The translations under genes and the position numbers were made by a program. This document shows, one piece after another, positions 1 through 64,000 of a stretch of DNA of 64,000 nucleotides. Source of the DNA: Parcubacteria group bacterium Gr01-1014_30. Its GTDB lineage: Bacteria > Patescibacteriota > Minisyncoccia > Minisyncoccales > 2-12-FULL-40-12. Location of the stretch: NCBI GenBank assembly GCA_007376185.1, contig VMFS01000003.1, positions 25,983 to 89,982 of the forward strand. The letters run 5' to 3'. The notes beneath the pieces were generated by a model. The model did not search any database. It worked only from the letters and a program-made list of their open reading frames with translations, and was not told the DNA's origin. Position 1 is the first letter of the stretch; the number at the start of each line of letters is the position of its first letter.

Positions 1-2145
1 TATTTCCCATTTGTTTCGGGCAGGGTTTATCTTTTCAGATTATTGGTGGTTTTGGCTTTTTTCTTCTGGATATGGCATCTGACAAAAGTTACAAGTTACA
101 AGTTACAAGTTACAAGAAGTATACTGGTTGTCGCTTTGATTCTGTTCTTTCTGGCGCAGATTTTGGTTTCTTTTTTTGGGGTTGACCCTCTTTTTTCTTT
201 TTTCTCTTCCATATCAAGGTCTGACGGCGTTTTTCAGTATGGTTTTTGGATTTTATATCTTTTGATGCTGATTTTTGTGTTCAAAGAAGACAAGGACTGG
301 AAAATTCTTTTTTCCGTTTTTACAGTTGTCGCCTTTATTATGTCTCTTTTTGCCTGGCTGGGGTTTCCGCCAGAGCAAGAAATATACGGCAACCTTTTCG
401 GCAACCCAGCTTATTTTTCCGGATTTTTGATCTTTGCCATAGGTTTTTCTTTACTGACTTTCGAGAGGAAGTTTTTCAGTAACCCTCTTTTGAACAATTT
501 ATTTTTGGTCCTGTCTGTCTTTTTTGCCGTTACCTTGGTTTTTACTAAAATTAGGGGAGCTTTTATTGGTCTGGCCGGCGGAATTTTTCTTTTTTGCGCT
601 TTGTCAGCCGTATTTTTAAGAAGGGAGAGAGAAAACAGAAAATTAGCTCTTTTTTGCGGAATTGCTTTATTGGCAGGAGTTGTTTCCCTGCTACTTCTTT
701 TTTCTGCCAGAGAAACAGAGTTTGTTAAAAATAATGTTTATTTATCCCGCGTAGCAAGCATTGCCGAGTTTCGTGCCGCAGATTCTCCCATAGAGCGTTT
801 TTTGGTGTGGAACGTTGCGTTAAAGGCCTTTTTGGAAAAACCTCTGCTGGGCTGGGGTCCTGAAAACTTTGCTTCAGCTTTCAATAAATACTACGACCTG
901 CGAGTAGGCGAGCGAGAAACCTGGTTTGACAGGGCGCACAACGTTCCTCTAGACATTTTGGCAACAGGAGGAGTTTTCCTTTTTGCCTTTTACCTATTTT
1001 GGATTTTCGCCGTCCTTTTTTTGATTCTCAAGATAGCTTCAAAAGTAAAGATTCTGTCTTTTATTTTGGGTTCGGTATTTTTTGCCTATTTTCTGCAAGG
1101 GCTTTTCTTTTTTGACACTTTTGCCAACTCTCTGGGCCTTTTCCCGTTCTTGGCATATCTTGTGTACTTAAATCCGAAATCCGAAACTCTAAATCCTAAA
1201 CAAATTCAAAATTCAAAATTCAAAATTCAAAATTTTATTTTAGTTGTTGCGGCGGTTTTTTCTGCTTTTCTAATTTACGCAACAGTTATAATGCCTTGGA
1301 AAGCCAATGCCGCGGCGCTGAATTTTTACACTCACACCGAGGCAGAGCTCTATAAAGAATCTAAGCCCTTTTTGAAAAAGGCATTTGTCATAAAGTCGCC
1401 CTACACGTATTGGGAAGTGAGAAGAGAGTTGGCTTGGCAGTTCTTGAGAATTTTGGAAGATAGGGTCAAAGAGGGAATGCCGTCTGAAGACCTTCAGGCA
1501 ATAAAGGAAACTTATGATTTAATAACTCCGGAACTTGAAAGGTTTATTATAGCGAAACCACAGGAGCCCCAGATGTATTATGTTTTGGGGAGAATTTATC
1601 TGGCAGGTTTTGAAAAGTTACATAGAGATGACCTTGGCAAGGCAGAGACAATCCTTAAAAAGGCGCTTAACTATTCTGATTTAAGACAGGAATATTTTCA
1701 GGAACTAAAGCGGGCTTTAGTTTTGCAGGGCAAGTTTGACGAAGCCGAAATTTTATTACAAGGATATGTTCAAAGAGTGGATTTTTACGATTACTACCCT
1801 TTCTTGACTATGGGGCATTTTTACTTTGACGTTGAAAGATACCAGCAGGCACAGGAACAGTATGAGAAGGCAAGAGAAGTTGGCTACGATTTTTGCCGAG
1901 TTGGAGCCGAGTACAGTCGTTATATGTTTTCAGCGGAGCAGGCGGGAAATTACCAAAAAGTCGTTGAAATGGGGCAGGAATGTTTGCAAAAAAGGGGACC
2001 TGACGCAGCCACTTACTTTAACGTTGCCGTAGGTTTCTTTCATCTAGGAGAAAAAGAAAAAGCAAGGGAGTTTTTCTTGAAGGCATTTGAACTGGATCCC
2101 AAAGAGTACGAGCAGTATCGTGAAATCTTTGCCCCCACACCATAA
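1..2145 (+). CDS. O-antigen ligase/polymerase-like (Wzy_C-type) polytopic membrane protein with C-terminal TPR domain; 5' partial
   Basis: The frame is open from nt 1, so the TTG at 43 is not the true start. N-terminal YFPFVSGRVYLFRLL aligns to YFFPFVAPKTIFFRLI of the paralog at 48290-50461. Many TM helices. Ligase-type loop WGPENF...FDRAHNVPLDILATGG. C-terminal TPR-like repeats (GHFYFDVERYQQAQEQYEKA, AVGFFHLGEKEKAREFFLKAFELDP). Confidence 0.75.
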   Translation, partial: YFPFVSGRVYLFRLLVVLAFFFWIWHLTKVTSYKLQVTRSILVVALILFFLAQILVSFFGVDPLFSFFSSISRSDGVFQYGFWILYLLMLIFVFKEDKDWKILFSVFTVVAFIMSLFAWLGFPPEQEIYGNLFGNPAYFSGFLIFAIGFSLLTFERKFFSNPLLNNLFLVLSVFFAVTLVFTKIRGAFIGLAGGIFLFCALSAVFLRRERENRKLALFCGIALLAGVVSLLLLFSARETEFVKNNVYLSRVASIAEFRAADSPIERFLVWNVALKAFLEKPLLGWGPENFASAFNKYYDLRVGERETWFDRAHNVPLDILATGGVFLFAFYLFWIFAVLFLILKIASKVKILSFILGSVFFAYFLQGLFFFDTFANSLGLFPFLAYLVYLNPKSETLNPKQIQNSKFKIQNFILVVAAVFSAFLIYATVIMPWKANAAALNFYTHTEAELYKESKPFLKKAFVIKSPYTYWEVRRELAWQFLRILEDRVKEGMPSEDLQAIKETYDLITPELERFIIAKPQEPQMYYVLGRIYLAGFEKLHRDDLGKAETILKKALNYSDLRQEYFQELKRALVLQGKFDEAEILLQGYVQRVDFYDYYPFLTMGHFYFDVERYQQAQEQYEKAREVGYDFCRVGAEYSRYMFSAEQAGNYQKVVEMGQECLQKRGPDAATYFNVAVGFFHLGEKEKAREFFLKAFELDPKEYEQYREIFAPTP
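88..118 (+). repeat. Heptanucleotide tandem repeat (acaagtt x3 perfect plus partial units) inside a CDS
   Basis: Read directly: aaagtt acaagtt acaagtt acaagtt acaagaa. Encodes KVTSYKLQVTRS. Confidence 0.8.
1170..1232 (+). repeat. Array of nine 7-nt units (aaatccg x2, aaactct, aaatcct, aaacaaa, ttcaaaa x4) inside a CDS
   Basis: Read directly. 63 nt = 21 codons, encoding LNPKSETLNPKQIQNSKFKIQNF in a loop between TM helices. Confidence 0.8.
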
Positions 2146-2206
2146 CGAGCAGATACGCCACTAGGGTGGCGTAAACGGCAAAGCCGCTGCTCGTTTGGTG
2201 TGGGGG
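2132..2206 (+). repeat. Long nested hairpin (REP-like, possible terminator) overlapping the stop codon of the upstream gene
   Basis: Arms cccccacaccataacgagcag / ctgctcgtttggtgtggggg. Inner hairpin acgccac-tagg-gtggcgt. Followed by tttgttg. The TAA stop at 2143-2145 lies inside the left arm. Confidence 0.7.
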
Positions 2207-2245
2207 TTTGTTGAGTAGAAAAGCAGTTTGTTGTATATATAAATT

Positions 2246-3943
2246 ATGTTGGCCAAAACAGCCAAACTTGTATACTTTTTTGCAGTTTCAGCTTTTCTAT
2301 TGCTGCCGGTTTTTGGTTTTGCGCAAACGGTTTCTTTTAACGTTGACCCTGCCTACGATTTGTTGAGCAGGACGCAAATTGAAGCTGAACTCGTCAGGAC
2401 AACGCAAAATCTGTATTTCTACATTGAAAAGAGTTGGTGGAACAACCTCGCGTCTCAAGAACAGAATAACATAAGGATAGTTCTCTTTGAGTTGGGTGAA
2501 GAATTTACGGGGAGAATATATCCTGTTTTGACGACAACCTTTGGGCAAGAACCCAAGCCGGGAATTGACCGAGACGAGAAAATAACGATTTTAATACACC
2601 AAATGCGTCAAGACGCCGGCGGTTACTTTAATTCTGGCGATGCCTATTCGCGCCTTCAAGCGCCAAGGTCCAACGAAAGAGAAATGGTTTATTTGTCAGC
2701 CAACCGTGTTACCAGCCCCAACTTGAAAAGTTTTCTAGCTCACGAATTTGTCCATTTGATCACAATTAACCAAAAGGATTTGCTCCGCAGGGTAACTGAA
2801 GAAATATGGCTGAATGAAGCCAGAGCCGAGCTGGCTCCCACGTTGCTTGGTTATGACGAAATTTTCCAGGGGAGCAACCTTGAAGCAAGGATGATAGCTT
2901 TTTTGGAGAAACCTACTTTGTCTTTAACCGAATGGCTAAATTTAAAATATGACTACGGCGCCGTAAACTTATTTGCCCAGTACATAGTTGACCATTACGG
3001 CACCAAAATCTTGGTTGACTCTCTTCAATCTTCCAAAATCGGCATTGCTTCCTTGGAAGAGGCATTGTTGCGCCAGGGCGTATCAAAGACGTTTGCTCAA
3101 CTTTTTTCGGACTGGGCGATAACTCTCTTGCTTAACGATTGTTCTGTGGGTCAGAGATATTGTTATCTGAATCAGCATTTAAAAAACTTGAAAATTGTGC
3201 CAACCATTTATTTTCTCCCGAGGACGGAAACAACAATATCAACCGTTCACGGGAGCACCTTTTGGTCTTTGAACTGGCATAGGCTTGTGGGAGGGGAAGG
3301 TCAACTCTCTTTGGAATTTGAAGGCAACAGCGCAGTTTCATTTGAAGTTCCTTTGGCTCTCTGCGACAGACAAAACCTTTGTTCCATAACATTCTTGGCT
3401 TTGGACTCTCAAGAAAAGGGCCGGCTCCAGCTCGCTGACTTTAGCCAAAAATACAATTCTCTTACCATACTTCCTTTCGTTAAAAGCAAGACCGAAGGGT
3501 TTGACGGCGAGCAGAGAAGTTTTTCTTTTTCTTGGAAAACCAGCGTCGGGCAAGGAGCCCAGACAGAAGCAGAATTGAGAAACCAGCTTCTCTCGAGAGT
3601 CGCCCAACTCCGGGCGCAGCTTGCACAACTACAAGCTCAGTTATCGGCGCTCTTTAACGGCCAGCCCTTACCTGGCGCAGTTTCTTGTACTCAGCTTAAC
3701 AACAACTTATACTTTGGCGTAAGAAACAGCCAGGAAGTTCGTTGTCTTCAGGAATTCTTAAAAACTGAAGGCGTTTATCCGGAAGGCCTGGTTACGGGTA
3801 ACTTTCTTTCTTTGACGAGGACTGCTGTAATTCGCTTTCAAGAGAAATACGCTTCGGAAATTTTAACTCCGTTTGGTCTGCAACAGGGAACTGGATATGT
3901 AGGGCAGGCAACTAGAGCAAAGCTAAACCAGTTGCTTCAGTAA
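2246..3943 (+). CDS. Secreted HEXXH metallopeptidase-like protein with coiled coil and C-terminal peptidoglycan-binding-like domain
   Basis: Signal-peptide-like N-terminus (FFAVSAFLLLPVFGFAQT). LAHEFVHLI (HEXXH). AQLRAQLAQLQAQLSAL coiled coil. C-terminal VRCLQEFLKTEGVYPEGLVTGNFLSLTRTAVIRFQ resembles PG_binding_1. Confidence 0.55.
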   Translation: MLAKTAKLVYFFAVSAFLLLPVFGFAQTVSFNVDPAYDLLSRTQIEAELVRTTQNLYFYIEKSWWNNLASQEQNNIRIVLFELGEEFTGRIYPVLTTTFGQEPKPGIDRDEKITILIHQMRQDAGGYFNSGDAYSRLQAPRSNEREMVYLSANRVTSPNLKSFLAHEFVHLITINQKDLLRRVTEEIWLNEARAELAPTLLGYDEIFQGSNLEARMIAFLEKPTLSLTEWLNLKYDYGAVNLFAQYIVDHYGTKILVDSLQSSKIGIASLEEALLRQGVSKTFAQLFSDWAITLLLNDCSVGQRYCYLNQHLKNLKIVPTIYFLPRTETTISTVHGSTFWSLNWHRLVGGEGQLSLEFEGNSAVSFEVPLALCDRQNLCSITFLALDSQEKGRLQLADFSQKYNSLTILPFVKSKTEGFDGEQRSFSFSWKTSVGQGAQTEAELRNQLLSRVAQLRAQLAQLQAQLSALFNGQPLPGAVSCTQLNNNLYFGVRNSQEVRCLQEFLKTEGVYPEGLVTGNFLSLTRTAVIRFQEKYASEILTPFGLQQGTGYVGQATRAKLNQLLQ

Positions 3944-3948
3944 CCGTG

Positions 3949-4073
3949 AGGAATCTGGAATCTTGAATTTAGAGTCTTGAACGAGAATACAGCATAAAAG
4001 AATAAAGGATCTTCTTGTATTCTATATTCTAAATTCCAATTCTAGATTCAAGATTCTGTATTCTCCATTCTGG
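3949..4073. repeat. Imperfect palindrome built from 7-nt periodic units (NNNgaat... / attcNNN...)
   Basis: Left arm: gaggaat ctggaat cttgaat ttagagt cttgaac gagaata. Right arm: tattcta tattcta aattcca attctag attcaag attctgt attctcc attctgg. Lies downstream of the 2246-3943 stop, so it is a possible terminator. Confidence 0.7.
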
Positions 4074-4089
4074 CACTATTTGACCCCTC

Positions 4090-4118
4090 TTGACATCATC
4101 TGATGGTTGCTTTATTAT
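4090..4118 (+). promoter_or_regulatory. Sigma70-like promoter TTGACA-17-TATTAT
   Basis: TTGACA at 4090-4095, 17-nt spacer, TATTAT at 4113-4118. aaagg RBS-like and ATG at 4126 follow. Confidence 0.5.
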
Positions 4119-4125
4119 TAAAGGT

Positions 4126-4374
4126 ATGGATGGCATAAACCCAAAAGAGGTCTACACAACCAAAGAAACACAGGATTTTTTGAAGATAAGCTCCTCTACG
4201 ATGAAGAGGATGATAAAAAACGGGATTATCAAGGCCTACAGGGTAGGCGGGACTTATCGCATTTGGGGCTCTGAGATTTTAAAACTTATTTCTCCGGAAG
4301 TTGAAACAAAGGTCTACAGACGGTTTTACAAGCCCATAAAAGAAAAAGTAAGCAAAGTTATTGAAAAATGGTAG
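4126..4374 (+). CDS. Excisionase-family helix-turn-helix DNA-binding protein
   Basis: YTTKETQDFLKISSSTMKRMIKNGIIKAYRVGGTYRIWGSEI matches the HTH_17/excisionase pattern. The start was moved to the ATG at 4126 behind the promoter and RBS. Confidence 0.6.
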   Translation: MDGINPKEVYTTKETQDFLKISSSTMKRMIKNGIIKAYRVGGTYRIWGSEILKLISPEVETKVYRRFYKPIKEKVSKVIEKW

Positions 4375-4832
4375 GCAACAACAAACGCCAAAAGAAAATA
4401 GTTGTGGCGGTTTCTGGCGGTTTTGACCCGGTTCATGCCGGCCACATACAGCTGTTTGAAGAAGCAAAGAAGCTGGGTTCGGAGTTGGTCGTTATTCTAA
4501 ACAACGACAACTGGTTAAGGAAAAAGAAAGGGTACGTTTTTATAAACCAAGACGAGCGCAAAAAAATAGTTGAATCAGTAAAGTGGGTTGACAGAGTTGT
4601 GATTTCAGAGCACGCAGAGGGAGATGAAGACAAAAGCATAAACGGAGAACTTAAGAAAGTGCGTCCCGACATCTTTGCCAACGGCGGCGACAGAACCAAA
4701 GATAACATTCCGGAAGTGGCGGTTTGCAATGAAATAAATTGTAAGATGGTTTTCAACGTGGGCAGAGACGGGAAAGTGCAGTCAAGCTCGTGGCTGTTAA
4801 AAAAGTTTTTGGAAAATGTCAAAGAAGCCTAA
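4368..4832 (+). CDS. Cytidylyltransferase-fold nucleotidyltransferase (RfaE domain II / TagD-like)
   Basis: VAVSGGFDPVHAGHIQLFEEAKKLG carries the HxGH motif. Size is ~150 aa. Confidence 0.7.
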   Translation: MVGNNKRQKKIVVAVSGGFDPVHAGHIQLFEEAKKLGSELVVILNNDNWLRKKKGYVFINQDERKKIVESVKWVDRVVISEHAEGDEDKSINGELKKVRPDIFANGGDRTKDNIPEVAVCNEINCKMVFNVGRDGKVQSSSWLLKKFLENVKEA

Positions 4833-5559
4833 TAATAAAATTGGGATACTAGGTTATGGAGAAGTGGGGCGGGCGATTGCAAAGTTTTATAAAAATCCAA
4901 AAATCAAAGATCTAAATAGAAATGATGATTTGCAGGGAGTTGAGATTTTGCACATATGTATTCCCTGGAGCAAGAGGTTTGTTGAGATTGTTAAAAAAGA
5001 AATCAAAAAAATAAAGCCGCGCCTGACGATAATCCACTCCACGGTTGCGCCGGGGACCACTAAGAAAATCGGTGGCAGGATAGTTCACAGTCCGGTAAGA
5101 GGAGTGCACCCCAACTTATACGAGGGAATCAAGACATTCGTTAAATACATCGGAGCCGACAGCAAGAAAGCAGGTCTTGTGGCAAAGAAACACTTTGAAA
5201 GTTTGGGAATTAAAGCAAAAGTATTCTATCCTTCAGCAACAGCGGAACTTGGAAAGTTACTTGACACAACTTATTACGGCTTGGTTATTGCCTGGTATGG
5301 AGAAATGAAAAAATTGTGCGATAAATACGGCGTTAATTTTGACAACGCCGTAACAGATTTTAATAAAACCTACAACGAAGGGTATGCGAAATTGGGCAGA
5401 AAGAACGTGATAAGGCCAGTTCTTTTTCCGCCAAAAGGCGGAATAAAAGGACATTGTGTTGTGCAAAATACTGAGATCCTCAAAAAATATTTCAATAGCA
5501 AGGCATTAGATTTAATTTTAGAATACAGGCCCAACAAACAACATGGAACAAAAAACTGA
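4816..5559 (+). CDS. NAD(P)-binding Rossmann-fold protein, function unknown
   Basis: N-terminal IGILGYGEVGRAIAKFY (GxGxxG). No further family assignment is possible by eye. Confidence 0.35.
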   Translation: MSKKPNNKIGILGYGEVGRAIAKFYKNPKIKDLNRNDDLQGVEILHICIPWSKRFVEIVKKEIKKIKPRLTIIHSTVAPGTTKKIGGRIVHSPVRGVHPNLYEGIKTFVKYIGADSKKAGLVAKKHFESLGIKAKVFYPSATAELGKLLDTTYYGLVIAWYGEMKKLCDKYGVNFDNAVTDFNKTYNEGYAKLGRKNVIRPVLFPPKGGIKGHCVVQNTEILKKYFNSKALDLILEYRPNKQHGTKN

Positions 5560-6511
5560 AAAAATCCTAGTTACTGGTGCGGGGGGATTCATAGGGCATC
5601 ACCTTGTTCGCTATCTTAAGCGAAAAGGTTATTGGGTAAGAGGAGCGGACATTAAGTATCCCGAGTTTTCTCCGCGCGATGAAGCTGACGAATTTTTGCT
5701 TTTGGACTTGCGGGACTTTCGTAACTGTTTGGAAGCCGTAAAAGGAATGGACAAAGTTTATCAGTTGGCAGCCGACATGGGCGGTATAGGATTTATTACC
5801 AGGGTCAAAGCCGACGTGGTTAGAAACAATATTCTTATCAATACGAATATGGCTGAGGCCTCAATGTTCGCCGGCATCAAAAGGCTGTTTTTCAGCAGTT
5901 CAGCATGCATTTATCCGGCTTATAAGCAGAGAGACCCCAAGGTTGCTCCTTTGAAAGAAAGCGACGCTTATCCTGCCGAGTGCGAAGATGGTTATGGTTG
6001 GGAAAAACTGATTTCAGAAAGAATGTACACTAACTTTTACGAAGACCACGGTTTGGACGTTAGAATAGCTCGTTATCACAATATTTTTGGACCGGAAGGG
6101 ACTTATCAAGGCGGCAGGGAGAAAGCGCCCTCGGCCCTCTCCAGGAAAGTAGCTCAGGCCAAAAATCCCGGAGAAATTGAAATATGGGGAGACGGAAAAC
6201 AGACAAGGTCGTTTTTATATGTTGACGATTGCGTGGAAGGCAGCTGGAGATTAGTGGAATCTGATTTCAGAGAACCTTTAAACATTGGTTCAGACCGACT
6301 TGTGACGATTGACGAGCTCGCCGATATGATAATTAAAACTTCAGGGAAAGGGATTGTTAAAAGGTACAACCTTTCAGCTCCTCAAGGGGTAAGAGGCAGA
6401 AATTCCGATAACACTTTATGCAAGAAAATCCTTGGCTGGGAACCAAAGATTCCGTTGGAAGAGGGGATTGAGAAAACTTATAAATGGGTTGAAAAAGTAG
6501 CATGCCAATAA
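5543..6511 (+). CDS. SDR epimerase, GDP-mannose 3,5-epimerase-like
   Basis: GAGGFIGHHL. SSACIYPAYKQ...LKESDAYPAECEDGYGWEKL...ARYHNIFGPEGTYQGGREKAPSA closely parallels the GME signature SSACIYPEFKQ...AWPAEPQDAYGLEKL...FHNIYGPFGTWKGGREKAPAA. Confidence 0.7.
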   Translation: MEQKTEKILVTGAGGFIGHHLVRYLKRKGYWVRGADIKYPEFSPRDEADEFLLLDLRDFRNCLEAVKGMDKVYQLAADMGGIGFITRVKADVVRNNILINTNMAEASMFAGIKRLFFSSSACIYPAYKQRDPKVAPLKESDAYPAECEDGYGWEKLISERMYTNFYEDHGLDVRIARYHNIFGPEGTYQGGREKAPSALSRKVAQAKNPGEIEIWGDGKQTRSFLYVDDCVEGSWRLVESDFREPLNIGSDRLVTIDELADMIIKTSGKGIVKRYNLSAPQGVRGRNSDNTLCKKILGWEPKIPLEEGIEKTYKWVEKVACQ

Positions 6512-7977
6512 GCACCTTCAAAGATGTTAAATCGTTTTTGTTTGACAATCTAAGCACGAGACAAACGATCTTTAAAAACACTTTTTGGCTTGGCCTTGCC
6601 GAGGGCTTTGGCAAGCTCTCTAAACTGGTTTTACTTATTTATGTCGCCAAAATCTTGGGAGCGACTGAGTACGGAAAGTTCAGTTTTGCTTTGGCCTTTG
6701 TCGGTTTGTTCGGAGTTGTGGCGAGTTTGGGATTGTCAAGAATAGTTGTGAGAGAGTTGGCGAGCGGCCAAGAAAAGGAAAAAGAAATTTCCTCCCTACT
6801 GTTTTTAAGAATTCTTTTGAGTTTGGTGGCGCTGGCTTTAATTTTGTCTGGCTCTTTCTTTGTTACTCAAGAACCTTTAATTAGAAAAGTAATTTGGATT
6901 TTGGGCCTATACTTTTTACTGGACACCTTTGCTTCTTTCTTAAACTTTTTCTTTCAGGCGCGCCAGAAAATGGAGTACGAATCATGGACGAGGATACTGC
7001 GCGCGCTGGCGCTGACGGGTCTTGGACTTTTCGTGATTTTCAGCTTTCCTTCCTTGGTGAATTTGAGCTACGCTTATCTGGCTGCCAGCTTAATCGCCCT
7101 AATTTTGGTCTTGATTTTTTTTCACATTAAAGTTGCAGCTTTATCTTTAAGTTTTAATAAATCAATTTGGCGGGATTACTTGGCAATGTCTTGGCCCCTG
7201 GCTTTATCGGCATTTTTCGCGATGGTTTACGGCCAAATTGACTCCGTAATTATGGGGTACTTAAATCAACTGACCCAAACCGGCTGGTATAACGCGGCTT
7301 ACAGGGTTGTCGGAGGCGTTTTGATTCCAATAGGCTTGGTTTCCACCAGTTTTTACCCGGCTTTGAGCAGGGCTTTCAAAGAATCGCGGGAAAAATTGCA
7401 AAAGATTTGGAATTATCAGTCAGAACTTATGCTCTTTTTGGCTCTGCCTATGACGGTGGGCGGCATAATTTTGGCCCCAAAAATAATTGATTTTATTTAT
7501 GACCAAACGTACGTTTCTTCGGTTTTGGCGTTTCAAATTTTGATTGTTATGGCAGGCATTGCCTTTTTGCAAAGTCCTTTCAGCAGTATGCTGTTGATTT
7601 TTAACCAGCAAACAAAGTTTTTATGGTCGGGGTTGCTAGGGGCCGCAGTAAACATTGGGCTTAACCTGTTTTTGATTCCTCGTTACAGCTTATACGGAGC
7701 GGCTTTGGCGGCTGTAATTACCGCCGCGGTGGTATTATTTCTTTACGTCTGGTTGACTTTGCGTTTTACTTCGGCAAGAATTTTTAATTTAAGATTTTTG
7801 GGGACAGGACTTTTAGCCGCTCTCTCAACGCTGATAATGTATTTTGTCATTACAATTCCCGGAGTTTACAATCTTAACGTTGTTTTTTCAATAATCATCG
7901 GAGCCCTTATTTATTTTGCGGTATTTTTCGCCGCGAAGTTCACGCTGGGTTACACGAAACCGTTTTTTAGAATATGA
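6502..7977 (+). CDS. Wzx-type polysaccharide flippase (MOP superfamily)
   Basis: ~490 aa with ~12-14 TM helices. N-terminal FKNTFWLGLAEGFGKLSKLVLLIYVAKILG is typical of the polysaccharide biosynthesis protein family. Confidence 0.7.
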   Translation: MPISTFKDVKSFLFDNLSTRQTIFKNTFWLGLAEGFGKLSKLVLLIYVAKILGATEYGKFSFALAFVGLFGVVASLGLSRIVVRELASGQEKEKEISSLLFLRILLSLVALALILSGSFFVTQEPLIRKVIWILGLYFLLDTFASFLNFFFQARQKMEYESWTRILRALALTGLGLFVIFSFPSLVNLSYAYLAASLIALILVLIFFHIKVAALSLSFNKSIWRDYLAMSWPLALSAFFAMVYGQIDSVIMGYLNQLTQTGWYNAAYRVVGGVLIPIGLVSTSFYPALSRAFKESREKLQKIWNYQSELMLFLALPMTVGGIILAPKIIDFIYDQTYVSSVLAFQILIVMAGIAFLQSPFSSMLLIFNQQTKFLWSGLLGAAVNIGLNLFLIPRYSLYGAALAAVITAAVVLFLYVWLTLRFTSARIFNLRFLGTGLLAALSTLIMYFVITIPGVYNLNVVFSIIIGALIYFAVFFAAKFTLGYTKPFFRI

Positions 7978-8780
7978 GCCAAGCAAGTCAACAAAAAATT
8001 GGCGTAGCTGGAGTGGGTTATGTGGGAGGAGCGGTAAAGCATTGGTTTGAAACTCAAGGCCTGCCTTTGTTTTTATATGACAAAGGCAAGGGCGTTGGCT
8101 CTCTTGAGGAATTGAATAAAGCAGAAGTCGTGTTTTTGTGCCTGCCTACGCCTTTTGATGAAAAGAGCGGATTCAGCGACTCGGCTATTTGGGAAGTACT
8201 GAAAGGTCTTGAAGGAGAGAAGGTTGTAGTTGTTAAATCCACTGTTCTGCCCGGCTCCACCGATAAGTACCAGGCAAGCTTTCCCCAGCATAAAATTTTG
8301 TTCAACCCCGAGTTTTTGACCGAGAAAAACGCAAATCAGGACTTCATCAATCCCAAAAGACAACTGGTCGGCTACACAAAAGAGAGCACGCAAGAAGCTG
8401 AAAAAGTTATGGCCTTTTTGCCCAAAGCTCACTTTCAAAGAATTATGGAAGCAAAGGCGGCTGAAATGGTTAAGTATTTTGGGAACTTATTTTTGGCTAA
8501 CAGAGTTATTTTCGCTAACCAAATGTATGATGTATGCGAGAAATTAGGTATTGATTATGACGCGGTCAAAGAAGCAGCAGGCGAGGATTCAAGAGTTGGC
8601 AATAGCCATTTCGACGTGTTTTCAGACGGTTATCGCGGATACTCAAGATCATGCCTGCCAAAGGACACCAAGGCCTTTATACAATTAGCCGAAAGTTTGG
8701 GTTTGAATCCAAGATTGCTTAAAACAATTGACGAGGTTAACGAAAGATTTATTTTTGGCGACAAAAACTATGAATGGTAA
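7974..8780 (+). CDS. UDP-glucose/GDP-mannose dehydrogenase family protein (short form)
   Basis: IGVAGVGYVGGAV NAD motif. FNPEFLTEKNA central motif. No C-terminal UDP-binding domain. Confidence 0.55.
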   Translation: MSQASQQKIGVAGVGYVGGAVKHWFETQGLPLFLYDKGKGVGSLEELNKAEVVFLCLPTPFDEKSGFSDSAIWEVLKGLEGEKVVVVKSTVLPGSTDKYQASFPQHKILFNPEFLTEKNANQDFINPKRQLVGYTKESTQEAEKVMAFLPKAHFQRIMEAKAAEMVKYFGNLFLANRVIFANQMYDVCEKLGIDYDAVKEAAGEDSRVGNSHFDVFSDGYRGYSRSCLPKDTKAFIQLAESLGLNPRLLKTIDEVNERFIFGDKNYEW

Positions 8781-9759
8781 AAAAAATGTTATACTTGTTA
8801 CCGGCGGAGCGGGGTTCATTGGTTCACATTTGTGCGAACGTCTTTTGCAAGAGGGTTATTTTGTGATTTGTCTTGATAACTTCAATACTTTTTACGACCC
8901 GCGCTTGAAAGAAGACAATATTGGCGGGATTAAATCACACTCTCAATTCGTTTTGGTAAGGGGCGATATTTTGGATGCCAGAACTTTAGAAAGCATATTT
9001 GCCAATCACAAAATTGACGAAATTGTACATTTGGCCGCGTTACCAGGAGTTAGAACTTCTTTTTCAGGATCTGGCAGTTACATTAACGTTAATCTGCGAG
9101 GCACTTTGAATTTGCTTAATATGGCAAAAGAGCATAATGTTTCCCAATTCATTTTTTGCTCATCTTCTTCTGTATATGGGAAAGACAGTCAAGTACCTTT
9201 TGTTGAAACAGAAAATAATTTAGTGCCGATTTCACCTTACGGCGTGAGCAAGCTTTCTGCTGAAATTTTGTGCAAAAGTTATCACAAACTTTACGACATC
9301 CCCGTTACGATTTTGCGCATATTTTCAGCTTTCGGGCCGCGGCAAAGGCCTGAATTAGCACTTCACCAGTTTGTCAGGGCGATGAAAAAAGGCCAAGTGA
9401 TTTCAATGTTGGGGGACGGCAGTTCCTCGCGTGATTTCACTTTCGTTGACGACATCGTGGAAGGCATTGTTTTAGCGTTGCAAAAGCGATTCTCTTTTGA
9501 AATTTTCAATCTGGGCAATTCAAAGACCATTCAGTTAAAAGAGCTCATTGATTTGCTGGGAGAGAAACTTGGGATTGAGCCCAAAGTTAAGCAGCTTGCC
9601 GGACACATTGGGGATTTGGATATTACTTATGCCAGTATTGATAAAGCCAAAGAACTTTTAGGTTGGAGCCCTAAAGTTTCTTTTGAAGAAGGTCTTGACA
9701 AGTTTTTGGCGTGGCACAAGGAAAAAGAAGAATTTTTGATTACGTTAAAATATGATTAA
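8770..9759 (+). CDS. NAD-dependent sugar epimerase (UDP-glucuronate 4-epimerase-like)
   Basis: VILVTGGAGFIGSHL. YGVSKLSAE (YxxxK). FGPRQRP. The start was set at the ATG at 8770, overlapping the upstream stop. Confidence 0.7.
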   Translation: MNGKKNVILVTGGAGFIGSHLCERLLQEGYFVICLDNFNTFYDPRLKEDNIGGIKSHSQFVLVRGDILDARTLESIFANHKIDEIVHLAALPGVRTSFSGSGSYINVNLRGTLNLLNMAKEHNVSQFIFCSSSSVYGKDSQVPFVETENNLVPISPYGVSKLSAEILCKSYHKLYDIPVTILRIFSAFGPRQRPELALHQFVRAMKKGQVISMLGDGSSSRDFTFVDDIVEGIVLALQKRFSFEIFNLGNSKTIQLKELIDLLGEKLGIEPKVKQLAGHIGDLDITYASIDKAKELLGWSPKVSFEEGLDKFLAWHKEKEEFLITLKYD

Positions 9760-10657
9760 GCAAATTGCTAAAGAAACAGTTATAACTTGCCTTTTTGGCG
9801 ACCCTGTTGCTCAGAGCGTGTCTCCTTATATGTACGGATATTTTGCCAAAAGAACCGGCATTGAGTATTACAGCCATTTGAAAATTCGCGTGCCCAAAGA
9901 GAAAAAAGGTGAGCTTGGAGAAGCCATCTTGGCGGCAAAGACGTTGGGTTTTGCAGGAATCAACATTACCGTGCCTTACAAAATGGAGGTTATCAAAGAA
10001 CTTGATAAGGTGGATTCGAGAGCCAAAACCATCGGCGCGGTGAATGCCATTTTGGTTAAAGACGGAAAACTAACAGGATACAATACCGACGGCCTTGGAG
10101 CTTTGGCTGCCATGGAGAACAGGTTGCGCAAAATGACTCAAAAGGACAAGGTCGTTGTTTTTGGCGCAGGGGGAGCCTCGAGAGCAATTTTAGGCACGCT
10201 TTTGCCCATTACCAAAAATATTACGGTTCTGCAGAGAAAAGACGACTTTAACTTGGCACATTCTTTAAAAAAATCAATGAAAAAAGTGAATATTCTGCCC
10301 TTAAATTTTGAGAATATCAGCAAATCAGTTATAAGGGCAAACTTTGTGTTAAATGCAACCTCTGTAGGTATGATTCCCAATACAAGGGAGAGCGTTATTT
10401 TGGAAAAGTTGTTCTCGGAGATAAACCGGAAGGCTGCTCTGCGACAGAAATTTTTCTTTGATACTGTTTACAATCCCTATGAAACCAAGTTTTTGTCGCT
10501 TGCCAAAAAATACGGAGCCAAACTCTGCCAGGGGTTGTATATGATGGCGTATCAGGGAGCCGCTTCTTTTGAATTATGGACGGGAAAGAAGGTCGCAAAA
10601 AAAGATGTTGAAGTTGCCTTAAAAATCCTTAAACAAAAAATGGGAGTAAAAGGCTAA
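9752..10657 (+). CDS. Shikimate/quinate dehydrogenase family protein
   Basis: SVSPYMYGYF, GINITVPYK, GAVNAI, GYNTDG and VFGAGGASRAI follow the AroE family order. Confidence 0.75.
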   Translation: MIKQIAKETVITCLFGDPVAQSVSPYMYGYFAKRTGIEYYSHLKIRVPKEKKGELGEAILAAKTLGFAGINITVPYKMEVIKELDKVDSRAKTIGAVNAILVKDGKLTGYNTDGLGALAAMENRLRKMTQKDKVVVFGAGGASRAILGTLLPITKNITVLQRKDDFNLAHSLKKSMKKVNILPLNFENISKSVIRANFVLNATSVGMIPNTRESVILEKLFSEINRKAALRQKFFFDTVYNPYETKFLSLAKKYGAKLCQGLYMMAYQGAASFELWTGKKVAKKDVEVALKILKQKMGVKG

Positions 10658-10664
10658 AAATTGT

Positions 10665-11666
10665 ATGAACACAGAAAATAAAAAAGTAGGTTACGGGGTT
10701 GTGGGCTGCGGCAGAATTTTCCCAGCGCATTATGCGGCGATAAAAAAAGACAGAGATAGCCAACTTATTGCGGTATACGATATCAACTCAGACGCAGTAA
10801 GAGCTGTCAAGGAGAAATTCGGAGTAGAAGCAAAAAATAGTTTGCAAGAGCTGCTTTCTGATCCAAGAGTTGATGTGGTTACAGTATGCACTCCTCATCA
10901 CACACACAAAGATGTTATTTTGAAGGTTATTGAAACCGGGAAGTACTGTTTGTGTGAAAAGCCCATTTGTTTGACAACGAAAGAAGGCGAGGAAATTTTG
11001 ACAAGCCCTCACTACAAAGACAATGTGTTCGTATGCTACCAAAATAGGTTCAATCCGGCCGCGCAATTTTTAATGAAATTGCTTAAAAAAGGAATTTTAG
11101 GGCAAGTTAAGCTGTGTTCTGCGTCTTTAAGGTGGTGGAGAGATAACAGTTATTTTCAGGATTGGCATGGCGATGTGGAGAAAGTCGGTGGCATGGGCTT
11201 TAACCAGGGCGCGCATATTTTAGACATTATGAGACAGGTTTGTGGCATGCCTTTGAGAGTTGATAGGTTAGCTAAGCCAATGCGCGAGAATTCCAACGTG
11301 GACGACGTGCTTTTGGCAAATGTTGTTTTTGATTCAGGCTCGTACGGCAACATAGAGCTGACAACTTTCGCGCCCTACAAGGACTGGGAAGTGTCACTTT
11401 TGGTAGCTGGAGAAAAGGGCACGATAAAAATCGGCGGCGTGTCAGTGAATAAAGTTGAGTTTTTGGACGTCAAAGATGAAGAGTTGATGAAAACCTATCC
11501 CCAATATTCAGAAGAAATAGAAACCGGATACGGCAACAGCCACCCGAGAGTTATTTCAGCTTTAACTGAATTTGTCAAAACCGGCAAAAAGCATCCCAGT
11601 TTAGCTGACGCCAGAGATGGCGTTCAAACAACGGAATTCATTGAAAAAATTTATGAAAGACATTAA
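10665..11666 (+). CDS. Gfo/Idh/MocA family oxidoreductase
   Basis: [36 protein letters not shown] (EKP motif). Confidence 0.75.
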
Positions 11667-12579
11667 CCAACAAGATTTAGAAAAAAATATCCCCTTGGTA
11701 ACAAGGAAAGATTACCAAAGAGAGGTAAAAGCAGGACTCGTTGAGTTCGGAAAAGAAAAAATAGTGGTGATAGCCGGCCCCTGCACCATAGAAAGCAAGA
11801 CGCAAGTAATGGAAATTGCCAAAGCCGTGAAAGATGCGGGAGCTAAAATGCTGCGAGGCGGAGCTTTCAAGCCCTTAACTTTTCCTTATGGCGACCCTTT
11901 GGCTCAGCCAGATTCTAACAGCGGTCAGCCATCTGTTGACCGGCTGAAAGTGTTGACTAAAAAAGAGCAAATGGAGTCAGCCGAAAAAAGGTTGTCTTAT
12001 CTGGCTGAAGCCGGAGCAAAGTATGGGTTGCCAGTGGTGGCGGAAATCATTTACGCCGATTCTGTAGCGATGATGGAAAAGTACGTTGATATGTTTCAAG
12101 TAGGATACCGCCATATGTGGAATATGGATTTGATTGACGCTCTTTCAAAGACCAAAAAGCCATTGCTGCTGAAGCGTCATTACGGAGAAAGTTTGAGGTC
12201 GCTATTGGGCGTGGCAGAGCATTATGAGGCGAGAAACAAGCATAATTTTGCTTTTGTGGAAAGGGGCGTGGCGGTTCCTCACACGCACAATCCGCAATCA
12301 AGAGCAGTTATTGACATTCAGGCGATTCCTGCTTTGAAAGAATTCGCGCCTTCAGTTCCCGTGATTGTTGACCCGAGCCACTCAACTTTTAAGCGGATTT
12401 ATGTGAGTTCTGTGGCAAGGGCAGCCATTGCAGCCGGAGCTGACGGGCTTTTGATTGACATACATCCAGAACCCGAAAAGGCATGGGTTGACCCTTTGCA
12501 GGCGCTGGATTTTAAGGCCTTTGAAAAATTGATGACGGAAATTGAGGGGATAGCAAAAGTTTTGGGAAAGACAATATGA
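11653..12579 (+). CDS. Divergent class I-beta DAHP synthase / KDO8P synthase family aldolase
   Basis: [27 protein letters not shown] and [13 protein letters not shown] are conserved. Canonical KPRTSPY is KPLTFPY, and QIGARNMQN is QVGYRHMWN. There is an extra ~40-aa segment after [10 protein letters not shown]. Confidence 0.65.
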
Positions 12580-12590
12580 GTTTGATGGTA

Positions 12591-12778
12591 GCTCGGCGGT
12601 AAAGTTCCCGTTCGCCGTCCCTCAAAAATCGATCGTCAGCGAAGATGAAGAAGAGATTTATCTCTTCTGACTCCCAGCGAGATTTTGGGGTCTGCGCTCT
12701 CGCGCCGCCATTCCGCCCTCAAGCGGAAACCTTGCTGGCGGCGCTCCGAGAGCCGTCCGGAAACTTCACCGCCTCGCT
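12591..12778. mobile_element. MITE-like GC-rich element with ~20-nt imperfect terminal inverted repeats
   Basis: Ends are gctcggcggtaaagttcccg and ccggaaacttcaccgcctcgc (about 16/20 complementary). Central hairpin agaagaga-ttta-tctcttct. Fills the 12580-12784 intergenic gap. Confidence 0.55.
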
Positions 12779-12784
12779 TAAAAT

Positions 12785-13546
12785 ATGCCTAAAGTATCCA
12801 TCATAGTTAGAACAAAGAACGAAGAAAAGTGGATAGGCGAGTGTTTGAGAGCGGTTTTCGGCCAGAAGTTTAAGGGGTTCGCTGAAACTTCGTCTCCTTT
12901 CACTCCCGCAGGGGCGAGAAGAGAACGAAGTTCTCTGCGAGCGCCTCTCTCTGTTTCACAGAGTTCGGCTTTTGAAGTTGTTGTTGTTGATAACGGGAGC
13001 TTTGACAAAACGTTGGATATCGCGAAAAAATTTCCGGTGAAAATCGTTCATCACAAAGGTAAAGCTTGGTTTCCCGGAAGGTCAATTAACGCCGGAATCA
13101 GAAATTCGTCCGGAAAGTACATTGCTTTGCTTTCGGGACACTGCGTTCCTGTAAACAATAGTTGGCTTAGCGATTTAGTGAGGGAAGTAAAAGCTCCAAA
13201 AATTGCTGGAGTCTACGGCAGGCAACTCCCTTTGCCAGAAAGTTCACCCTTGGACAAGCAGGATTTATTGATGTTTTTCGGCAAAGACCCATTAATTCAA
13301 ACAAAAGGACACTTCTTTTATTTTGACAACGCAAATTGCGTTATCAAAAGGTCGGTTTGGGAGAAAATTCCCTTTGACGCAAAAATTAGGCACAAAGAAA
13401 ACATTATTTGGGGCAGAAAAGTTGTTCAAAGAGGATACAAAATTGTTTACACTCCCAAAGCAAAAGTTTATCACTGGCACGGAATAAATCACGCAGGAAA
13501 TATAAAAAGAGCCAAAGAAGTGGTTAAAGTGCTGGAAAAATTATGA
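12785..13546 (+). CDS. Family 2 glycosyltransferase carrying an in-frame palindromic insert
   Basis: VSIIVRTKNEEKWIGECLRAVFGQ...EVVVVDNGSFDKT is a GT2 N-terminus. A 30-aa foreign segment interrupts it. Confidence 0.75.
   Translation: MPKVSIIVRTKNEEKWIGECLRAVFGQKFKGFAETSSPFTPAGARRERSSLRAPLSVSQSSAFEVVVVDNGSFDKTLDIAKKFPVKIVHHKGKAWFPGRSINAGIRNSSGKYIALLSGHCVPVNNSWLSDLVREVKAPKIAGVYGRQLPLPESSPLDKQDLLMFFGKDPLIQTKGHFFYFDNANCVIKRSVWEKIPFDAKIRHKENIIWGRKVVQRGYKIVYTPKAKVYHWHGINHAGNIKRAKEVVKVLEKL
12881..12970 (+). repeat. In-frame GC-rich palindromic module (90 nt, 30 codons)
   Basis: Encodes AETSSPFTPAGARRERSSLRAPLSVSQSSA between KFKGF and EVVVVDNGS. Arms gaaacttcgtctc / gagaacgaagttctc. Hairpin ctctg-tttca-cagag. 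Confidence 0.7.
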
Positions 13547-14265
13547 ACAAAGAGAACCAAAAGGTGGTGGCAGTAATAATTGCAAGAGGCGGTTCAAAAG
13601 GCGTGCCAAGGAAAAATGTACGGCTTTTGGCAGGCAAACCTTTAATTGCTTACCCCATAATTGCGGCAAAAAATTGTGCTTTGATTAACAGGGTAATAGT
13701 TTCAACAGACAACGACGAGATTGCTTCAGTTGCCAAAGAATGGGGAGGGGAAGTTCCTTTTGTGAGACCTGCGGAATTGGCTGAAGATTTAACCGCGACA
13801 GAGCCGGTTTTGCAGCATGCCATAAAATGGCTTGATGAAAACGAAAAATATCATACGGACATTATGGTGTTTTTGACCGCCACATTTGTTCCGCGAAAGA
13901 AGGGAATTGTGGAAAAAGTCGTTAAACATTTAATTGAACATCCGGAACTGGATTCTGTATTTACAGCAACTCCTACGCACAAAAACTACTGGCGCTTCAA
14001 AGATGGGCAGTGGGTTAGATTGGCTTCAGATATCCCGCATTATGGTTCGCGGCAAACAAAAGAGCCCTTGTGGCGAGAAGATACTCCTTTGGTTTGCGCT
14101 ACAAGAGCTGACTGGATAAGACAGGGAAAAAGAATGGGAGAGAAAGTTTGGATTATTGAGAATGACGCCGAGTTTTCAGTTGACATTGACACTGAATTTG
14201 ATTTCTGGATGGCAGAGGAATACATCAAAAGAGTTAAAAATATTAAAGACTATGAAGGGTTCTAA
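13543..14265 (+). CDS. CMP-sugar (acylneuraminate/ulosonate) cytidylyltransferase family protein
   Basis: AVIIARGGSKGVPRKNVRLLAGKPLIAYPI is the NeuA/CTP_transf_3 N-terminal signature. Confidence 0.75.
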   Translation: MNKENQKVVAVIIARGGSKGVPRKNVRLLAGKPLIAYPIIAAKNCALINRVIVSTDNDEIASVAKEWGGEVPFVRPAELAEDLTATEPVLQHAIKWLDENEKYHTDIMVFLTATFVPRKKGIVEKVVKHLIEHPELDSVFTATPTHKNYWRFKDGQWVRLASDIPHYGSRQTKEPLWREDTPLVCATRADWIRQGKRMGEKVWIIENDAEFSVDIDTEFDFWMAEEYIKRVKNIKDYEGF

Positions 14266-14713
14266 CATTACAAATCAAAATACTTGTCCCGCTTGCGACA
14301 AGTTTCAGCATCCTGAAACGAGTCCGGGCGGAAGAATAAAAGATTACCAACACTGGTTTTTAGAGCATATACCAGAGCCAGTTCCGGTAAAAGGTTGGCT
14401 GGCGCTGAGATTAATAAGGCATGCTGAAGGACTTGTTGGCTTAGACAGCCAAGAAGCTAAAGAACTGGGAGAAATTTTGGAAAATCTGCCAAAGGTCTTA
14501 AAAGAAACAACCGGAGCCGCGCAAATTTATCTCTGTTGTTTTACAGAAGTTGTGCCGCATTTACATTTTCACTTTATTCCCAGATATCCGGAAGAAACCA
14601 AAAGAACCATTGAAGTTTTTGCTCTGCAAAATGAGGTGAAAGCAGGCAAACTGCCGGCGGGTGATCCAAAAGAAGCAGCAACTTTAGCGGAAAGCCTAAA
14701 AAAGAAATTATGA
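14252..14713 (+). CDS. HIT (histidine triad) family protein with N-terminal CxxC
   Basis: VPHLHFHFIPRY is the histidine triad. The start was set at the ATG at 14252, overlapping the upstream stop. Confidence 0.6.
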   Translation: MKGSNITNQNTCPACDKFQHPETSPGGRIKDYQHWFLEHIPEPVPVKGWLALRLIRHAEGLVGLDSQEAKELGEILENLPKVLKETTGAAQIYLCCFTEVVPHLHFHFIPRYPEETKRTIEVFALQNEVKAGKLPAGDPKEAATLAESLKKKL

Positions 14714-15537
14714 TCAACAAAAAGTATTGCCCAAATTGCGAATCGGGAAAGAGAAAACTTATTTTGGATGTGTCTGGAGAAAAGGACACCTATTTGGATT
14801 ATTTGAATTCCAAAGGGTATTTGGATATTGATTATAAAAATATTGTGAGGCAGTACTGGCAGTGCGAAGGTTGTGGTTTGGTTTATCGCAGCCCTGTTTT
14901 AGACAAAAACGAAAAGGAGATTTTGTATGAATATTTTAGGGACGTTGAGTTCAGGGGCGAAAACAGGCAAGAGTATTTCAATAGAATAACTTCTTACCCG
15001 CGACAAGAAAGCGAAAATTACGAAAAATGCAGGTTTTTGGAAAAGTATATTCCAGAGACGGGAACCTTGTTGGACGTTGGCTGCGGCGCAGGAGTGTTTA
15101 TTTATGCTTTCAAAAATTATTTTCAAAAATGGGAAGTGTTAGGTATTGAACCGACTGAAGGCTTTGCCGAGTTTGCCGAGAAAGAAGGCATAAAAGTTGA
15201 CTACGGCTACTTAACAGAAAATACGTATGATAAAACTTTCAACCTTATTAGCTTGATTCACGTTTTGGAGCACGTTGACAGCCCAAAGCCAATGCTGTCG
15301 CTTCTCAAAAAATATCTGGGCTCAAAAAGCTTGCTTTACATTGAAAGCCCTTCTGTGAAGGACATAGATTATTTACCGTCATCTCACGACAGATTTATGA
15401 GCCAGCACGACGTGATTTTTTCTGAAAGTTTTCTGCAAAATTGTTTGAGAGAGTCAGGTTACGAAATTGCGGCTTCTGAAGATTTTATTTCAGCCAGAAA
15501 AAGGAATAACGTCAGGATTTTAGCTAAACTTTTATGA
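14710..15537 (+). CDS. Class I SAM-dependent methyltransferase with N-terminal zinc ribbon
   Basis: CPNC...CEGC. LLDVGCGAGVF motif I. LIHVLEHV. Confidence 0.7.
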   Translation: MINKKYCPNCESGKRKLILDVSGEKDTYLDYLNSKGYLDIDYKNIVRQYWQCEGCGLVYRSPVLDKNEKEILYEYFRDVEFRGENRQEYFNRITSYPRQESENYEKCRFLEKYIPETGTLLDVGCGAGVFIYAFKNYFQKWEVLGIEPTEGFAEFAEKEGIKVDYGYLTENTYDKTFNLISLIHVLEHVDSPKPMLSLLKKYLGSKSLLYIESPSVKDIDYLPSSHDRFMSQHDVIFSESFLQNCLRESGYEIAASEDFISARKRNNVRILAKLL

Positions 15538-16505
15538 CAAAGAGAGTTCTTATAACAGGAGGAGCTGGGTTTATTGGTTCTTATCTAACTGAGCGGCTCT
15601 TAAATCTTGGCTATAATGTATGGGTTATTGATAATCTTTCAGCTGGTTCTGCCAAGAATATCCAGCATCTACTGAAAAGACGCAATTTCCGCTTCGTTAA
15701 AGGGGAAATTTCAAACAAGCAACTCATGAAAAATCTGATGAAGCATACTACGAGGATTTGGCATCTTGCCGCAACCATGGGAGTTAGGCGGATAATGGAG
15801 CAACCTTTGGAATCTTTTAAGAATAACATTGAGAGCACCCACACGATTCTATCTTTAGCTGCAAATAAAAAGATACCAGTATTGATTACTTCTTCCTCAG
15901 AGGTCTACGGGAAGAATCCATATCTTCCTTTTGAAGAAAGCGCAGACAGAATTTATGGAAATATACAAAGCGCGAGATGGGGATATGCTTTGGCAAAAGC
16001 AGTTAATGAATTTCTTGCTTTGGGTTATCTCTGGCAAAAAAAACTTCCATGTATTATAGTACGGCTTTTTAATGTCATTGGGCCGCGTCAAACATCGGCT
16101 TCTGGGATGGTTGTGCCAACTTTCGTGCAGCAAGCCCTGTCTAGAAAGCCCATCACGGTATACGGTGATGGAACACAAACAAGATGTTTTGTAGATGTTG
16201 AAGACATTGTGAGCTCTCTAATTACGCTCATGGAAACAAAGAAAGCTTTTGGTGAAACCTTCGATGTGGGGTCCGACGAAGAGATTAAAATGATAGAGCT
16301 AGCGAGATTAGTAAAAAAATTAACAAAAAGCAGTTCAGACATTCTTTTGATACCCTATAAGAAAGTTTATAATTCTCCTTTTGAGGATGTCATGCGCAGC
16401 AAACCTAGTCTTACTAAAATTAGAAAGTTCATCAACTTTAAACCAAATTTTACCCTTAAGGAAAGTTTAAAAAAAATTATTGATTATGCGAAAACAAATT
16501 TCTAG
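15534..16505 (+). CDS. SDR sugar epimerase/dehydratase (UDP-glucuronate decarboxylase-like)
   Basis: VLITGGAGFIGSYL. SSSEVYG. YALAKAVNE (YxxxK). Confidence 0.7.
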   Translation: MTKRVLITGGAGFIGSYLTERLLNLGYNVWVIDNLSAGSAKNIQHLLKRRNFRFVKGEISNKQLMKNLMKHTTRIWHLAATMGVRRIMEQPLESFKNNIESTHTILSLAANKKIPVLITSSSEVYGKNPYLPFEESADRIYGNIQSARWGYALAKAVNEFLALGYLWQKKLPCIIVRLFNVIGPRQTSASGMVVPTFVQQALSRKPITVYGDGTQTRCFVDVEDIVSSLITLMETKKAFGETFDVGSDEEIKMIELARLVKKLTKSSSDILLIPYKKVYNSPFEDVMRSKPSLTKIRKFINFKPNFTLKESLKKIIDYAKTNF

Positions 16506-17670
16506 AAAAAACTCCCCCTCATTTTTGTTCATAGATCACGTGTATCCGCCTGCTTTGGATTATTTCAACTTGAATGACGATACAAAGAGCAATTATGAAG
16601 CAACTAAAAGGAAAATCTCTCAGCAGATACTAAACAGAGGTTCTCTTCTTGCGGTGAATTTTCAAAAGCTCGGGTATAGGGCGGATTCGATTATATTAAG
16701 TTGCGAACCGCTCCAGAAAAAATGGGCCAGAGAGCACGGCATCGGAATAACCTCCCTTCCCGTTCCCCATATTGCCAGGAAATCGTATTTTGTAAGGTCT
16801 ATTTTTTCAAAATTCCCAAAAATGTACTATTTTCTTAAAGGGTTAGCTGAGAAAAAAAGTTTTAATTTCCAGATTCTGCTTGCCCAAATTCAGGATTTCA
16901 AACCCGCCGTTTTGTTCATTCTTGACTTTCACCAATTTACTCCAGACTTTTTGGAAACAGCAAGAAAATATGTTGGGAAAATAGCGGCTTTCGTCAACGC
17001 TCCAATATATGCGCCAGCTGAATTATTTAAAAGTTACGACATTCTTTTTTCGCCTTTTCCTCACTACGTGGAAATGTTTCAGAAAATGGGAATTTCGTCC
17101 GCTTATCTTCCATTTAGTTTTGAGCCGATTATTTTGGAGGAAATTGGCAAAAAAGAAAGAATTGAGGACTGCGTTTTCATTGGCGGATTAAGCAGGGGCA
17201 TGGATAAAATCTCCTTTCTTGAAGAGCTTTCCCGAAAAATCAATGTGAAGTTCTGGGGATATATGAATCCGACTCTTCCTTCTGATTCGCCAATCCTGTC
17301 AACTTATAAAGGTCAAGCTTGGGGAATTGACGTATTGAAGATTTTGGCAAAAAGCAAGATTGTCGTGAACCGCCACGTTCAGAAACATGAAAATTTCTCC
17401 AGTAAATACGCAGATAATGTTCGACTTTATGAGTCAACGGGCATGGGAGCACTATTAATTACCGACTGGAAAGAGAATCTGGGAGAGTTATTTGAAATTG
17501 GGAAAGAAGTGGAGACGTACCGCACGAGCGAAGAAGCCGCAGAGAAGGTTAAATATTACCTTTCTCACGAGCGAGAAAGAGAAAAAATCGCCAAAGCAGG
17601 GCAAGCGCGAACGCTGCAGGACCATACCTATGAACAGCGAGCGAAAAAGATAATGGAAATTTTATCATGA
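16486..17670 (+). CDS. CgeB-like glycosyltransferase (GT-B C-terminal domain)
   Basis: C-terminal YESTGMGALLITD...EVETYRTSEEAAEKVKYYLSHEREREKIAKAGQARTLQDHTYEQRAKKIMEIL matches the CgeB/Glyco_trans_1_2 pattern. First ATG at 16486. Confidence 0.55.
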   Translation: MRKQISRKNSPSFLFIDHVYPPALDYFNLNDDTKSNYEATKRKISQQILNRGSLLAVNFQKLGYRADSIILSCEPLQKKWAREHGIGITSLPVPHIARKSYFVRSIFSKFPKMYYFLKGLAEKKSFNFQILLAQIQDFKPAVLFILDFHQFTPDFLETARKYVGKIAAFVNAPIYAPAELFKSYDILFSPFPHYVEMFQKMGISSAYLPFSFEPIILEEIGKKERIEDCVFIGGLSRGMDKISFLEELSRKINVKFWGYMNPTLPSDSPILSTYKGQAWGIDVLKILAKSKIVVNRHVQKHENFSSKYADNVRLYESTGMGALLITDWKENLGELFEIGKEVETYRTSEEAAEKVKYYLSHEREREKIAKAGQARTLQDHTYEQRAKKIMEILS

Positions 17671-18341
17671 TAAACCTTTTTGATCATCCATTTACAATCA
17701 CTACCTACAATGCCTTTCGGCGAAGATTTTTAATTGGGAAGGCAAAACTGCAGCGTCGAAATTTTGACGATTATATTTTTGGTTTGTGGGCAAAGAACTT
17801 TGGTGTAGCCCTAGATATTAATTGTTTGAAAAGGTTGGATACTATCTTGCAAAAAATGAAACCACGATCGATTTTTGAATTTGGCTCATGAGTTTCCACG
17901 GCAGTGCTTGCAAAGTATGCAGAAAACAACGATTGCACTATTACCGTAGTCGAAGATAGTTCTACTTATTTGGAGATTATGAAAAAAAATATTTCAACAA
18001 AGTATAAAAGTGATCACTTCACTTTTGTTTATGCGCCGAATCACTACAAGGATTATCTGGAAGCGAGTATCAATCCAGGAACGATGGATTTGGTGGTTAT
18101 CGATGGTCCTGATGGAGAAGAACATCGGCTATACAATAAGTTTTTCTATGAAAAGATTATTGGACCTGAAACTACATGCATTATTGATGATACAGACTAT
18201 TCTGCGCTCGATAGACTTGCGGAGGAGATTGCGCGCAGAAATTCGCTAAAGAAAATTGATTTTCGGGATGCGTTTTATAGTAAAGCACATCAATACTCAA
18301 TTCTCTTCCCGCAAACAGCAAACACCAAAGAAATAATATGA
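17667..18341 (+). pseudogene. Class I methyltransferase-like gene interrupted by a single in-frame TGA (17889-17891)
   Basis: ORFs 17667-17891 and 17904-18341 share one frame. The continuous reading is ...RSIFEFGS-TGA-VSTAVLAKYAE...DLVVIDGPDG. The stop sits where a Gly of an E-x-G-x-G-type SAM motif is expected. Confidence 0.5.
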
Positions 18342-19564
18342 AGATCCTTTTCGTGGCCGGAACAAACTTTGAGTTGTATTACCTGAGTTCAGTTGTTTAT
18401 CTTCTGCGATCGTATGACAAGTCGCTTGAGTTTAAGCTGTTTTTGCGCCGCAATTTCGCCAACAATATTACGCCTGAAGTCAGAAGTTTGTATTCAGAAA
18501 TAGAGCTTTTTCAAATTCCTGCTTTAACTCCGCCTCTAACTTGGAATCCCGCAAAGATGCTTTACAATATTTTTGAAAACTTTTACGACTATTTGGTTTA
18601 CAGAAATCAAATGAAAGAAAATCTTTCCAAAGTTGAAATTGCTTGCATATGCGGCATAAAAGAGTTTTTCGCCAACGTGTTGGCAAAACACGCCCCAAAG
18701 AACTTGCGCATAGTTGCTTTAAGGCTCGCCAACCAGCGGCTTGAGGAGACAAAGGAGTTTCGCAAGCGTCCTTTTCTTTCATTTTTATTAAATATTAAAA
18801 ACAGAATTTTTGGATATTCGCCAGTTGAATATAAATGGAGCTTTAAAGGAGGATTAGATCCCTTAACTAAAAACTTCGTCAGCTACCCTTACCATCGCAC
18901 AATATCCATTACCGATCATAACATTGGCAGAGAAGATTCTTTCTTCAGACTGCCGCCGCCATTTGTCGCATTAAAAAAACTATACAAAGGGGGTAGTAGA
19001 AGTTCGGCCGGACTTCGTCCGACTGATTCGCATTCGGCGAATGCCGAACTTTCACTACCCCCCAAACTCCAAGATCAAACTCCTGCCATTTTGCTGGCTG
19101 GCGATAAAACCCCGTTTTATGAAGGATGGGCCGAAAAGGACGAAAAAACATACGAGAGCGTTCTTGATTTTTTGAGAGAAAATTTTCCCAAGCACAAACT
19201 TTACTTCAAACCTAAGATAGGCAGGACAGATCCTTCCAAATACAATTTAGCCGGTTTTGAGCTTTTGTCACCTGACATTTCTTTGGAAGAGATTTGCTTG
19301 AGATATAACATTCAAAAAGTAATTTCCATAAGGTCAACGAGTTCAAAAGTAGGATCTTATTTTGGTATTCCAAGTTATATGCTTTACCCTTTGTTTCCCA
19401 TTCCCGAGCGGTTCAAAGAAGGCATTGAAAATGAGCACTACGATATGCGGTCGGTCGTTAGAGTTTCAAAACTTGAAGATATACTCTTTAAATCCGATAC
19501 ATTCATACAACAATATAACCTTGAAAAATTAGCAGAGCTCTATTGGCAAGCAATAGTTGAGTAA
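18338..19564 (+). CDS. Hypothetical glycan-cluster protein carrying an in-frame palindromic insert
   Basis: Long ORF with ATGA coupling to both neighbours. No recognisable motif by eye. Confidence 0.4.
   Translation: MKILFVAGTNFELYYLSSVVYLLRSYDKSLEFKLFLRRNFANNITPEVRSLYSEIELFQIPALTPPLTWNPAKMLYNIFENFYDYLVYRNQMKENLSKVEIACICGIKEFFANVLAKHAPKNLRIVALRLANQRLEETKEFRKRPFLSFLLNIKNRIFGYSPVEYKWSFKGGLDPLTKNFVSYPYHRTISITDHNIGREDSFFRLPPPFVALKKLYKGGSRSSAGLRPTDSHSANAELSLPPKLQDQTPAILLAGDKTPFYEGWAEKDEKTYESVLDFLRENFPKHKLYFKPKIGRTDPSKYNLAGFELLSPDISLEEICLRYNIQKVISIRSTSSKVGSYFGIPSYMLYPLFPIPERFKEGIENEHYDMRSVVRVSKLEDILFKSDTFIQQYNLEKLAELYWQAIVE
18989..19063 (+). repeat. In-frame GC-rich palindromic module (75 nt, 25 codons)
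   Basis: Outer arms gggggtagtagaagttcggc / gccgaactttcactacccccc (18/20). Inner hairpins cgga-cttcg-tccg and attcgc...gcgaat. Encodes GGSRSSAGLRPTDSHSANAELSLPP. Confidence 0.75.
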
Positions 19565-19570
19565 ATAAAT

Positions 19571-20635
19571 ATGAAAATACTTTATGTTGCGATTAAATAT
19601 GATTACGGGAAGCCAGAAAAAGGTTACTCTTCCCATCATTATAATTTTTACAGCGCTTTGGCAAAAATGGGAGGCGGCGGAAACGATGTCATTTACTTTC
19701 CTTACGACGAAGTGATGCTGAAATTCGGAAGAGAAGAAATGAATAAGAATTTGCTGGATACGGTTTTTCAACAAAAGCCTGATTTAGTTTTCTGTTTAAT
19801 AGGTGATGATGCCATTAGAAAAGAAACAATGGGGGAAATCACCAAAGCTGGCATTACGACCATAAACTGGTGCGCCGACGACCACTGGAAGTTTTACAAC
19901 TACACCAAATACTGGCTGCCTTATTACACCTGGCAGGTGACAACAGACCCCGATATGCTGCCAGAATACGAAAAAGTCGGCTACAAAAACGTTATTTTGA
20001 GCCAGTGGGCTTGCGACCATTTTACTTACAAGCCGCAAAATTTGCCCAAAATTTATGACGTTACTTTTGTGGGAGCGGCTCACGGTACAAGAAAAAAAAT
20101 GGTGGAAAAACTGAAAAAGGCAGGCATTGAAGTTTTATGCTGGGGAGCCGGTTGGCCAAAAGGCAGGGTTTCGCAAGAAGATATGCTAAAGATTTGGGCA
20201 CAAAGCAAAATCAATCTTAACTTTGCCAAGAGTTCAGGAGTTTTGTGGAAAGAGCTTGCTTCAATATTTTTGCGCAGAAGATACGACGATAAAATTGTGC
20301 CTACTAATCCTAAATACTGGTCAGCTAACGCAAAAACCGCTTTTGCCTCCCTTACCAAAAACCAGATTAAAGGGAGAAACTTTGAGGTACCCGGCTGCAA
20401 AACTTTCTTTTTGACAGAATATGTCAGGCATTTAGAAGATTATTATGAGATTGGCAGAGAAATAGAATATTTTAGAAATATTCCAGAACTTATTGAAAAA
20501 ATAAAGTACTATTTGGTTAATGAAAAAGAAAGAGAATTTATCGCTCAGGCAGGTTATGAGAGGACAATAAAAGAGCATACTTTTGAAAAAAGATTTAATG
20601 AAATATTTAAAATTATGGGATTATCAAAACAATGA
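19571..20635 (+). CDS. CgeB-like glycosyltransferase
   Basis: C-terminal FEVPGCKTFFLTEY...IEYFRNIPELIEKIKYYLVNEKEREFIAQAGYERTIKEHTFEKRFNEIF is paralogous in style to 16486-17670. Confidence 0.55.
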   Translation: MKILYVAIKYDYGKPEKGYSSHHYNFYSALAKMGGGGNDVIYFPYDEVMLKFGREEMNKNLLDTVFQQKPDLVFCLIGDDAIRKETMGEITKAGITTINWCADDHWKFYNYTKYWLPYYTWQVTTDPDMLPEYEKVGYKNVILSQWACDHFTYKPQNLPKIYDVTFVGAAHGTRKKMVEKLKKAGIEVLCWGAGWPKGRVSQEDMLKIWAQSKINLNFAKSSGVLWKELASIFLRRRYDDKIVPTNPKYWSANAKTAFASLTKNQIKGRNFEVPGCKTFFLTEYVRHLEDYYEIGREIEYFRNIPELIEKIKYYLVNEKEREFIAQAGYERTIKEHTFEKRFNEIFKIMGLSKQ

Positions 20636-21396
20636 GTAGAAAATACCCGAAATTTATATATTTCCTATATAACTTCATAAACCCGATAATTAATCCTCAT
20701 CGGTTAGTAAAATTTATACCGGAATATCTTAATTTTTTTAAGAACTTGATTAAATATTTTAGAATGGGAGGGGCAGAAAAATTTAGTTTTTTTGATTTAA
20801 CCCCTTCTCTTTATGAGAGAACGCCAAGTTCGGGATTTGACCGCCATTATTTTTACCAAGACATCTGGGCTGCAAGAAGGATAATTAAAAGTCAGGTCAA
20901 ACGTCATATTGACGTTGGCTCTAGAGTGGATTTTGTGGGTTTTTTATCTGCGGTTTGCAAAGTAACTTTTGTTGACATTCGTCCTTTAGAAGTAAATTTA
21001 AAAAATTTTGAATCAGTGAAAGGCAATATTATATCTTTGCCTTTCAAAGATAATTCTATTCCATCACTTTCTTGCCTGCATGTAGCCGAACACATTGGAC
21101 TTGGCAGGTATGGAGACAAACTAGACCCCAAAGGGACAGAGAGGGCTTGCCGAGAACTTACCAGGGTTTTGGCGAAGGGAGGCAATTTATATTTTTCTTT
21201 GCCAGTTGGCAAACCAAAATTGTGTTTCAACGCGCACAGGATTCACTCGCCTGAACAAATTCTTCAGTATTTTAGCGGCTTAAAATTGGTTGAACTTTCA
21301 GGAGTTAATGACAAAGGCATATTCAGAGAAAAGATTGCCGTTGACCGGCTGAAAAATGAAAATTATGCCTGCGGCCTATTTTGGTTTAAAAAATGA
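20632..21396 (+). CDS. DUF268-like SAM-dependent methyltransferase
   Basis: LSCLHVAEHIGLGRYGDKLDPKGTERACRELTRVLAKGGNLYFSLPVG matches the DUF268 methyltransferase pattern. Confidence 0.55.
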   Translation: MSRKYPKFIYFLYNFINPIINPHRLVKFIPEYLNFFKNLIKYFRMGGAEKFSFFDLTPSLYERTPSSGFDRHYFYQDIWAARRIIKSQVKRHIDVGSRVDFVGFLSAVCKVTFVDIRPLEVNLKNFESVKGNIISLPFKDNSIPSLSCLHVAEHIGLGRYGDKLDPKGTERACRELTRVLAKGGNLYFSLPVGKPKLCFNAHRIHSPEQILQYFSGLKLVELSGVNDKGIFREKIAVDRLKNENYACGLFWFKK

Positions 21397-22883
21397 AGCA
21401 TCAGCTCAATGTTTTCAAAACGGAGTTAAGGGAAAGAGGTCTATTTTATGCTTTGAAAAAGGCAGTGCTTTATTTATTGCGGCCAATTACCGATTTAATG
21501 AAGACAAGCACATTTTTGGTAAACTTGCGGTATGGAGTTTTGCCTAATCTGTTATCAAAAATCACGTTTCATCAAGATAATCTGCTACTAAAACTCCCGC
21601 AAACCGATTTAGTTCGCGCCGTGCGGAACTTTTGGTATGGAAGTATTCTCGACAGGTTTGTTCTTGAAGGAGAGGAAATTAAAAAAGAAGAAATTTTTAC
21701 TTACGGAGGACCTAACCCCGAATTTAGTTGCCCAATTTGCCAAAAGGCAGAGTGGGTGTCAAGAATCAGACAAGAAAATTTATTTTTAGATCATTCTTGT
21801 CCAAGTTCTGAAAAATGCAGGAAATTGTGCGAAAAGCAAGGCAATGATTTATGGACTCACTTTCACCAGAATTTTGATTTTTCTTTGGGTTGCTCCGCTG
21901 ACTTGCCGGCTCCCAAAGGCGTTTACGTCCTTTTTGGGAAACTGGATATGTTTCACGCTCTTCGTTTGGAACCAATGGAGAGAATTTTTCATCGCCAATT
22001 TGCTTTTGCTTGTCAGCTTGATATAGCAGAAGGGCCTTTTGGCATTGACTGGAAAAAATATGATTTTATGTTTATGTATCTTCCGGGAGCCGTGCCCAAA
22101 TTTAAACGTCCACCAATTCCAGTAATTCTTTTCGCTCACGATTTTTGGCGAGAACCCAAAGCCAGTCAGTGGGTATTGGACTGGTTGGAGCCAGAGGTCT
22201 TTTTAACTACTTACCCAACTCAATTTAAAGAAAATTATCGTTTTCCAAAAAATACCAAAGTTGTATTTCACCCCATGTTTACGTCAAATTTCTTTACCAG
22301 ACCCAATCTTTCTCAAAAATCAATTGATTTGCTTTCAGTGGGGAACACCAAGGGGCCTCTTTATCAAGGAAGGAGAAACTTGAATATGCAATTGCAAAAA
22401 TTTAAAGAACAATACCCCTCATATAAACTTGAATTTTCGCACATTGTGGGCACTCTTAAGCCGAATGAGCAAGAGGGACTTGAATACACCGATTCTCAAG
22501 GCAACCAAATAAGATATTTAAATAAATGGTCAGAATACTTGGGAACTGCAAAATATGTTATTTTCGGCAAAATGAAATATCCTATTTTGGTCGGTAAATA
22601 TTACGAAACCTTGGGGTCTGGCGCCATACCCATTTTCCCTGAAGTGCCCGACTTGAAACTTTTGGGAGTAAAACCCTTTGAACACTATATTCCCTTAGCT
22701 GAAATTGAAGGAAATTCAGAAAGATTAAAATATTTTTTAGATAATTACGAAAAATTCAAGTATATTGGCAAAAATGCGGTAAAATGGTATAAAGATAATT
22801 CAGATAAGATGCTTTTTGCCGGTTTTGAGGGCTCAATTAGAGAAGTTACCAATTATAAATTTCCAAAAAGATTAGTTCGCTGA
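21393..22883 (+). CDS. Hypothetical protein with C-terminal GT-B-like (CgeB-type) region; its stop codon is supplied by a repeat module
   Basis: C-terminal KYYETLGSGAIPIFPEVPDL...FEHYIPL. The TGA at 22881-22883 lies inside gttcgctgaaacttcgtttcctctc. Confidence 0.4.
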   Translation: MKHQLNVFKTELRERGLFYALKKAVLYLLRPITDLMKTSTFLVNLRYGVLPNLLSKITFHQDNLLLKLPQTDLVRAVRNFWYGSILDRFVLEGEEIKKEEIFTYGGPNPEFSCPICQKAEWVSRIRQENLFLDHSCPSSEKCRKLCEKQGNDLWTHFHQNFDFSLGCSADLPAPKGVYVLFGKLDMFHALRLEPMERIFHRQFAFACQLDIAEGPFGIDWKKYDFMFMYLPGAVPKFKRPPIPVILFAHDFWREPKASQWVLDWLEPEVFLTTYPTQFKENYRFPKNTKVVFHPMFTSNFFTRPNLSQKSIDLLSVGNTKGPLYQGRRNLNMQLQKFKEQYPSYKLEFSHIVGTLKPNEQEGLEYTDSQGNQIRYLNKWSEYLGTAKYVIFGKMKYPILVGKYYETLGSGAIPIFPEVPDLKLLGVKPFEHYIPLAEIEGNSERLKYFLDNYEKFKYIGKNAVKWYKDNSDKMLFAGFEGSIREVTNYKFPKRLVR

Positions 22884-22921
22884 AACTTCGTTTCCTCTCA
22901 CGTTTAGTTTCGCTTAGCAAA
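22875..22921 (+). repeat. Copy of the GTTCGCTGAAACTTCGTYTCCT module at a gene end
   Basis: gttcgctgaaacttcgtttcctctc is nearly identical to 12877-12901, which is read through in frame there. Confidence 0.7.
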
Positions 22922-22930
22922 ACTCAACTT

Positions 22931-23860
22931 ATGAATACAAATAAAAAAATCCTTGTTACTGGGGTTTTGGGAACCATTGGCATGCCGCTTTGGGAAGAGC
23001 TTAGAAAAAGAGGATACCAGGTTTTTGGCTGTGACCTCCGTCATTATCATGACCCCGAGTATTTGAGATGCGATGTAAGTGAGTATCGGCAGCTGGACAG
23101 AATTTTCAGCGAGCATAAATTTGATTATGTTTACCATATGGCTGCTGAATTCGGCAGAAAAGGCGGTGAAGACTTTTATGAGTCCTTGTGGAAGACAAAT
23201 GCCGTTGGCACGAAAAACATACTAAGGGCGCAAGAGAAATACAAATTCAGGTTGATTTATCCGAGCAGTTCAGAGGTTTACGGCACCGCCTATTCAGGAG
23301 TTATGACCGAAGACGTGCCGCAAAAGGTTGCTGTTCGCTTGGGCAACGATTACGGCATGTCAAAGTGGGTCAATGAAATGCAGATTATGAATTCCATGGA
23401 AAAGTTTGGCACGGAAACAGTAAGAGTTCGCTTTTCCAATGTTTACGGACCCGGAGAATATTACAGCGATTACCGCAGCGTTATCTGTATTTTTATCTAC
23501 AGAACTCTGCACAATTTGCCTTATACCGTTTATAGTAACGACAAAAGGGCATTTCTTTACATAGATGACGCGGTGCGCACGTTCGCCAATATATGTGAAA
23601 GATTCAAATCAGGAGAAGTTTACAACATCAGCAACAGGGATTTGGTAGATATGAAGCAGGTTTCAGACATAATTATCAAAATACTTGGCAAAGATGACCG
23701 GCTTATTGAGTACAAAGAGATAGACGCTACGGCCACTTTGGTTAAAGACCTTGATAACTCAAAGGCCTTGCGCGATTTGGACCACAAAAAAACGATTTCT
23801 TTGGAAGAAGGATTGGACCAAACCATAGAATGGCAGAAAAAAGTTTATGGAATTAGTTGA
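22931..23860 (+). CDS. SDR sugar epimerase/dehydratase
   Basis: ILVTGVLGTIGMPL. SSSEVYG. YGMSKWVNE (YxxxK). Confidence 0.7.
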   Translation: MNTNKKILVTGVLGTIGMPLWEELRKRGYQVFGCDLRHYHDPEYLRCDVSEYRQLDRIFSEHKFDYVYHMAAEFGRKGGEDFYESLWKTNAVGTKNILRAQEKYKFRLIYPSSSEVYGTAYSGVMTEDVPQKVAVRLGNDYGMSKWVNEMQIMNSMEKFGTETVRVRFSNVYGPGEYYSDYRSVICIFIYRTLHNLPYTVYSNDKRAFLYIDDAVRTFANICERFKSGEVYNISNRDLVDMKQVSDIIIKILGKDDRLIEYKEIDATATLVKDLDNSKALRDLDHKKTISLEEGLDQTIEWQKKVYGIS

Positions 23861-25106
23861 ACTTTACAGCAATTTAGAAAAATACTTTAGGGAAAGTGAC
23901 CACAAAGAAAGGCATCCCGCAAAGTTCCGTGTTCCCATAGGCGGCAGTTTTTATGATGAAAAGGAAGTAAAGGCGGTTTTGGAATGCTATCTGAATGGAT
24001 GGCTATCAACGCAAATTAAAGTGGTTGAGTTTGAAAAAATCTTTTCCGATTATATTGGCGCTCGCCATGCCGTAGCAGTCAATTCAGGAACGTCGGCTAA
24101 TATTTTGGCGCTAAATGCGTTGATGGAAGCAGGGGACTTAAAAAAAGGAGATGAAGTCATTGTTCCTGCCACCACTTTTGTCACCGTTGTCAGCCCTGTG
24201 GTTCAACTTGGTATGGTTCCTGTATATGTGGACGTTGAAAAAAATAGCTTGAACATTGACCCAAAAGAAGTTGAAAGAGCGATTAATCGTGAAAAGACCA
24301 AAGCCATAATGGTGGTTCATACTTTGGGCAGGCCGGCCCAAATGGATAAAATTATGGAGATTGCCAAAAAATACAATCTTAAAGTTATTGAGGATTGTTG
24401 CGAAGCTCACGGCGCTGCTTTCAAAGATAAAAAGGTCGGCACATTTGGAGACTTGGCAACTTTCAGTTTTTATGTCGCCCACAACATAACTACAGGCGAG
24501 GGGGGCACTTTGCTTACAAATTCAGACAAATACCATCAAATTGCCGCAGAGTTAAGAGAGTTTGGTCGCTTTAAGTCCTACCAAGGAGAACGGTTCGGTT
24601 ATTCTGACGAAAAGCTCAAAGATTACGATGAAAGATATGTCTTTCACAGAATAGGTTATAACTTCCGCATGGCTGACGCGCCTGCTGCCTTTGGGATTGA
24701 ACAGGTAAAAAAATTGGATATGCTTAACGAAAAAAGAATCCAGAATGCCAAATTTTACACAGACAATTTTGACGACGAACTTAAAAAAGTTTTCCAATTT
24801 CCATCTCTTGATGACTCTGATTTTTTTCAGGTATTTTACGCTTTCCCTATTGTTATTAAGTCAGATGCGCAAATATCAAGGACAAAGGCAGTTAGATATC
24901 TTGAATCAAAAGGTATAGAAACCAGAGCTTTATTTTGCAGCAGCTTGCCAGACCAGCCATGTTTTAAAAATGCTCCTGGCAGAACAGCAGGTTTATTGCC
25001 AGTAAGTCGTTTCTTAAGAGACAACGCTTTTTTTATTGGCTGTCACCCAGGCATAAATGAAAATGATTTGTCTTATGTTATTGAAACGTTAAAAAAGAGC
25101 ATTTAG
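23847..25106 (+). CDS. RfbH/DdhC/ColD-like PLP/PMP-dependent NDP-4-keto-6-deoxyhexose 3-dehydratase
   Basis: DegT-family fold (AVNSGTSANILAL, IEDCCEAHGA). SFYVAHNITTGEGG has His where aminotransferases carry the Schiff-base Lys, as in FYPAHHITxGEGG of RfbH. Confidence 0.7.
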   Translation: MELVELYSNLEKYFRESDHKERHPAKFRVPIGGSFYDEKEVKAVLECYLNGWLSTQIKVVEFEKIFSDYIGARHAVAVNSGTSANILALNALMEAGDLKKGDEVIVPATTFVTVVSPVVQLGMVPVYVDVEKNSLNIDPKEVERAINREKTKAIMVVHTLGRPAQMDKIMEIAKKYNLKVIEDCCEAHGAAFKDKKVGTFGDLATFSFYVAHNITTGEGGTLLTNSDKYHQIAAELREFGRFKSYQGERFGYSDEKLKDYDERYVFHRIGYNFRMADAPAAFGIEQVKKLDMLNEKRIQNAKFYTDNFDDELKKVFQFPSLDDSDFFQVFYAFPIVIKSDAQISRTKAVRYLESKGIETRALFCSSLPDQPCFKNAPGRTAGLLPVSRFLRDNAFFIGCHPGINENDLSYVIETLKKSI

Positions 25107-25153
25107 CTTCGAAATAGTCAGAAGAGATAAATCTCTTCCTTATTTTCGCTAAC
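25106..25153 (-). repeat. Copy of the AGCGAAGATAAGGAAGAGATTTATCTCTTC hairpin core (reverse orientation)
   Basis: gcttcgaaatagtcagaagagataaatctcttccttattttcgctaac is the reverse complement of the cores at 12635-12681 and 44851-44900. Confidence 0.7.
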
Positions 25154-25162
25154 ACTTGATAA

Positions 25163-26284
25163 ATGAAATTCAAAAAAAAGAAAATTGCAATTGTCGCAGG
25201 CGCGAGACCAAACTTTGTGAAAATAGCGCAGCTAGTGTCTATTTTGCGAAAGCATAGGTTTTTTGACTATAAGCTTTTCCATACCGGCCAGCACTTTGAT
25301 TTTGAGATGTCGCAGGTTTTTTTTCAGGACTTAAAGATTCCAAAGCCGCATTTTAATCTTAATATTCGCTCAGGCAAGCATCCTTTTACCACGCAGATTG
25401 CCCTCATAAAGAAAAGACTCCAGGAGCATTTTAACAAAGAGCAGCCAGACCTTTGTTTAGTTTTTGGTGATGCAAACTCAGCAATCGGCGGAGCTCTGGC
25501 GGCTCATACTCTCGATATACCTGTTGGGCACATTGAAGCAGGTTTAAGGAGTTTTGACCGCACCATGTCAGAAGAATCAAATCGTTTAGTTACCGACCTT
25601 TTATCAAGATTTCTTTTTACGCATTCTGAAAGCGCCAACAAGAATCTTTCAAAAGAAGGACACTCAACTTCAAAAATGTTTTTTGTCGGCAATACTATGA
25701 TTGACGCTTTGGTGCGCCATAAAAAGGAAATTGCTAAGAGAAAGGTTGCTCAAAAGTTGGGATTTAAGCCAAAAGAATATGGAGTTCTTACCTTGCACCG
25801 CTATAACAACACAGATATCAAACCTGTATTAGATGATATTTTACAAGCAATCTTGATGATGCAAACAGAATTGCCTCTGGTATTCCCAATTCACCCTTCA
25901 ACCAAAGAAAGAATTTCTTTTTTCTCGCCTCACTTTTTTAAACAGTTAAAGTTTGCCAGAAATCTTCATATTTCAGAGCCCGTTGGGTATCTTGACTCCA
26001 TCTCGCTCTTAAAAGATGCAAAAATTGTCTTAACCGACTCTGGCGGCGTTCAAGAAGAAACAACTTTTCTTGGAGTTCCTTGTGTAACCCTGAGGCAAAA
26101 CACAGAGAGACCCATTACCGTGACAGCTGGCACCAACGTTATTGGAGGAATTACCAAAGACCAGATTCTTTCTGAATTCGGCGAGATGATGCAAAAGCCA
26201 AAAAAGAGGAAAAAAATTCCTCCTTTATGGGACGGTAAAGCTTCTCTAAGAATTGTAAGAGTTTTAGAGAAGAAGTTGTTATGA
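25163..26284 (+). CDS. wecB: UDP-N-acetylglucosamine 2-epimerase (non-hydrolysing)
   Basis: IVAGARPNFVKIA, GDANSAIGGALAA, HIEAGLRSFDRTMSEESNR, DSGGVQEE. Confidence 0.8.
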   Translation: MKFKKKKIAIVAGARPNFVKIAQLVSILRKHRFFDYKLFHTGQHFDFEMSQVFFQDLKIPKPHFNLNIRSGKHPFTTQIALIKKRLQEHFNKEQPDLCLVFGDANSAIGGALAAHTLDIPVGHIEAGLRSFDRTMSEESNRLVTDLLSRFLFTHSESANKNLSKEGHSTSKMFFVGNTMIDALVRHKKEIAKRKVAQKLGFKPKEYGVLTLHRYNNTDIKPVLDDILQAILMMQTELPLVFPIHPSTKERISFFSPHFFKQLKFARNLHISEPVGYLDSISLLKDAKIVLTDSGGVQEETTFLGVPCVTLRQNTERPITVTAGTNVIGGITKDQILSEFGEMMQKPKKRKKIPPLWDGKASLRIVRVLEKKLL

Positions 26285-27528
26285 AGAGGGTCTTAATCAT
26301 TTCTTATCATTTCCCTCCGGTGAACAATGTAAACGCGCGAAGATTTGGAGAGATGGCGCACCTTATGAGAGATTTTGGCTGGGAACCTTTTGTGGTTACT
26401 ACAAACAGCAAGGGGACTTTACCGCTGAAAATTTCAGAAAAGAATGTTATTAGAGTTGGCAAGAACTATTATAGCGAAGATGAATTAGTCGCAAAAGAAG
26501 GTTACAAAGGTGTTCCTTTATTTTTAAAGCTCCCATATTTTTTATACAGGGTTTTAAGAATGGAAATTTGGAGCTTAGATAGATTTATTTTTAGCTGGGG
26601 TAAAGAAGTTCGCAAGAAAAATGAGTTTATAAAGTTGCAAAGCCCAGATTTAATAATCGGAACTGGTTATCCTCCTGTTGGCATCTGGCTGGCAAAATTT
26701 TTTTCCAAAGAACTGAAAAAACCTTGGATCGCAGATCTTCATGATCCGCTTTCTCTTTGGAACAACTCCAAATTCTTACTTTGGCAACTTATTGATAGAA
26801 TAATTGACAAGAATCTTTTACAAAGCGCATCAGCGATAACAACACTTGGCAGAAAGTTAGCCAATCAAATGGGAAAACTTTACAAAAGAGATGTGAAGGT
26901 TATATATAACGGCTTCGAGGAAATAGATCAGGAAGATGAAGCGATAGAGGAAAATCCAAGGAAAGAAAAAATTTTATACTATGCCGGCCGTTTTCATGAA
27001 CACCGCATGAAAGCTGCTCGTTTGTTTATTGGATGGTTGTCGCAAAATAAGGAAGAGAATGTAAAGTTTACGTTAAGGTCGCTTGGGCCAAAAGAAGCAA
27101 ATGAGGAATTGCTTGAGTATGCTAAAGAAAAAAAGGTTTTAGACAAGATTGAGCTTTTACCTCCGGCTGACTTGAAAACCGTTTCACAAGAGGAAAGAAA
27201 AGCCGACGTCCTTTTGCTCTTTGAAGATTTAAAAAAAACTAGAAGGAATTTTGAAAGTACGCTACCTGCTAAACTTATGGAATATCTTGCCAAAGAAGCG
27301 CAAATTGTGGCCATTGCCAGGGGAGATTCTGAAATAGGCGAGATTTTAGCTGAGACAAAAAGGGGGTATCTTGTTTCAGATTTTTCACAACTTGGAGCGG
27401 TATTAAAAAAAATCTTTTCTGGAAACTTTCACCCTTTTCAAAAAAATCTTGTTGAAAAATATTCAAGGCGGAAGCAGTGCGAAATTTTATGTAAAATCTT
27501 TGATGATGTTTATGCAAGACACCATTGA
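26281..27528 (+). CDS. GT-B glycosyltransferase (GT4-like)
   Basis: N-terminal VLIISYHFPPVNNVNARRFGEMAHLM is typical of Glyco_trans_4-type N domains. ~415 aa. Confidence 0.55.
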   Translation: MKRVLIISYHFPPVNNVNARRFGEMAHLMRDFGWEPFVVTTNSKGTLPLKISEKNVIRVGKNYYSEDELVAKEGYKGVPLFLKLPYFLYRVLRMEIWSLDRFIFSWGKEVRKKNEFIKLQSPDLIIGTGYPPVGIWLAKFFSKELKKPWIADLHDPLSLWNNSKFLLWQLIDRIIDKNLLQSASAITTLGRKLANQMGKLYKRDVKVIYNGFEEIDQEDEAIEENPRKEKILYYAGRFHEHRMKAARLFIGWLSQNKEENVKFTLRSLGPKEANEELLEYAKEKKVLDKIELLPPADLKTVSQEERKADVLLLFEDLKKTRRNFESTLPAKLMEYLAKEAQIVAIARGDSEIGEILAETKRGYLVSDFSQLGAVLKKIFSGNFHPFQKNLVEKYSRRKQCEILCKIFDDVYARHH

Positions 27529-28333
27529 AAAAGTTAAAGAGTACTGGAACTCAAGGCCCTGCAATATAAAACATTCGCCAAGTCCCATTGGGACTAAGCA
27601 GTATTTTGACGAGGTGGAAGCCAGAAAATATTTTGTGGAGCCTCATATTCCCATTTTTACCGATTTTTCCAGGTGGCGAGGCAAAAAAGTTTTAGAAATC
27701 GGATGCGGTATAGGAACAGACACCATTAGCTTTGCTCGTGAGGGCGCTGAAGTTACCGCTGTTGAACTTTCTGAAAAATCTTTGGCTTTGGCTAAAACAA
27801 GAGCCAAAGTTTACAATTTAGAAAGCAAAATAAAATTTTATTTGGGCAATGCCGAACAACTATCCAAGTTTGTTCCGGTTGAGCCTTACGACTTGATTTA
27901 TTCTTTTGGAGTAATACATCATACTCCGAATCCGGAAAAGATTATGGAAGAAATAAAAAAATACGCTAAAGCAGGCACAGTCGTTAAAATAATGGTATAT
28001 CATAAGTACTCTTTTAAGGTTCTTTGGATTTTGTTTAGTTTTGGCAAAGGAGCTTTTTGGAAAATAAACGGATTGGTGGTTCGCTATTCAGAAGCAAAAG
28101 AACACAGCCCGGTTACTTACACCTACTCCAAAAAAGAGGCAAAAGAATTGATGAAAGGTTTCAAAATAACAGATATGTCTGTAGAACACATCTTCCCTTA
28201 TAAAATTTCAGACTATATTAAATATAAATACACAAAGGTCTGGTATTTTCGTTTTCTCCCAAAAAGTTTTTTCCGCCAGCTGGAAAGACATTTCGGCTGG
28301 CATCTTTTAATAACGGCAGTCGGAAGAGAATAG
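27503..28333 (+). CDS. Class I SAM-dependent methyltransferase
   Basis: VLEIGCGIGTD motif I. The start is uncertain: ATGs at 27503, 27506 and 27512 all overlap the upstream gene end. Confidence 0.65.
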   Translation: MMFMQDTIEKVKEYWNSRPCNIKHSPSPIGTKQYFDEVEARKYFVEPHIPIFTDFSRWRGKKVLEIGCGIGTDTISFAREGAEVTAVELSEKSLALAKTRAKVYNLESKIKFYLGNAEQLSKFVPVEPYDLIYSFGVIHHTPNPEKIMEEIKKYAKAGTVVKIMVYHKYSFKVLWILFSFGKGAFWKINGLVVRYSEAKEHSPVTYTYSKKEAKELMKGFKITDMSVEHIFPYKISDYIKYKYTKVWYFRFLPKSFFRQLERHFGWHLLITAVGRE

Positions 28334-28377
28334 AATTCTCTTCCTCGCCTTCGCTTCCATAGCTGGAAGTTTGGTAA

Positions 28378-29265
28378 ATGTTGACCATTTTTACAACAAC
28401 AAAGCCATCAATAGGAGAAATTGGCTTCATTCAGAGAAATGCGATTAATAGCTGGCGGTTGTTGAGGCCCAAGCCACAGATACTTTTATTTGACAACGAA
28501 AAGGGCGCAAAAAAACTGGCAAAAGACCTTAAAATAACTCACGTTCCGGAGGTTCGAAAAAACGAATACGGCACGCCGCTGGTTAGAGATATTTTTGAGA
28601 AGGCTCAAAGTTTGGCCAAGAACAGGATTTTGGCGTATGTTAACGCCGACATTATTTTAATGCAGGATTTTATGGAGGCGATTTCAAGGATAAAGTTTGA
28701 TAAATTTGTTCTTGTCGGCCAGAGAAGGGACATTGACATCAAAAAGAATATAAGATTTCAGAAAGGCTGGCGGGAAAAGTTACGCAAGATTGTTGCCAAA
28801 GAAAGCAAGCTTCACGGGCCTTCAGGCATAGATTATTTTGTTTTCCCAAAAGGTTTTTTTTCAAACATACCTAATTTTGCTTTGGGGAGAACTCTTTGGG
28901 ACAACTGGTTTTTGTACAAAGCTTGGATTTCGGGCGCTACTTTGATAGACGCGACCGAAGTTATAACGGCCATTCACCAAAATCACAAAGTTCACCTGCC
29001 CCGAGGGCATAAAAAAAACGTCTGGAAGGGACCTGAAGCTAAAATGAATCAAACGTTAGCCGGCGGGCTATCTCGCGCTTTCACAATCAGGGACTGCTCC
29101 AAACTTTTGACAAAAGAAGGTTTAGAAAATCCCAAGGTCGATTTTTACAGAATCTTTTCCGCGCCTTTCCGTTACTACGACAAGCTGCCAGCTTTAAAGC
29201 CGTTTTTGTTCTTTGGCTGGCTAGTTTTCTTAATATGGCGAAAAATAAAGATAATCAAAACTTAA
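28378..29265 (+). CDS. Hypothetical, possible GT-A-like glycosyltransferase with C-terminal TM helix
   Basis: TIFTTTKPSIGEIGFIQRNAINSW...AYVNADIIL pattern. C-terminal hydrophobic LFFGWLVFLIW. Confidence 0.35.
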   Translation: MLTIFTTTKPSIGEIGFIQRNAINSWRLLRPKPQILLFDNEKGAKKLAKDLKITHVPEVRKNEYGTPLVRDIFEKAQSLAKNRILAYVNADIILMQDFMEAISRIKFDKFVLVGQRRDIDIKKNIRFQKGWREKLRKIVAKESKLHGPSGIDYFVFPKGFFSNIPNFALGRTLWDNWFLYKAWISGATLIDATEVITAIHQNHKVHLPRGHKKNVWKGPEAKMNQTLAGGLSRAFTIRDCSKLLTKEGLENPKVDFYRIFSAPFRYYDKLPALKPFLFFGWLVFLIWRKIKIIKT

Positions 29266-30926
29266 TCAGGATAGGTTTGGCTCAAATAAACTGCACTGTC
29301 GGCGACTTGGAAGGAAATTTCCAAAAAATTAAAGCGTGGATAAAAAAAGCCGAGGATCTTAACCTTGACGTTATCGCTTTTCCTGAGCTTGCAATAACCG
29401 GTTACCCGCCAGAAGACCTTTTGCTCAAACCCAGATTTATCCAAGACAACTTGAAAAAAATAAGAGAGCTAGCACCTTTTGTTAAAAAAACAGCGGCCAT
29501 TGTGGGATTTGTTGATAAAGAAGGAAGTCACATATATAACTCCGCCGCCTTAATCAAAGGAGGAAAAATAGTTGGAGTTTATCGTAAAATGTGTTTGCCA
29601 AACTACGGCGTATTTGACGAAAAGCGTTATTTTCTGCCGGGGCAGAAGCTTTTGGTTTTCAAAATAGGGAAAATTACAGCTGGAATAAATATCTGTGAGG
29701 ACATCTGGGAAGAATCTGGCCCCACAAGGGCGCTGGGCAAAAGGGGGACAAAAATAGTGTTTACCATCAATGGGTCCCCATACCACCAAGGTAAAATTAG
29801 ACAAAGAGAAGAAATAGTTAAAGATCAAGCTAAAGCAAACAAAATTGCAGTAGTTTACATCAATTTGGTAGGTGGCCAAGATGAGTTGGTTTTTGACGGT
29901 CAGAGCATGGTAGTGGATAGTAAGGGTTTAGTGGTCTCGAGAGCCAAAGCGTTTGTGGAAGAGTTGCTGGTGGTGGAAATAGATGCAACGGGTTCTAAAT
30001 TAAAATTTAAAAGTTCAAAATTGGAATCTCTTTTTTTGGAAGAAGAAGTATATAAAGCGTTATTGCTCGGCTTGGGAGATTATGTGAGGAAAAACGGTTT
30101 CAAAAAAGTGGTAGTTGGGCTTTCTGGCGGGATTGATTCATCTTTGGTAGCAACTTTGGCTGTTGACGCTTTGGGCAAAGATAACGTCACTGGAGTAGTT
30201 ATGCCTTCAAGGTTTTCTTCTCTTTTATCAAAAGAAGACGCAGAAAGTTTAGCTAAAAATTTGAGAATTAAATTAATGATAGTTTCTATTGAACCAATTT
30301 TCAAAGCTTACTTGGAAACCTTAAATCCACAAATTCAAGATTTGGAGCAGGATATAGCTATGGAGAACATTCAAGCTAGGATCCGCGGCAACATTTTAAT
30401 GGCTTTTTCCAATAAATTTAACTGGCTGGTTTTGACCACCGGGAACAAATCAGAGATGAGTGTGGGTTATGCCACCCTTTATGGAGATATGGCTGGAGGT
30501 TTCGCGCCCATCAAAGATATTCCCAAAACTTTGGTCTACAAGCTTGCAAGATACAGAAACTCGCTTGCCGAGCCCGTGACGGCGAGGCGGGAGAGGTTAG
30601 CAGAACATTCAGCGACCTCAAGAGTCATACCGGAAAGTGTGCTAGTAAAGGAACCATCGGCCGAGCTGAGGTTAAACCAAAAAGACAGAGATTCTCTGCC
30701 GCCTTACGAAATCTTAGACCCTATCTTGAAGTTATACGTTGAACAGGATTTAGGCGTTGATCGGATTTTGAAGTTGGGTTTTGAGAAAGAGGTTGTTTCA
30801 AAGGTTGCAGGAATGGTTGACAAATCAGAATATAAGAGAAGGCAGTCGCCTCCTGGCATCAAAATCACTCCCAAGGCTTTTGGCAAAGACCGAAGAGTGC
30901 CAATTACCAACAAGTATGGAAAATAA
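29235..30926 (+). CDS. nadE: Glutamine-dependent NAD+ synthetase carrying an in-frame insert
   Basis: N-terminal CN-hydrolase domain (IGLAQINCTVGD, FPELAITGYPPEDL). PP-loop VVGLSGGIDSS. KEPSAEL. Confidence 0.85.
   Translation: MAKNKDNQNLIRIGLAQINCTVGDLEGNFQKIKAWIKKAEDLNLDVIAFPELAITGYPPEDLLLKPRFIQDNLKKIRELAPFVKKTAAIVGFVDKEGSHIYNSAALIKGGKIVGVYRKMCLPNYGVFDEKRYFLPGQKLLVFKIGKITAGINICEDIWEESGPTRALGKRGTKIVFTINGSPYHQGKIRQREEIVKDQAKANKIAVVYINLVGGQDELVFDGQSMVVDSKGLVVSRAKAFVEELLVVEIDATGSKLKFKSSKLESLFLEEEVYKALLLGLGDYVRKNGFKKVVVGLSGGIDSSLVATLAVDALGKDNVTGVVMPSRFSSLLSKEDAESLAKNLRIKLMIVSIEPIFKAYLETLNPQIQDLEQDIAMENIQARIRGNILMAFSNKFNWLVLTTGNKSEMSVGYATLYGDMAGGFAPIKDIPKTLVYKLARYRNSLAEPVTARRERLAEHSATSRVIPESVLVKEPSAELRLNQKDRDSLPPYEILDPILKLYVEQDLGVDRILKLGFEKEVVSKVAGMVDKSEYKRRQSPPGIKITPKAFGKDRRVPITNKYGK
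30561..30620 (+). repeat. In-frame GC-rich palindromic module (~60 nt)
   Basis: Encodes SLAEPVTARRERLAEHSATS between LARYRN and RVIPESV. Stem cgcttgccg / cggcgaggcg. Boundaries are approximate. Confidence 0.5.
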
Positions 30927-32232
30927 ACCTAAACTTTCAATTCTCGGTCTGGGAAAACTAGGAGCACCCATGGTGGCCGCTTTTGCGGCGCGTGGTTTTA
31001 GAGTTATTGGAGTTGACGTAAATGCCGATTTTGTAAGGTTGATAAATGAGGGCAGGTCGTCTGTTTTTGAGCCGCACCTGGAAGATTATTTAAGAGCCAA
31101 TAAATCAATGATATCAGCCACTCAAAATTACGAAGAAGCTGTTTTAAATTCGGATATTACTTTTATTATTGTGCCAACGCCGAGCGACAATAACAATGAT
31201 TTTTCAATGAAGTATGTGGTTGAAGTCGGCAAAAAAATAGGCGAGGCAATTAAGAAAAAGAAAACTTTTCATTTGGTTGTTTTAACAAGTACGGTAACGC
31301 CTTCTTCTACTCAAAGAGAACTTCTACCGGTTTTGGCGAGGAGCTCTCAAAAGCAGTTGGGTCGGGACTTTGGCTTGTGTTACAATCCTGAGTTCATTGC
31401 TTTGGGCGAGGTAATTGAGGACATACTAAACCCAGATTTTGTTTTGATAGGAGAATCCGATAAAAGAAGCGGCGACATTTTGGAAGAATTTTACAAAAAT
31501 GTTTGCCAAAACAACCCTCCGATTAAAAAAATGAGCATTATCAATGCCGAAATCACCAAAATAGCCTTAAACACATACGTGACCACCAAAATTTCTTATG
31601 CCAATATGCTGGCTGAATTGTGCGAAGCAATTCCAGGGGGCAATGTCGACGTTGTCACAGATGCTTTGGGATGCGACACCAGAATCGGGCAAAAGTATTT
31701 AAAAGGCGCCCTTGGCTATATGGGCCCGTGCTTTCCGAGAGACGGACGAGCGTTTATGTATACGGCAAAGAAGTTCGGTATTTCACTTCCCATTACCCAA
31801 GCCACGGATGAGATTAACAGACGGCAGGTGCCGCGGCTGCAAGAAAAAGTTTTAAGGTTGGTGCCAAAAAAAGGAAAAATCGCAGTTTTGGGCGTTGCTT
31901 ACAAGCCCAATACAAACATTATTGAAGAGTCGCAAGGTTTGGAGTTTGCCAAAGTTTTTTCTGAAAAGGAATTCCAAGTTAAAGTTTACGACCCCAAAGC
32001 TATGGCAGAAGCAAAAAAAAGCTTGAATAATGCCTTATTTTCAGCTTCCCTTAAAGAAGCTGTTGGAGAGGCCGACCTTATATTTATTGCCACTCCCTGG
32101 GAAGAATTTAAAAATATGAAGCCAGCCTGGCTAAAACACGGAGTAGTTTTATTCGACTGCTGGCGGATTTTAGACCCCAGAAAGTATGAAGGTATAGCCA
32201 AGTATATTCCTTTGGGCGTTAATGTTCGTTGA
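30916..32232 (+). CDS. UDP-glucose/GDP-mannose (nucleotide-sugar) 6-dehydrogenase family protein
   Basis: LSILGLGKLGAPMV. YNPEFIALGE. CFPRD. C-terminal UDP-binding domain VAVLGVAYKPNT. The start was set at the ATG at 30916. Confidence 0.75.
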   Translation: MENKPKLSILGLGKLGAPMVAAFAARGFRVIGVDVNADFVRLINEGRSSVFEPHLEDYLRANKSMISATQNYEEAVLNSDITFIIVPTPSDNNNDFSMKYVVEVGKKIGEAIKKKKTFHLVVLTSTVTPSSTQRELLPVLARSSQKQLGRDFGLCYNPEFIALGEVIEDILNPDFVLIGESDKRSGDILEEFYKNVCQNNPPIKKMSIINAEITKIALNTYVTTKISYANMLAELCEAIPGGNVDVVTDALGCDTRIGQKYLKGALGYMGPCFPRDGRAFMYTAKKFGISLPITQATDEINRRQVPRLQEKVLRLVPKKGKIAVLGVAYKPNTNIIEESQGLEFAKVFSEKEFQVKVYDPKAMAEAKKSLNNALFSASLKEAVGEADLIFIATPWEEFKNMKPAWLKHGVVLFDCWRILDPRKYEGIAKYIPLGVNVR

Positions 32233-32268
32233 GCTGCGCTCGTTTCGCATCTCGGCTAAGGCTAAATC

Positions 32269-33363
32269 ATGAAGACGGCCATTGTTACCACCACCATAAA
32301 TATACCCGAAGCTCTGGCAGGTTATGCAGAGTCGGCAAAGCAATACGGCCACCGCGACGTGGCTTTCATTATAATTGGCGACTTAAAAACCCCTCAAGGC
32401 GCAAAAGATTTTTGCGAGAAACTGGCAAAAGAAAGCTCTCTTGAGGTTTTGTTTCTTGACGTTGAAAGCCAGAAAAGTTATCTGAAAAAGTATCCGGAAC
32501 TTTTGGATTTCCTGCCTTATAACTCCGACAAGAGGAGAAACATTGGTTTTTTACTAGCTTACGAGCAAGGGGCTGAGAAAATAATCACAATTGACGACGA
32601 CAATTTTTGTTTGGAAGGCGATTTCATTGGTCAGCACGGTATAGTCGGCGAGATAAAGAGCTTCGACTCTATTTACTCAGAAAGCGGGTGGTTTAACGTT
32701 TGCTCTTTTTTGAAAGAGGCAAGGGGGCAGGCATTTTTTCACCGCGGCTATCCGGTACAGAAAAGAGTCAAAGAACACAAAATTGAGCAGTCAATCGCGC
32801 AGGGAAAAGTGGCGGCAAACGCCGGCCTCTGGTTGGGCGATCCAGACGTTGACGCAGTTACCAGAATAGCTATTAGTCCGGAGGCAGTGGGATATAAAAG
32901 GCAGGATAACTTCTTTTTGGCCAAGGGAACTTGGTCGCCTTTTGACTCGCAAAACGTGGCGTTTGCCAGAGAGGTTATTCCAGCCTATTTTCTGAGCCAC
33001 CATATTGGCAGAGATTCCGACATCTGGGCAAGCTACATTGTGCGCAAAATTACAGATCATATGGGGGAATTAGTAAGCTACGGCAGACCGTTGGTGAAGC
33101 AGTTGCGTAACGAGCACGATTTAGTCAGCGATTTGGAACAAGAACTAGATAGCATGCGCTTAATAGACAGGTTCTGCGAGCATTTGAGAAACATAAACCT
33201 GAAAGGGCAAAGCTACAAAGAATGTTTTACCGTTTTGGTTGGCAAACTGGGAGAATCCTTCAGGCAGGATGAAAGTTTTTCAGAAAGGGATGCGGTTTTG
33301 CTGAACAATTTCTGCCAAGGCCTTAGAGTATGGGCGGAAACAATAGACAAAGTCGGCTCTTAA
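32269..33363 (+). CDS. Hypothetical, possibly GT75/STELLO (DUF288)-like glycosyltransferase
   Basis: AIVTTTINIPEAL...VAFIIIGDLKTP...ITIDDDNF resembles the DUF288/RGP arrangement. Weak, by eye. Confidence 0.3.
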   Translation: MKTAIVTTTINIPEALAGYAESAKQYGHRDVAFIIIGDLKTPQGAKDFCEKLAKESSLEVLFLDVESQKSYLKKYPELLDFLPYNSDKRRNIGFLLAYEQGAEKIITIDDDNFCLEGDFIGQHGIVGEIKSFDSIYSESGWFNVCSFLKEARGQAFFHRGYPVQKRVKEHKIEQSIAQGKVAANAGLWLGDPDVDAVTRIAISPEAVGYKRQDNFFLAKGTWSPFDSQNVAFAREVIPAYFLSHHIGRDSDIWASYIVRKITDHMGELVSYGRPLVKQLRNEHDLVSDLEQELDSMRLIDRFCEHLRNINLKGQSYKECFTVLVGKLGESFRQDESFSERDAVLLNNFCQGLRVWAETIDKVGS

Positions 33364-34305
33364 ATGGCTAGTATCTTACCCAAGTTAAGAGAACTGCAAA
33401 GAGCGAAAGGCGTCTTGCCCAAAAAACCCGCGAAAAAAGACAGGGTTGGTTTCGTTTTCAGCACCAAAGAGAGAACGGACTTCACCAAGAGGACGCTCGC
33501 ATCTTTGGACAGGGACAAAGGATACGATATTTTATGGATGGATGGCAGTGATACGGAAACAGCCAGACGTTTGCCCAAAATATACCGTTTTAAGAACGTC
33601 AAACTCAAAGAATATCATTTAGATATCAGGGGAGGGCCGGATAAAACTATACAGTTCGGCTTGGAAAGATTGCTGGAGTTAGGCTACGACTGGTGCGGTC
33701 TTATTGAAAACGACATTTTGTTCAAAAAGGGCTGGTTTGCGAAATTGATGAACTTGTTCCGACTTTCCGCCAAAGAAGGAATCGCGGCGGGAGCCGGTAC
33801 GGTCAGAAATTTGGAGAGCAGGGTTTTGGAATACAGAAAGGGTTACACCGTAAACTGGAACATCGGAGCAGGCATGATTCTTTTCACCAGAGAAGCCGCG
33901 CAGCTATTGGTTAAAAATTATCCTCCAATAGCCACGGCTTTTGGTTTATACAAGTTTTGGGCAGAGCATTTTGGTTTGGATTTGAGTCAAGCTAAGGAGC
34001 TTTGGTTTGGAAAGCCCAATAGAGCGCTTTCTTCTGACTTCAACTACGAAACCGTGCTTTATTCCAATGGTTTCTCGGCGATAGGGTCAATGCCGGCTTT
34101 TGTGGCTGGAGAGTTGGAGCAGGGAGTCAATCCGCAAGAGAGAGGCACAAAGTACGTTTCTGGCAAAAAACAAGGGCTTTTATACCCCACCATTACTTCC
34201 AAAAAATTGTTGCGGATTCGTTTGGTCTCGCCGTTTTTAACCTTCATGTTGATACTTTTCAGGAATGCGCCTTGGCTTAAAAGATTGGTACGCCGCTTTC
34301 TATGA
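33364..34305 (+). CDS. Hypothetical glycan-cluster protein (possible GT-A fold)
   Basis: Tight spacing with neighbours. VGFVFSTKERTDFTKRTLASL resembles a GT-A N-terminus. Confidence 0.3.
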   Translation: MASILPKLRELQRAKGVLPKKPAKKDRVGFVFSTKERTDFTKRTLASLDRDKGYDILWMDGSDTETARRLPKIYRFKNVKLKEYHLDIRGGPDKTIQFGLERLLELGYDWCGLIENDILFKKGWFAKLMNLFRLSAKEGIAAGAGTVRNLESRVLEYRKGYTVNWNIGAGMILFTREAAQLLVKNYPPIATAFGLYKFWAEHFGLDLSQAKELWFGKPNRALSSDFNYETVLYSNGFSAIGSMPAFVAGELEQGVNPQERGTKYVSGKKQGLLYPTITSKKLLRIRLVSPFLTFMLILFRNAPWLKRLVRRFL

Positions 34306-35189
34306 GAAAGGAAAAAGGATTTTATGCCGCAAAAATATATCAAGCTTTTCGCAGAAACTTGTTGAGAGGGCGGTATTTGGGAAACAGTTCCTTGCCGGTA
34401 AAAATTTTTGCAGAACCTTTAATCAAGTTGCTTTCTTGGCGAAAACGGATGAAAGTTTTTCCGGCAGATCCCTGGGGCACCAGAATGCGGTTTCTTCTAG
34501 GGTGGTGGGAGCCAGAGACGGTTAAAGTATGCGAGGAAATTATTAAACCCGGGATGACAATAGTTGACGTTGGAGCCCACGTTGGATACTACACAAGGAT
34601 TTTTTCAGAGCTAGTTGGTAAAAAGGGCAAGGTGCTAGCATTTGAGCCGCATCCTGCTACTTTTAATTTTCTTTCTTTTAATATTCCTCCCTTTTCATAT
34701 CCTAATGTCAAGCTCTTCCCTTTAGCCCTATCTGATAGAAAAGAAACACTTGCACTCTTTGAAGTTAAGGGGTCAGGCAAACATAGTTTTTACGACGTTT
34801 CATCTTTAGCTGAAAGAGACCCTCAGGCATATGAATTTAAGAAAAAATGGAAAGTCAAAGCAGAGATTTTAGACGAAATTTTAGATGAACACGAAATTCA
34901 GAATGTGGACTTTATGAAAGTAGATGTTGAGGGAGCTGAACTCAGAGTTTTAAAAGGAGCTGAAAAAACAATCAGACAGTCAGCCAACATACAGCTTATT
35001 GTAGAGTTCAACATTGGAACGCTATCTTTGGCAGGGGTTTTGCCAGAGGAATTTATAAAACAGCTTAAAAATCTGGGCTTTAGAAAAATTTTGGGGGTGG
35101 ACGATGTTGAACGAAAGTTGCGACCAGTTAAAGAGCTTTGGGAGCGTGCCCAAGCAGGTTACATTGATCTTTTATGCAGCAAGAGTTAA
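34302..35189 (+). CDS. FkbM-family methyltransferase
   Basis: IVDVGAHVGYYT. FMKVDVEGAELRVLKGA. Confidence 0.7.
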   Translation: MRKEKGFYAAKIYQAFRRNLLRGRYLGNSSLPVKIFAEPLIKLLSWRKRMKVFPADPWGTRMRFLLGWWEPETVKVCEEIIKPGMTIVDVGAHVGYYTRIFSELVGKKGKVLAFEPHPATFNFLSFNIPPFSYPNVKLFPLALSDRKETLALFEVKGSGKHSFYDVSSLAERDPQAYEFKKKWKVKAEILDEILDEHEIQNVDFMKVDVEGAELRVLKGAEKTIRQSANIQLIVEFNIGTLSLAGVLPEEFIKQLKNLGFRKILGVDDVERKLRPVKELWERAQAGYIDLLCSKS

Positions 35190-36190
35190 AGAAAATTCTT
35201 ATTTCAACATACAAACCGACTAAAGGCAGAGGGGGCTTTACCTATGCAACAACGCTTAAAGAGGCCCTATCTCAGCATTTTCAGGTAGACAGCTTAAATT
35301 TATCTCCCGAGAATAAATTACCCCTGTATTTCAAAATCCCGAAAATACTGACGAATCTTTGGGAATCGAGCAGCGTAAAATCCTACGATATCGTGATTCG
35401 AGATTTAGATTCTTGCCTACTTTTAAATAAAAAACCTACAAAGACTATCGCCATTATTCATCACATTGATTATTCTTTTGCCTCGCTATTGGTGAAGTTT
35501 GTATTCTTCTTTTTGACTCCTCTGATTTTGCGAAATTTAAGAGAAGTTGATGCTATCGTTGTAGTTTCTAAATACTGGCAGCGGTATTTTGAAAAAAGAG
35601 GTTATCGCAATGTCCACCTTATTTATAACGGCTTTGAGCCGTCGTTTTATAATTTGGATTTAGATGAAATTGAGCAGTTTAAGAAAAATTATGGACTCCT
35701 GGGAAAACCAATTGTCTACTTGGGGGATTGCCAAAAAGCAAAGGGCGTGACGAAGAGCTATGAGGCCTTAAAGGGCATTGATGTGTATCTGGTTACCTCG
35801 GGAAAGCAGGGGGTGAAAATCCCTGCGAAAAATTTAGAATTAGGTTACGAAGATTACCTAAAGCTTTTGTCAGCTTCTTTCTTGGTGGTTACTATGTCTC
35901 AATTTCCGGAAGGGTGGTGCCGCACTACCCATGAGGCAATGCTTTTGAAAAAACCTGTTGTGGGTTCAGGCAGAGGCGGCATGAGAGAGCTCTTGGAAGG
36001 AGGGCATCAAATAATTTGCGATGACTTTAATTCTTTAAAAGAAAAGGTTAAATACTTGTTAGACCATCCGCAAGAGCAAAAAAGAGTGGGCGAAGCTGGT
36101 TTTAATTTTGCCAAAAACTTTACCGCTGAAAAATTTAAAAATGACTGGCTGAAACTCTTATTTAGAGTTTGCGGAAATAAAATAGAGTAA
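35174..36190 (+). CDS. GT-B glycosyltransferase (GT1/GT4 family)
   Basis: EGWCRTTHEAMLLKKPVVGSGRGGMRELLEGG is an E-x7-E-type C-terminal motif region. Confidence 0.65.
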   Translation: MQQELKKILISTYKPTKGRGGFTYATTLKEALSQHFQVDSLNLSPENKLPLYFKIPKILTNLWESSSVKSYDIVIRDLDSCLLLNKKPTKTIAIIHHIDYSFASLLVKFVFFFLTPLILRNLREVDAIVVVSKYWQRYFEKRGYRNVHLIYNGFEPSFYNLDLDEIEQFKKNYGLLGKPIVYLGDCQKAKGVTKSYEALKGIDVYLVTSGKQGVKIPAKNLELGYEDYLKLLSASFLVVTMSQFPEGWCRTTHEAMLLKKPVVGSGRGGMRELLEGGHQIICDDFNSLKEKVKYLLDHPQEQKRVGEAGFNFAKNFTAEKFKNDWLKLLFRVCGNKIE

Positions 36191-37424
36191 GGCAGCTGAT
36201 AAAAATTTGGCTGATAAGAAGTGATGCTGTTACGCCCCAGATTCCAAAAAAAGGTATAAGGGCAAAAAAAAGCGCTATTTTCAAAAAAGGGGAGGCTGTG
36301 TTGATAACATATAAATCCTTTTGGCGCATGTCAGCTATCAAGGCAGCATTGAGAAAGGAAAAGGGTGCTAAAGCAATCATTAGAGAGAGTGCCTGGAAAT
36401 AGATAACTGATTCTAAGTATTGTGGAAGCAAAATTTTATATATGAGTGGAGCGGCTAAAGCCAAAAGTAAAGCCAAAGGCAAGAAAACAAAGAACAATTT
36501 ATAGAATTTTTTCATAATATCCGGTTTTTTTTCTTTGATATTCTGTTTTCCCAATTTTGGAAGAGCCAAAGATGTGATGGGAATTGCGGTAACTATTCTA
36601 TGAATAGGCAGTTGAGCAAAGGCATAAATAGCAACTTCAGCCGCTCCCAGGAATTTCCACAGCAATAATTTGTCTATGTGGGTTGCCGCCACAGAAAGAA
36701 CTCCCATAACGGTTAAGTGCTTTCCAAAAGATATTGCCCGTTGGTCTTGCTCATCATTGGCGACGTGCTTTAGAGTTTTTCTGTAAAGCAGCCAGTCAAC
36801 GAAAGTGTGGCTCAACAAAAAGGCAGAGACAATTATCAGCAGGTCGTTGCTTATATAAAGCGCAATCAAAAGAGCCAGGGCCACCATTGCCGCAGAAAAC
36901 ACTTCGTACTTTGTTTGCACGTCAAATCTTTTCCTACCGTTCCAAAAGTAAAGGTAAATCTGAAACGACTCAAGAAGGGGTAAAAAGAAGGCACCCAGCA
37001 AGAAAACAGCACCCAAAGCTTGGTTGCCTCTTAAAGAGTACCAAATAGCAAGTAGGAGCGCAAAAAAAGAACCAAGCAAGCCCCATTTTAATTTCTCTCG
37101 CATGGCCAAGCTCATAGTTCCTTCTTTTCCTTGAGCTATGCTTTTTACCATGGATGTGTGAATGCCGGGTAGGGTGAATATTGAAAGAACCGAGATTATG
37201 GCTATTAAGTACTGATATTTGCCGTAGGTTTCCCGGGGAAGCAAGTTGGCAAAACCGACCATCAAGACAAAAGAAATCAAAAGCAGGGCGATTTTGCCTG
37301 CTATCAACCAAAATCCTCCGCCCACCACATAGCTCATATTTGTGCCGGTGTATTTTTCAGACCAGACAATGAGTTCCTGAAATTTATGCTTGAGTTTATG
37401 CATATATTCATCTATTATAAGCAA
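36162..37424 (-). CDS. Second Wzx/MOP-type flippase, the only minus-strand gene of the first 43 kb
   Basis: 420 aa and polytopic. N-terminal GGGFWLIAGKIALLLISFVLMVGFANLLPRETYGKYQYL resembles the polysaccharide biosynthesis protein family. Confidence 0.6.
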   Translation of the reverse strand: MLIIDEYMHKLKHKFQELIVWSEKYTGTNMSYVVGGGFWLIAGKIALLLISFVLMVGFANLLPRETYGKYQYLIAIISVLSIFTLPGIHTSMVKSIAQGKEGTMSLAMREKLKWGLLGSFFALLLAIWYSLRGNQALGAVFLLGAFFLPLLESFQIYLYFWNGRKRFDVQTKYEVFSAAMVALALLIALYISNDLLIIVSAFLLSHTFVDWLLYRKTLKHVANDEQDQRAISFGKHLTVMGVLSVAATHIDKLLLWKFLGAAEVAIYAFAQLPIHRIVTAIPITSLALPKLGKQNIKEKKPDIMKKFYKLFFVFLPLALLLALAAPLIYKILLPQYLESVIYFQALSLMIALAPFSFLNAALIADMRQKDLYVINTASPFLKIALFFALIPFFGIWGVTASLLISQIFISCLTLFYFRKL

Positions 37425-37441
37425 TTCAGAGGAAATTTAAA

Positions 37442-38782
37442 ATGGCGGACTTGAAAAAGATAATTTCACCAACTGCTTTATTAATTATTTTGGCGCTTAG
37501 CATAGGGCTGACTCCCAGTATTCCAGTTGGCACTCTGGAAGGCTTGGAACGGACAATTGACATTCGGGGAGAAGACATTTGGATTCTTGTCTTGTTTTTT
37601 TTCTGGCTGTCTGTTTTTCTCAAATCAAGGCAAGAGCAAATTGAAAAACCTCCTCTTTTTTTACCAATACTTTTCTGGTTAGGCGCAGGCCTGGTGAGTT
37701 TGTTAATTAACTTGTTTTTGGGGAATATTAATGTGCCGCGAGGAGTTTTTTACTTTGCCAAAGAGCTGCAGTTCTTTTTCGTTTACTTTTTCACTTTTTT
37801 CCATGTCAGAAGTTTAACCACCACGAATAAGCTTTTTCGCATTTGGCTTTTTGTGGCGTTGTTAAACATCGTTTGGGTGTTTTGGCAGATTTTCTTCATT
37901 GGCAGAAGGGGCGAATACGGCACTGCTGCTCTCAATGAATGGGGAGTTTTTCCAACCGGAGCTTTCTTTTTGATTTTGTTTATCTTCATCTTCAACTGGT
38001 GGCTACATGTTTACTGGAAGGCAGGTTTTCCGTTCAAGAAAAAGTACTTGTATCTTGGAGCGATTTTAATAATTATTGTGGGGATTCTTGGCGCTCTTTC
38101 CAAAACGGTTTTTATTGCTTTTTGGGTTGCTCTTTTGATAAGTATGATTTTGTACGTATTAAAGACGAAAACATTAAAAGATGCGTGGGCCTCTTTTTTG
38201 CTTTTTTTGACCGTGGGATTGTTTACCTTCGCCGCTTATCTTTCAGTAATACTGCCAAATCTCCCTGCCGCTGAGCGTTTAATGAAGATTTTTTCTTCTT
38301 CGGATTTGGCCGGGGACGTTCAACGAACACGTTTTGACGTTTCAGCGTTACAGCTTCAAGAAGCGCTTGAGCGGCCTTTAGAAATTTTGGGGCCTAAAGA
38401 AAGCATAGGGCCACTGGCAAACTTTTTGTTGGAAGTTTCAAAGTACGCTTTTGGCCGGGGCAAAGGAGCAATTTTGTTGGGTCCTGAGAGTCACAATCAC
38501 TATTTGCGAAATTTCATAGAAACCGGCATTATGGGGAGTTTGCTTTTTTTGACGCTCATGGTAGCTGTTCTGTATTTTGCGTGGAAAGGATTTAAAGACG
38601 CAAAAAACGCAGTTTCTGTCGGGCTTGCAGCTGGGCTCCTTGTAGCTACTCTGACAGTGCTTTTTATGTCAATCGTGGTTGACGCTTTCATAGTTGTTAA
38701 ACCCAACATGACCTATTGGTTTTTTGCGGGTTTGACAATGGCAACATTATACTATGGAAGAGCGCAAACAAAAGGAAATTGA
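37442..38782 (+). CDS. O-antigen polymerase/ligase-like (Wzy-type) membrane protein
   Basis: About 10 or more TM helices with a large late loop (GPESHNHYLRNFIETGIMG, ligase-type H..Y/N motif). Confidence 0.55.
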   Translation: MADLKKIISPTALLIILALSIGLTPSIPVGTLEGLERTIDIRGEDIWILVLFFFWLSVFLKSRQEQIEKPPLFLPILFWLGAGLVSLLINLFLGNINVPRGVFYFAKELQFFFVYFFTFFHVRSLTTTNKLFRIWLFVALLNIVWVFWQIFFIGRRGEYGTAALNEWGVFPTGAFFLILFIFIFNWWLHVYWKAGFPFKKKYLYLGAILIIIVGILGALSKTVFIAFWVALLISMILYVLKTKTLKDAWASFLLFLTVGLFTFAAYLSVILPNLPAAERLMKIFSSSDLAGDVQRTRFDVSALQLQEALERPLEILGPKESIGPLANFLLEVSKYAFGRGKGAILLGPESHNHYLRNFIETGIMGSLLFLTLMVAVLYFAWKGFKDAKNAVSVGLAAGLLVATLTVLFMSIVVDAFIVVKPNMTYWFFAGLTMATLYYGRAQTKGN

Positions 38783-39509
38783 ATACTATGACAAGAAAGT
38801 TGGCGACTTTCAAAGGTTTAAGCCTTCTTTTTTAAGCAGTTATAAATTTCTTTATCAGCTGCTGAAAAACAGGTGCAGAGATAAAGTTGTTTTAGATTTT
38901 GGCTGCGGCGCAGGATTGCACAGCGTACAATTAGCGAAAATGGGAGCAAAAAAAGTTATAGGCATTGATTTGTCGGAGGCTTCTTTGAAGGCGGCAAGAC
39001 TAAGACATGAAATGCAAGATACGAAACACAATATACAATTTATCAACATGGATTGCGAGAACCTGGATTTTGCGGATAGTTATTTTGATGTTATCTTTGA
39101 TGGCGGAACTTTTTCCTCAATTGATTTGGAAACAACTTGGCCGGAACTGATCAGGGTTTTAAAACCGGATGGAGTTTTAATAGGCATTGAAACGTTTGGG
39201 CATAATCCCTTGACCAACTTGAAGCGGAAATTTAACAAACTGACCGGCAATAGAACTGCGTGGGCGGCAAAGCATATTTTTAGAATGCCAGATTTGGCCA
39301 AAGCCAAAGTATATTTCGGCAGCACTGAAGCTTATTACTTTCACTTAGTTTCCTGGCTGGCATTTCCTTTTTTGCGTCTTCCCGGAGGAAAGTTACTGTT
39401 AAAGATACTTGAACTTACTGATAGAATACTCTTGGAGCTGCCTTTTTTGAGAAAATACTCGTTTAAGGTTGTGTTCATTTTTAGCGAACCGAAAAAGAGC
39501 AATAAATGA
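38754..39509 (+). CDS. Class I SAM-dependent methyltransferase (type 11)
   Basis: VLDFGCGAGLHS. VIFDGGTFSS. LKPDGVLIGIE. Confidence 0.7.
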   Translation: MEERKQKEIEYYDKKVGDFQRFKPSFLSSYKFLYQLLKNRCRDKVVLDFGCGAGLHSVQLAKMGAKKVIGIDLSEASLKAARLRHEMQDTKHNIQFINMDCENLDFADSYFDVIFDGGTFSSIDLETTWPELIRVLKPDGVLIGIETFGHNPLTNLKRKFNKLTGNRTAWAAKHIFRMPDLAKAKVYFGSTEAYYFHLVSWLAFPFLRLPGGKLLLKILELTDRILLELPFLRKYSFKVVFIFSEPKKSNK

Positions 39510-39543
39510 TTAAGCCTTTTGTTTCAGTAATAATTCCTTGTAG

Positions 39544-39605
39544 GCTCGCTGAGACTTCGTCTCCTCTCGCACACTGCGCTCGCTTGCGTGAGCGAAGATA
39601 AGAAC
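39544..39605 (+). repeat. 62-nt palindromic module flanked by a ~43-47-bp duplication of the GT2 gene start
   Basis: gctcgctgagacttcgtctcctctcgcacactgcgctcgcttgcgtgagcgaagataagaac. Flanks 39515-39543 and 39624-39652 are a 29-nt direct repeat with 1 mismatch. Confidence 0.75.
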
Positions 39606-39614
39606 AATAAATAA

Positions 39615-40598
39615 ATGACGACCCCTTTTGTTTCAATAATAATTCCTTGTAGAAACGAGGAGAGATATATAAGTAAGTGTTTGGAAACGATTTTGGCTCA
39701 GGATTACCCCAAAGACAAAATGGAAATTTTAGTTGTTGACGGTATGTCTGAAGATAAAACCAGAGAGATAATTAAAAATTGGAAATTAAAAATTGGAAAT
39801 TTAAGATTATTGGATAATCCCAAAAAAATTGCGCCTTCAGCTCTCAATATAGGCGTAAAAAACAGCACAGGGGAAATAATAATGAGAATGGACGCTCATG
39901 CCCGCTACGAACGAGATTATCTTTCAAAATGCGTGAAGTACTTGAAAGAATACGGCGCTGACAATATCGGAGGAACGATGAAAACCCTGCCCCAAAAAAG
40001 TACCATTGTCGCCAAAGCAATCGCGCTGTCTTTGTCTCACATATTCGGAGCCGCTTCCCGATTTAGAATAGGGGAAAGTCAACCGGTCGCTGAACTTCGT
40101 TCATCTCCTACCCTTCGCTCCGCTCGGGTCAAAGAGGTAGACACTGTTTTTGGCGGATGCTACAAAAGAGAGGTTTTTGACAGAATAGGGTTTTTTAACG
40201 AAAACTTAATTCGTTCCCAGGATTTGGAGTTTAATTTGCGCTTGAAAAGAGCCGGCGGCAAAATAATCTTACATCCTGATATTGTCAGCTATTATTATCC
40301 CAAGCCGACTCTGGGCGAATTTTTCTGGCACAACTTTCAAGACGGCATTTGGTCAATCCTGCCATTGAAGTTTGTCAAAGTTCCTTTTAAGTTAAGGCAT
40401 TATATTCCCTTGATTTTTGTTTTGACTCTGCCCTTGAGCTTTTGGCCGTATATTTTGCTTTCTCTGTTTTTTTCTCTGCAGATTGCCGCTCGAGAGAAAG
40501 ATTTAAGGTTGTTTTTCGCAATGCCCTTGGCTTTTGCGACAAGACATTTTGGTTACGGTTTGGGTTCAATTTGGGGATTAGTTAAGTTAATTTTATGA
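39615..40598 (+). CDS. Family 2 glycosyltransferase carrying an in-frame insert and a 14-nt tandem duplication
   Basis: VSIIIPCRNEERYISKCLETILAQDYP...ILVVDGMSEDKT...RMDAHA. C-terminal TM helices. Confidence 0.75.
   Translation: MTTPFVSIIIPCRNEERYISKCLETILAQDYPKDKMEILVVDGMSEDKTREIIKNWKLKIGNLRLLDNPKKIAPSALNIGVKNSTGEIIMRMDAHARYERDYLSKCVKYLKEYGADNIGGTMKTLPQKSTIVAKAIALSLSHIFGAASRFRIGESQPVAELRSSPTLRSARVKEVDTVFGGCYKREVFDRIGFFNENLIRSQDLEFNLRLKRAGGKIILHPDIVSYYYPKPTLGEFFWHNFQDGIWSILPLKFVKVPFKLRHYIPLIFVLTLPLSFWPYILLSLFFSLQIAAREKDLRLFFAMPLAFATRHFGYGLGSIWGLVKLIL
39770..39806 (+). repeat. 14-nt (2 x 7) tandem repeat aaattaaaaattgg x ~2.5 inside a CDS
   Basis: Read directly. Encodes IIKNWKLKIGNLRLL. Confidence 0.7.
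40083..40130 (+). repeat. In-frame GC-rich module (~48 nt) related to the GCTGAAACTTCG family
   Basis: Encodes PVAELRSSPTLRSARV between RIGESQ and KEVDTVFGGCY. The gctgaacttcgttcatctcct core resembles gctgaaacttcgtctcct. Confidence 0.55.
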
Positions 40599-41236
40599 AA
40601 CGATTTTTTGACTTTACAGCAGCTTTGTTTGGGCTGGTTTTGCTTTCGCCCTTGCTCTTACTTTGCGCAATTTTAATTAAAAGAGAATCGCCGGGACCCG
40701 CTTTTTACAGAGGAATCAGAATCGGCAAAGAGGGCAAACCTTTTAGGATTTTTAAGTTCAGGACAATGGTGCCAGATGCAGAAAATCTGGGCGGCCCTTC
40801 AACAGCGGGCGACGACCCGCGGCTTTTGAAAATCGGCAATTTTCTCAAAAAATACCAACTGGACGAGCTGCCGCAACTGATTAACGTTTTGAAAGGCGGT
40901 ATGAGTTTGGTGGGTCCCAGGCCAGACGTGATAGGAATGGTTGAGCTACTAATAGCGGAGGAAAAAAAAATGATTTTGAGTCAGATACCAGGGATGGTTG
41001 ATTTGTCATCCCTTTGGAATTTTAATGAAGGAGAAAGATTGGCTGGTAAAATAGATCCTCATAAAGTATACTTAGAAGAAATATGGCCAACTAAAAAAAG
41101 GTTACAAATATATTATATCCAAAATCGAAGTACTTGGCTTGATATTAGAATTATTTTTAGAGCAGTATTTAAAATATTTGGTCTTAACTGGTTTGCAATA
41201 AAAATTCATGTTGGAGAAGAAGTGTTTAATTTGTAA
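40595..41236 (+). CDS. Initiating polyprenyl-phosphate sugar phosphotransferase (WbaP/PglC bacterial sugar transferase family)
   Basis: RFFDFTAALFGLVLLSPLLLL...ESPGPAFYRGIRIGKEGKPFRIFKFRTM...DELPQLINVLKGGMSLVGPRP. Confidence 0.8.
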   Translation: MKRFFDFTAALFGLVLLSPLLLLCAILIKRESPGPAFYRGIRIGKEGKPFRIFKFRTMVPDAENLGGPSTAGDDPRLLKIGNFLKKYQLDELPQLINVLKGGMSLVGPRPDVIGMVELLIAEEKKMILSQIPGMVDLSSLWNFNEGERLAGKIDPHKVYLEEIWPTKKRLQIYYIQNRSTWLDIRIIFRAVFKIFGLNWFAIKIHVGEEVFNL

Positions 41237-41633
41237 AAAACAATTTTTGGTGAAACCATATCGGTATATAATTGGAAAGTTTTGTTCGCGCGTGTGTTAC
41301 GGTGCTTTTTTAAAGAGTTATATGAAGGGGCTCCGAAATCCATGGTGGAAAGGCGGTAAGAATAAGAGTACGTGGAGATTAAGAGTGTTAGAAAGAGATA
41401 ACTATACCTGCCAAGGATGTGGAATAAATGATTCTAGGGTTCTTACAGTAGACCATATTAGGAATAAGTCATTGCATAAAGATGTGATATATGAAATTAG
41501 TAATGGTGTCACTTTATGCGCTAATTGCCACTTGATCAAAACTAAAGAAGATAAAGAGCTTAGTGCAGTATTCAGTAAAACTTCAAGTAAAACTGTGCGT
41601 AAAACGCTTTTAGGAAGATATGCCAAACTATAA
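41208..41633 (+). CDS. Free-standing HNH endonuclease with N-terminal zinc ribbon
   Basis: RVLERDNYTCQGCG...LTVDHIRNKS...NGVTLCANCH. N-terminal CLICKK...FCSRVC. The region is AT-rich. Confidence 0.7.
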   Translation: MLEKKCLICKKQFLVKPYRYIIGKFCSRVCYGAFLKSYMKGLRNPWWKGGKNKSTWRLRVLERDNYTCQGCGINDSRVLTVDHIRNKSLHKDVIYEISNGVTLCANCHLIKTKEDKELSAVFSKTSSKTVRKTLLGRYAKL

Positions 41634-41910
41634 AGAAACAGCGAAAGATGCAAGGAAAACAGTCCTCCGCTTAATTTACAACGCCCAGACAAGCCACATA
41701 GGTTCAAATTTTTCGGTAGTGGATATTTTGACAGTTCTTTTTGATAAGGCGGATTTAGACAGAGACAAAATAATCTTGAGCAAGGGATGGGCCGCGGCTG
41801 CTCTTTATTACTTTTTGTGGCGCAAAGGCAGAATTACGGAAAAAGAGCTGAACAGTTATTGTCAACATGTAATGTGCGATGAATGTAAAGGGACGGGCAA
41901 AAAGGCTTAA
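41620..41910 (+). CDS. Transketolase N-terminal (TPP-binding) subunit, 5' fragment, with a foreign CxxCxGxG tail
   Basis: TSHIGSNFSVVDILTVLF...DKIILSKGWAAAALYYFLWRKGRITEKEL is the transketolase N-terminal pattern. Ends with HVMCDECKGTGKKA-stop. Confidence 0.7.
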   Translation: MPNYKETAKDARKTVLRLIYNAQTSHIGSNFSVVDILTVLFDKADLDRDKIILSKGWAAAALYYFLWRKGRITEKELNSYCQHVMCDECKGTGKKA

Positions 41911-41941
41911 CTTTTGCAACTGGATTTGCTATAGTTAATAT

Positions 41942-42757
41942 GTGCCAACAGGAGTTTATAAAAGAACAAAATCAGCTTGGAATAAGGGCCATAAAACGGT
42001 TCACTCTTTTATTTGCCAAACATGTAATCAAGAATTCTTTTCTGAAAGGACAAAAGCAAAATTTTGCAAACGCTCTTGTATAAGAACAGATACACAATTT
42101 AAAAAAGGGCAAAAACCTTTGTATGCATTCTCCAAGGGCATCATTCCATGGAATAAAGGCAAGCGAGAACTTGTTAGAAGGATTTGCCCAACCTGCAAGA
42201 AAGAGTTTTCTTTCGTATTAACAGGTAAGGGAAGCAAAAAAAGAGGTCAGAAATTTTGTTCTGTGGCGTGTAACAGAAGTGATACACAATTTAAAAAAGG
42301 GCATACTTTGAAGCTAAGAATCCTTCATTCTGAAGTAACGAAGAAAAAGTTAAGCGAACTCGTTAAAGAAAGAACTGCTGCAGGAAAACATAATTTTGTT
42401 AAAGGCCATCAATTTGGATTTAAAAAAGGATCTGTCCCTTGGAATAAAGATAAAGATTTCGGCAGCACAGAATATCTTGCAAAAAGAATTTCGTGGTTAA
42501 CACTATATCGTGAATGGCGCCTATCAGTTAAAGAGAAAGATGGATTTAAATGTACAAACTGTGGGGGTAAAAATAATTTAAACGTTGATCATTATCCAGT
42601 TTCTTTAGCAGAGCTTATACGGAAATATAAAATTAAGAATCCACAGGAAACAAAAAAGCGTAGAGAATTTTGGGATATTAAGAATGGTAGAATGCTTTGC
42701 GTTTCGTGTCATAAACAGACACCAACATATGGGAAAAACTTTGTGCGAAAAGTGTAA
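41942..42757 (+). CDS. HNH-type homing endonuclease-like protein (GTG start) inserted within the transketolase gene
   Basis: Repeated zinc-ribbon/NUMOD-like units (FCKRSCIRTDTQFKKGQKP, FCSVACNRSDTQFKKGHT, PWNKGK). C-terminal KCTNCGG...NLNVDHYPVS...MLCVSCH. Confidence 0.6.
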   Translation: MPTGVYKRTKSAWNKGHKTVHSFICQTCNQEFFSERTKAKFCKRSCIRTDTQFKKGQKPLYAFSKGIIPWNKGKRELVRRICPTCKKEFSFVLTGKGSKKRGQKFCSVACNRSDTQFKKGHTLKLRILHSEVTKKKLSELVKERTAAGKHNFVKGHQFGFKKGSVPWNKDKDFGSTEYLAKRISWLTLYREWRLSVKEKDGFKCTNCGGKNNLNVDHYPVSLAELIRKYKIKNPQETKKRREFWDIKNGRMLCVSCHKQTPTYGKNFVRKV

Positions 42758-43289
42758 AGGTAGTGGGAAAATATGGAGTAAATGGATTGGCCTTATAGAA
42801 CCTGTCCACCCCGATCTTGTATTTGCAACAGGGTCTATGGGCGGCGGGCTTCCAGCCGGAGTAGGTTTTGCTTTGGCAAAAAAATTAAAGAAAGAAAAAG
42901 GGACTATTTATGTAGTCGAGTCAGACGGAGGAATGCAAGTAGGTACAACGTGGGAAGCAATCCAAATCGCGGCGCAGTACAAGCTCAACAATTTGGTTTT
43001 GATAGTTGATGACAACTCTTTACAGGCAATGGGCGAGACGAAAAAAATCTTAAACATACATCCTTTGGATAGAAAATTAAAGTCATTTGGCTGGGACGTT
43101 CGAAAAATAAACGGACATAATTTTGCGCAAATTGAAAGGACGATTTCCTTCAGAACAAAAAAGCCTTTGGCCATAATCGCCAAAACAATAAAGGGTTATC
43201 CGATTTCCTTTATGCGTGGAAATAACATTTTTCACTACAAGAACTTGAGCAAACAAGAGTATCTAAAGGCCCTAAAGGAGCTAAATTAA
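42729..43289 (+). CDS. Transketolase N-terminal subunit, 3' fragment, with a foreign CxxCxGxG head
   Basis: Starts MGKTLCEKCKGSGKIWSKW, then ATGSMGGGLPAGVGFALA...VVESDGGMQVGTTWEAIQIAAQYKLNNLVLIVDDNSLQ (TPP-binding motif region). Confidence 0.7.
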   Translation: MGKTLCEKCKGSGKIWSKWIGLIEPVHPDLVFATGSMGGGLPAGVGFALAKKLKKEKGTIYVVESDGGMQVGTTWEAIQIAAQYKLNNLVLIVDDNSLQAMGETKKILNIHPLDRKLKSFGWDVRKINGHNFAQIERTISFRTKKPLAIIAKTIKGYPISFMRGNNIFHYKNLSKQEYLKALKELN

Positions 43290-43331
43290 GGACTTGCGAT
43301 GTCGATAAGATTAAAGTCGATAGATTAAAAA

Positions 43332-43832
43332 ATGGGGAAAATAATAAAAAAACAGGATTCAAGAAGGGTTTTTGTGGAAACGTTGGATAAACTTGCGAGA
43401 AAAAACAAAAAAATAATAGTCGTAATTTGCGATGTGGGCTTTAACTATTTGGATAATCCGAAGTTGAAATTTAAAGTCATAAATTTCGGGGTTACCGAGC
43501 CCACCGCGGCAATAATTTCGGCAGCCCTTGCCTTGGAAGGTTACTCCGTCTGGTTTTATTCAATGCTTAACTTCGTAACTTTCAGGGTTCACGAGCAAAT
43601 AAGGAACGCAATCTGTATGCACAAAGCTCCGGTGAAAATTATTGGAGTGAAGGGTTCAGAGAAATACAAATTTTTGGGTTTTTCGCATAACCTGCTATGG
43701 GAAACAGAAGAAATAGAATGGCTCAAAAAACTTCCCGGAATGAAAACTTATTTGCCAAAAAACAACAAAGCCGTTAAAAAAGCGGTTTTGGAAGCCTACA
43801 AATCAAAAAATCCCTGTTACATAAGGTTGTAG
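43332..43832 (+). CDS. Transketolase C-terminal subunit homolog, short (pyrimidine-binding domain only)
   Basis: RRVFVETLDKLARKNKKIIVVICDVG...INFGVTEPTAAIISAALALEG. Only 166 aa. Confidence 0.6.
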   Translation: MGKIIKKQDSRRVFVETLDKLARKNKKIIVVICDVGFNYLDNPKLKFKVINFGVTEPTAAIISAALALEGYSVWFYSMLNFVTFRVHEQIRNAICMHKAPVKIIGVKGSEKYKFLGFSHNLLWETEEIEWLKKLPGMKTYLPKNNKAVKKAVLEAYKSKNPCYIRL

Positions 43833-43842
43833 AAATAATAAA

Positions 43843-43874
43843 CCCCGGCAGGTCAAAAGACTAGCCGGGGTTTT
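43843..43874. terminator. Bidirectional intrinsic terminator
   Basis: aaa-ccccggc-aggtcaaaagacta-gccgggg-tttt lies between convergent genes 43332-43832 (+) and 44007-44666 (-). Confidence 0.7.
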
Positions 43875-44006
43875 CTCTAATATAGGCCGACTCAAATCGG
43901 CTTCTTCTCAATGTCGTACAGTTCAAGATAATCTTGGTAAGATGAGAGGGCCGGCCCCGCGGAAACGCTTTCCACACCTTCCACCAAAGGAAGACGCTTG
44001 GCTTCG

Positions 44007-44666
44007 TCAAAGCCGTAAGCTAGGAAAAACTTCTGGCAGAACCCTGTCGTTCCCGAAAGCGGTCTTGGTGCCGCTTTCTATCATCTCGTCAAGAGAGGTG
44101 ATGAGAGTAATGGACTCGTTGGAAAGGTTGCCGTAATTCGTCTGCAAACGATGCAACGTTGCCCAGCGATTTTTATCAAGGGGCATGCACCAATAAGCGG
44201 AAAGAAAGATGAACCCCTCCCGTTTGTTGTCGGGATCGGCCGCGTCAAGGGCGGCCTTGCTAACCGTGTTCAAGAACGTGCCAAAGGGAACGCAGTTTGC
44301 GCAAATGATGCGTTTAATCTCTTTAAGCATCACCCGGTGTCTATGAGATACGGGTCGGTTCAAAGCCGGCGTCATGGAAAAGATTTCCTGGGGCGCGTGT
44401 CCCAAAGCCGCAAGTTCCGCAGTTGAGACCGCGGTCTTCTCCAACGAAAGCTCTTCTTGAAGCTCTCGGCGGAAGGTGTTAAGGGGTCCGCTGTCGGTTC
44501 TGGCCGACTCCCCAATCCAGTTTCCTCCAATAAAGTTGAGTTGATGTCTGAATAACTTGATGGGGAAATCACCAGTTTTGCGTTCAAGGAAGATGCGATT
44601 AGGGTTAATTCTGGGATAAATGATTCCAACACTGCCAATGTGCGAAATCCGAGGTCTTTTTTCCAT
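44007..44666 (-). CDS. Hypothetical protein, possible divergent Nudix fold
   Basis: GGNWIGE...FRRELQEEL loosely resembles an expanded Nudix box. Weak. Confidence 0.3.
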   Translation of the reverse strand: MEKRPRISHIGSVGIIYPRINPNRIFLERKTGDFPIKLFRHQLNFIGGNWIGESARTDSGPLNTFRRELQEELSLEKTAVSTAELAALGHAPQEIFSMTPALNRPVSHRHRVMLKEIKRIICANCVPFGTFLNTVSKAALDAADPDNKREGFIFLSAYWCMPLDKNRWATLHRLQTNYGNLSNESITLITSLDEMIESGTKTAFGNDRVLPEVFPSLRL

Positions 44667-44719
44667 TTCTCCTCCTTCCGTTTCTGGAATTCCTGAATAT
44701 TCACCTAATAAGAGCTTTA

Positions 44720-45091
44720 GGGGACAGGACTCAAACTAGAGTCACCTTGAGAAGCGAAAAAAATGAGATGATTTCAAGGCGCAACGACGCAGGCGCACTA
44801 GCGAAAGCGGATGCGTCAAGGAGGAGCAACGCAGAAATCAGCCATCGAGCGTTAGCGAAGATAAGGAAGAGATTTATCTCTTCCGACATTTTTTCGCTTC
44901 CCCCAAGGGCGGGCAAATTAGGACAATCTTCTTCGTTGTTCCGATTCCTTCGGAATCGAGAATCCTCGACAGCTTCGCTGTCGGGACTCGTCGTTAGCGT
45001 ATCTCGTTCCGCAGATACGCTCAGCTCCTCGCGCCTATAATCTTGCCCTAATTCGCTCCGCTCAAGTGATTCTATCTTGAGTCCTATCCCC
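44720..45091. mobile_element. 372-bp non-coding MITE-like element with ~31-nt terminal inverted repeats
   Basis: Left end ggggacaggactcaaactagagtcaccttgag. Right end ctcaagtgattctatcttgagtcctatcccc. The interior is a chain of short hairpins (gattccttcggaatc, cgacagcttcgctgtcg, agcgtatctcgttccgcagatacgct) plus the gaagagatttatctcttc core. Confidence 0.6.
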
Positions 45092-45138
45092 TTGGGATAT
45101 TACTTGATTTTTGGACTAAGTCAAGATATGCTTTATAT

Positions 45139-46344
45139 ATGGAATACCGCATAAATTTTATAAACAACAGCTACCGCCGGTTTGCAAAGGCGCACAAAGA
45201 AGAGCTGATTTCGGCTTTTTGGGACTGTTTAGAAAGAGGGGCTTTGACCTTAAGAGAGGAGGTTTCTAAGTTTGAAGACAACTTGGCAAACTTTGTGGGC
45301 ACCAAATACGCAATAGGCGTTAACTCGGGCACAGACGCCTTGTTTTTATCTTGCAAGGCATTGGGAATAAAAGGAAACTGGAATTATCTCTTGGAAAGAG
45401 TGTATGCCGGAGAAATCACAATAGATGAGGCCAACAAATTGTTTGAGGGTGACGAACTAATTACGGTATCACACACTTTCATTGCCTCAATACAATGCAT
45501 TGTTAACTGTGGCGCCAAACCGGTGTTGGTTGATGTTGGCGAGAACGAATTGATGAATCCTGAACTCATTGAGCCGGCAATAACCGAGCGGACAAAAGCC
45601 ATTTTGCCAGTGCACTTTCACGGAAAGGTGTGCGATATGGACGCCATTTTGGACATAGCCGCTAAACATAATTTACACATTATTGAGGACGCGGCCCAGG
45701 CACTGGGTTCCTCTTATAAAGGTAAAATGGCAGGCAGTTTTGGAGACGCGGGGTGTTTCAGTTTTAACACGGCAAAGCTTTTGGGCGGTTTTGGCGATGG
45801 AGGAGGTATCGTTACAAACAGTAGAGATTTGTGCGAAAAACTTTATCTTTTGAGAAACCACTGGAATATGGCGCAAACGTCCGTAAGAATGTCCGATTTC
45901 CCCACGCCTGAAATTGTGCAGTGGGCGTGGAAGTCGCGGCTGGATAACGTGCAGGCCGCTTTGCTCAACGTCAAGTTCAAATACTACAGAGACCTTCTGG
46001 TCAGGCGCAAGCAGATTGCGGATATGTATTGCGAAGGATTGAAGGGCTTGCCTTTGAAACTGCCAAAGTATGGGGAAGGCGACGTGATTCAGGAATTTAT
46101 CGTGCGTATAGGAAATGAGGAGGAGCGGGAAAAGTTCAAGAAATTTATGGATGAAAAAGGCATTGAGGTTTTGATTCGCGAAACAACGCCAAATCACAAG
46201 GTGAAAAATTTGTACTTGGACCATTTTTCTTTGCCCGTGACCGAAAGCATTTCCAAGGACGCGGTAAGATTACCTACTTACCCTGAGCTTGAAGACAGCG
46301 AAGTGGATGAGATTATAGGGGCTATTAGAGAGTTCTATAAATAA
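45139..46344 (+). CDS. DegT/DnrJ/EryC1/StrS-family sugar aminotransferase
   Basis: GVNSGTDALFL. IIEDAAQALGS. SFNTAKLLGGFGDGGG (the Lys is present). Carries a ~35-aa insert (GNWNYLLERVYAGEITIDEANKLFEGDE). Confidence 0.8.
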   Translation: MEYRINFINNSYRRFAKAHKEELISAFWDCLERGALTLREEVSKFEDNLANFVGTKYAIGVNSGTDALFLSCKALGIKGNWNYLLERVYAGEITIDEANKLFEGDELITVSHTFIASIQCIVNCGAKPVLVDVGENELMNPELIEPAITERTKAILPVHFHGKVCDMDAILDIAAKHNLHIIEDAAQALGSSYKGKMAGSFGDAGCFSFNTAKLLGGFGDGGGIVTNSRDLCEKLYLLRNHWNMAQTSVRMSDFPTPEIVQWAWKSRLDNVQAALLNVKFKYYRDLLVRRKQIADMYCEGLKGLPLKLPKYGEGDVIQEFIVRIGNEEEREKFKKFMDEKGIEVLIRETTPNHKVKNLYLDHFSLPVTESISKDAVRLPTYPELEDSEVDEIIGAIREFYK

Positions 46345-46417
46345 ACCCCGTAATACAACTTCCAGCACGCTTCGCGTGCAAAATCGCTGAAAGCGACTGG
46401 AAGATGATATACGGGGT
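46345..46417 (+). repeat. Y-shaped structured repeat, copy 1 (candidate ncRNA / REP-like element)
   Basis: accccgta-atacaa-cttccag-[cacgc ttc gcgtg]-caaaa-[tcgct gaa agcga]-ctggaag-atgata-tacggggt. Confidence 0.7.
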
Positions 46418-46425
46418 AAATAAAC

Positions 46426-48309
46426 TTGTTTTCCGTTTCTAAAAAAATTTTCTTTGAAAATAGACCTTTAACAAAGTTGGCGTTTTTTACTTTGGCCGAC
46501 GCGGTCCTACTTGCTTTTTCGGTTCTCTTGGCTTTTTTGGTTAGATTTGAAGGCCAGATTCCACAAAGATATTATTTGAACATTTTGGGCATAATGCTTT
46601 TTGGCTGGGTTATTACTTTGCCTGTTTTTTATTTTTTTCGACTTTACCGTTTTACTTGGCGGTACGTCTCAACCCAGGAGCTGGTTCAGCTCGTTAAGGG
46701 CACAGCTCTCAGCTTTTTGTTGCTGACCGGAGTTTTTTTCGTTTTAAGAGACCTGACAATTTTTTCGGGATTTCCCAGATCAGCCCTTTTTATCACTTAC
46801 TTTTTTGTCTTCGTTTTGACGGGCGGCCTACGTTTTGCCAAGCGGCTTTGGCTGCAGCTTTCTCCTCTTGCTAAAATGGGATCTAAAGAGAGAATCTTGA
46901 TTGCGGGAGCTGGCGACGCAGGAGAGCTGATTTTGAGAAATATTTTAAACACAAAAAATCCCTACCAGGTTATCGGTTTTGTAGACGACTCGCATGCAAG
47001 ACAGGGAGTGTCTATACACGGCGTTGAGGTTTTTGGCAAAATCGCGGATATTCCGCGGATTGTAGTGAAAAAGAATATTGAAGGCTTGATTGTGGCTATG
47101 CCATCGGCCGACTCTAGAGCCATTCAAGAAGCCGTTCAAAAAGCAAGGGAAGCGGGGCTAAAAAAAATTAAGATAATTCCGCCGATTGAAGACGTATTTG
47201 CCGGCAAAGTTACTCTGGCGCAGCTGAGAGAAGTTCAAATGGAAGATTTGCTTTCCAGAGACGTTGTTTTGACCGACAGAAGGCCTATTGCAGAGTTCCT
47301 GAAAAACAAAGTTGTTCTGGTCACGGGAGCTGCCGGTTCCATAGGATCTGAACTATGTCGCCAGATAGCCCTTTTTGTTCCTTCTGCGTTAATTATGTTG
47401 GACCAGGACGAGACGGGTATTTTTAATATCGCAGAGGAACTAAAAGACCGTTTCCCCGACCTGAAAAGAGTCCCGCGGATTTGCGACATTGGCGATGAGG
47501 CAAAAATTGAAAGTATATTCTTGGAGTTTCGCCCTGCCGTTTTGTTTCACGCGGCGGCTTACAAGCACGTTCCTTTAATGGAGGAAAACTCAGACGAAGC
47601 CGTGAAAAACAACGTTTTTGGCACAAGAGTTGTGGCAGAGGCGGCTTTGAGAAACGGCGTGGACACCTTTGTGTACATAAGCACCGACAAAGCCGTAAAT
47701 CCGACGTCGGTGATGGGTGCGACAAAAAGGGTTGGCGAGATGATTTGTCAATCGTTGCAGGGACAAGGTAAAACAAAGTTTGCCTCGGTCAGATTCGGCA
47801 ACGTTTTGGACAGTCGGGGGAGCGTTATACCTGTTTTCCGTGAGAAAATCAAAAAGAGAGAACCGATCCAAGTAACCCATCCTGAAATGAAGCGTTATTT
47901 TATGATGACGTCGGAGGCATGCTTGCTGGTTTTGCAGGCAGGCGCCATGGGCAAAGGGGGTGAGGTTTTCGTTCTGGACATGGGTAATCCCATAAAAATT
48001 TTGGAACTGGCAAAAGAAATGATTAAATTGTCGGGCTTGGAACCCGACCGCGACATACCCATTGTTTTCACTGAGCCAAGACCCGGAGAAAAACTTTTTG
48101 AAGAGATAATGTCGGCTGAAGAGGGGACAATAGCTACTCAAAACCAAAAGATTTTCATAGCAAAACTGTCAGAAATTAACGGAAGTCAGTTAGAGCAAGG
48201 ACTGGAAAATTTAAAAAAAGAGGTATATAATGGCAAAAAAGAAGAGATAATCCAGGTTTTAAAAGAAGTTGTTCATAGTTACAAACCAAATGCCGTTTTC
48301 GCCGACTAA
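46426..48309 (+). CDS. Membrane-anchored nucleotide-sugar 4,6-dehydratase (CapD/PglF/WbpM family)
   Basis: Four N-terminal TM helices. VLVTGAAGSIGSELCRQI. YISTDKAVNPTSVMGATKR. Confidence 0.8.
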   Translation: MFSVSKKIFFENRPLTKLAFFTLADAVLLAFSVLLAFLVRFEGQIPQRYYLNILGIMLFGWVITLPVFYFFRLYRFTWRYVSTQELVQLVKGTALSFLLLTGVFFVLRDLTIFSGFPRSALFITYFFVFVLTGGLRFAKRLWLQLSPLAKMGSKERILIAGAGDAGELILRNILNTKNPYQVIGFVDDSHARQGVSIHGVEVFGKIADIPRIVVKKNIEGLIVAMPSADSRAIQEAVQKAREAGLKKIKIIPPIEDVFAGKVTLAQLREVQMEDLLSRDVVLTDRRPIAEFLKNKVVLVTGAAGSIGSELCRQIALFVPSALIMLDQDETGIFNIAEELKDRFPDLKRVPRICDIGDEAKIESIFLEFRPAVLFHAAAYKHVPLMEENSDEAVKNNVFGTRVVAEAALRNGVDTFVYISTDKAVNPTSVMGATKRVGEMICQSLQGQGKTKFASVRFGNVLDSRGSVIPVFREKIKKREPIQVTHPEMKRYFMMTSEACLLVLQAGAMGKGGEVFVLDMGNPIKILELAKEMIKLSGLEPDRDIPIVFTEPRPGEKLFEEIMSAEEGTIATQNQKIFIAKLSEINGSQLEQGLENLKKEVYNGKKEEIIQVLKEVVHSYKPNAVFAD

Positions 48310-50461
48310 AGAAAAATTAGAGAGAATATGTCTTACCATTATTGAGTGGGGTGTTTATTTGGCCTTGTTTTCGCCTTTGATTTTTATCAGGAATTATTTT
48401 TTCCCTTTTGTTGCCCCCAAGACGATTTTTTTCCGTCTCATTATTGACGTTGTTTTCATTGCCTACCTGATATTGGCGGTTTCAATTCCAAAATATCGCC
48501 CTAAAATAACTCCCTTGTCTTTGGCAATCGCCGCCTTTTTAGCGATATTCTTTTTAACCGCAATTTTCGGAGTGAGCTTTCAGAGGAGTTTTTGGAGCGT
48601 TTTTGAAAGAATGACCGGACTTTTAACCTTCTTGCACCTTTTCGCTTTTTACGTTGTTTTGACGGCAGTTTTTACAGAAAGAAAGCAGTGGGAAAAGATT
48701 TTATTTGTTTCAATCGTAGCAGCCCTTGTTATTTGTTTTTACGCTTTGCTCGCAAAAGACCCTTTGACTCGCGGCGGAGGGACTTTGGGCAACTCGTCTT
48801 TTCTTTCCTCTTACCTTCTTTTTAACATCTTCTTTGCCGCAATTTTGATGGTGTCAAAAGCCGGCCTCTGGAGAGTTGTTTCAGGGGTGGCTCTGGCTAT
48901 TTTCTTGTTTGTTTTGTTCTTTAACCCGGTTACCGTTACCAAGGGAGTTGTTTCTGCCCTTCTCATAGGAGCGGTTTTGCTTGGAACAGGATATATGTTT
49001 TTTTCGCAAAACAGACTTCTGAAAAAACTGGCTGCACCCTTTTTTATTTTGATGGTTGTCGCGGGAGTACTTATCGTCAAGAGTTACCATTTTCAAGACA
49101 GACCTTTTAATTTATTGCAAATTCCCGACAGGTCACGGCAAATTGTCTGGAGTGTTGGTTGGCAGGCCTGGCAGGAAAGGTTTTGGTTTGGCTGGGGTTG
49201 GGAAAACTTCAACGTTCCCTTCGCCAAACACTACGACCCCGAACTTCCCCGGACCGCCGACATCTGGTACGACCGAGTTCACAACGTTGTCTTGGACATG
49301 GGTGTAAGTTCTGGAGTTGTTGGACTGTTAAGTTATTTATCAATCTTTTTCTTTGCTGCTTTAGGGTTGTTAAGACGCGCCAAAGCTGATGCCAGAGGCA
49401 ACTTTGTTCCGTTGGCTCTGGTTGCCTTACTTATTGCTTATTTTCTGCAAAACCTTTGGGTTTTTGACATGATTTCAAGCTACCTAATGTTTTTCTTAGC
49501 GCTGGCTTTCATAGGTTTTATGATTTCTTCTCAGGAAACAGACCAAACCAAGCTCAAAACTGTTCCGCTGTCGCCGTTTGTCGCGGCTGTTCTAATAATT
49601 TTGACTGTATTTGTTTTTTTTATCGGGAATATTCAGCCAGCCAGAGCTTCAAAAGCAATTCTAAGGGGGCTTGCCTTGCCTTTGGAGCAGTCCCTGCCCG
49701 CTTTTCAGAGCGCGTTTAAATTATCTCCGATGGTGAAGTTTGAAGGGCCCGAACAACTATCTTTTAGAATTACTGGCTTACTTTCTCAAGACAATCTAAA
49801 TAAAGAGCTGCTTCGCCAAGGGCTCCAGCTGGCAGAGCAAGAATTTAAAAAAGCTATTGAAAGGAACCCTTCAGACTTCAGAATGTATTTATTTTTGGGC
49901 AGGCATTACAATTATTTTTACTCTTTTGACAACGACCAAAAAAAGTTGGACAAAGCCGATGAATCTTTGATGAGAGCTATGGAGTTGAGCCCCGCAAACC
50001 AGCAGGTCTATCTTAACTTCGCGCAATTGCGGTTTTTGCAGGGCAGGGATGAGGAAGCCCTTGATTTTTTGAAAAAAGCAAGGGATTTAGAACCCCTATT
50101 TTTCGGAGTCAGATGGCACTTGCTTCGCGGTTACAAACTGGCCGGAAAATACGACTTGGCCTTAGCCGAGTTAAAAGAATTAGAGTTAGCTGGCCTTGAT
50201 TGGTGGGAGATCTTGGAAACTTTGAGAGAAGGCATAGAAATTCTTGAAAAAACTGGAGAGGAGCTTTCAGTTTTGGTTCCGCTTTACGAAAAAGGCGTCC
50301 AACTGAACCCTCAAGACATCGCTTTGTGGGAGAAGTTGGTTAATGGCTATATTGGTCTGGGCGAAGTAGAAAAGGCGAAAACAGCTGCGGAAAAATTGCG
50401 CGAGATAAGACCGGAATTTGCGCCTCAAGTTGAACAGCTCTTGAAACAGATGGGGTTTTAG
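48290..50461 (+). CDS. O-antigen ligase/polymerase-like membrane protein with C-terminal TPR domain (paralog of 1-2145)
   Basis: WGWENFNVPFAKHYDP...YDRVHNVVLDMGVSSG. TPR-like C-terminus (FLGRHYNYFYSFDNDQKKLDKADESLMRAMELSP etc.). ATG at 48290. Confidence 0.75.
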   Translation: MPFSPTKEKLERICLTIIEWGVYLALFSPLIFIRNYFFPFVAPKTIFFRLIIDVVFIAYLILAVSIPKYRPKITPLSLAIAAFLAIFFLTAIFGVSFQRSFWSVFERMTGLLTFLHLFAFYVVLTAVFTERKQWEKILFVSIVAALVICFYALLAKDPLTRGGGTLGNSSFLSSYLLFNIFFAAILMVSKAGLWRVVSGVALAIFLFVLFFNPVTVTKGVVSALLIGAVLLGTGYMFFSQNRLLKKLAAPFFILMVVAGVLIVKSYHFQDRPFNLLQIPDRSRQIVWSVGWQAWQERFWFGWGWENFNVPFAKHYDPELPRTADIWYDRVHNVVLDMGVSSGVVGLLSYLSIFFFAALGLLRRAKADARGNFVPLALVALLIAYFLQNLWVFDMISSYLMFFLALAFIGFMISSQETDQTKLKTVPLSPFVAAVLIILTVFVFFIGNIQPARASKAILRGLALPLEQSLPAFQSAFKLSPMVKFEGPEQLSFRITGLLSQDNLNKELLRQGLQLAEQEFKKAIERNPSDFRMYLFLGRHYNYFYSFDNDQKKLDKADESLMRAMELSPANQQVYLNFAQLRFLQGRDEEALDFLKKARDLEPLFFGVRWHLLRGYKLAGKYDLALAELKELELAGLDWWEILETLREGIEILEKTGEELSVLVPLYEKGVQLNPQDIALWEKLVNGYIGLGEVEKAKTAAEKLREIRPEFAPQVEQLLKQMGF

Positions 50462-50471
50462 AAAATACTTG

Positions 50472-50779
50472 ACCCCGCCCTTGAAAAGCTCCTCTTCTTT
50501 CTGTATGCACTACGTCTATGTTTTGAGAATGAACAACAAAAGAGCATATATTGGTTTCACCACTGACCTTAGAAAAAGAGTTCAAGAACATAAAACAGGC
50601 AAAGTATTTACAACTAGCAAATATCTCCCAGTTCGTCTTGTCTACTACGAATGCTACCTATCTAGGGATGATGCAGAAAGAAGAGAAAGAATGCTCAAAC
50701 GATATGGCAGCACGTGGTCTCATTTGATGCGGAGAATAACAAAAAGTTTCAGAGTATAAGAGCTTTTCAAGGGCGGGGT
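50472..50779. mobile_element. GIY-YIG gene cassette bracketed by a perfect 20-bp inverted repeat
   Basis: accccgcccttgaaaagctc at 50472-50491. Its exact reverse complement gagcttttcaagggcggggt is at 50760-50779. Confidence 0.65.
50505..50759 (+). CDS. Small GIY-YIG nuclease family protein (COG2827/UPF0213-like)
   Basis: MHYVYVLRMNNKRAYIGFTTDLRKRVQEHKTGK...LVYYECYLSRDDAERRERMLK. Confidence 0.75.
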   Translation: MHYVYVLRMNNKRAYIGFTTDLRKRVQEHKTGKVFTTSKYLPVRLVYYECYLSRDDAERRERMLKRYGSTWSHLMRRITKSFRV

Positions 50780-50807
50780 TGACAAATTCATTTCTTTTTG
50801 CTAAGCT
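50779..50807 (+). promoter_or_regulatory. Sigma70-like promoter TTGACA-17-TAAGCT
   Basis: TTGACA at 50779-50784 overlaps the outer edge of the right inverted repeat. TAAGCT at 50802-50807. Confidence 0.35.
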
Positions 50808-50813
50808 ACTATA

Positions 50814-50971
50814 GTGAGTGCCCCCGTCCTCTAGGCTGTTTATTATCTTTTTTAGACAATCAGTCACTCAGAAACAAGAATGATTTATGAGGACATTATA
50901 TACGGCATAGAGGGCGGGGAACTTCGCTAAGTCGACGACAGGCTTTCCTCGAGCAAAGCCTGTCGTTTTTT
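50814..50971 (+). ncRNA. Candidate ~160-nt non-coding transcript (promoter to intrinsic terminator, no real ORF)
   Basis: Long-range stem ccccgtcctcta (50822-50833) with tagagggcgggg (50908-50919), with one G-U pair. Ends in terminator cgacaggcttt-cctcgagc-aaagcctgtcg-tttttt (50935-50971). The only ORF is a 16-codon micro-ORF. Confidence 0.35.
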
Positions 50972-51105
50972 ATTGAGATATGAGGACTTCATATTTTGAG
51001 AGGCAAAATGAGTATATTTACATCCCTGATTTAAGAACCTATGCCAACGCATAAACTCACCCCACTCTGCTACTCACTATATTTATACCCACTGCCCACT
51101 GGCTA

Positions 51106-51185
51106 TTGACAGCTTATGAGGGTTTGCTATACTGACAATGTGATGACACTCTGGAGTATCCGCAAGGATAGCTCCAGATTTTTTA
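51106..51185 (+). promoter_or_regulatory. Near-consensus promoter (TTGACA-16-TATACT) followed within ~20 nt by a terminator hairpin
   Basis: TTGACA at 51106-51111. TATACT at 51128-51133. Hairpin ctggagtatcc-gcaa-ggatagctccag at 51151-51177, then tttttt. Confidence 0.4.
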
Positions 51186-51219
51186 TTTCTGGCTTATTTC
51201 AGCTTTGAGCTTGCGTAAA

Positions 51220-51654
51220 TCAATGAATTTGGCTCATAATCCGCTTGCCTGCTTTCTTTATTCGGTCAATCGGCACAGCAAAATCACTGTCTCCTGACGA
51301 AAGTACTGCTGTATCATATTTCTCTTTTGTGTCATCCATTTCAAAAGCAAGCTCCATATCCAAATTACCTTTCCACTCCTCTTTGCCGCTTTTTCGGTCT
51401 TTAATCCTTTTTACTACTTTTGTCCTCAAGATATAGCCGTTTATCTCAAGCATATCTAAAAATTTCCTCTGTCCCGTATTGAATTCGTCCACGCCTTTGT
51501 AGATAAAACACTTCGTCTCATCGCCACACTCTTTTTTAAGGTAGCTCATCAGTTTTTGATACGATATTTTCCAACCCAAAGTTCGCTGGGAATAAAATAC
51601 ATTTTCGGCGTCTATAAAAACATAAACCCTGTCTTTCACAAATTGGTGTAGCAT
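51220..51654 (-). CDS. NYN/LabA-like (PIN-related) domain protein
   Basis: VYVFIDAENVFYS...KGNLDMELAFEM...AVLSSGDSDFAVPIDRIKKAGKR. Confidence 0.7.
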   Translation of the reverse strand: MLHQFVKDRVYVFIDAENVFYSQRTLGWKISYQKLMSYLKKECGDETKCFIYKGVDEFNTGQRKFLDMLEINGYILRTKVVKRIKDRKSGKEEWKGNLDMELAFEMDDTKEKYDTAVLSSGDSDFAVPIDRIKKAGKRIMSQIH

Positions 51655-51690
51655 AGAACTATTTTTTACTTTATCAGATTTTCGTAATTT

Positions 51691-51948
51691 TTGTCACCTA
51701 TTTTCTTGCAAGACAGATTAAAGTTATCAATCCACCCCGACAAAATCTTCATTAAAACTTTAGCTTCCGGCGTTGACTTCTTGGGCTGGGTTCATTTCCC
51801 GGACCACAGAGTTTTAAGAACAACGACAAAGAGGAGGATGTTCAGAAGAATACAGAAATCACCAGCTCAAGAAACTATAAACTCATACCTTGGCTTAATT
51901 AGATGGGGTAATGCTTGCAAGCTGCGAAATAGAATCTTAGCCGATTAA
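51691..51948 (+). pseudogene. C-terminal remnant of a reverse transcriptase (DGR/retron/group II-like thumb region)
   Basis: FLQDRLKLSIHPDKIFIKTLASGVDFLGWVHF...RRMFRRI...INSYLGLIRWGNACKLRNRIL. No palm (YxDD) region is encoded upstream. Confidence 0.55.
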
Positions 51949-52039
51949 ACCCATTTATTTTTCCCAAGTTTCTGATATAGTATGGTTGGGCGACAGGCAG
52001 CACTCACTAAAGACTTAGTATTGGAGTTAACTCTGTCGC

Positions 52040-52205
52040 CCATTTGTGGTAATACAACTTTCAGAAGACGAAGCCAACTTTCGTCTCCGGAAGTGGTACA
52101 ACCACGTTCCTTGTAAAGATTGGTGCGGGGCAAGCGGGGAAACCTGTGGGTTTCTAGGTCGGGAGTTTCCGCTCCGCGGAAAACTCTCGCGACCCGACCG
52201 ACCCC
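52040..52205 (+). repeat. Cluster of degenerate palindromic modules in the murB leader
   Basis: ggtaatacaactttcag...ccggaagtggtacaacc resembles the Y-repeat. Also gaaacc-tgtg-ggtttc. Nested hairpin ggtcggg-[agtttccgc tcc gcggaaaact]-ctcgcga-cccgacc. Confidence 0.45.
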
Positions 52206-52213
52206 CTTCCGAT

Positions 52214-53173
52214 ATGGCGCTTTTGTTCAAAAAGAAAGTTTTACTAAAAAACCACACCACTTTTCGCATCGGCGGGCCGGCCAAGTGTTTTTACGAAGCG
52301 AAAACGGCAAAACATTTGATTGCCGCCTTGAGAAAAGCCAGAGAGTTGAAGTTGCCTTTTTTTGTTTTGGGTGAAGGCAGCAACCTTTTGGTTTCCGACA
52401 AGGGCTTTAACGGTTTGGTTGTTAAGATTCAAGATTCAAGATTCAAGATTCAAGATTCTTATCTTTGGGCGGCATCGGGCGTTTCTCTTTCAACTTTGGT
52501 GAGAGAAACCGGAAAACGAGGCCTTTCCGGCCTTGAGTGGGCTGGCGGTTTGCCAGGAACCTTTGGCGGAGCTGTTTTTGGGAACGCCGGCGCTTTTGGC
52601 GGAGAAACCAAAGACAATATTATTTGGGTTGAGGCCTTGGACCCCCACACCAATTTTGGTATGGGGGCGAGCAAAAACCTTAAAGTGAAGCGGTTTACTA
52701 AAGCGCAGTGCAAGTTTGGGTACAGAACTTCAATTTTTAAGGAGCGGGGATGGCTTGTGCTGTCTGCGTTGCTTTCGCTCAAAAGAGGAGACAAAAAGGC
52801 AATTCAAGGCGTAGCTTTAGCTCACATAAAACAGCGGAAAGAAAGGGGCCCTCTGGAATATCCCAACGCAGGCAGTATTTTTAAGAACTGCAAGGTGACT
52901 GGCGTGCCAAAAAAAGTTGCGGGAATGTTTAAAGGAGTTATAAAAGAAGACCCGTTTCCGGTTATTCCAACGGCCGCCATTATAGCCAAAACTCCGGGCC
53001 TAATGGGAATTAAAATAGGCGGAGCCCAAGTTTCCAAGAAGCATCCAAATTTCATCATAAACACTGGCGGAGCTAAAGCGATTGACGTGTTGTCGCTGAT
53101 AAACTTGGTGAAAAGAAAAGTGAAAAAAAGTTTCGGGGTGGACATAGCAGAAGAAATACGCTATATTGAGTAA
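52214..53173 (+). CDS. murB: UDP-N-acetylenolpyruvoylglucosamine reductase
   Basis: LLKNHTTFRIGGPAKCFYEAKT...LPFFVLGEGSNLLVSDKGFNG...FGYRTSIF...GSIFKN. The start was set at the ATG at 52214; the upstream extension is non-coding repeat DNA. Confidence 0.85.
   Translation: MALLFKKKVLLKNHTTFRIGGPAKCFYEAKTAKHLIAALRKARELKLPFFVLGEGSNLLVSDKGFNGLVVKIQDSRFKIQDSYLWAASGVSLSTLVRETGKRGLSGLEWAGGLPGTFGGAVFGNAGAFGGETKDNIIWVEALDPHTNFGMGASKNLKVKRFTKAQCKFGYRTSIFKERGWLVLSALLSLKRGDKKAIQGVALAHIKQRKERGPLEYPNAGSIFKNCKVTGVPKKVAGMFKGVIKEDPFPVIPTAAIIAKTPGLMGIKIGGAQVSKKHPNFIINTGGAKAIDVLSLINLVKRKVKKSFGVDIAEEIRYIE
52424..52458 (+). repeat. Perfect heptanucleotide tandem repeat (aagattc x5) inside murB
   Basis: Read directly. 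Encodes KIQDSRFKIQDS. Confidence 0.85.
52642..52667 (+). repeat. 26-nt palindrome inside murB sharing the cccccacacca arm with the 2132-2206 hairpin
   Basis: cccccacacc-aatttt-ggtatggggg. Encodes DPHTNFGMGA. Confidence 0.55.
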
Positions 53174-53176
53174 TCA

Positions 53177-53668
53177 ATGAAGGAAGGAAAAAGAAAGCCG
53201 AAAAAATCTAAGAAACGCGCCGCCAAACCGGCAGGGGCGCTTGAAAAGCGCGCCCAAAAAGCTGTTGCGCAAAAGGCGGCCAAATACTTTCAGGCGTTGG
53301 GACGCAGGAAAACATCTGTGGCAAGGGTGCGGCTTTGGACTCGAGGAGATGGGAAGTTTCTTATCAACGGGAAGCCGCTTGAAGCTTATTTTCCGTTAAG
53401 CGAGTTAAGGCAACAGGTTTTAGCGCCTTTGACAGAGATGGGTTCCGAGGACAAATTTACGATTTCCGCGCTGGTCAAAGGGGGTGGTTTTAGAGGGCAG
53501 GCAGAGGCCTTGCGCCATGGCTTGGCCAGAGCTCTTGTTTTTTTCAACGCCGATTTCAGAAAACGTTTGAAAAAGGCAGGATTTTTGACTCGCGACCCAA
53601 GGATGCGCGAAAGGAAAAAGTTCGGATTGAAAAGGGCAAGGAGGGCCCCGCAGTGGGCAAAACGTTAA
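53177..53668 (+). CDS. rpsI: 30S ribosomal protein S9 with a Lys/Ala-rich N-terminal extension
   Basis: GRRKTSVARVRL...GGGFRGQAEALRHGLARAL...LTRDPRMRERKKFGLKRARRAPQWAKR. Confidence 0.9.
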   Translation: MKEGKRKPKKSKKRAAKPAGALEKRAQKAVAQKAAKYFQALGRRKTSVARVRLWTRGDGKFLINGKPLEAYFPLSELRQQVLAPLTEMGSEDKFTISALVKGGGFRGQAEALRHGLARALVFFNADFRKRLKKAGFLTRDPRMRERKKFGLKRARRAPQWAKR

Positions 53669-53677
53669 ATTGCGTTC

Positions 53678-53738
53678 GGCAACGAACCCCGCCCTCTAAG
53701 CAGCGAAAATATAAAGCATAGAGGGCGGGGTTGTTGCC
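53678..53738. repeat. Long GC-rich hairpin of the CCCCGCCCT family (no T-tract)
   Basis: ggcaacgaaccccgccctcta-[20-nt loop]-tagagggcggggttgttgcc. Confidence 0.7.
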
Positions 53739-53753
53739 TCACTTAAACTTAAC

Positions 53754-54443
53754 ATGTTGAAGGAACTCATAGACAAATTTTATTTGGACAGGCAAAAGGA
53801 TAGAGAACAGAAGCATTTTTACATTACCGACGCCGGAAAGTGCGGCCGGGCCGTGTTTTTCAAGTTCAAAAACGCGCCGCGCAGAGAACTTGACGCCAAC
53901 ATTCTGCGTCTTTTTGACCACGGCGACCATATACATCAGCTCATTATGAAGCCGCTTTTGAGTACGAGGGACATTCACGTGGTGGCTTCAGAAGTCAACA
54001 TTCCTCCTCAAGAACTGATATCTGGAAGAGCGGACGCCATCTTGTCAGACGGCTCCGACTTGTACGTGCTGGATATTAAAAGCATGAACAGCATGGTTTT
54101 CAGAAACCTGCAAACTCCCAAGGAAGAAAACGTTGACCAGATCCAACTTTACCTGCACTACTTCAAAATACCCAAAGGCATTTTGCTTTATGTTAACAAA
54201 GACAATCAGGACTTAAAAGAGTTCTTGGTGAACTATGACAAAGCCCGGGCGTTAAAGTTGCTGAACGCTCTGGCCGAACTCAAGAAAAAAATTGACTCAA
54301 ACCTGATTCCCGACCGCCTTGAAGACTACCCCAATAACTGGCAGTGTCAGTACTGCCCTTTTAGGACTGTCTGCGACCAAGCCGGTCCCGGGGAGGTTTC
54401 TTGGGAAGAGTTTAAAGCAAAAGTTCAGGGCTCAGGGGATTAG
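53754..54443 (+). CDS. Stand-alone Cas4/RecB-like PD-(D/E)XK nuclease with Fe-S cysteine set
   Basis: N-terminal DAGKCGR. GRADAIL...LYVLDIKS (D...DxK). QIQLYLHY (QxxxY). C-terminal WQCQYCPFRTVC. Confidence 0.65.
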   Translation: MLKELIDKFYLDRQKDREQKHFYITDAGKCGRAVFFKFKNAPRRELDANILRLFDHGDHIHQLIMKPLLSTRDIHVVASEVNIPPQELISGRADAILSDGSDLYVLDIKSMNSMVFRNLQTPKEENVDQIQLYLHYFKIPKGILLYVNKDNQDLKEFLVNYDKARALKLLNALAELKKKIDSNLIPDRLEDYPNNWQCQYCPFRTVCDQAGPGEVSWEEFKAKVQGSGD

Positions 54444-55307
54444 GGCCGAGGATGCGTATAGGTTTCCTTCACTCAGGACGTAGAGACGTTTGTTTTCGTG
54501 GCTGAAGAATATTTTTGGCTCTGCGAACTCGGCCAAGTCAACGATGTTTAGCCCTTCACGGTCGTCAATTTCGGCGACTTTTATTTTTTCTCCGACCGAA
54601 AAAACCAAATAGTAATCGTCCATCCAAAAAACGTCAGAGACCTTTTGGGCAAAACGAGCCACAAGTACTTTATCTCCAGGGTACCTGCGCGGTTGTCCCA
54701 GTTCTTCTTTCAGGAACAGCACCCATATTTCAGAGTTTGAAAAGTAGAGCAGTTTTTTGGCATCTGGAGAGAGTTTAGCGCCTTTTGCTTCTTCAAATAA
54801 ATTTTCAAAGGAGCCGGCGGCCTCATCAAATAAGTACAGAACTTGCGTTTCTTCGTCAATGTAATAATCTATTTTGACCGAGTTTTCGGACGATGTTACT
54901 GCCGAAGGCGGCATTTTTGCAGCGTTTTGGGCCAGTTCCTCAAAAGCTGGATTTTTAGGCAGTAAAATGACGTTTTTGGCGTCGGTTACCTGTTTTTGGA
55001 CAACCTGTAAAGTTTTTTTCCAGGAGTGATAGTCATCTTTGCGGATTTCCACGTCGTAGTTTTTGGGAATTAAGTTGTAAATGTAGGCGGCTCCGAAAAA
55101 AGGGTCGGTTCTTTTAACAAGCTTGCCGTCCAAAAAAATCTGCGCGTTTCTTGGCCAACCTTTAAAGTAAAAACCGCCGGTTTGGGTTATTTTTTTGTTT
55201 TCAAGATCAATGCGGTATCCCAAAGAGTAGCCAATGACCAGGGGAGTTATTACTGTGAAAATAATTGCGAGGGACATTATTAAGATTACGCGAGTTTTTT
55301 TGGCCAT
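54432..55307 (-). CDS. Membrane-anchored PEGA-domain protein
   Basis: N-terminal TM helix. PRNAQIFLDGKLV...YDVEIRKDDYHSWKKTLQV is PEGA-like. Confidence 0.5.
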   Translation of the reverse strand: MAKKTRVILIMSLAIIFTVITPLVIGYSLGYRIDLENKKITQTGGFYFKGWPRNAQIFLDGKLVKRTDPFFGAAYIYNLIPKNYDVEIRKDDYHSWKKTLQVVQKQVTDAKNVILLPKNPAFEELAQNAAKMPPSAVTSSENSVKIDYYIDEETQVLYLFDEAAGSFENLFEEAKGAKLSPDAKKLLYFSNSEIWVLFLKEELGQPRRYPGDKVLVARFAQKVSDVFWMDDYYLVFSVGEKIKVAEIDDREGLNIVDLAEFAEPKIFFSHENKRLYVLSEGNLYASSALIP

Positions 55308-55439
55308 AACAATGTGATTTTACCCCGTTAGAAAGGTATTTTTCAAGTCCGCAGTGATAATTCGTTTTATGGCGAAGCCGACTTGCGTCTCTGAAAGAGG
55401 CATTACCACTTTGTTGAAAAGGAAAGGTGCGGTGTATTG

Positions 55440-55511
55440 ACCCCGTAATACAACTTTCGGCGCGCTAAAGCGCAAAATCGCCGAAGGCGACCGAAAGATG
55501 ATATACGAGGT
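55440..55511 (+). repeat. Y-shaped structured repeat, copy 2
   Basis: accccgta-atacaa-ctttcgg-[gcgc...gcgc]-aaaa-[tcgcc gaa ggcga]-ccgaaag-atgata-tacgaggt. Confidence 0.7.
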
Positions 55512-55527
55512 ATTGACTTAAATTTTG

Positions 55528-55536
55528 TGGTATAAT
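55528..55536 (+). promoter_or_regulatory. Extended -10 promoter element TGgTATAAT
   Basis: tggtataat lies ~40 nt upstream of the DUF378 gene start. Confidence 0.4.
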
Positions 55537-55574
55537 AAGACAAAGGTCGAGTTTTTAAACCGGAATAAACTAAG

Positions 55575-55811
55575 ATGAACGCTTTACACATAGTTGCTTT
55601 TACCCTTTTAGTGGTTGGCGGTTTGAACTGGCTGCTGGTTGGGTTGGTTGGTTGGGATGTGGGCGCGTTATTTGGCGGCCAAGGGGCAGCAGTTTCAAGA
55701 GTCATTTACATATTAGTGGGACTTGCAGCCATCTTTGAGGCCGCAACTCATGGTTCAACGTGCAAGGCCTGTTCAGGTATGATGAAAGGGCAAAGTCAGC
55801 CCATGGCTTGA
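55575..55811 (+). CDS. DUF378-family small membrane protein
   Basis: IVAFTLLVVGGLNWLLVGLVGWDVGALFGG...RVIYILVGLAAI. Confidence 0.6.
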   Translation: MNALHIVAFTLLVVGGLNWLLVGLVGWDVGALFGGQGAAVSRVIYILVGLAAIFEAATHGSTCKACSGMMKGQSQPMA

Positions 55812-55837
55812 GTTTGTTGATAAGCAAGTGAATGATG

Positions 55838-55868
55838 GCCCCGTATACCGTTTATACGGGGCTTTGAT
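55838..55868 (+). terminator. Hairpin with a weak T-tract; shares its stem with the outer stem of the Y-repeat
   Basis: g-ccccgtata-ccgtt-tatacgggg-c then tttgatt. Confidence 0.5.
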
Positions 55869-55886
55869 TAAAGGTATACAAAAGAT

Positions 55887-57125
55887 ATGAAAAAGTATTT
55901 TTTACTTTTGTTGATTTTAGCCATATTTTTGGTTCTTTATTTTTGGCCTTTTCCTGGAGTTCAAAAGCCAGCAGAGCCAGCCTTGGAGACGGAAGTTACG
56001 GACCAAATAACCGTTGATGAAGTTGAAGAACCAGATGAAGGTGAAGAGTCGGAAGGTCTTGAGGTGGTCGCCCGAGAACTGCAAATTCCTTGGGAAATAG
56101 CTTTCCTGCCTGCGCCTGACCGCCTGTCTGCGCAGGCAGGCGCAGGCAGGCAGGAAGGTTTGCCTGATGGCACTTTACTGGCAACCGAAAGGCCGGGAAA
56201 CTTGGCAGTTATTCGTGACGGAAAGGTCGTTAGTCGCATTGCGGTTTCCGGCGTTTACCACAGCGGCGAAGGGGGCTTGCTAGGCATGGCTTTGCATCCA
56301 GATTTCAGGGAGAACAAATTTTTGTATCTCTATTTCACATACAGGGAAGGCAGCCAAACCAAAAACAAAGTGGAGAGATATATTTTTGACGGCGACATTT
56401 TGTCAGACAGAAAAATTATTATTGACAACATTCCGGGAGCTGCAAATCACAACGGCGGCAGAATCGCTTTCGGGCCAGACAGCTACTTATATATAACTAC
56501 TGGAGACGCGCAGGCGCCTAATTTGGCGCAGAACATCAATTCGCTTGCCGGAAAGGTTTTGCGTTTAAGAGACGATGGTTCCATTCCCGAGGACAACCCC
56601 TTTGCTTCGGCCGGCTCAGCACAAGCTGACGCGGTTTGGTCTTTTGGCTATCGCAATCCGCAAGGCCTGGCGTGGGACCAAGCAGGGAGGTTATGGAGCA
56701 CAGAGCACGGCCCTTCTTCTTTGGTGTTGCCGAATTGCTGCCAGGACGAGGTTAATTTGATTGAGAAAGGAGCTAACTACGGCTGGCCAGATAGTGTTGG
56801 AGGTAAAGTAAAAGCAGGAACTATGGCGTCAAAACTGCATTCAGGCGGCGACACTTGGGCGCCATCTGGCGCGGCATACTATAACGGCTCTTTGTTTTTT
56901 GGCGGCCTAAGAGGCCAGAGTTTATATGAGGTGGTTTTACAGGGAGAGGAAGTTGTTGAATTAAAGAGACACTTTAAAGGAGAGTTCGGGCGGATCCGGG
57001 GGGTTTCTCTGGAGCCTGACGGTTTTTTGTACATTATCACTTCCAACAAAGACGGCAGAGGCGTTCCCCAAGCCGACGACGACAAGATAATTCGACTGAA
57101 CCCCAAACTCATCTTTAGTTATTAA
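55887..57125 (+). CDS. PQQ-dependent soluble sugar (glucose/sorbosone) dehydrogenase-like beta-propeller, membrane anchored, with an in-frame insert
   Basis: LGMALHPDF...YLYFTY, NHNGGRIAFGPDSYLYITTGD, GYRNPQGLAWD, GANYGWP. N-terminal TM helix plus an acidic linker. Confidence 0.75.
   Translation: MKKYFLLLLILAIFLVLYFWPFPGVQKPAEPALETEVTDQITVDEVEEPDEGEESEGLEVVARELQIPWEIAFLPAPDRLSAQAGAGRQEGLPDGTLLATERPGNLAVIRDGKVVSRIAVSGVYHSGEGGLLGMALHPDFRENKFLYLYFTYREGSQTKNKVERYIFDGDILSDRKIIIDNIPGAANHNGGRIAFGPDSYLYITTGDAQAPNLAQNINSLAGKVLRLRDDGSIPEDNPFASAGSAQADAVWSFGYRNPQGLAWDQAGRLWSTEHGPSSLVLPNCCQDEVNLIEKGANYGWPDSVGGKVKAGTMASKLHSGGDTWAPSGAAYYNGSLFFGGLRGQSLYEVVLQGEEVVELKRHFKGEFGRIRGVSLEPDGFLYIITSNKDGRGVPQADDDKIIRLNPKLIFSY
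56109..56162 (+). repeat. In-frame GC-rich palindromic module (54 nt, 18 codons)
   Basis: Encodes PAPDRLSAQAGAGRQEGL between IAFL and PDGTLLATER. Arms cctgcctgcgc / gcgcaggcagg. Confidence 0.75.
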
Positions 57126-57196
57126 ACAACCTTAAACAGCACTTTCAACAACTGTACAGTTTTAATTTTGGTCAAATTTGGTAGAATGATAAAATT

Positions 57197-57565
57197 ATGT
57201 CAATTTGGATGGTGACAATCATTTTACTCGCAGCCGCGCTTTCGGGCTGGCTGCTTTTGAAAAGAAACCCTGACCGTTATATTCACGAGAAAACATCGCC
57301 AATGAACATTTTCTTCAAGTGGGGTCACGCTTGGCACCATATTTTTAAGGTCGCGATAATCATTTTGGTTATGATTGTCGTTTTTTCTCTTTACAAGTAT
57401 CTTTTGGCGGCTTCTAGGGTTTTTGCGTTAACAGTAGCGGTCTTGGCCGGAGTTATTCTTTCTGGCGGAAAGGAATTGCTGGATAAATATATTACCTTGG
57501 ACGATGTCATCTCCTCTGCCTTAGCTATAATTGCGGGCTTTTTGTTGCTGTTTTTTCTTTTTTAA
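57197..57565 (+). CDS. Small membrane protein, unknown function
   Basis: Four predicted hydrophobic helices. No motif. Confidence 0.35.
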   Translation: MSIWMVTIILLAAALSGWLLLKRNPDRYIHEKTSPMNIFFKWGHAWHHIFKVAIIILVMIVVFSLYKYLLAASRVFALTVAVLAGVILSGGKELLDKYITLDDVISSALAIIAGFLLLFFLF

Positions 57566-57592
57566 TAGCGTGTTATATAAAAAGTATAGCTT

Positions 57593-58177
57593 ATGGTTTT
57601 AACCGAGTCGGTTCAAAAATTAAAGAAGGGAGACAAGGCGCCGGATTTTTCTTTGAAAGGCGTTGACGACAAAATATACTCTTTGAAGGACTTTGAAGGC
57701 CTGCCTGCCCCCCTGCGCGGTCAGGCGCAGGCAGGCAAACAAGGCCTTTTGGTTATATTTATGTGTAACCACTGCCCTTACGTGAGAGCGAAACTGCCGG
57801 TCATTGCCGAGCTTTACAAAAAGTGGGGTACTAGGATTTCTTTTTGCGGCATCAACAGCAATGACTCTGGATACGAAGGCGAAGGCATGGACAATATGAA
57901 GGTTTTTGCCAAAGAGAGAGCAATTGCTTTTCCTTACTTGTTTGACACACTTCAAGATGTTGCCAAGGCCTATGGAGCAACTTGTACTCCCGACCCGTTT
58001 TTATTCAATAAAAATTCTGAACTGGTTTTCCACGGACGAATTGACGACGCCACGGGCCCGGGCGAGACGGCCAAAGAGAAGACCATGGACGAGAATATCT
58101 CAAAAATGCTTTCAGGCCAAGAAATTTCTGACGAGTTCAAACCGTCAATGGGATGCTCCATTAAGTGGACCCCGTAA
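57593..58177 (+). CDS. Thioredoxin-fold (redoxin-like) protein with an in-frame insert; its stop codon lies inside a repeat
   Basis: KAPDFSLKGVDDKIYSLKDFEG...LLVIFMCNHCPYV (CxxC). The TAA at 58175-58177 lies within ccccgTAAtac of Y-repeat copy 3. Confidence 0.65.
   Translation: MVLTESVQKLKKGDKAPDFSLKGVDDKIYSLKDFEGLPAPLRGQAQAGKQGLLVIFMCNHCPYVRAKLPVIAELYKKWGTRISFCGINSNDSGYEGEGMDNMKVFAKERAIAFPYLFDTLQDVAKAYGATCTPDPFLFNKNSELVFHGRIDDATGPGETAKEKTMDENISKMLSGQEISDEFKPSMGCSIKWTP
57701..57745 (-). repeat. In-frame palindromic module (45 nt, 15 codons), same family as 56109-56162 but in opposite orientation
   Basis: The reverse complement tgcctgcctgcgcctgaccgcgcag matches tcctgcctgcgcctgaccgcctgtctgcgcag of the other copy. 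Encodes LPAPLRGQAQAGKQG. Confidence 0.7.
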
Positions 58178-58248
58178 TACAACTTTCGGTGTGTTCTTGA
58201 AAAGAACACAATTATCGCCGCAGGCGACCGAAAGATGATATACGGGGT
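58169..58248 (+). repeat. Y-shaped structured repeat, copy 3
   Basis: accccgta-atacaa-ctttcgg-[tgtgttctt gaaa agaacaca]-attat-[tcgcc gca ggcga]-ccgaaag-atgata-tacggggt. It exactly fills the gap between two convergent genes. Confidence 0.7.
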
Positions 58249-58251
58249 GGA

Positions 58252-59373
58252 TTACCCGAAAGTAAAAGCGTAAAAACGCGCGCCTCCGCTTTTAATGCGC
58301 AATTCCAAAAAGTGTTCGCCGGTTTTCTCGTTGTTTATTATTTTGTAAAGGCGGCTTTCTTGAATAATCATTTTGCCCTCTAAGTCAACGTCGGCTCCCT
58401 TTGAGCTGTCGGCAAGAGGTTTGCCGTCCTGCCATATTTCGACTTCGACTGGTCCTTGAGCGTCAGCAACTATAAAAACCTCTTTGGCAGAGTAGATATA
58501 ACCGATTTTAGTGTCGCCTGAAAGGGCTTTTGCTGCTTCCGGCGAGATTTCCCACTGGCCTTGAAGGTAGAGAGTGTTTCTAGAGAAGGTTTCCGGAAAC
58601 TCAAGCTGGTAAGTTCCTGCTTTTCCTTTTATGTTTTGCGCTGTTCGCTCGTTGCGTAAAGACCCGAAATAAGTTTCGGGGCTAAGGGCGAAATTTTTTC
58701 CCCTTTCTATTTCCTCTGACGAAAGTGAACTTTCGATGGCGATTTTTTCGCTAACTCTTTCCGCTCTTTCTTGCAGCAGTTTTTGGATTAGCTTTTCAGT
58801 TTCCTCGTAAGCGTCTTCTCCTATGTGGTCGTAGACGATAAAGCCGTCAATGTCTATTAAGTATTTTCTCGGCCAGTAGCGGTTTTGGTAAGCTGACCAG
58901 GTGCCGTAATCATTGTCTAAAACCACGGGATATTTAATGCCCGATCTTATCACAGCTTCAAGGACATTTTCATAGTCCTTTTCAAACGTGAACTCGGGCG
59001 TGTGAATGCCCACTATCAAAAGGCCGTCTTTTGCGTATCTTTCGTACCAGGCGTTCAGATATGGCTGGGTCCGCTGGCAGTTGATGCAGCTGTAGGTCCA
59101 AAAGTCAATAAGAATAACCTTCTTGCCGATGTTTTCAGCAATGGTTATGGACTCGCCTTCGGTATTAATGAAGCCAGCAGGATTCACAATTTCCCGCGCT
59201 CTGGGGTAAATCTTTTCCTTTTGCGTACTGGTCGGAGTTTCCTCACTAATCCTAATTTCGGCTTCTTCGGAAAGACCGGTTCTGCCCCCGGCCCCCAAGA
59301 AATAAATTGCGCTTACAATGATAGCGGTGGCAATGAGCAAAAGAGAAGCTCGCTTTAGCATAGGTTTATTCAT
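58252..59373 (-). CDS. Membrane-anchored thioredoxin-like protein with a DipZ-type C-terminal domain
   Basis: VILIDFWTYSCINCQRTQPYLNAWYERY (CxxC redoxin) plus a ~170-aa C-terminal beta-rich domain, as in the DipZ C-terminus. Confidence 0.65.
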   Translation of the reverse strand: MNKPMLKRASLLLIATAIIVSAIYFLGAGGRTGLSEEAEIRISEETPTSTQKEKIYPRAREIVNPAGFINTEGESITIAENIGKKVILIDFWTYSCINCQRTQPYLNAWYERYAKDGLLIVGIHTPEFTFEKDYENVLEAVIRSGIKYPVVLDNDYGTWSAYQNRYWPRKYLIDIDGFIVYDHIGEDAYEETEKLIQKLLQERAERVSEKIAIESSLSSEEIERGKNFALSPETYFGSLRNERTAQNIKGKAGTYQLEFPETFSRNTLYLQGQWEISPEAAKALSGDTKIGYIYSAKEVFIVADAQGPVEVEIWQDGKPLADSSKGADVDLEGKMIIQESRLYKIINNEKTGEHFLELRIKSGGARFYAFTFG

Positions 59374-60098
59374 TGACCGAGCAGTTTCTCCAGCAGCCCA
59401 AAGTTGGCAAGGACTGCAAGTTTTTGCGTGAAAACAAGCACTCCAAGGATAATAAGGATTACGCCAAAGACAACCGTAATGTACTTGGCCGCCCGATTAA
59501 ACTTAGCAAGGTATTTTTGCACTTGTGCGGTAAAAGCTCCAATTACTAAAAAAGGTACGCCCAAACCGAGAGAGTAGCTCAACAGAAGCCAGAAAGCAGC
59601 GGAGGGTGCAGAGGCCGCCAGCCCCAGTATTGCTCCCAGAGCCGCCCCAACACAAGGAGTCCAGCCCGCCGCGAAAGCGGCTCCGAATAAAAGAGAAGTT
59701 ACATTGCGCCCGAATTGGCCCTTGAGGCGCGATGATAACTTCTCGCTGACACCAAACGTGTGCGCTCTTTCCAAATACGGAATGCTAAAGAGTCGGGTTA
59801 AATACAAGCCGAAAAAAATGATAATAGTGCCCCCGATTCTTGCCAGCCAGATTTGGGCGTCATAAGCTACCCTGGAAAGCAGTGTGTTCAAAAGAACTCC
59901 CAGCGCCGCGAAAACCAACGTGAAGCCGAGCACGAACAACAAGGCGGCGCCAAAGACTCTGCCGCGACTTTTTTCGCCAGTAGTCACGCCGCCTGAAAGA
60001 TAAGCCAAAAAACCCGGAATTATTGGCAGGACGCAAGGCGAGATGAAAGACACAAGGCCTGCAATGAAAGCTATGCCGATTGATATTTGCGTTGCCAT
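59370..60098 (-). CDS. ccdA: Cytochrome c biogenesis-type thiol:disulfide electron transporter CcdA (DsbD core)
   Basis: FIAGLVSFISPCVLPIIPGFLAYL and AAGWTPCVGAALGAIL are the two conserved Cys-containing helices. Six TM helices. Confidence 0.8.
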   Translation of the reverse strand: MATQISIGIAFIAGLVSFISPCVLPIIPGFLAYLSGGVTTGEKSRGRVFGAALLFVLGFTLVFAALGVLLNTLLSRVAYDAQIWLARIGGTIIIFFGLYLTRLFSIPYLERAHTFGVSEKLSSRLKGQFGRNVTSLLFGAAFAAGWTPCVGAALGAILGLAASAPSAAFWLLLSYSLGLGVPFLVIGAFTAQVQKYLAKFNRAAKYITVVFGVILIILGVLVFTQKLAVLANFGLLEKLLGQ

Positions 60099-60100
60099 AA

Positions 60101-60643
60101 CTATTGAGATAGCCGCGTCATCTCTGCAAGGTAACGTTCCTTTTCCCAGGTTTCGAGCGACTTTAACGCTTGTTGACCGTTTTTAATGAACACCTTGGTG
60201 TGCTGATAAGCTATGCCAAACTGTCTGGCCAAAGCCACCTCCTGTTCGTCCGTGTCACTGTCTTGGTAGTTGACTCTAAAACCGATAACAGTGTCTTTTG
60301 GGAATTCGTTGAATGAGGCCTGCATTTTCGGAAATTCAGCTCTGCAAATCGGACACCAGTTGGCGTAAAAGTAAAGCACAACCAGTTTGTCAGAAGCCAA
60401 AGCCGTTTCATAGTCGGCTTGATTGAACTCCAAAAGAAGCGAACTTGAACCTGCCAGAACCTGGCCCTCTTTTTCCGTCATTACGCCGTCGTCTTGGCGC
60501 ATCATTGCATCTTCTTCCATCATTTTTTCTTCGCCTGAACGTTGAGTGAAGTACCATGTTCCTCCCAAAACCGCCAAAATCGCCACAGTTACAAGCAGAA
60601 CTACAACGCCAAACCCGTTTTTAGTTTTTTGCATGGATACCAT
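60101..60643 (-). CDS. Membrane-anchored thioredoxin-like protein (TlpA/ResA-like)
   Basis: N-terminal TM helix. VVLYFYANWCPICRAEFP (WCxxC). Confidence 0.65.
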   Translation of the reverse strand: MVSMQKTKNGFGVVVLLVTVAILAVLGGTWYFTQRSGEEKMMEEDAMMRQDDGVMTEKEGQVLAGSSSLLLEFNQADYETALASDKLVVLYFYANWCPICRAEFPKMQASFNEFPKDTVIGFRVNYQDSDTDEQEVALARQFGIAYQHTKVFIKNGQQALKSLETWEKERYLAEMTRLSQ

Positions 60644-60778
60644 TAGTGATTAATTCCTATTTTCATAATATATTCCTGGTCGACCGTTGCTAACACCATT
60701 TTAAACTTTGCGCAAGGATATTGCAAGAAGATTTATGTTAAGTCCTTTGCCTCCCCGTTTTAATTTTGGTAAAGTAAG

Positions 60779-61992
60779 ATGATGGCGAAAAAGTCGCCAA
60801 ATATTTCAAAAATAATTCTTGCCGTAGTCGCCGCCGGCTTGATTGGTTGGCTTGTTTTTTATTATTCGGCCAGAAAGGACGCTGGAAACTTGGATGACCC
60901 GATTCAAAATCTTGGGAGTTATCGTCTATCGGAATTGCTTGAAAACTTGGAAAATGCTTGCGGAAGAGAAATCGGGTGTCTACTTGACGGACTGCAAGGA
61001 ATCACCGAAAAATACGGCCCGGAGGCGACCTTGGTTCTGCTGGAGAACCTCCAGCTAAGCGGCTATATTCCCCCGCGGTTGACGACCACCAGGTCGCTCA
61101 CGGAGCGGGTAGGCAAACGGCAAAAGTTTTCGGCATTAACATGGAGGCCTTCCTGTTGTGCCCGCTGGAGGCCTACAACGGTGGCTGTCAGCACGGATAT
61201 TTTGAATACGTCTTGGGCAGGACGGGCTCTGAGACGGAAGCTGCTGACCTTATATGCAGTTCTCTTGATGAGTCATTTTCTTCAAAGTTCAGGTTTTACT
61301 GCTATCACGGAGTAGGGCATGGGGTGATGATGGCCCAGGCCTACGATCTGGAAGGTTCTTTGTCCGTGTGCGACTCTTTTTCCGAAAAATACCGCATAGA
61401 GGGATGCTGGCAGGGCGTTTTTATGGAAAACGTTAACGCGGCAATGAGAGGCCAAGCGAGGGCTGGCATATTTTCCGAGGAAAATCCCTTAAAGCCGTGC
61501 GACAAGACGGAAGACAAATACCGCTATCAGTGTTTTATAAATCACGCAGGTTGGTTGATGAAAGTTTTTAAAAATGATATAGGAAAAGCTTCTTTGTCGT
61601 GCCTTGCTGCCCCAGCGGCCTACGTTAATTCCTGCCTTCAAAGCTTAGGTCTTATGGTTTCAAATCCGAGCTGGCAAGGCCAGATTCTAAAAAGACCCTT
61701 GGACAAGGGCACAAACGAACTGGCCGCGGAAATATGTCTAAAGTTTCCCCCAGCTTATGTTGACCAGTGCGTGATCGGAGCTGTTGACAACATTATGAAT
61801 TTCAACGAACTTTACGCACAAGAAGCGGCTGGCTTCTGCACCCTTGTTGATGAAAAGTACCGGCATTTGTGCTATGAAAAGATCGGTTCTAATCTGCGTA
61901 ATCAAACCAACGATAGTTTGTTGGTGGCGAGAGAATGCGATATTTTGGGAAAACCAGGAAAGGATTTTTGTTTGAAGGGCGCAGGATTATGA
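60779..61992 (+). pseudogene. Cys-pair repeat secreted protein, paralog 1, needing a -1 frameshift at a C5 run (61070-61074)
   Basis: ORFs 60779-61315 and 61141-61992 overlap. The second frame stays open back to ~61021 and reads DDHQVAHGAGRQTAKVFG, homologous to CHDQAHKAGRITYELGG of paralog 2. Confidence 0.5.
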
Positions 61993-63464
61993 AAGTTATG
62001 TCTGATAAAATCAAAAAATCAGTCAAAATTTCGGCAGTGCTTTTTTGTCTGTTTTTCGTGTTGGTTTGGGTTAATGCTCATGAAGTCGCGGTAATACGGA
62101 TGGATGACAACGCTTACTATTCAAAGAGCGTAGAAATTCATGAAGGCGATACGGTTTCGTTTAAGAATACCGGAAAAAACGACAAATGGCCGGCTTCCAA
62201 CATCCACCCGACCCATGAAATATATACGGAGTTTGACGCCGGAAAACCGGTCACACCTAACCAAAGCTGGAGTTTTGTTTTCGGCAAACCAGGGGTATGG
62301 CAGTATCACGACCACCTCTACCCCAAAATTACGGGAACGATAACGGTGCTTGCCAGCGGTGAAAATGAGTTACAAGACGCTTCTCAAACTAATTTTTTCA
62401 AAAATCTGGCGCAAAAACTAAAAGCGTTTTTTAAGAAACTGTTAGCGATGTTCGACAGAAAGGCAGAAAGCAGAAATCCTAAAGTAGAATTTATAAGCCG
62501 AGATTCCACGGAAATATTTACAGATACAACAGCTCTGAAGTTTTACATTCAAAACTATGGCGCCGCTGCAACGGTTCAGCAGTTAAACGCTTTGAGTAGC
62601 AGTTTCGGAAGCTGTCATGACCAGGCCCACAAGGCGGGCAGAATAACTTATGAGCTTGGAGGCGACAGGGCGTTTCGGGAATGCGGCGCCGAGTGCCACT
62701 CGGGCTGTTACCACGGAGCCACAGAGGCCTACTTTAGAGAAAAAGGAACCGCGAATCTTGCCGCCGGCTTAAAAACTCTTTGTAGCTCTGAGCTTAACCC
62801 GTTTTTCAGCCACCAGTGCATACACGGGATAGGCCACGGCTTAATGGCTTGGGCCAATTACGAAATTTTTGACGCTCTTTTAGCCTGCGATCTTTTGCCG
62901 GAACGCCAAGATTCATGCTGGACCGGCGTTTTTATGGAAAATATCGTGGGCGGTCTGGGAAAAGAGAGCGGCCACTACACGAGTTATTTGTCCGACGACC
63001 CACATCACCCTTGCGATATTGTTGACGAAAAGTACAAAGGGTCTTGTTACTTTTTGCAAACCTCGCGAATGGTTCAGCTGTTTAACGGCGATTTTAAGAA
63101 AGTCGCCACTTCCTGTTTGGAGGCTCCCGTCCGATATCAGCGCGATTGTTTTCAGAGCATGGGACGGGACGTCGGCGGCTCTGCAAGAAAAAATCCGTCT
63201 AGGGCCATAGAACTTTGTCGCTTAGCGCCCAAGGGAAGCCTAAGGAATGACTGTCTTGGGGGGGCAGTTCAGGATTCTTTCTGGGACCCGACAGGCCAGG
63301 ACGACGCTCTTTCCTTCTGCCGACTTTTGACGGAAAAGGATGAAAAGGATTTGTGTTACGGAGTCATATTCCAGCGGGCGCCAGAAGTCTTAACGTCAAA
63401 AGAAGAATTGGAAAAGTTCTGCTCAAAGGCGGAAAGCGACTATCAAACCCTGTGCCTTCAGTAA
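61989..63464 (+). CDS. Secreted fusion of a cupredoxin-like domain and the Cys-pair repeat domain (paralog 2)
   Basis: Signal anchor. VEIHEGDTVSFKNTGKNDKWPASNIHPTH...GVWQYHDHLYPKITGTITV is cupredoxin-like without the Cys ligand. About 8 C-x(9-13)-C units follow (CHSGCYHG, QCIHGIGHG, SCWTGVFMEN...). Confidence 0.55.
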   Translation: MKVMSDKIKKSVKISAVLFCLFFVLVWVNAHEVAVIRMDDNAYYSKSVEIHEGDTVSFKNTGKNDKWPASNIHPTHEIYTEFDAGKPVTPNQSWSFVFGKPGVWQYHDHLYPKITGTITVLASGENELQDASQTNFFKNLAQKLKAFFKKLLAMFDRKAESRNPKVEFISRDSTEIFTDTTALKFYIQNYGAAATVQQLNALSSSFGSCHDQAHKAGRITYELGGDRAFRECGAECHSGCYHGATEAYFREKGTANLAAGLKTLCSSELNPFFSHQCIHGIGHGLMAWANYEIFDALLACDLLPERQDSCWTGVFMENIVGGLGKESGHYTSYLSDDPHHPCDIVDEKYKGSCYFLQTSRMVQLFNGDFKKVATSCLEAPVRYQRDCFQSMGRDVGGSARKNPSRAIELCRLAPKGSLRNDCLGGAVQDSFWDPTGQDDALSFCRLLTEKDEKDLCYGVIFQRAPEVLTSKEELEKFCSKAESDYQTLCLQ

Positions 63465-63480
63465 TTTTTGCCGAAGATAA

Positions 63481-64000
63481 ATGAAGGACTTTTGGCAATT
63501 AACAATACCTACACTGTTTCTTGTTGCTTTAGCATCTTTCTTTTTTGCAAAAGAGAGTTTTTTAGACGCACGCCTCCACAATATGATTGGTGTTGGGGTA
63601 CGTACTAACACCGACACCGAGATTGCTCTGGAGGCTCAAGGCGACCAACCGCTGAAAGAAACAGTTTCTATTAGCGCTGAAGAACTTAAGATTTGTTTGG
63701 CAAGACCAGGTAGCGAGATAAACAATTGTCTGGATTCGCTTTTTCGCAAGTATCTTGAAAAGAAAACTCCAGTTGAGGCCTTGGCTCTTGTTGAGGAGCT
63801 TGGAAACTACGACTCGAAAATTCGTTTTTCCTGCCATCCAATAGTCCACGCCATTGGCCGAGAAACGTTCAAAAAAGAAGGGACAATACCTGACTCTTTT
63901 GCGGCTTGCGACCAAACTTGCCACTCTGGCTGTTATCATGGCGCCATTGAAAGATTTTTACGCGGCGAGGAACAGAACTCAGACGGCGTAGGGCACTTGA
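63481..64000 (+). CDS. Cys-pair repeat secreted protein, paralog 3; 3' partial (runs off the window)
   Basis: ATG at 63481 and no stop to nt 64000. Signal anchor TIPTLFLVALASFFFA. SCHPIVHAIGRETFKKEG...CDQTCHSGCYHGAIERFL is homologous to paralogs 1 and 2. Absent from the ORF track. Confidence 0.6.
   Translation, partial: MKDFWQLTIPTLFLVALASFFFAKESFLDARLHNMIGVGVRTNTDTEIALEAQGDQPLKETVSISAEELKICLARPGSEINNCLDSLFRKYLEKKTPVEALALVEELGNYDSKIRFSCHPIVHAIGRETFKKEGTIPDSFAACDQTCHSGCYHGAIERFLRGEEQNSDGVGHL

Follow-up and report, generated by a model that had tools for sequence, protein, structure and literature searches.

What is a long palindrome, devoid of credible genes, doing in the middle of a polysaccharide and sugar-synthesis island of Patescibacteria (CPR): is it a mobile element, a structured RNA or a site of recombination? 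The window, by which we mean the whole stretch of 64,000 nucleotides that was analysed, belongs to a 180.7-kb ENA contig; the same locus is found again in another sample (Logan SRR8863434). The names attached to homologues of the flanking genes are those of Patescibacteria/CPR lineages, for example Nealsonbacteria, Paceibacterota and Wildermuthbacteria. The element lies within the 472-bp gap that separates the divergent ORFs 44007-44666 (minus strand) and 45139-46344 (plus strand, encoding DegT), and is a long imperfect palindrome of 374 bp (44719-45092). It is bounded by terminal inverted repeats at 44719-44745 (AGGGGACAGGACTCAAACTAGAGTCAC) and 45066-45092 (GTGATTCTATCTTGAGTCCTATCCCCT), arms of 27 nt that are complementary at 23 of 27 positions (85%) and enclose 320 nt; the inverted termini of the original prediction are thus confirmed, with its length of about 31 nt slightly generous. 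The only ORFs inside are a 97-aa TTG ORF on the plus strand and a 61-aa TTG ORF on the minus strand. No relative of the 97-aa translation was found among 5.8 billion proteins, in a search also meant to catch other copies of the element, in which such ORFs may go uncalled. Rfam 15 gave no match at the gathering score across the whole window and none at E ≤ 10 across 44400-45400. The interior was therefore rightly described as lacking a credible ORF, and two further claims held, namely that this is the largest ORF-free stretch of the island (the sole rival gap examined, 17670-18338, is filled by ORFs of 74 and 145 aa) and that it coincides with a strand switch, the island's one other minus-strand gene in the ORF list being the flippase at 36162-37424.

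The element folds back on itself over its whole length. Predicted RNA folds reach −163.7 to −164.2 kcal/mol on the plus strand (z = −10.9) and −169.3 to −170.3 kcal/mol on the minus strand (z = −8.0), and the DNA fold reaches −85.6 (z = −8.2). Among 849 sliding 374-nt windows the minimum was −141.4, in one that overlaps the element, compared with −163.7 for the exact frame of the element. In the minimum-energy fold of the minus strand, the termini form a stem of 17 + 4 + 6 bp that closes two sub-domains, each with short hairpins of 6-9 bp. The left sub-domain (44749-44902) is closed by a 14-bp helix pairing 44749-44762 with 44889-44902, which includes a perfect core of 12/12 (GAAGCGAAAAAA/TTTTTTCGCTTC), and contains a hairpin at 44786-44817 together with a 45-nt module discussed below. 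The right sub-domain (44909-45061) is closed by 4 + 14 bp, pairing 44909-44926 with 45043-45061, the 14-bp helix itself joining 44913-44926 to 45043-45056; its hairpins lie at 44941-44959, 44967-44983 (nested in 44960-44989) and 44996-45021. A tandem repeat was sought within the element and none was found.

The two halves are related to each other well beyond their ends. Arm-to-arm alignment extends the inverted homology from the 27-nt termini to about 135 nt in each arm, and the first 120 nt aligned to the reverse complement of the last 120 nt give a local score of 19, compared with 7.5 ± 1.1 and a maximum of 15 in 1000 dinucleotide shuffles. Equivalent hairpins occupy equivalent places in the left half and in the reverse-complemented right half, and in one of them, by inspection of the alignment, a T-A pair in one arm is exchanged for C-G in the other, a pair-preserving change that hints at selection for structure and counts against a repeat-derived origin. 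The hierarchy of helices (17, 14 and 14 bp) resembles nested inverted-repeat DNA more closely than it does typical functional RNAs.

Comparison with relatives indicates that the element is an addition to this locus. In the five closest DegT orthologues that we found (83-88% identity in DegT), the order transketolase C-subunit gene, slot, DegT and CapD-like gene is kept, and the contents of the slot differ from one relative to the next. An unrelated 267-aa minus-strand gene with a 61-bp divergent spacer occupies it in L125 (DegT 88%); it is empty in L126/L127 (87%), where 54 bp lead from the transketolase stop to the DegT start, and again in L139 (83%), which has 22 bp there; L138 (86%) has 202 bp of unrelated upstream sequence, and L128-L130 (84%) an unrelated 195-aa minus-strand gene with a 137-bp spacer. 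The element is absent from all five syntenic relatives, with 22-202 bp of unrelated sequence at its position, which makes it lineage-specific extra DNA, and the varying contents mark the slot as a hot spot of gene turnover. Furthermore, L126 shares the right flank GATATTACTTGAT, which places the boundary of the window-specific DNA on this side no more than 3 nt from the end of the terminal repeat.

In the window, the slot holds a minus-strand gene that is itself damaged. Homologue alignment and frame analysis show a frameshifted gene at 43892-44666, which contains the ORF 44007-44666 (219 aa). It is a member of a CPR protein family of ~255 aa, for which Pfam and NCBIfam gave no match. At the N-terminus the gene is whole, but the last ~40 codons lie in another frame that ends at the stop 43892-43894. 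The identical 219-aa product is called in two independent assemblies, and the frameshift is therefore probably real. We had considered that the element truncates the N-terminus of this gene, and rejected this since the N-terminus is complete and the reading frame is lost only towards the 3′ end; a frameshifted downstream gene fits a decaying cassette.

Such a cassette would comprise a terminator, the minus-strand gene and the element (43833-45095), in the slot between the transketolase C-subunit gene and DegT, and the element could then be its hairpin-forming end, through which segments are exchanged, loosely like attC. The unrelated minus-strand genes in L125 and L128, the vacant slots in L126 and L139 and the right boundary of the extra DNA, which falls on the terminal repeat within 3 nt, all speak for a cassette boundary or recombination site. 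Against it, the other occupied slots (L125 and L128) have no comparable hairpin element, Pfam integrases and recombinases are absent from the window ORFs and called flank genes, the element sits on the 5′ side of the gene, 374 bp is far above the length of attC, and no conserved end motif of the attC type is seen in the termini. We consider this explanation improbable.

The right edge of the element abuts a bidirectional promoter block (45093-45138), recognized by a promoter scan and by its conservation in L126 and L125: the 46 bp from the element to the DegT start are shared with both relatives (GATATTACTTGAT, TTGATT). On the plus strand we read TTGATT(45103)-17-TATGCT as the probable DegT promoter. 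Back-to-back with it, the scan identified a promoter-like site on the minus strand, TTGACT(45124-45119)-16-TAATAT(45102-45097), which ends 5 nt from the element edge and from which we infer transcription to start near 45090, a few nucleotides from the right end of the element. The block appears to be ancestral and to have been retained to the right of the element. The element thus lies between this conserved block and the cassette gene on the minus strand, and sets the two apart by 372 bp; it is followed on the minus strand by a 52-bp spacer (44667-44718) that contains the Shine-Dalgarno sequence GGAGGAG of that gene, as read from the sequence.

This arrangement underlies the main rival to a repeat origin, in which the element is a structured minus-strand RNA that would control or stabilise the mRNA of the downstream gene, be it as a 5′ leader of several domains or as a small RNA released by processing. 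The promoter-like site (45124-45097) only 5 nt from the element would be well placed, the equivalent site in L125, on our reading, directly precedes and would drive the minus-strand gene of that locus, and the Shine-Dalgarno sequence follows 30-40 nt past the element. The minus strand also folds slightly better (−169.3 vs −163.7), using 12 G-U pairs where the other strand uses 5, and two of the four mismatches between the terminal repeats become G-U wobbles on the minus strand only, which alone has a continuous 17-bp terminal helix, G-U pairs included. These points, the extra G-U pairs, the wobbles in the termini and the promoter-like site at the right edge, fit an RNA reading. Yet the asymmetry between strands is small once G-U pairs are disallowed, both then folding almost equally (−155.3 on the minus strand vs −153.0 on the plus strand), and perfect helices of 14-17 bp are unusual in regulatory leaders. 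No Rfam family was recognized even at E ≤ 10, five close relatives have no counterpart, and the gene that would be regulated is frameshifted. Nor is it a conserved leader of the 255-aa family, a possibility that we rejected because the two homologue loci inspected (L135 and L136) have no comparable upstream element; the upstream region of L136 contains what reads as a tRNA and an ORF for ribosomal protein L28, and that of L135 comprises 130 bp only. Together, these observations make a dedicated leader or small RNA unlikely in our judgement.

The position directly upstream of a polysaccharide operon also recalls the invertons that serve as capsule promoters in Bacteroides, in which inverted repeats of about 20-30 nt enclose a few hundred bp upstream of a glycan operon. 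Here, the 27-nt repeats would recombine and the 320-bp interior would flip, altering expression of the polysaccharide operon or of the divergent gene. In the Logan SRR8863434 assembly, contigs break off within the element (44775 and 45045), which is compatible with heterogeneity of the interior in the population. However, those ends are some 20-30 nt further in than the repeats, at points where the two arms are no longer alike, which does not suit a crossover in the terminal repeats, and the same assembly is also broken inside a coding region near 49.0 kb, so that the breaks are not specific to the element. Unlike an inverton, the element has no internal promoter: no sigma-70-like promoter was found by scanning both strands of 44719-45092, and the DegT promoter lies outside and is conserved in the relatives. 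No recombinase was recognized by Pfam in the window ORFs and called flank genes, though one may act in trans, and the interior is quasi-palindromic, so flipping would change little. We therefore regard an invertible phase-variable switch as very improbable. The contig ends by themselves fit a polymorphic or poorly covered interior and carry little weight. We had also taken them as possible proof that the element is repeated, and downgraded this, as the same 43.6-kb Logan contig runs unbroken through both other copies of the 45-nt module and the break near 49.0 kb is in coding sequence.

If the element is repeat-derived, has it moved as a unit? Its left arm has no other match in the window when up to 3 mismatches are allowed, and no second copy of the element, its arms or its termini was found in 84 kb of a genome assumed to be ~1 Mb. 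blastn of the element against the window and a 10-kb flank on each side matched through the 45-nt core alone, and none of the phage and plasmid collections yielded a blastn match. A pattern of the terminal repeat, with N at the four arm differences, had 0 matches in GTDB species genomes, JGI metagenomes and IMG/VR. No target-site duplication is seen: the flanks GAGCTTT(A) and (T)TGGGATA have no direct repeat in common, and the empty site of L126 has no duplicated bases. No transposase, RAYT-like gene, integrase or recombinase was recognized by Pfam in the window ORFs and called flank genes. With the terminal repeat absent from every collection scanned, there is no evidence that the 374-bp unit ever moved. 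Short noncoding DNA enclosed by terminal inverted repeats (27 nt, 85%) is what a MITE would present; with no target-site duplication and with multi-copy status unproven, the element is not assignable as one. The mobile-element reading of the original prediction therefore stands in part: the DNA is noncoding, has inverted termini and is extra to the locus, whereas two of the checks proposed for it, BLASTN of the termini and a search for target-site duplications, returned no further copy in 84 kb, no terminal pattern in the collections and no duplication either at the flanks or by comparison with L126, and Pfam finds no transposase in the window ORFs and called flank genes. The same prediction had named as its undoing a unique element with the conserved covariation of a single-copy structured RNA; the element is indeed unique as searched, and has no homologue in which covariation could be seen.

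The part of the element that is demonstrably multi-copy, and the only one, is its 45-nt core. We built a covariance model (R1) from an alignment (A6) of 22 unaltered module copies. In the window, it recognizes the copy in the element (44842-44890, plus strand; 38.6 bits, E = 1.5e-7), an intergenic copy at 12625-12674 (plus strand, 38.7 bits), a copy at 25114-25162 (minus strand, 32.9 bits) that ends 1 nt before the ATG of gene 25163, and two weaker copies at 28316-28369 and 40075-40131, both on the minus strand. The core itself occurs three times (12635 plus, 25121 minus and 44851 plus), where 0 are expected, and the copy at 12625-12674 has a conserved orthologous copy in a metagenome locus (L074). 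The earlier description of the interior as short hairpins plus a shared core is thus borne out by the folds and by the module copy, and the core proves to be a genuine dispersed repeat, with three strong copies in the window and many more beyond it.

The module consists of two hairpins. Hairpin 1 is built as X-GA-[mini-hairpin, variable length]-GAA-X′, with GA and GAA forming internal loops, and is followed by a purine linker of 2-3 nt, an 18-mer hairpin (GAAGAGATTTATCTCTTC) and then GAC or GCC; the copy in the element reads ATC-GA-GCGTTAGC-GAA-GAT, AAG, GAAGAGATTTATCTCTTC, CGAC. Its second hairpin plus GACATTTTTT resembles a terminator on the plus strand, and a terminator scan calls the module terminator-like on both strands. 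A second, diverged module in the right arm was considered and is not supported by R1 at E ≤ 10. The loose grammar of hairpin 1 taken alone is not enriched in the window either (2 observed vs 2.2 in shuffles).

Beyond the window, the 18-mer is present in at least 120 JGI metagenome contigs, and across 671 kb of CPR metagenome sequence, from the contigs listed, R1 gives 180 matches at E ≤ 1e-3. A core pattern with an NGAC tail had 0 matches in GTDB, which is not evidence of absence since the pattern is too specific, most copies reading CTCTTC-GAC without the extra base. In the alignment derived with R1, 98% of helix cells are paired, two-sided changes in the helices number 174, compared with 40 ± 5 in shuffles, and the covariation score is 0.306, compared with at most 0.07 when partners are slid, figures that are somewhat inflated because the alignment was fitted to the model. 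Mismatches are G-T in 46 cases and A-C in 18, which indicates that the structure is selected or formed on one strand. Between co-directional genes, the module occurs in both orientations (34 vs 26), and it often lies just a few nucleotides from a stop or start codon. It also forms tandem arrays of 3-4 identical units of 44-50 nt without spacers, some of them in divergent promoter regions like the setting of the element.

Together, the absence of the element from relatives and its copy of a repeat common in CPR make it look repeat-derived rather than a dedicated RNA gene. We have moderate confidence, at about even weight, that it is a repeat-derived foldback insert, REPIN-, BIME- or MITE-like. 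On our best reading, a hairpin-rich unit of about 135-185 nt is present in it as two inverted copies that have diverged, and one of the copies retains an intact module. Short hairpin modules would spread and multiply locally in short intergenic regions, probably as single-stranded DNA, much as REP/REPIN/BIME or IS200/IS605-type elements do, and inverted duplication or nested insertion may then have assembled the composite in the recombination-prone slot of the glycan island. If transcribed from the promoter block, the insert would give rise to a highly base-paired leader of ~425 nt with helices of 14-17 bp, a likely substrate of RNase III. In our view, the element is not a dedicated RNA gene but an incidental product of repeat dynamics, with possible side effects on promoters and transcripts.

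Taken alone, the element is a single-lineage oddity of modest importance, and the CPR-wide module is the more interesting by-product of its analysis. Patescibacteria genomes are very small and tightly packed, yet they contain dispersed modules that are supported by covariation and sometimes tandemly expanded, and the present locus indicates that structured inserts of considerable size can be built in part from such modules, here at a variable slot in a surface-glycan island, beside a bidirectional promoter. The module appears to be previously undescribed, and no report of REP, REPIN or MITE elements in Patescibacteria/CPR was found in the literature searched. If the modules are mobile or regulatory, they would be an overlooked cause of plasticity in these genomes and of breaks in the assembly of CPR MAGs. 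More tentatively, and rather against our expectation, the module may represent an undescribed CPR-wide strand-specific structured repeat system, either a REP-like element that some transposase mobilises as single-stranded DNA or an RNA signal at gene boundaries, with the 374-bp element as its higher-order composite. Were this the case, the composite would show how direct and inverted duplication turns modules into large structured inserts, by which the promoters of streamlined genomes are rewired.

Several known systems can be compared with the element and its module. The arrays of TIGR-Tas systems have a period of 36 nt with two variable spacers and an adjacent gene for a Nop-domain Tas protein, and occur in parasitic bacteria, including an array type made of stem-loops (PMC12045711). 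Runs of short hairpins in noncoding DNA of CPR-like organisms are reminiscent of these. We rejected a TIGR-Tas array since the element has no tandem repeat or 36-nt periodicity, the module arrays are free of spacers and no Nop-domain neighbour was recognized by Pfam; a type III toxin-antitoxin RNA and a CRISPR-like array were likewise rejected because the element contains no tandem repeats.

The BOX elements of Streptococcus pneumoniae are modular boxA-boxB-boxC mosaics that are multi-copy as whole units. Like them, the element is a mosaic of short, partly tandem modules that forms stable intergenic stem-loops near gene starts, but it bears no sequence relationship to them and its modules follow a different grammar. 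Correia elements of Neisseria are MITEs of 100-155 bp with terminal repeats of ~26 bp, and ERIC/IRU sequences are imperfect palindromes. The element shares with these a noncoding character, terminal repeats of ~26-27 nt, foldback over the whole length, insertion in an intergenic or promoter region and the potential for double-stranded RNA stems upon co-transcription. It differs in having no TA or other target-site duplication and no other copies detected, in being 2-3 times longer and in combining nested sub-palindromes with a separate dispersed module.

REP sequences and their REPIN and BIME assemblies share several features with the present system: short palindromic units dispersed in intergenic DNA in both orientations and in clustered mosaics, inverted pairs that form long hairpins, the absence of target-site duplication and a structure that acts on one strand. 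A palindromic unit with many intergenic copies in both orientations, as expected of REP, is found for the 45-nt module only. As for a REPIN doublet, the arms of the element are inverted homologues, with the intact module in one arm only and no further doublets found. There are also clear differences. The known systems come from Proteobacteria and are mobilised by RAYT Y1 transposases, whereas the host here belongs to the Patescibacteria; the 374-bp composite is single-copy in 84 kb and has no RAYT or IS200-like gene nearby. The arms of the element measure ~135-185 nt, compared with 20-40 nt for REP units, and the module is a two-hairpin structure in which purine-rich internal loops (GA/GAA) are conserved. 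With these differences, the behaviour of the 45-nt module is that of a REP unit, and the 374-bp element resembles an oversized REPIN/BIME composite.

The 45-nt two-hairpin module has the layout X-GA-(mini-hairpin)-GAA-X', followed by a linker, GAAGAGATTTATCTCTTC and then GAC or GCC. In the window, copies lie at 12625-12674 (+), 25114-25162 (−) and, inside the 374-bp foldback element, 44842-44890 (+), with weaker copies at 28316-28369 (−) and 40075-40131 (−). The module is dispersed in CPR metagenome contigs (loci L005-L124), where 180 model matches were found in 671 kb, and it is seen in both orientations as well as in tandem arrays. Covariation within the module is strong, and G-T exceeds A-C. 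The module has no match in Rfam, and literature searches found nothing on it. At some metagenome loci, copies sit directly 3′ of putative tRNA 3′ ends, as read from the sequence (L009:~2330-2400, L017:~4979-5040 and L042:~4685-4750), and at L136:2741-2772, in a locus inspected for a homologue of the ~255-aa minus-strand gene family, a lone first hairpin (ACCGAG-GGTCGCTATGACGACC-GAAGG) lies directly 5′ of a tRNA-like sequence. CCCGCT is present on either side of the module in L042 and L058.

The window carries other repeats. A second small family, of ~75 nt (ACCCCGTAATACAAC...GATATACGGGGT), is present in three copies, at 46345-46418, beginning right behind the DegT stop codon, at 55440-55512 and at 58169-58249. 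Each forms two internal hairpins within a closing stem, and comparison of the three copies reveals compensatory changes at five pairs; no convincing Rfam match was found for this family. GC-rich repeats, rich in GCCTGC/GCAGGC, occur at 56102-56152 and 57699-57738, as direct and inverted copies spaced ~1.6 kb apart. At 50472-50779, a 27-nt inverted repeat (89% complementary) bounds a small ORF whose translation (MHYVYVLRMNNKRAYIGFTTDL...), judged by eye, looks like a GIY-YIG nuclease, and the inverted repeat and this putative nuclease ORF together may constitute a small mobile cassette.

The minus-strand gene adjoining the 374-bp element (43892-44666) contains a frameshift near 44010-44040, with the conserved C-terminus (...FFLAYGFDEAKRLPLVEGVES...KKPI) in a different frame; its 219-aa product is called identically in two independent assemblies. 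Elsewhere, adjacent ORFs of 74 and 145 aa at 17667-18341 occupy the gap between the genes at 16480-17670 and 18338-19564, and may be a single frameshift-split gene.

The site that has the transketolase C-subunit gene on one side and DegT on the other was compared between the window (43833-45138) and its syntenic relatives (L125:534-1451, L126:5947-6000, L128:4993-6000 and L139:3380-3401). Each relative has either nothing at this site or a distinct, unrelated minus-strand gene, and the minus-strand genes found here have no Pfam match. The site is a hot spot of gene turnover within the glycan island. Small HNH endonuclease ORFs are found beside or between the split transketolase genes: an 82-aa HNH ORF together with a 96-aa ORF in the window at ~41.2-41.9 kb (L001:6247-6772 among the called genes), and a 295-aa NUMOD3/HNH ORF between the transketolase N- and C-subunit genes in the relative L139 (1999-2886). 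The arrangement suggests that homing endonucleases are active at this locus.

Follow-up and report, generated by a model that had tools for sequence, protein, structure and literature searches.

What kind of element are the three Y-shaped repeats of this locus, in which the fold is kept while the sequence varies? The repeats lie on the forward strand of the window, the whole 64-kb stretch of DNA that we analysed, at 46345–46417, 55440–55511 and 58169–58248, as the initial annotation had claimed, and the 14-mer CCCCGTAATACAAC has exactly three occurrences in the window, all of them within the three Y copies. Each core is abutted on both sides by a short direct repeat, which we read as a target duplication:

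46346..46416, forward strand: copy 1 core, 71 nt; TAAA duplication at 46342–46345 and 46417–46420
55441..55510, forward strand: copy 2 core, 70 nt; TATTGA duplication at 55435–55440 and 55511–55516
58170..58247, forward strand: copy 3 core, 78 nt; TGGA duplication at 58166–58169 and 58248–58251

Fold and conservation of the Y family

The fold common to the copies comprises an outer stem, P1 (ACCCCGUA/UACGGGGU; one position is mutated, G to A, in copy 2), a 3x3 loop (AUA/AUA), a CA/UG segment, an A.A mismatch, a second stem, P2, and two inner hairpins. The folding z-scores of copies 1, 2 and 3 are −6.8, −4.7 and −7.2; the reverse strand is as foldable as the forward strand, and folding as DNA is equally good. 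The compensated pairs described for P2 (cttCcAg/cTgGaag against cttTcGg/cCgAaag) and for the inner hairpin P4 (tcgcT..Agcga against tcgcC..Ggcga) were confirmed. With filters off, a search of the window with a covariance model of the three copies gave no additional full copy.

Copy 1 follows a DegT-family aminotransferase gene (45139–46344), the TAA stop of which is part of the left TAAA; when extended, its direct repeat reaches TAAATAAA. Copy 3 is inserted in the final codons of an AhpC/TSA gene (57593–58177), the present stop being the element's GTAA, and a convergent thioredoxin-like gene ends beside it at 58252. A gene-end position had been claimed for every copy; it is true of these two, both at 3' ends, but not of copy 2, which lies 133 nt and 64 nt from the starts of two divergent genes (54432–55307 on the reverse strand and the DUF378 gene 55575–55811 on the forward strand). 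A TGgTATAAT promoter noticed by eye beside copy 2 gained no support from a consensus scan, and the adjoining 291-aa gene, weighed as a possible enzyme, encodes a membrane-anchored protein with no Pfam match. The three copies are co-oriented, on the strand with most genes and with positive GC skew.

Scans of public data, in which the loop motifs served as search patterns, returned about 135 further Y copies once one chance match had been removed. These represent 73 unique cores of 63–151 nt, most of them 63–84 nt and a few 117–151 nt long, with no ORF inside. The hosts are Saccharibacteria, Paceibacterota and other Patescibacteria MAGs, one unclassified 'bacterium' MAG and 85 metagenome loci, including groundwater; one short contig binned as Gammaproteobacteria also carries a Y element. 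Scans of viral contigs gave chance matches and one divergent 136-nt copy (L040), and a BLAST search of copy 1 against plasmids gave no match.

The central claim of the initial annotation, that structure is conserved while sequence varies, was borne out. The share of paired cells is 98.2% over 45 distinct sequences, and in 12 pairs both sides change; 0 of 500 shuffles matched the observed pairing percentage, the both-sided cell count or the covariation score, and slid controls were 29–45% paired. P2 alone occurs as at least 13 fully complementary haplotypes. Together P1 and P2 make up imperfect terminal inverted repeats of ~20 nt, more than 95% Watson-Crick paired in the 73 unique cores. Mismatches numbered 10 G.T against 5 A.C, which gives neither strand a sign of G.U tolerance. 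Among the collected copies the ATA/ATA loop does not vary, in part a collection effect, because the search patterns fixed those motifs; GTTGATATAC variants occur in copies recovered by the covariance model alone. The motifs ATACAA and ATGATA, described as conserved and single-stranded, are indeed conserved, but what they represent is a fixed asymmetry of the two terminal inverted repeats, and their regions contain TAA and TGA, both in use as stop codons.

No Rfam family matched: the whole window at gathering thresholds gave no match, and two copies searched in E-value mode returned miRNA and snoRNA models far below threshold. Hammerhead, k-turn/C-D box and sarcin-ricin motifs were compared with the loops by eye, and none fits.

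Insertion at many unrelated sites

The Y element inserts with duplication of its target, is missing from orthologous and homologous sites, and occurs as tandem and nested insertions. An exact 4-bp direct repeat abuts the core at 61 of 88 unique sites, most of the others having 3, 5 or 6 bp, whereas randomly paired flanks carry such a repeat in 7% of cases. The duplication has the form YNNR, and 88 distinct flanks are found among the Y copies. Only about 3 of 89 sites are internal to ORFs; in-frame insertions occur in murD and enolase.

Removal of copy 3 together with one TGGA restores the AhpC end as ..KWITRK-stop, and AhpC homologues end in ..CSIKW plus 1–6 variable residues. The orthologous AhpC locus in L036 (75% identity, same upstream gene) reads AAGTGGAAGTAG, without the element; a distant AhpC orthologue (L035) has different neighbours. 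When the exact DUF378 protein beside copy 2 was looked up in search of empty sites, every contig returned also had the element. Tandem arrays contain up to five copies with a common 4–5-nt spacer, and some mix different variants. In L117 a 68-nt copy with a CAAG duplication is nested in the nuclease ORF of a full-length element, and in L094 the same site is uninterrupted. The reading of the Y repeats as mobile DNA is well supported by these sequence comparisons.

A nuclease-bearing element with the same ends

On alignment, the Y copies share their ends and internal segments with an element that bears a nuclease gene. L094 carries a 312-nt form with ends identical to those of the Y copies, the ORF of which encodes a GIY-YIG domain (PF01541, E = 1.8e-18), and full-length elements measure 312–316 nt. 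The nuclease has 467 close homologues, mostly of 93 or 101 aa. Short copies align to the full element in blocks 1–31, 103–121, about 140–149 and 293–312 (block identities 16/17, 30/31 and 19/20). Window copies 1 and 2 match the parent clearly at their ends only; in copy 3 there is a further match, between the P3 hairpin (TGTGTTCTT/AAGAACACA) and two parts of the full-length GIY-YIG ORF, its start and its IEEH codons. Short and full-length forms occur on one contig in both L094 and L117; the 64-kb window has no full-length Y-type copy. The miniature Y is thus well supported, by the alignment, as an internal-deletion derivative of the roughly 312-bp nuclease element in several lineages. We consider it very probable that the Y repeats are non-autonomous elements of the MITE type, cut down from this GIY-YIG nuclease element. 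The palindromic MITE against which the initial annotation had set its own reading is in essence what these repeats are, though the covariation is strong.

All full-length copies, at several distinct loci, are flanked by (T/C)ATG ... TATG, and the right ATG is the start of the downstream gene. In L144 and L171 the abutting co-directional upstream gene stops at the element's GTAA. Identical full-length copies stand in several contexts, some of which may have arisen as chimeras when metagenomes were assembled across the repeat.

The window contains a related nuclease element with ends that differ from those of the Y type:

50473..50778, forward strand: related GIY-YIG element, 306 bp, with 19-bp inverted repeats and a TTGA duplication

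Its terminal inverted repeats (CCCCGCCCTTGAAAAGCTC, at 50473–50491 and 50760–50778) are perfect, the TTGA duplication lies at 50469–50472 and 50779–50782, and its sole product is an 84-aa GIY-YIG nuclease (ATG 50505 to TAA 50759; PF01541, E = 1e-12). An internal helix (50492–50506/50671–50685) starts 13 nt 5' of the ATG of this ORF and spans it. Further GIY-YIG mini-genes with their own inverted repeats and duplication were found in L112 (CTTG) and L090 (TAA); at least four diverged nuclease subfamilies are organised in this way.

Could the Y element be an ordinary MITE, moved in trans by a classical DDE transposase that recognises the CCCNGTA... repeats, with the GIY-YIG gene a passenger or a separate selfish gene in the same palindrome? 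Inverted repeats with a short variable duplication (3–6 bp) are typical of DDE insertion sequences, abutted copies one duplication length apart resemble IS dimers, and no joining activity is known for GIY-YIG nucleases. We nevertheless regard this as unlikely. A search with solo left and right ends returned forms of 134–316 nt only, containing the nuclease gene or non-coding DNA, and no transposase-sized interior. Every nuclease subfamily comes with inverted repeats and a duplication of its own, and the left/right asymmetry of the ends is conserved across distant CPR lineages. Moreover, the Y-family nuclease ORF crosses the left repeat and terminates inside the right one; an ORF that spans both repeats argues for a co-evolved unit, not a passenger.

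Very improbable is a functional RNA with this structure, co-transcribed with the gene upstream and acting as a 3'-UTR stabiliser, terminator or insulator, processing site or small RNA, its fold being under RNA selection. Strong covariation in all helices and stable folding would agree with it, as would the orientation of copies at gene 3' ends, which is sense in 20 cases against 6 (p = 0.009), 13 of the 20 sense copies lying exactly on a stop codon; the stop codons, which the element has on its plus strand only, account for this sense bias. The insertion data contradict it as the primary identity, whether as an RNA gene or as a 3'-UTR motif: target duplications, element-free orthologous sites, tandem and nested copies, and the in-frame copies inside murD and enolase. 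Against it, too, are copy 2, which adjoins no gene's 3' end, the equal folding of the reverse strand, the G.T and A.C mismatch counts without a wobble signature, and the Rfam result. In the initial annotation the fold was attributed to a functional RNA or to single-stranded DNA; the RNA half is not supported as the primary identity, and the other half is plausible, since all four Y helices are found in the full-length parent too, which makes a folded single strand or cruciform a plausible cis-acting substrate.

A known single-strand recombination or transposition site (an integron attC, a REP/REPIN with RAYT, or an IS200/IS605-type site with an HUH enzyme) has hardly any probability left: the imperfect palindrome with conserved unpaired bases, the conserved structure with variable sequence, the location at gene ends and the common orientation of the three window copies would all suit it, but the known systems do not duplicate their target, insertion sites differ in sequence, the REP GTAG head is absent, and in most copies no GTTRRRY complements ATACAAC. 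The right side reads GATGATA in 68 of the 73 cores and GTTGATA in 5, neither of which fits GTTRRRY, and, as targets are duplicated, attC identity was rejected. An integron array was likewise rejected: insertion sites are scattered, and a scan of the ORFs from 43 to 63 kb of the window showed no gene for an integrase, a RAYT or TnpA. No HUH gene was seen near any Y copy.

Relation to known systems and proposed mechanism

Bacterial MITEs, such as Correia/NEMIS of Neisseria, RUP of pneumococcus and ERIC, are small, non-coding, hairpin-forming inverted repeats with a short target duplication; they have many copies at gene borders and derive from a longer coding element with common ends. The Y element is likewise small and non-coding, with terminal inverted repeats, target duplication, many unrelated sites and empty sites, and has a longer coding element with common ends. 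The gene of that element encodes a GIY-YIG nuclease, not a known transposase, and the parent is a GIY-YIG-only unit of roughly 312 bp, not a DDE insertion sequence. The 4-bp YNNR duplication (not TA) also differs, as do the two inner hairpins and the fixed 3x3 mismatch, kept with covariation across distant CPR lineages.

The palindromic selfish repeats of Rickettsia (RPE) are tolerated in frame inside protein-coding genes, and the Y copies in murD, enolase and the AhpC end are analogous; the Y family differs in the clarity of its target duplications, in having a known coding relative, in how few of its sites (about 3 of 89) are internal to ORFs, and probably in sequence. Free-standing GIY-YIG homing endonuclease genes (T4 Seg proteins, I-TevI) resemble the full-length element in being selfish, with the nuclease as sole product, placed between host genes and using host expression signals. 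The 93–101-aa protein differs in having little beyond the catalytic domain and no DNA-binding domain. Instead of a single long homing site there are many unrelated sites that share only (T/C)ATG or YNNR, and inverted repeats, target duplications and non-coding derivatives are present. The NCBIfam group I intron endonuclease model TIGR01453 scored 22.9 bits against the nuclease (cut-off 56).

In Pfam, GIY-YIG is the sole domain of the 84–101-aa nucleases, a minimal form that they have in common with UPF0213/YhbQ-type (URI) proteins and Slx1. Among solved structures the closest are 1zg2 (E = 3e-6) and 1ywl, both stand-alone GIY-YIG proteins of the UPF0213 type; the match to the structure-specific nuclease SLX1 is weak and non-significant (E = 0.15). 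Slx1 cuts branched and hairpin DNA, which would fit structure-directed cutting by the element nuclease. UPF0213/YhbQ-type proteins and Slx1 are treated as ordinary cellular genes, whereas here inverted repeats and a target duplication enclose the gene, and miniature derivatives of it exist. REP/REPIN-RAYT and attC are also extragenic imperfect palindromes, with important unpaired bases and with more conservation of structure than of sequence. For each there is a single dedicated enzyme, which acts on the folded single strand and is of another class (HUH, tyrosine recombinase); neither system duplicates its target, and the GTAG head and the RYYYAAC/GTTRRRY cores are absent here.

In our reading of the Y shape, the outer stems P1 and P2 are the two terminal repeats paired together. 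P3 is a long-range helix that in the parent links the start of the nuclease ORF to the IEEH codons, and P4 a second internal hairpin, matching the parent's 3' hairpin or a mid-ORF segment, depending on the subfamily. The TAA of the left end (GTAATAC) terminates an upstream host ORF and the TGA of the right end (GA-TGA-TA) the nuclease ORF. Insertion duplicates a target of 4 bp (range 3–6) of the form Y-N-N-R, and surviving copies lie mostly at gene borders, the short ones on stop codons (TAAA, TTGA) and full-length ones on a start codon ((T/C)ATG). There the left duplication copy supplies the nuclease ORF with an in-frame ATG, the 101-aa start of gene callers, and the right one preserves the ATG of the host gene.

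Whether the GIY-YIG nuclease of the full-length copies mobilises both forms we judge to be evenly balanced. Recognition would be of the paired ends or of the Y in its folded form (a hairpin or a cruciform), and the cuts would be staggered, at the base of P1 and in YNNR targets. GIY-YIG enzymes act by hydrolysis, and we know of no strand-transfer activity among them; a nuclease-only transposon would therefore need host joining, left here to host polymerase and ligase. More tentatively, and with the odds somewhat against it, the roughly 312-bp parent could be an autonomous transposable element with a minimal 93–101-aa GIY-YIG nuclease as its only enzyme, which would recognise folded or cruciform ends, make a 4-nt staggered cut and leave completion to host repair. 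Its insertions would be adapted to fall exactly on the start and stop codons of the compact operons of CPR bacteria and to leave these intact. To our knowledge, no autonomous insertion sequence as small as this has been described. In the literature searched, we found neither a CPR MITE nor a GIY-YIG element that combines inverted repeats with target duplication, nor any precedent for a nuclease-only transposon.

If the nuclease drives movement, this would be a new, extremely small transposon type, in which a bare structure-specific nuclease and host repair suffice for mobility; an autonomous parent would found a transposon class outside DDE, HUH, serine and tyrosine chemistry. Strongly covarying, RNA-like folds of CPR genomes can be mobile palindromes, and many small 'GIY-YIG family' CPR genes probably belong to selfish elements, not to repair. 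Host ORFs acquire called starts or stops inside such elements, as AhpC does here. The family also illustrates how a parasite persists in genomes of roughly 1 Mb with almost no intergenic space, by carrying its own stop codons and borrowing a host start codon through the target duplication. Unexplained non-intron insertions, short ones and others bearing GIY-YIG, have been reported in CPR rRNA genes (PMC11270868), and Y/GIY-YIG elements may account for them.

Three smaller features of the window were also recorded:

55838..55862, no strand assigned: short hairpin CCCCGTATA-ccgtt-TATACGGGG with the P1 sequence, following the DUF378 gene
52046..52103, forward strand: possible decayed copy, with the left end GTGGTAATACAACTTTCAG, one hairpin and CCGGAAG kept and the right end altered
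2132..2206, forward strand: second Y-shaped palindromic element of unrelated sequence, with an outer stem and two inner hairpins

The first does have CCCCGTA../..TACGGGG in common with the Y copies, as had been noticed, but it scores only 17 bits (E = 0.015), resembles an ordinary terminator, has no flanking duplication and may be only a terminator. Similar 31-nt hairpins (CCCCGTATAgctcc..TATACGGGG) elsewhere are nested in Y elements or in tandem with them. The second, at or upstream of the murB start, had been called a degenerate relative (52040–52100); it shares the exact 12-mer GTAATACAACTT, but the covariance model missed it at E ≤ 10, and it is at most a decayed Y copy. The third has the same architecture as the Y copies and is flanked by TTTG at 2128–2131 and 2207–2210, and the upstream ORF (43–2145) has its stop inside the element.

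Three structured repeats in the window

The three Y-shaped repeats lie where the initial annotation had placed them, and all are on the plus strand. The direct repeats that flank them were read by eye. The window belongs to a CPR bacterium: its AhpC protein has an identical counterpart in Parcubacteria group bacterium Gr01-1014_30, encoded on a contig of 180.7 kb.

46345–46417, plus strand: copy 1, which immediately follows a DegT-family aminotransferase gene at its stop codon; the flanking direct repeat is TAAA and extends to TAAATAAA.
55440–55511, plus strand: copy 2, flanked by divergent genes; direct repeat TATTGA.
58169–58248, plus strand: copy 3, flanked by convergent genes; direct repeat TGGA.

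The window contains exactly three occurrences of the left 14-mer CCCCGTAATACAAC, and the right 15-mer is found at the same three positions. All copies share one fold, in which the outer stems P1 and P2 carry two inner hairpins, P3 and P4, that are separated by AAAA. P1 is formed by ACCCCGUA/UACGGGGU and is followed inward by a 3x3 internal loop AUA/AUA, the two pairs CA/UG, an A.A mismatch and the 7-bp P2. The compensated base pairs listed in the initial annotation are real. Folding z-scores range from -4.7 to -7.2; the reverse complements fold equally well, as do the copies when folded as DNA.

Rfam gave no match in the whole window at gathering thresholds and just far-sub-threshold miRNA and snoRNA noise in E-value mode. 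A covariance model built from the three copies, run on the 64 kb with filters off, identified no further full copy. Two further sites had been proposed as relatives: the hairpin at 55838–55862 reaches 17 bits with this model, and the 'degenerate relative' at 52040 shares an exact 12-mer with the copies but was missed by the model.

Covariation and insertion of the repeat family

Species-representative genomes scanned with both loop motifs yielded 32 loci. Eighteen copies were confirmed by covariance model, mostly in CPR MAGs of Saccharibacteria (eight copies in one MAG), Paceibacterota and Patescibacteria; one copy comes from a 'bacterium' MAG that is unclassified, and another from a short contig with a Gammaproteobacteria binning. 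A metagenome scan added 85 loci, almost all genuine and many from groundwater. Genomes and metagenomes together hold 135 copies with 73 unique cores (the element without its flanking target duplications) of 63–151 nt, one chance hit having been removed.

The stems covary strongly. Position 4 of P1 is C-G in 35 cores, A-T in 32 and G-C in 2, and P2 occurs in at least 13 fully complementary haplotypes. When 45 distinct sequences were aligned with the model, 98.2% of the cells were paired and 12 pairs were changed on both sides; no shuffle out of 500 attained the values seen for pairing percentage, count of both-sided cells or covariation score, and pairing fell to 29–45% in a slid-partner control. 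Nothing in the mismatch counts (10 G.T vs 5 A.C) points to RNA from either strand. Because the loop motifs were built into the search patterns, their invariance is partly a collection effect; copies found solely by the covariance model carry a right-side variant, GTTGATATAC, in which a base pair takes the place of the A.A mismatch, and they retain the ATA/ATA loop.

The repeat family is inserted, mobile DNA, and insertion is accompanied by a short duplication. An exact 4-bp direct repeat abuts the core (CCCNG...CNGGG) at 61 of 88 unique insertion sites, compared with 7% expected from randomly paired flanks, and most of the other 27 have repeats of 3, 5 or 6 bp. The commonest duplications (TAAA, 13; TTGA, 11; CTTG, 8; CAAG, 5; CACG, 4) fit Y-N-N-R. 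The eighth P1 pair of the initial annotation consists of the last base of the left duplication and the first base of the right one.

Copy 3 provides an example with an empty counterpart. The AhpC/TSA ORF now ends at a TAA within CCCCGTAA of this copy. An orthologue that is 75% identical and has the same upstream gene lacks the element, the sequence there being ...AAGTGGAAGTAG. AhpC homologues end in CSIKW followed by 1–6 variable residues, and deleting copy 3 with one TGGA in silico brings back ...KWITRK*, which overlaps the convergent gene's stop. Elsewhere, tandem arrays of up to five copies have a 4–5-nt spacer in common, and some combine different variants. Some copies harbour, within P3, a nested 31-nt hairpin with P1-like ends and CTCG flanks. 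In one Saccharibacteria lineage murD and enolase contain in-frame, sense insertions of the element that add 24 residues; the enolase insert is found in no solved enolase.

Of the copies situated at the 3' ends of genes, 20 are in sense and 6 in antisense (p = 0.009), and 13 of the 20 sense copies have their boundary exactly at the host stop codon. The conserved motifs contain TAA and TGA on the plus strand and no stop on the minus strand; purifying selection on gene-end insertions is therefore enough to account for the sense bias.

Several smaller observations were made at these loci. The same enolase gene (L024, 5394–5520) has a second insert of about 12 aa around the palindrome GGCGGGCCCGCC, giving 36 inserted aa in total relative to solved enolases. 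In the window, the AhpC and glucose/sorbosone dehydrogenase ORFs contain in-frame palindromes CCTGCCTGC...GCAGGCAGG (57700–57735 and 56103–56156); the one in AhpC adds 12 residues (LPAPLRGQAQAG) that most homologues lack. Insertions at five loci (L021, L060, L061, L079, L111) share the right flank AAAGGTCG... and differ in their left flanks, which, judged from these flanks, suggests a recurrent target beside a conserved sequence.

A GIY-YIG parent element

Longer forms were located by searching for unpaired left and right ends. Locus L094 contains a 312-nt element with the same ends as the short copies and a TATG duplication. Its single ORF runs from a GTG within the 5' arm of P3 to the TGA of the conserved GA-TGA-TA and encodes a GIY-YIG nuclease (PF01541, E = 1.8e-18). 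At a second locus (L117) the nuclease ORF of the same element is interrupted by a 68-nt short copy with CAAG flanks. Close homologues of the L094-type nuclease number 467, most of them 93 or 101 aa long, and the DNA of several of these revealed full-length elements of 312–316 nt at different loci.

The short copies descend from this nuclease element, with which they share their ends. By alignment they retain blocks 1–31, 103–121, about 140–149 and 293–312 of the full element, so that P3 of copy 3 (TGTGTTCTT/AAGAACACA) consists of the beginning of the nuclease ORF base-paired to the IEEH codons of that ORF. Predicted folds of the full-length forms retain P1, P2 and P3 as well as the loops.

Every one of these full-length elements has (T/C)ATG at its left border and TATG at its right border. 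The 101-aa form of the nuclease starts at the left-flank ATG and reads through the left repeat; at two loci (L144, L171) a co-directional, abutting upstream gene stops at the GTAA of the element; and the right-flank ATG is the start of a downstream host gene (DUF134, DUF72, murG and others). Insertions are found at Y-N-N-R sites on start and stop codons, by preference or by survival. Duplications also track subfamilies: one Saccharibacteria MAG has CTTG, the L029 type TAAA, types whose P2 is CTTCGGC have TTGA, and all full-length copies have (T/C)ATG. Either nuclease variants that choose different targets or selection for start and stop codons could lie behind this match. Identical full-length elements at L154–L163 have left and right flanks recombined between contigs, either by recombination between copies or through metagenome assembly chimeras across the 312-bp repeat.

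Every miniature copy has P1 and P2, and most have one or both inner hairpins. Given these retained parts and those kept in the full-length folds, paired ends or a folded hairpin or cruciform would be the likeliest substrate. The nuclease of the full-length copies may act on this substrate in both forms, making staggered cuts at the foot of P1 and at the target, after which host enzymes would fill and seal the gaps. We consider the chance that the nuclease acts on both forms in this way to be about even. Mobilisation by a classical transposase is the main alternative, and no precedent for mobilisation by a nuclease plus host repair was found in the literature searched. As to the nuclease proposed to do the cutting, stand-alone UPF0213 proteins (1zg2, 1ywl) come closest to it, and the structure-specific nuclease SLX1 gives a weak, non-significant match (E = 0.15).

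The repeats agree with MITEs in every testable respect. They do not show what defines attC sites, REP/RAYT or IS200/IS605-type elements, nor what defines classical GIY-YIG homing endonuclease genes. The literature searched describes neither a CPR MITE nor a GIY-YIG element with inverted repeats and target duplication; GIY-YIG ORFs that are not homing-like have been reported in non-intron insertions of CPR rRNA genes (PMC11270868). There is a substantial chance that the parent element represents a new class of transposon.

Other elements of similar plan

Two further elements were found in the window.

50473–50778: 306-bp GIY-YIG element, bounded by inverted repeats of 19 bp (CCCCGCCCTTGAAAAGCTC) that match perfectly; its duplication is TTGA.
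2132–2206: second Y-shaped palindrome of unrelated sequence, with outer stem CCCCCACACCA/TGGTGTGGGGG and two inner hairpins.

The sole coding content of the first is an 84-aa GIY-YIG nuclease ORF, which the source contig's public annotation (L033) does not call; an internal helix starts 13 nt upstream of its ATG and spans it. GIY-YIG mini-genes at L112 (repeat CCCCGCCCTTTCT, duplication CTTG) and L090 (repeat CCCTGTTAAATAA, duplication TAA) share this plan and have different ends. The palindrome at 2132–2206 has a DNA fold z of -10 and TTTG on both flanks, and the upstream ORF (43–2145) has its stop within it.

An intergenic stretch of about 370 nt (44719–45092) is closed by a 27-bp helix (85% complementary) and has several hairpins inside it. 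A GIY-YIG ORF is absent, Rfam gives no match even at E <= 1, and the stretch could be an unclassified structured RNA or another element. Hairpins 3' of genes at 53686–53731 (stem CCCCGCCC../..GGGCGGGG) and 43842–43871 (stem CCCCGGC../..GCCGGGG) resemble ordinary terminators and have no flanking duplication; the former has 9 nt in common with the repeat of the window nuclease element. At L098 (about 5400–5900, minus strand) a GIY-YIG ORF adjoins a tRNA gene. A second copy of roughly the first 20 nt of this tRNA gene lies upstream and is interrupted by two CCCCGAC..GTCGGGG mini hairpins.

Follow-up and report, generated by a model that had tools for sequence, protein, structure and literature searches.

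The window, by which we mean the whole 64-kb stretch of DNA analysed, encodes a small GIY-YIG nuclease on its plus strand (50505–50759), identified as a single-domain protein by Pfam and AlphaFold2. The reading frame is intact, running from an ATG at 50505 to a TAA at 50757–50759, and comprises 84 codons plus the stop. The Pfam profile GIY-YIG (PF01541) matched residues 1–66 with E = 1e-12; the further matches, MUG113 and T5orf172, were weak, overlapped the first and belong to related families, adding no domain. All residues that are invariant among the relatives (Y5, Y15, G17, R25, H29 and E49) are kept. The AlphaFold2 model is a compact single domain (pLDDT 96), and the closest solved structures retrieved by Foldseek are a UPF0213 protein (1zg2), also matched by sequence (E = 8e-7), and the structure-selective nuclease Slx1. 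Identity to these nearest structures, of UPF0213/YhbQ-type proteins and the Slx1 domain, is 20–32%; they are host proteins with no reported flanking repeats. Substitution rates in the ORF (dN 0.09–0.21, dS above 1 or saturated) show that it evolves under purifying selection. An exact-protein look-up returned no identical record for the window protein.

The gene lies in the loop of a perfect inverted repeat of 20 nt. The left arm, ACCCCGCCCTTGAAAAGCTC, occupies 50472–50491 and its exact reverse complement, the right arm, 50760–50779, both given on the plus strand. The initial annotation had pointed out this repeat, and it is present as described; a chance palindrome was rejected, as none of 100 shuffled sequences yielded any match at up to three mismatches. 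Beyond the perfect arms, the repeat continues imperfectly to 27 nt, with 89% complementarity. The end of the left arm is 13 nt from the ATG, and the right arm begins at the first base past the stop codon. Within the clade, the outer 10 nt of the left arm (ACCCCGCCCT) are conserved and the inner 10 nt are variable. In short-loop form the paired arms read CTTGACCCCGCCCTTGAAAAG-loop-CTTTTCAAGGGCGGGGTTGACA, and the minus strand of the unit with its flanks reads GTCA-ACCCCGCCC...GGGCGGGG-TCAAG.

Immediately inside the left arm, the segment CTCTTCTTTCTGTAT (50492–50506, plus strand) pairs with 50671–50685 on the same strand of the ORF, a 15-nt repeat at 93% recovered by both the repeat search and the RNA fold. 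In the predicted fold of the unit (minimum free energy −91.7 kcal/mol, z = −3.8) the AUG is paired, and the pairing of CTCTTCTTTCTGTAT with the ORF interior is predicted to sequester the start-codon region. Rfam gave no matches for the whole window at gathering thresholds and none for 50300–51200 at E values up to 10, so the bracket and the neighbouring hairpin at 50821–50919 fit no curated RNA family. ARAGORN found no tRNA in the 64-kb window. The copy is intergenic and without placement at an rRNA helix tip, and the tRNA-adjacent pattern of its relatives does not apply to it. It is probably transcribed by read-through from the upstream gene.

Short flanking motifs, read from the sequence, adjoin the unit. 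One TTGA copy (50469–50472, plus strand) stands directly outside the CCCC...GGGG unit on the left. The right copy belongs to an outward-facing TTGACA that is followed, after 17 nt, by TAAGCT (50779–50807, plus strand). In the window this is a weak promoter-like site, which the promoter scan of the window did not call, whereas the relatives carry a far better version, with TTGACA, 16–17 nt and then TAGAAT, TATACT, TAAACT or TAAAAT.

Hairpins with similar ends are found elsewhere in the window. The motif CCCCGCCCT occurs five times in 64 kb against 0.5 expected (0/100 shuffles reach five), and all five occurrences are hairpin ends: those of the bracket, of the hairpin at 53678–53738 and of the hairpin at 50821–50919. 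The hairpin at 50821–50919 (hairpin b, plus strand) has no ORF, a loop of about 65 nt and imperfect arms, GCCCCCGTCCTCTAGGC and GCATAGAGGGCGGGG; its right arm alone carries an exact CCCCGCCCT, the left arm having the imperfect CCCCCGTCCT. A tblastn search at E values up to 100 found neither a relic of the gene in this loop nor a second GIY-YIG gene in the window. The hairpin at 53678–53738 (hairpin c, plus strand), also without an ORF, follows rpsI; it is homologous to hairpin b, and its arms, AACCCCGCCCTCTAAGC and GCATAGAGGGCGGGGTT, match over 17 nt at 94%, extendable with a bulge. A further ORF-less hairpin (2131–2206, plus strand; arms GCCCCCACACCATAACGAGCAG and CTGCTCGTTTGGTGTGGGGG) is of another arm subtype, the bracket type of the relatives L087, L083 and L041. 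It overlaps the stop of the gene at 43–2145, a paralogue of the gene upstream of the GIY-YIG element.

The hairpin load of the window is thus three elements with a CCCCGCCCT end and one of another subtype. Because the three CCCCGCCCT elements all lie within 3.3 kb, the motif does not litter the window, and CCCCGCCC with one mismatch allowed is not enriched there (34 matches against 29 expected). With three or four hairpins in 64 kb, the idea that such modules litter the genome finds no support. Nor could the nuclease be tied to the in-frame palindromes, probably those of GCAGGCAGG type (56103–56156 and 57686–57749): they have no sequence in common with the arms, nothing links the two, and the connection was rejected. 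In the relative L010, positions 1241–1380 hold a 5′-truncated GIY-YIG ORF in the loop between arms of the hairpin b/c type. Hairpins that share these ends exist both without an ORF and with a truncated one. Hairpin b is probably a decayed sister element. The idea that ORF-less hairpins are substrates awaiting mobilisation fares poorly: with a truncated ORF inside such arms in L010, decay products are more likely.

The census of relatives took the 80 top hits among more than 573 obtained with a single peptide pattern, and covers loci rather than whole genomes. A bracketing repeat scoring at least 12 was found in 50 of 82 related loci compared with 2% of mismatched-flank controls; the other 32 loci are without a bracket. 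In 14 of 34 bracket-less loci, a compact GC-rich hairpin adjoins the gene, against 5.7% of controls. The association of such small GIY-YIG genes with flanking inverted repeats is thus systematic, and the refuting condition named in the initial annotation, a lack of such repeats at other copies, does not overturn its idea. Across the loci compared, bracketing characterizes the family and is no peculiarity of this one site.

In the CCCCGCCC clade, represented by 13 elements, pairing holds in 94% of cells, compared with 36–63% in slid controls, and both sides have changed at 10 of the 20 pairs. Compensatory cells number 47, against 14.8 ± 3.1 in shuffles (0/500). In the alignment of these elements, arm pairing is shown to be upheld by compensatory change. 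The arms are perfect over 19–20 nt, whereupon pairing stops, and the unit length is 290–316 nt. They remain perfect despite saturated synonymous sites in the ORF. Arm mismatches are G·T (11) and C·A (7), with no strand bias, so selection on the arms at the RNA level and at the DNA level is not separable.

The boundaries of the unit are best seen in two 16S rRNA genes, those of L025 and L028, which offer reciprocal filled and empty sites. The insertion boundaries coincide exactly with the outer arm ends, and the empty sites contain no arm sequence. These alignments establish the unit as a discrete insertion bounded by the outer ends of its arms; terminal inverted repeats at insertion boundaries, seen at these 16S sites and in the 19–20-nt arms of the 13 elements, are a transposon-like trait. 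One arm type, CCCCGCCCTTTTGG, was found in 16S rRNA, in RNase P RNA and in unassigned contexts, which indicates that the arms travel with the ORF. For the window copy itself, the best orthologue of the upstream gene (58% identical) lacks both element and hairpin, but its intergenic DNA is not alignable, so it provides only a weak empty site.

Several relatives lie within stable RNA genes. Copies were located inside 23S rRNA (L019, L014 and L065) and 16S rRNA (L028 and L025). The 23S positions, in E. coli numbering, are ~540–548 (helix 25), ~1169–1181 (helix 45) and ~272; L019 occupies helix 25 and L065 helix 45, and L028 and L025 are at the tips of 16S h17 and h44, respectively. In RNase P RNA, copies are located at P3, and the P1 pairing spans the element. 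Of the 80 loci, 30 have a tRNA or tmRNA gene no more than 40 nt away, on the same strand in 30/30, and the ORF is also on the host-RNA strand in all rRNA and RNase P loci. The mapped relatives therefore occupy many unrelated sites, mostly GC-rich helix tips or positions against tRNA or tmRNA genes, always on the host-RNA strand. One consequence for annotation is that a helix at an RNase P RNA, rRNA or tRNA locus of the lineages concerned can contain a protein gene.

Host sequence is duplicated at some junctions, over 8–14 nt where the neighbour is a tRNA or tmRNA gene. The window unit has TTGA on either side, as do at least five relatives; the pair was seen at L109, L111, L008 and L002, in reverse-complement orientation at L001 and as TTTGA at L010. 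The left TTGA copy of the window could be either a target-site duplication or a piece of a recognition motif. The 16S insertion of L028 has no target duplication, and the window TTGA may therefore be a recognition motif rather than a duplication. The junction pattern, X-s-[X′...X]-s, fits no standard mechanism.

The initial annotation had described the function of this protein class as largely unknown, which is outdated. Ssn proteins are small, site-specific ssDNA endonucleases that bind their own flanking hairpins (Chenal 2025, Nat Commun 16:2388, PMC11893778). The criteria for membership are a BLASTP match to N. meningitidis SsnA (CAX49033.1) with E < 1e-10 and coverage of at least 75%, or placement in CDD cd10448; the Ssn-related hairpin motif (SRM) within 500 bp of the gene on both sides; site-specific cleavage of ssDNA beside the hairpin with no activity on dsDNA or RNA; and a genome with many dispersed hairpins of the cognate type (PMC11893778). 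The window protein aligned over essentially its full length with four SRM-flanked homologues, with 35–40% identity and E values of 1e-14 to 2e-12 in pairwise BLASTP. With 84 aa, it has the single-domain GIY-YIG make-up of about 90–100 aa that characterizes Ssn. The window gene further resembles Ssn genes in being bracketed by an inverted, hairpin-forming C-rich stem with a GTCA-type flank and in having hairpins clustered around it. In a profile search, none of the best 120 matches listed came from Neisseria.

The relatives come from uncultured lineages, among them the Candidate Phyla Radiation and Omnitrophota, that are represented solely by metagenome assemblies. Such assemblies are largely left out of RefSeq. 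The Ssn survey, which covered RefSeq reference genomes (PMC11893778), therefore probably did not cover these lineages. From the sequence comparisons, the window unit appears to be one copy of a large family of ~300-bp gene-in-hairpin insertions that are related to Ssn nucleases and apparently mobile. The nuclease/hairpin partnership of Ssn would thereby extend to a very large clade of uncultured lineages.

With modest confidence, we favour the reading that the 306-bp unit at 50473–50778 (CCCC...GGGG) is one copy of a selfish mini-element, an 84-aa Ssn-like GIY-YIG gene within 20-bp terminal inverted repeats. The arms would pair when the DNA is single-stranded, during replication or transformation. 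The encoded nuclease might then bind the conserved stem base CCCCGCCC/GGGCGGGG and the GTCA...TCAAG-like flanks, by analogy with Ssn and the NTS hairpins, and cut similar G-rich stems or sites elsewhere, into which host repair would copy the unit. Copying may leave short duplications, such as TTGA in the window and those of tRNA and tmRNA 5′ ends at other loci. Cleavage of ssDNA hairpins by a protein of the window type is extrapolated from homologues that are 35–40% identical and whose C-terminal region differs. Since the activity of GIY-YIG enzymes is limited to DNA hydrolysis, host repair must supply the chemistry of insertion. In RNA, the ~20-bp stem around the ORF could allow RNase III to excise the unit from host RNAs, as it does 23S intervening sequences, and could occlude the start codon, holding expression low. 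Because the window copy lies outside stable RNA genes, the case for RNase III bears on it only indirectly. In this intergenic setting, hairpins b and c and that at 2131–2206 would be decayed derivatives that may now act as 3′-end hairpins.

A wider proposition can be offered only tentatively. The 290–316-bp units may be the smallest autonomous bacterial mobile elements, each with an Ssn-type nuclease in the loop of its own recognition hairpin. They would invade the tips of G-rich helices and the termini of stable-RNA genes (23S helix 25/45, 16S h17/h44, RNase P P3 and tRNA/tmRNA 5′ ends) and be rendered harmless by RNase III excision. Loss of the ORF would leave ORF-less hairpins, seen as rRNA intervening sequences and as dispersed terminator-like hairpins. 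If true, this would supply a mobility mechanism for insertions of the intervening sequence (IVS) type.

The role of the stem could alternatively be restricted to RNA. The inverted repeat would be an RNase III processing or stability stem, the ORF would ride in stable-RNA transcripts, the nuclease would ignore the hairpin, and spread would occur by recombination or dsDNA homing. We consider this unlikely, although much of the distribution agrees with it: at each of the 30 loci beside a tRNA or tmRNA gene, and at every rRNA and RNase P locus, the ORF follows the host-RNA strand, the insertions occupy helix tips, among them helix 25 and helix 45, the classical IVS sites, the stems have 19–20 bp and the RNA fold has z = −3.8. 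Like the 23S IVSs that RNase III removes, without religation, in Salmonella, Leptospira, Coxiella and other bacteria, relatives sit at the tips of helix 25 and helix 45, where their terminal inverted repeats pair into an extended stem; an ORF is present in some IVSs too. The known IVS ORFs, however, encode S23p-type proteins, not a nuclease, and the window copy is intergenic, outside rRNA. For the Candidate Phyla Radiation, Brown is reported to have described, in 2015, GIY-YIG ORFs carried in rRNA genes by insertions other than introns. According to Tsurumaki 2024 (PMC11270868), all GIY-YIG proteins were encoded by insertions unlike introns, which also suits a role confined to RNA. These insertions are the same phenomenon as L014, L019, L025, L028 and L065. 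A word search of Tsurumaki 2024 found neither 'inverted repeat' nor 'hairpin', and the passages retrieved by it (PMC11270868) contain no non-rRNA contexts and no link to Ssn.

What an RNA role leaves unexplained is the perfection of the arms in intergenic copies such as that of the window, and in L001 and L010, where the copy runs antisense to the promoter-like box beside it. Nor does such a role explain why the flanks and the outer 10 nt of the arm are conserved, and the homology to nucleases that bind DNA hairpins beside their own genes is unaccounted for. Homing into dsDNA would also be demanded of a protein without a DNA-binding domain for a long double-stranded target. The selfish-element reading, if correct, would join three separate observations: the non-intron, GIY-YIG-carrying insertions known from rRNA genes in the Candidate Phyla Radiation, the helix-25/45 IVS sites and the small GIY-YIG genes beside tRNA.

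Another possibility is that the gene is an ordinary member of the Ssn family with nothing new to it, a domesticated nuclease for ssDNA restriction or transformation control that acts with cognate repeats, as in Neisseria. The 84-aa single domain, the 35–40% identity to SRM-flanked homologues, the minus-strand flanks GTCA...TCAAG, which resemble the NTS flanks CGTCA...TCYRG, and the clustering of hairpin repeats near the gene would all be expected of such a member, yet we regard it as improbable. The SRM pattern (HGTCWY..YYVSBRH..WNVSBRG..RNCYNB) is absent from the window and occurs four times in 676 kb of related loci. The positive controls behaved as they should: NTS was matched, and L088–L091 carry 1–5 SRMs each, on both sides of the gene in L089–L091 and only upstream in L088. 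The C-terminal W..WK..LIE..NP.W.DLY of the four SRM-flanked homologues is missing from the window protein, which differs from Ssn in this region. The window gene splits a single hairpin, whereas Ssn genes stand between two complete hairpins of ~30 nt, and the window has 3–4 repeats per 64 kb compared with the hundreds per genome reported in Ssn hosts. Window relatives, in contrast to Ssn, are inserted in rRNA or RNase P RNA genes or lie against tRNA/tmRNA genes, and inserting into genes for rRNA and RNase P RNA is how a selfish element, not a domesticated gene, behaves. A gene inside a hairpin likewise points to a mobile element rather than a host function.

Very improbable, in our estimation, is that the hairpins are ordinary intrinsic terminators or 3′-end stabilisers, one of which happened to receive the GIY-YIG gene, and that CCCCGCCCT reflects GC-rich terminator stems. 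Hairpin c, the hairpin at 2131–2206 and the bracket do all come just after co-directional genes with T-rich sequence next, and the lack of CCCCGCCC enrichment at one mismatch fits as well, but the arms accompany the ORF wherever it sits, be it in rRNA, in RNase P RNA or beside tRNA, the empty 16S sites are without arm sequence, L010 has its truncated ORF inside b/c-type arms, and the terminator scan called none of the three hairpins, whereas it did call the true terminator-like hairpin with a T run at 50934–50975 (plus strand), downstream of hairpin b.

Comparison with other mobile systems places the unit apart from each of them. The parallel with REPtrons drawn in the initial annotation stands in part, as regards a nuclease gene set between hairpin repeats of its own, and the discoverers of NTS-ssnA-NTS likened it to an insertion sequence and a REPtron in the same way (PMC11893778). 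Much as in REP/RAYT and IS200/IS605 systems, inverted sequence flanks the gene, ssDNA hairpins are the presumed substrate of the nuclease, and ORF-less hairpins occur elsewhere. The parallel ends at the enzyme: a strict REPtron was rejected, as the window protein is a hydrolytic GIY-YIG enzyme and not an HUH/Y1 transposase (RAYT, Y1_Tnp fold), for which reason no covalent strand-transfer chemistry is available to it. Each arm of the window unit, moreover, is half of one hairpin and not itself palindromic. GIY-YIG homing endonucleases (I-TevI, Seg/Mob) have the same catalytic fold and likewise live selfishly in association with insertions. Enzymes of the I-TevI type join a DNA-binding domain to the catalytic one and usually have their gene in a group I intron, but the window protein has no DNA-binding domain or intron, and insertions occur at varied sites instead of a single cognate one. 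The reading as a group I intron that carries a homing endonuclease was rejected, with no intron match at the locus (Rfam, 50300–51200, E up to 10), no second domain and a TIGR01453 match of 18.6 bits against a cut-off of 56. The clade comprises at least 7,999 protein clusters at 90% identity, a source of naturally diverse nuclease/hairpin pairs for ssDNA tools in which the arms give the predicted substrate of each enzyme directly.

The only ORF between the arms of the window's bracket is a GIY-YIG gene of 84 aa (ATG at 50505 to TAA at 50757-50759; Pfam GIY-YIG E = 1e-12). The left arm reads ACCCCGCCCTTGAAAAGCTC (50472-50491) and the right arm (50760-50779) is its exact reverse complement. Dinucleotide-preserving shuffles gave zero matches, even with three mismatches permitted, and the perfect 20-bp inverted repeat reported in the initial annotation is confirmed. 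The ATG lies 13 nt past the left-arm end, and no base separates the stop codon from the right arm; from CCCC to GGGG, the unit spans 306 nt (50473-50778). No second GIY-YIG gene and no tRNA were found in the 64-kb window, and Rfam returned zero matches there. The AlphaFold2 model of the protein has a pLDDT of 96, and among solved structures it comes closest to UPF0213 BH0048, the Slx1 nuclease domain and the catalytic domain of I-TevI. Slx1 is a structure-selective enzyme acting on branched DNA. The window protein has all the family-invariant residues (Y5, Y15, G17, R25, H29 and E49), which correspond to GIY-YIG catalytic positions. The top profile match among those listed, P0014 (134 aa, 163 bits), scored about twice as high as usual and might be a double GIY-YIG protein, either tandem or fused.

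Bracketing is a trait of the family. Relatives were retrieved at 80 genomic loci, the best 80 of more than 573 matches to one peptide pattern, mostly from Patescibacteria but also from Omnitrophota, Planctomycetota and further phyla. The score of a locus was that of the strongest ungapped inverted repeat linking the 90 nt that precede the ORF to the sequence surrounding its stop codon, and controls combined upstream and downstream flanks from different loci. Scores of at least 12 were reached by 50 of 82 loci versus 2% of these mismatched-flank controls, and scores of at least 14 by 40 of 82 versus 0.7%. The closest homologue among the matches found, P0001 (82% identity), is encoded at locus L001 within a perfect 20-nt repeat (ACCCCACCCTTGAAAACTTT / AAAGTTTTCAAGGGTGGGGT), whose differences from the window arms are compensated in the partner arm. 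Thirteen elements carry window-type arms, with CCCC-to-GGGG units of 290-316 nt and perfect pairing over 19-20 nt that then stops abruptly. Across these 13, 94% of cells are paired, versus 36-63% in slid-partner controls, and both sides have changed in 10 of the 20 pairs. Compensatory cells number 47 versus 14.8 ± 3.1 in shuffles (0/500 reach 47). The outer 10 nt of the arm (CCCCGCCCTT) are conserved, while the inner 10 nt vary freely provided pairing holds. For the ORF, dN is 0.09-0.21 and dS exceeds 1 or is saturated, values that point to purifying selection. The arms have therefore remained complementary through the turnover of neutral positions, and their pairing is kept either by selection or through a copying process. 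Arm mismatches showed no strand bias that would separate RNA-level from DNA-level selection.

The unit, about 300 bp long with a conserved nuclease gene, is a discrete insertion bounded by inverted repeats. The ORF lies inside the 23S rRNA genes of loci L019, L014 and L065 and the 16S gene of L028 (Rfam), and blastn identified a second 16S host gene, L025. The two 16S elements occupy different positions, the tips of helices h17 and h44, and each gene provides the empty site for the other. At h44, the empty site of L028 (...CACCCGAAGGCTCCGCAAGGGGACCAAGGTG...) is filled in L025 as ...CACCCGAA, the insert CCCCGCCC..ORF..GGGCGGGG, and GAAGGTG.... At h17, the empty site of L025 (TATGAGGGACGAACAAATGACGG) is filled in L028 as TATGTGGGAAGAAT, the insert CCCCACACC..ORF..GGTGTGGGG, and TTGTGACGG. 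These reciprocal sites therefore show that the insert is bounded exactly by its arms and that the arm sequence is not the host's. The 23S sites (E. coli numbering) are at ~540-548 (helix 25), ~1169-1181 (helix 45) and ~272; helices 25 and 45 are where RNase III-excised intervening sequences classically lie. The L019 23S gene, with its helix-25 element, also contains two group I introns (6677-6932 and 7520-7811; Rfam RF00028).

Other stable-RNA genes are also occupied. At four loci (L012, L026, L063 and L067), the right arm directly abuts AGGAAAGTCCG, the P4 strand of RNase P RNA, and Rfam matched this RNA in all of them except L026. In L012, L026 and L067, the stretch immediately before the left arm is complementary to one 360-570 nt downstream, a pairing that fits helix P1 and encloses the insert. 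The element therefore interrupts the RNase P RNA gene at P3, and in each of the four loci (~4966-5280) that helix carries a GIY-YIG ORF of ~290 nt. Because alignment to the Rfam model begins only at the right arm, such genes are likely mis-annotated at their 5' end. In 30 of the 80 loci, a tRNA or tmRNA gene overlaps the ORF or lies within 40 nt of it, on the same strand in 30/30. An identical arm type, CCCCGCCCTTTTGG, was found in 16S rRNA (L025), RNase P RNA (L026) and other contexts (L056 and L018), indicating that the arms travel with the ORF. Sites are thus many and non-homologous, with a strong bias to the helix tips or ends of stable-RNA genes, in the sense strand.

At tRNA and tmRNA 5' ends, the junctions follow the pattern X-s-[X'...ORF...X]-s-rest, in which host sequence is present three times. 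In the nine loci with this pattern (L040, L045, L070, L076, L068, L087, L047, L112 and L113), the arm ends match the first nucleotides of the adjoining tRNA or tmRNA (L047 instead matches at the tRNA 3' end), and an additional direct copy of host sequence, at times degenerate on the upstream side, lies beyond the opposite arm. Examples are L040, GAGGGGC GGTTA [GCCCCTC...GAGGGGC] GGTTAGCTCAG, and L112, located between the smpB and tmRNA genes, GGGG ATGA [CCCC...GGGG] ATGATCGG. No standard insertion mechanism accounts for this pattern. Intergenic copies have TTGA on both sides (window, L109, L111, L008 and L002), its reverse complement in L001 and TTTGA in L010. One TTGA copy is part of TTGACA, and in relatives a TAnnnT hexamer stands 16-17 nt beyond it; the window hexamer is only TAAGCT, and a promoter scan gave no call at TTGACA-17-TAAGCT. 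The ORF is oriented either way relative to this box. The junction duplications look like insertion footprints, of a length that is not fixed, and are absent in L028. In loci L050, L023, L069 and L049, the 5' half of the downstream tRNA is duplicated 60-90 nt upstream of the ORF, broken by a compact palindromic hairpin, e.g. CCCCGTCGCTCGCGAGCGACGGGG.

Hairpins lacking an ORF were also found. The initial annotation held that palindromic modules litter this genome, which the window does not confirm: the five occurrences of CCCCGCCCT in 64 kb (0.5 expected) all fall at hairpin ends, namely those of the bracket and of hairpin c (53678-53738) and the right-arm end of hairpin b (50821-50919). Past the stem end, b and c are homologous to each other, and they have only the outer ~10 nt in common with the bracket. 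Their arm type recurs in L010 (ACCCCGCCCTCTATGC / GCTTAGAGGGCGGGGT, 1241-1380), where the loop holds a 5'-truncated GIY-YIG ORF ending in ...REKKLKYYGSAWRALKKRISA*. In L044, an ORF-less hairpin with the same duplication stands at the tRNA-Ala position occupied elsewhere by full elements. Decay products of the element thus exist. A fourth window hairpin (2131-2206) belongs to the CCCCCACACC subtype and has 21 bp and a single bulge (GCCCCCACACCATAACGAGCAG / CTGCTCGTTTGGTGTGGGGG). It overlaps the stop codon of gene 43-2145, whose paralogue, an O-antigen-ligase/TPR-like gene, immediately precedes the GIY-YIG element. The arm type of this hairpin matches that of brackets in other GIY-YIG subfamilies (L087, L083 and L041). 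A compact GC-rich hairpin lies within 90 nt in 14 of the 34 bracket-less loci versus 5.7% of controls; many of these 14 contain the palindrome CGTCGCTCGCGAGCGACG, which recurs in unrelated loci. There are therefore two architectures, with the gene inside a split hairpin or beside a complete one. Window positions 50779-50975 hold the weak TTGACA-17-TAAGCT site, hairpin b and a clear intrinsic terminator (50934-50975), with no Rfam match. This is a possible small transcription unit, which could encode a small RNA or be no more than a decayed element with a terminator behind it.

The closest known system is Ssn, single-domain GIY-YIG proteins of ~94 aa (CDD cd10448) that bind the NTS/SRM hairpin repeat as single-stranded DNA and cut beside it; 42% of ssn homologues have repeats on both sides, and the authors themselves compared Ssn with insertion sequences and REP/IS200-IS605 (Chenal et al. 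2025, PMC11893778). Searching plasmid records with tblastn, we found homologues in which the published pattern detects canonical SRMs, inverted and on both sides of the gene in Shinella, Rhizobium and Azospirillum, and upstream only in Sinorhizobium. The Azospirillum repeat is nearly identical to the Neisseria NTS. The window protein is 35-40% identical to these four homologues over essentially its full length (pairwise E 1e-14 to 2e-12). It lacks their C-terminal W..WK..LIE..NP.W.DLY segment. The SRM pattern has no match in the window, and related loci totalling 676 kb yield 4. On the minus strand, the window flanks (TGTCA-ACCCCGCCC...GGGCGGGG-TCAAG) loosely resemble those of NTS (CGTCA...TCYRG). 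The observation of the initial annotation is confirmed and extends further than that annotation could show; its central idea, a nuclease coupled to hairpins that flank its own gene, was already published in 2025 for a sister group. Tsurumaki et al. (2024, PMC11270868) recorded that rRNA insertions of the Candidate Phyla Radiation that are not introns carry GIY-YIG ORFs, which they judged not to belong to a homing context; neither "inverted repeat" nor "hairpin" turned up in a word search of the article. Our literature search found no description of the bracket, of the RNase P/tRNA/tmRNA contexts or of a link to Ssn. The gene-inside-hairpin architecture, its size, its distribution over uncultured lineages known only from metagenome assemblies and its residence in RNase P RNA, at tRNA/tmRNA ends and at classical intervening-sequence sites appear to be undescribed.

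By analogy with Ssn, the nuclease may recognise the paired arms in single-stranded DNA. Cuts made at comparable G-rich stems and then mended by host repair would spread the unit, and the RNA stem would let RNase III excise it from host RNAs. The predicted RNA fold of the window element (z = -3.8) pairs 50492-50506 with 50671-50685, and together with the stem this pairing might conceal the start codon.

Two imperfect window palindromes of GCAGGCAGG/CCTGCCTGC units (56103-56156 and 57686-57749), probably the in-frame modules of the initial annotation, have no sequence in common with CCCCGCCC arms. An intergenic, AT-rich imperfect palindrome of 52 nt (3951-4063; 71% complementary) has GAATCT/AGATTC-like units. 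Between the minus-strand gene 51220-51654 and murB, an 85-aa ORF (51691-51948; …GVDFLGWVHFPDHRVLRTTTKRRMFRRI…) may be the C-terminal remnant of a reverse transcriptase. Within the murB-like ORF, an exact tandem duplication, AAGATTCAAGATTC x2 (52424-52451), yields KIQDSRFKIQDS.
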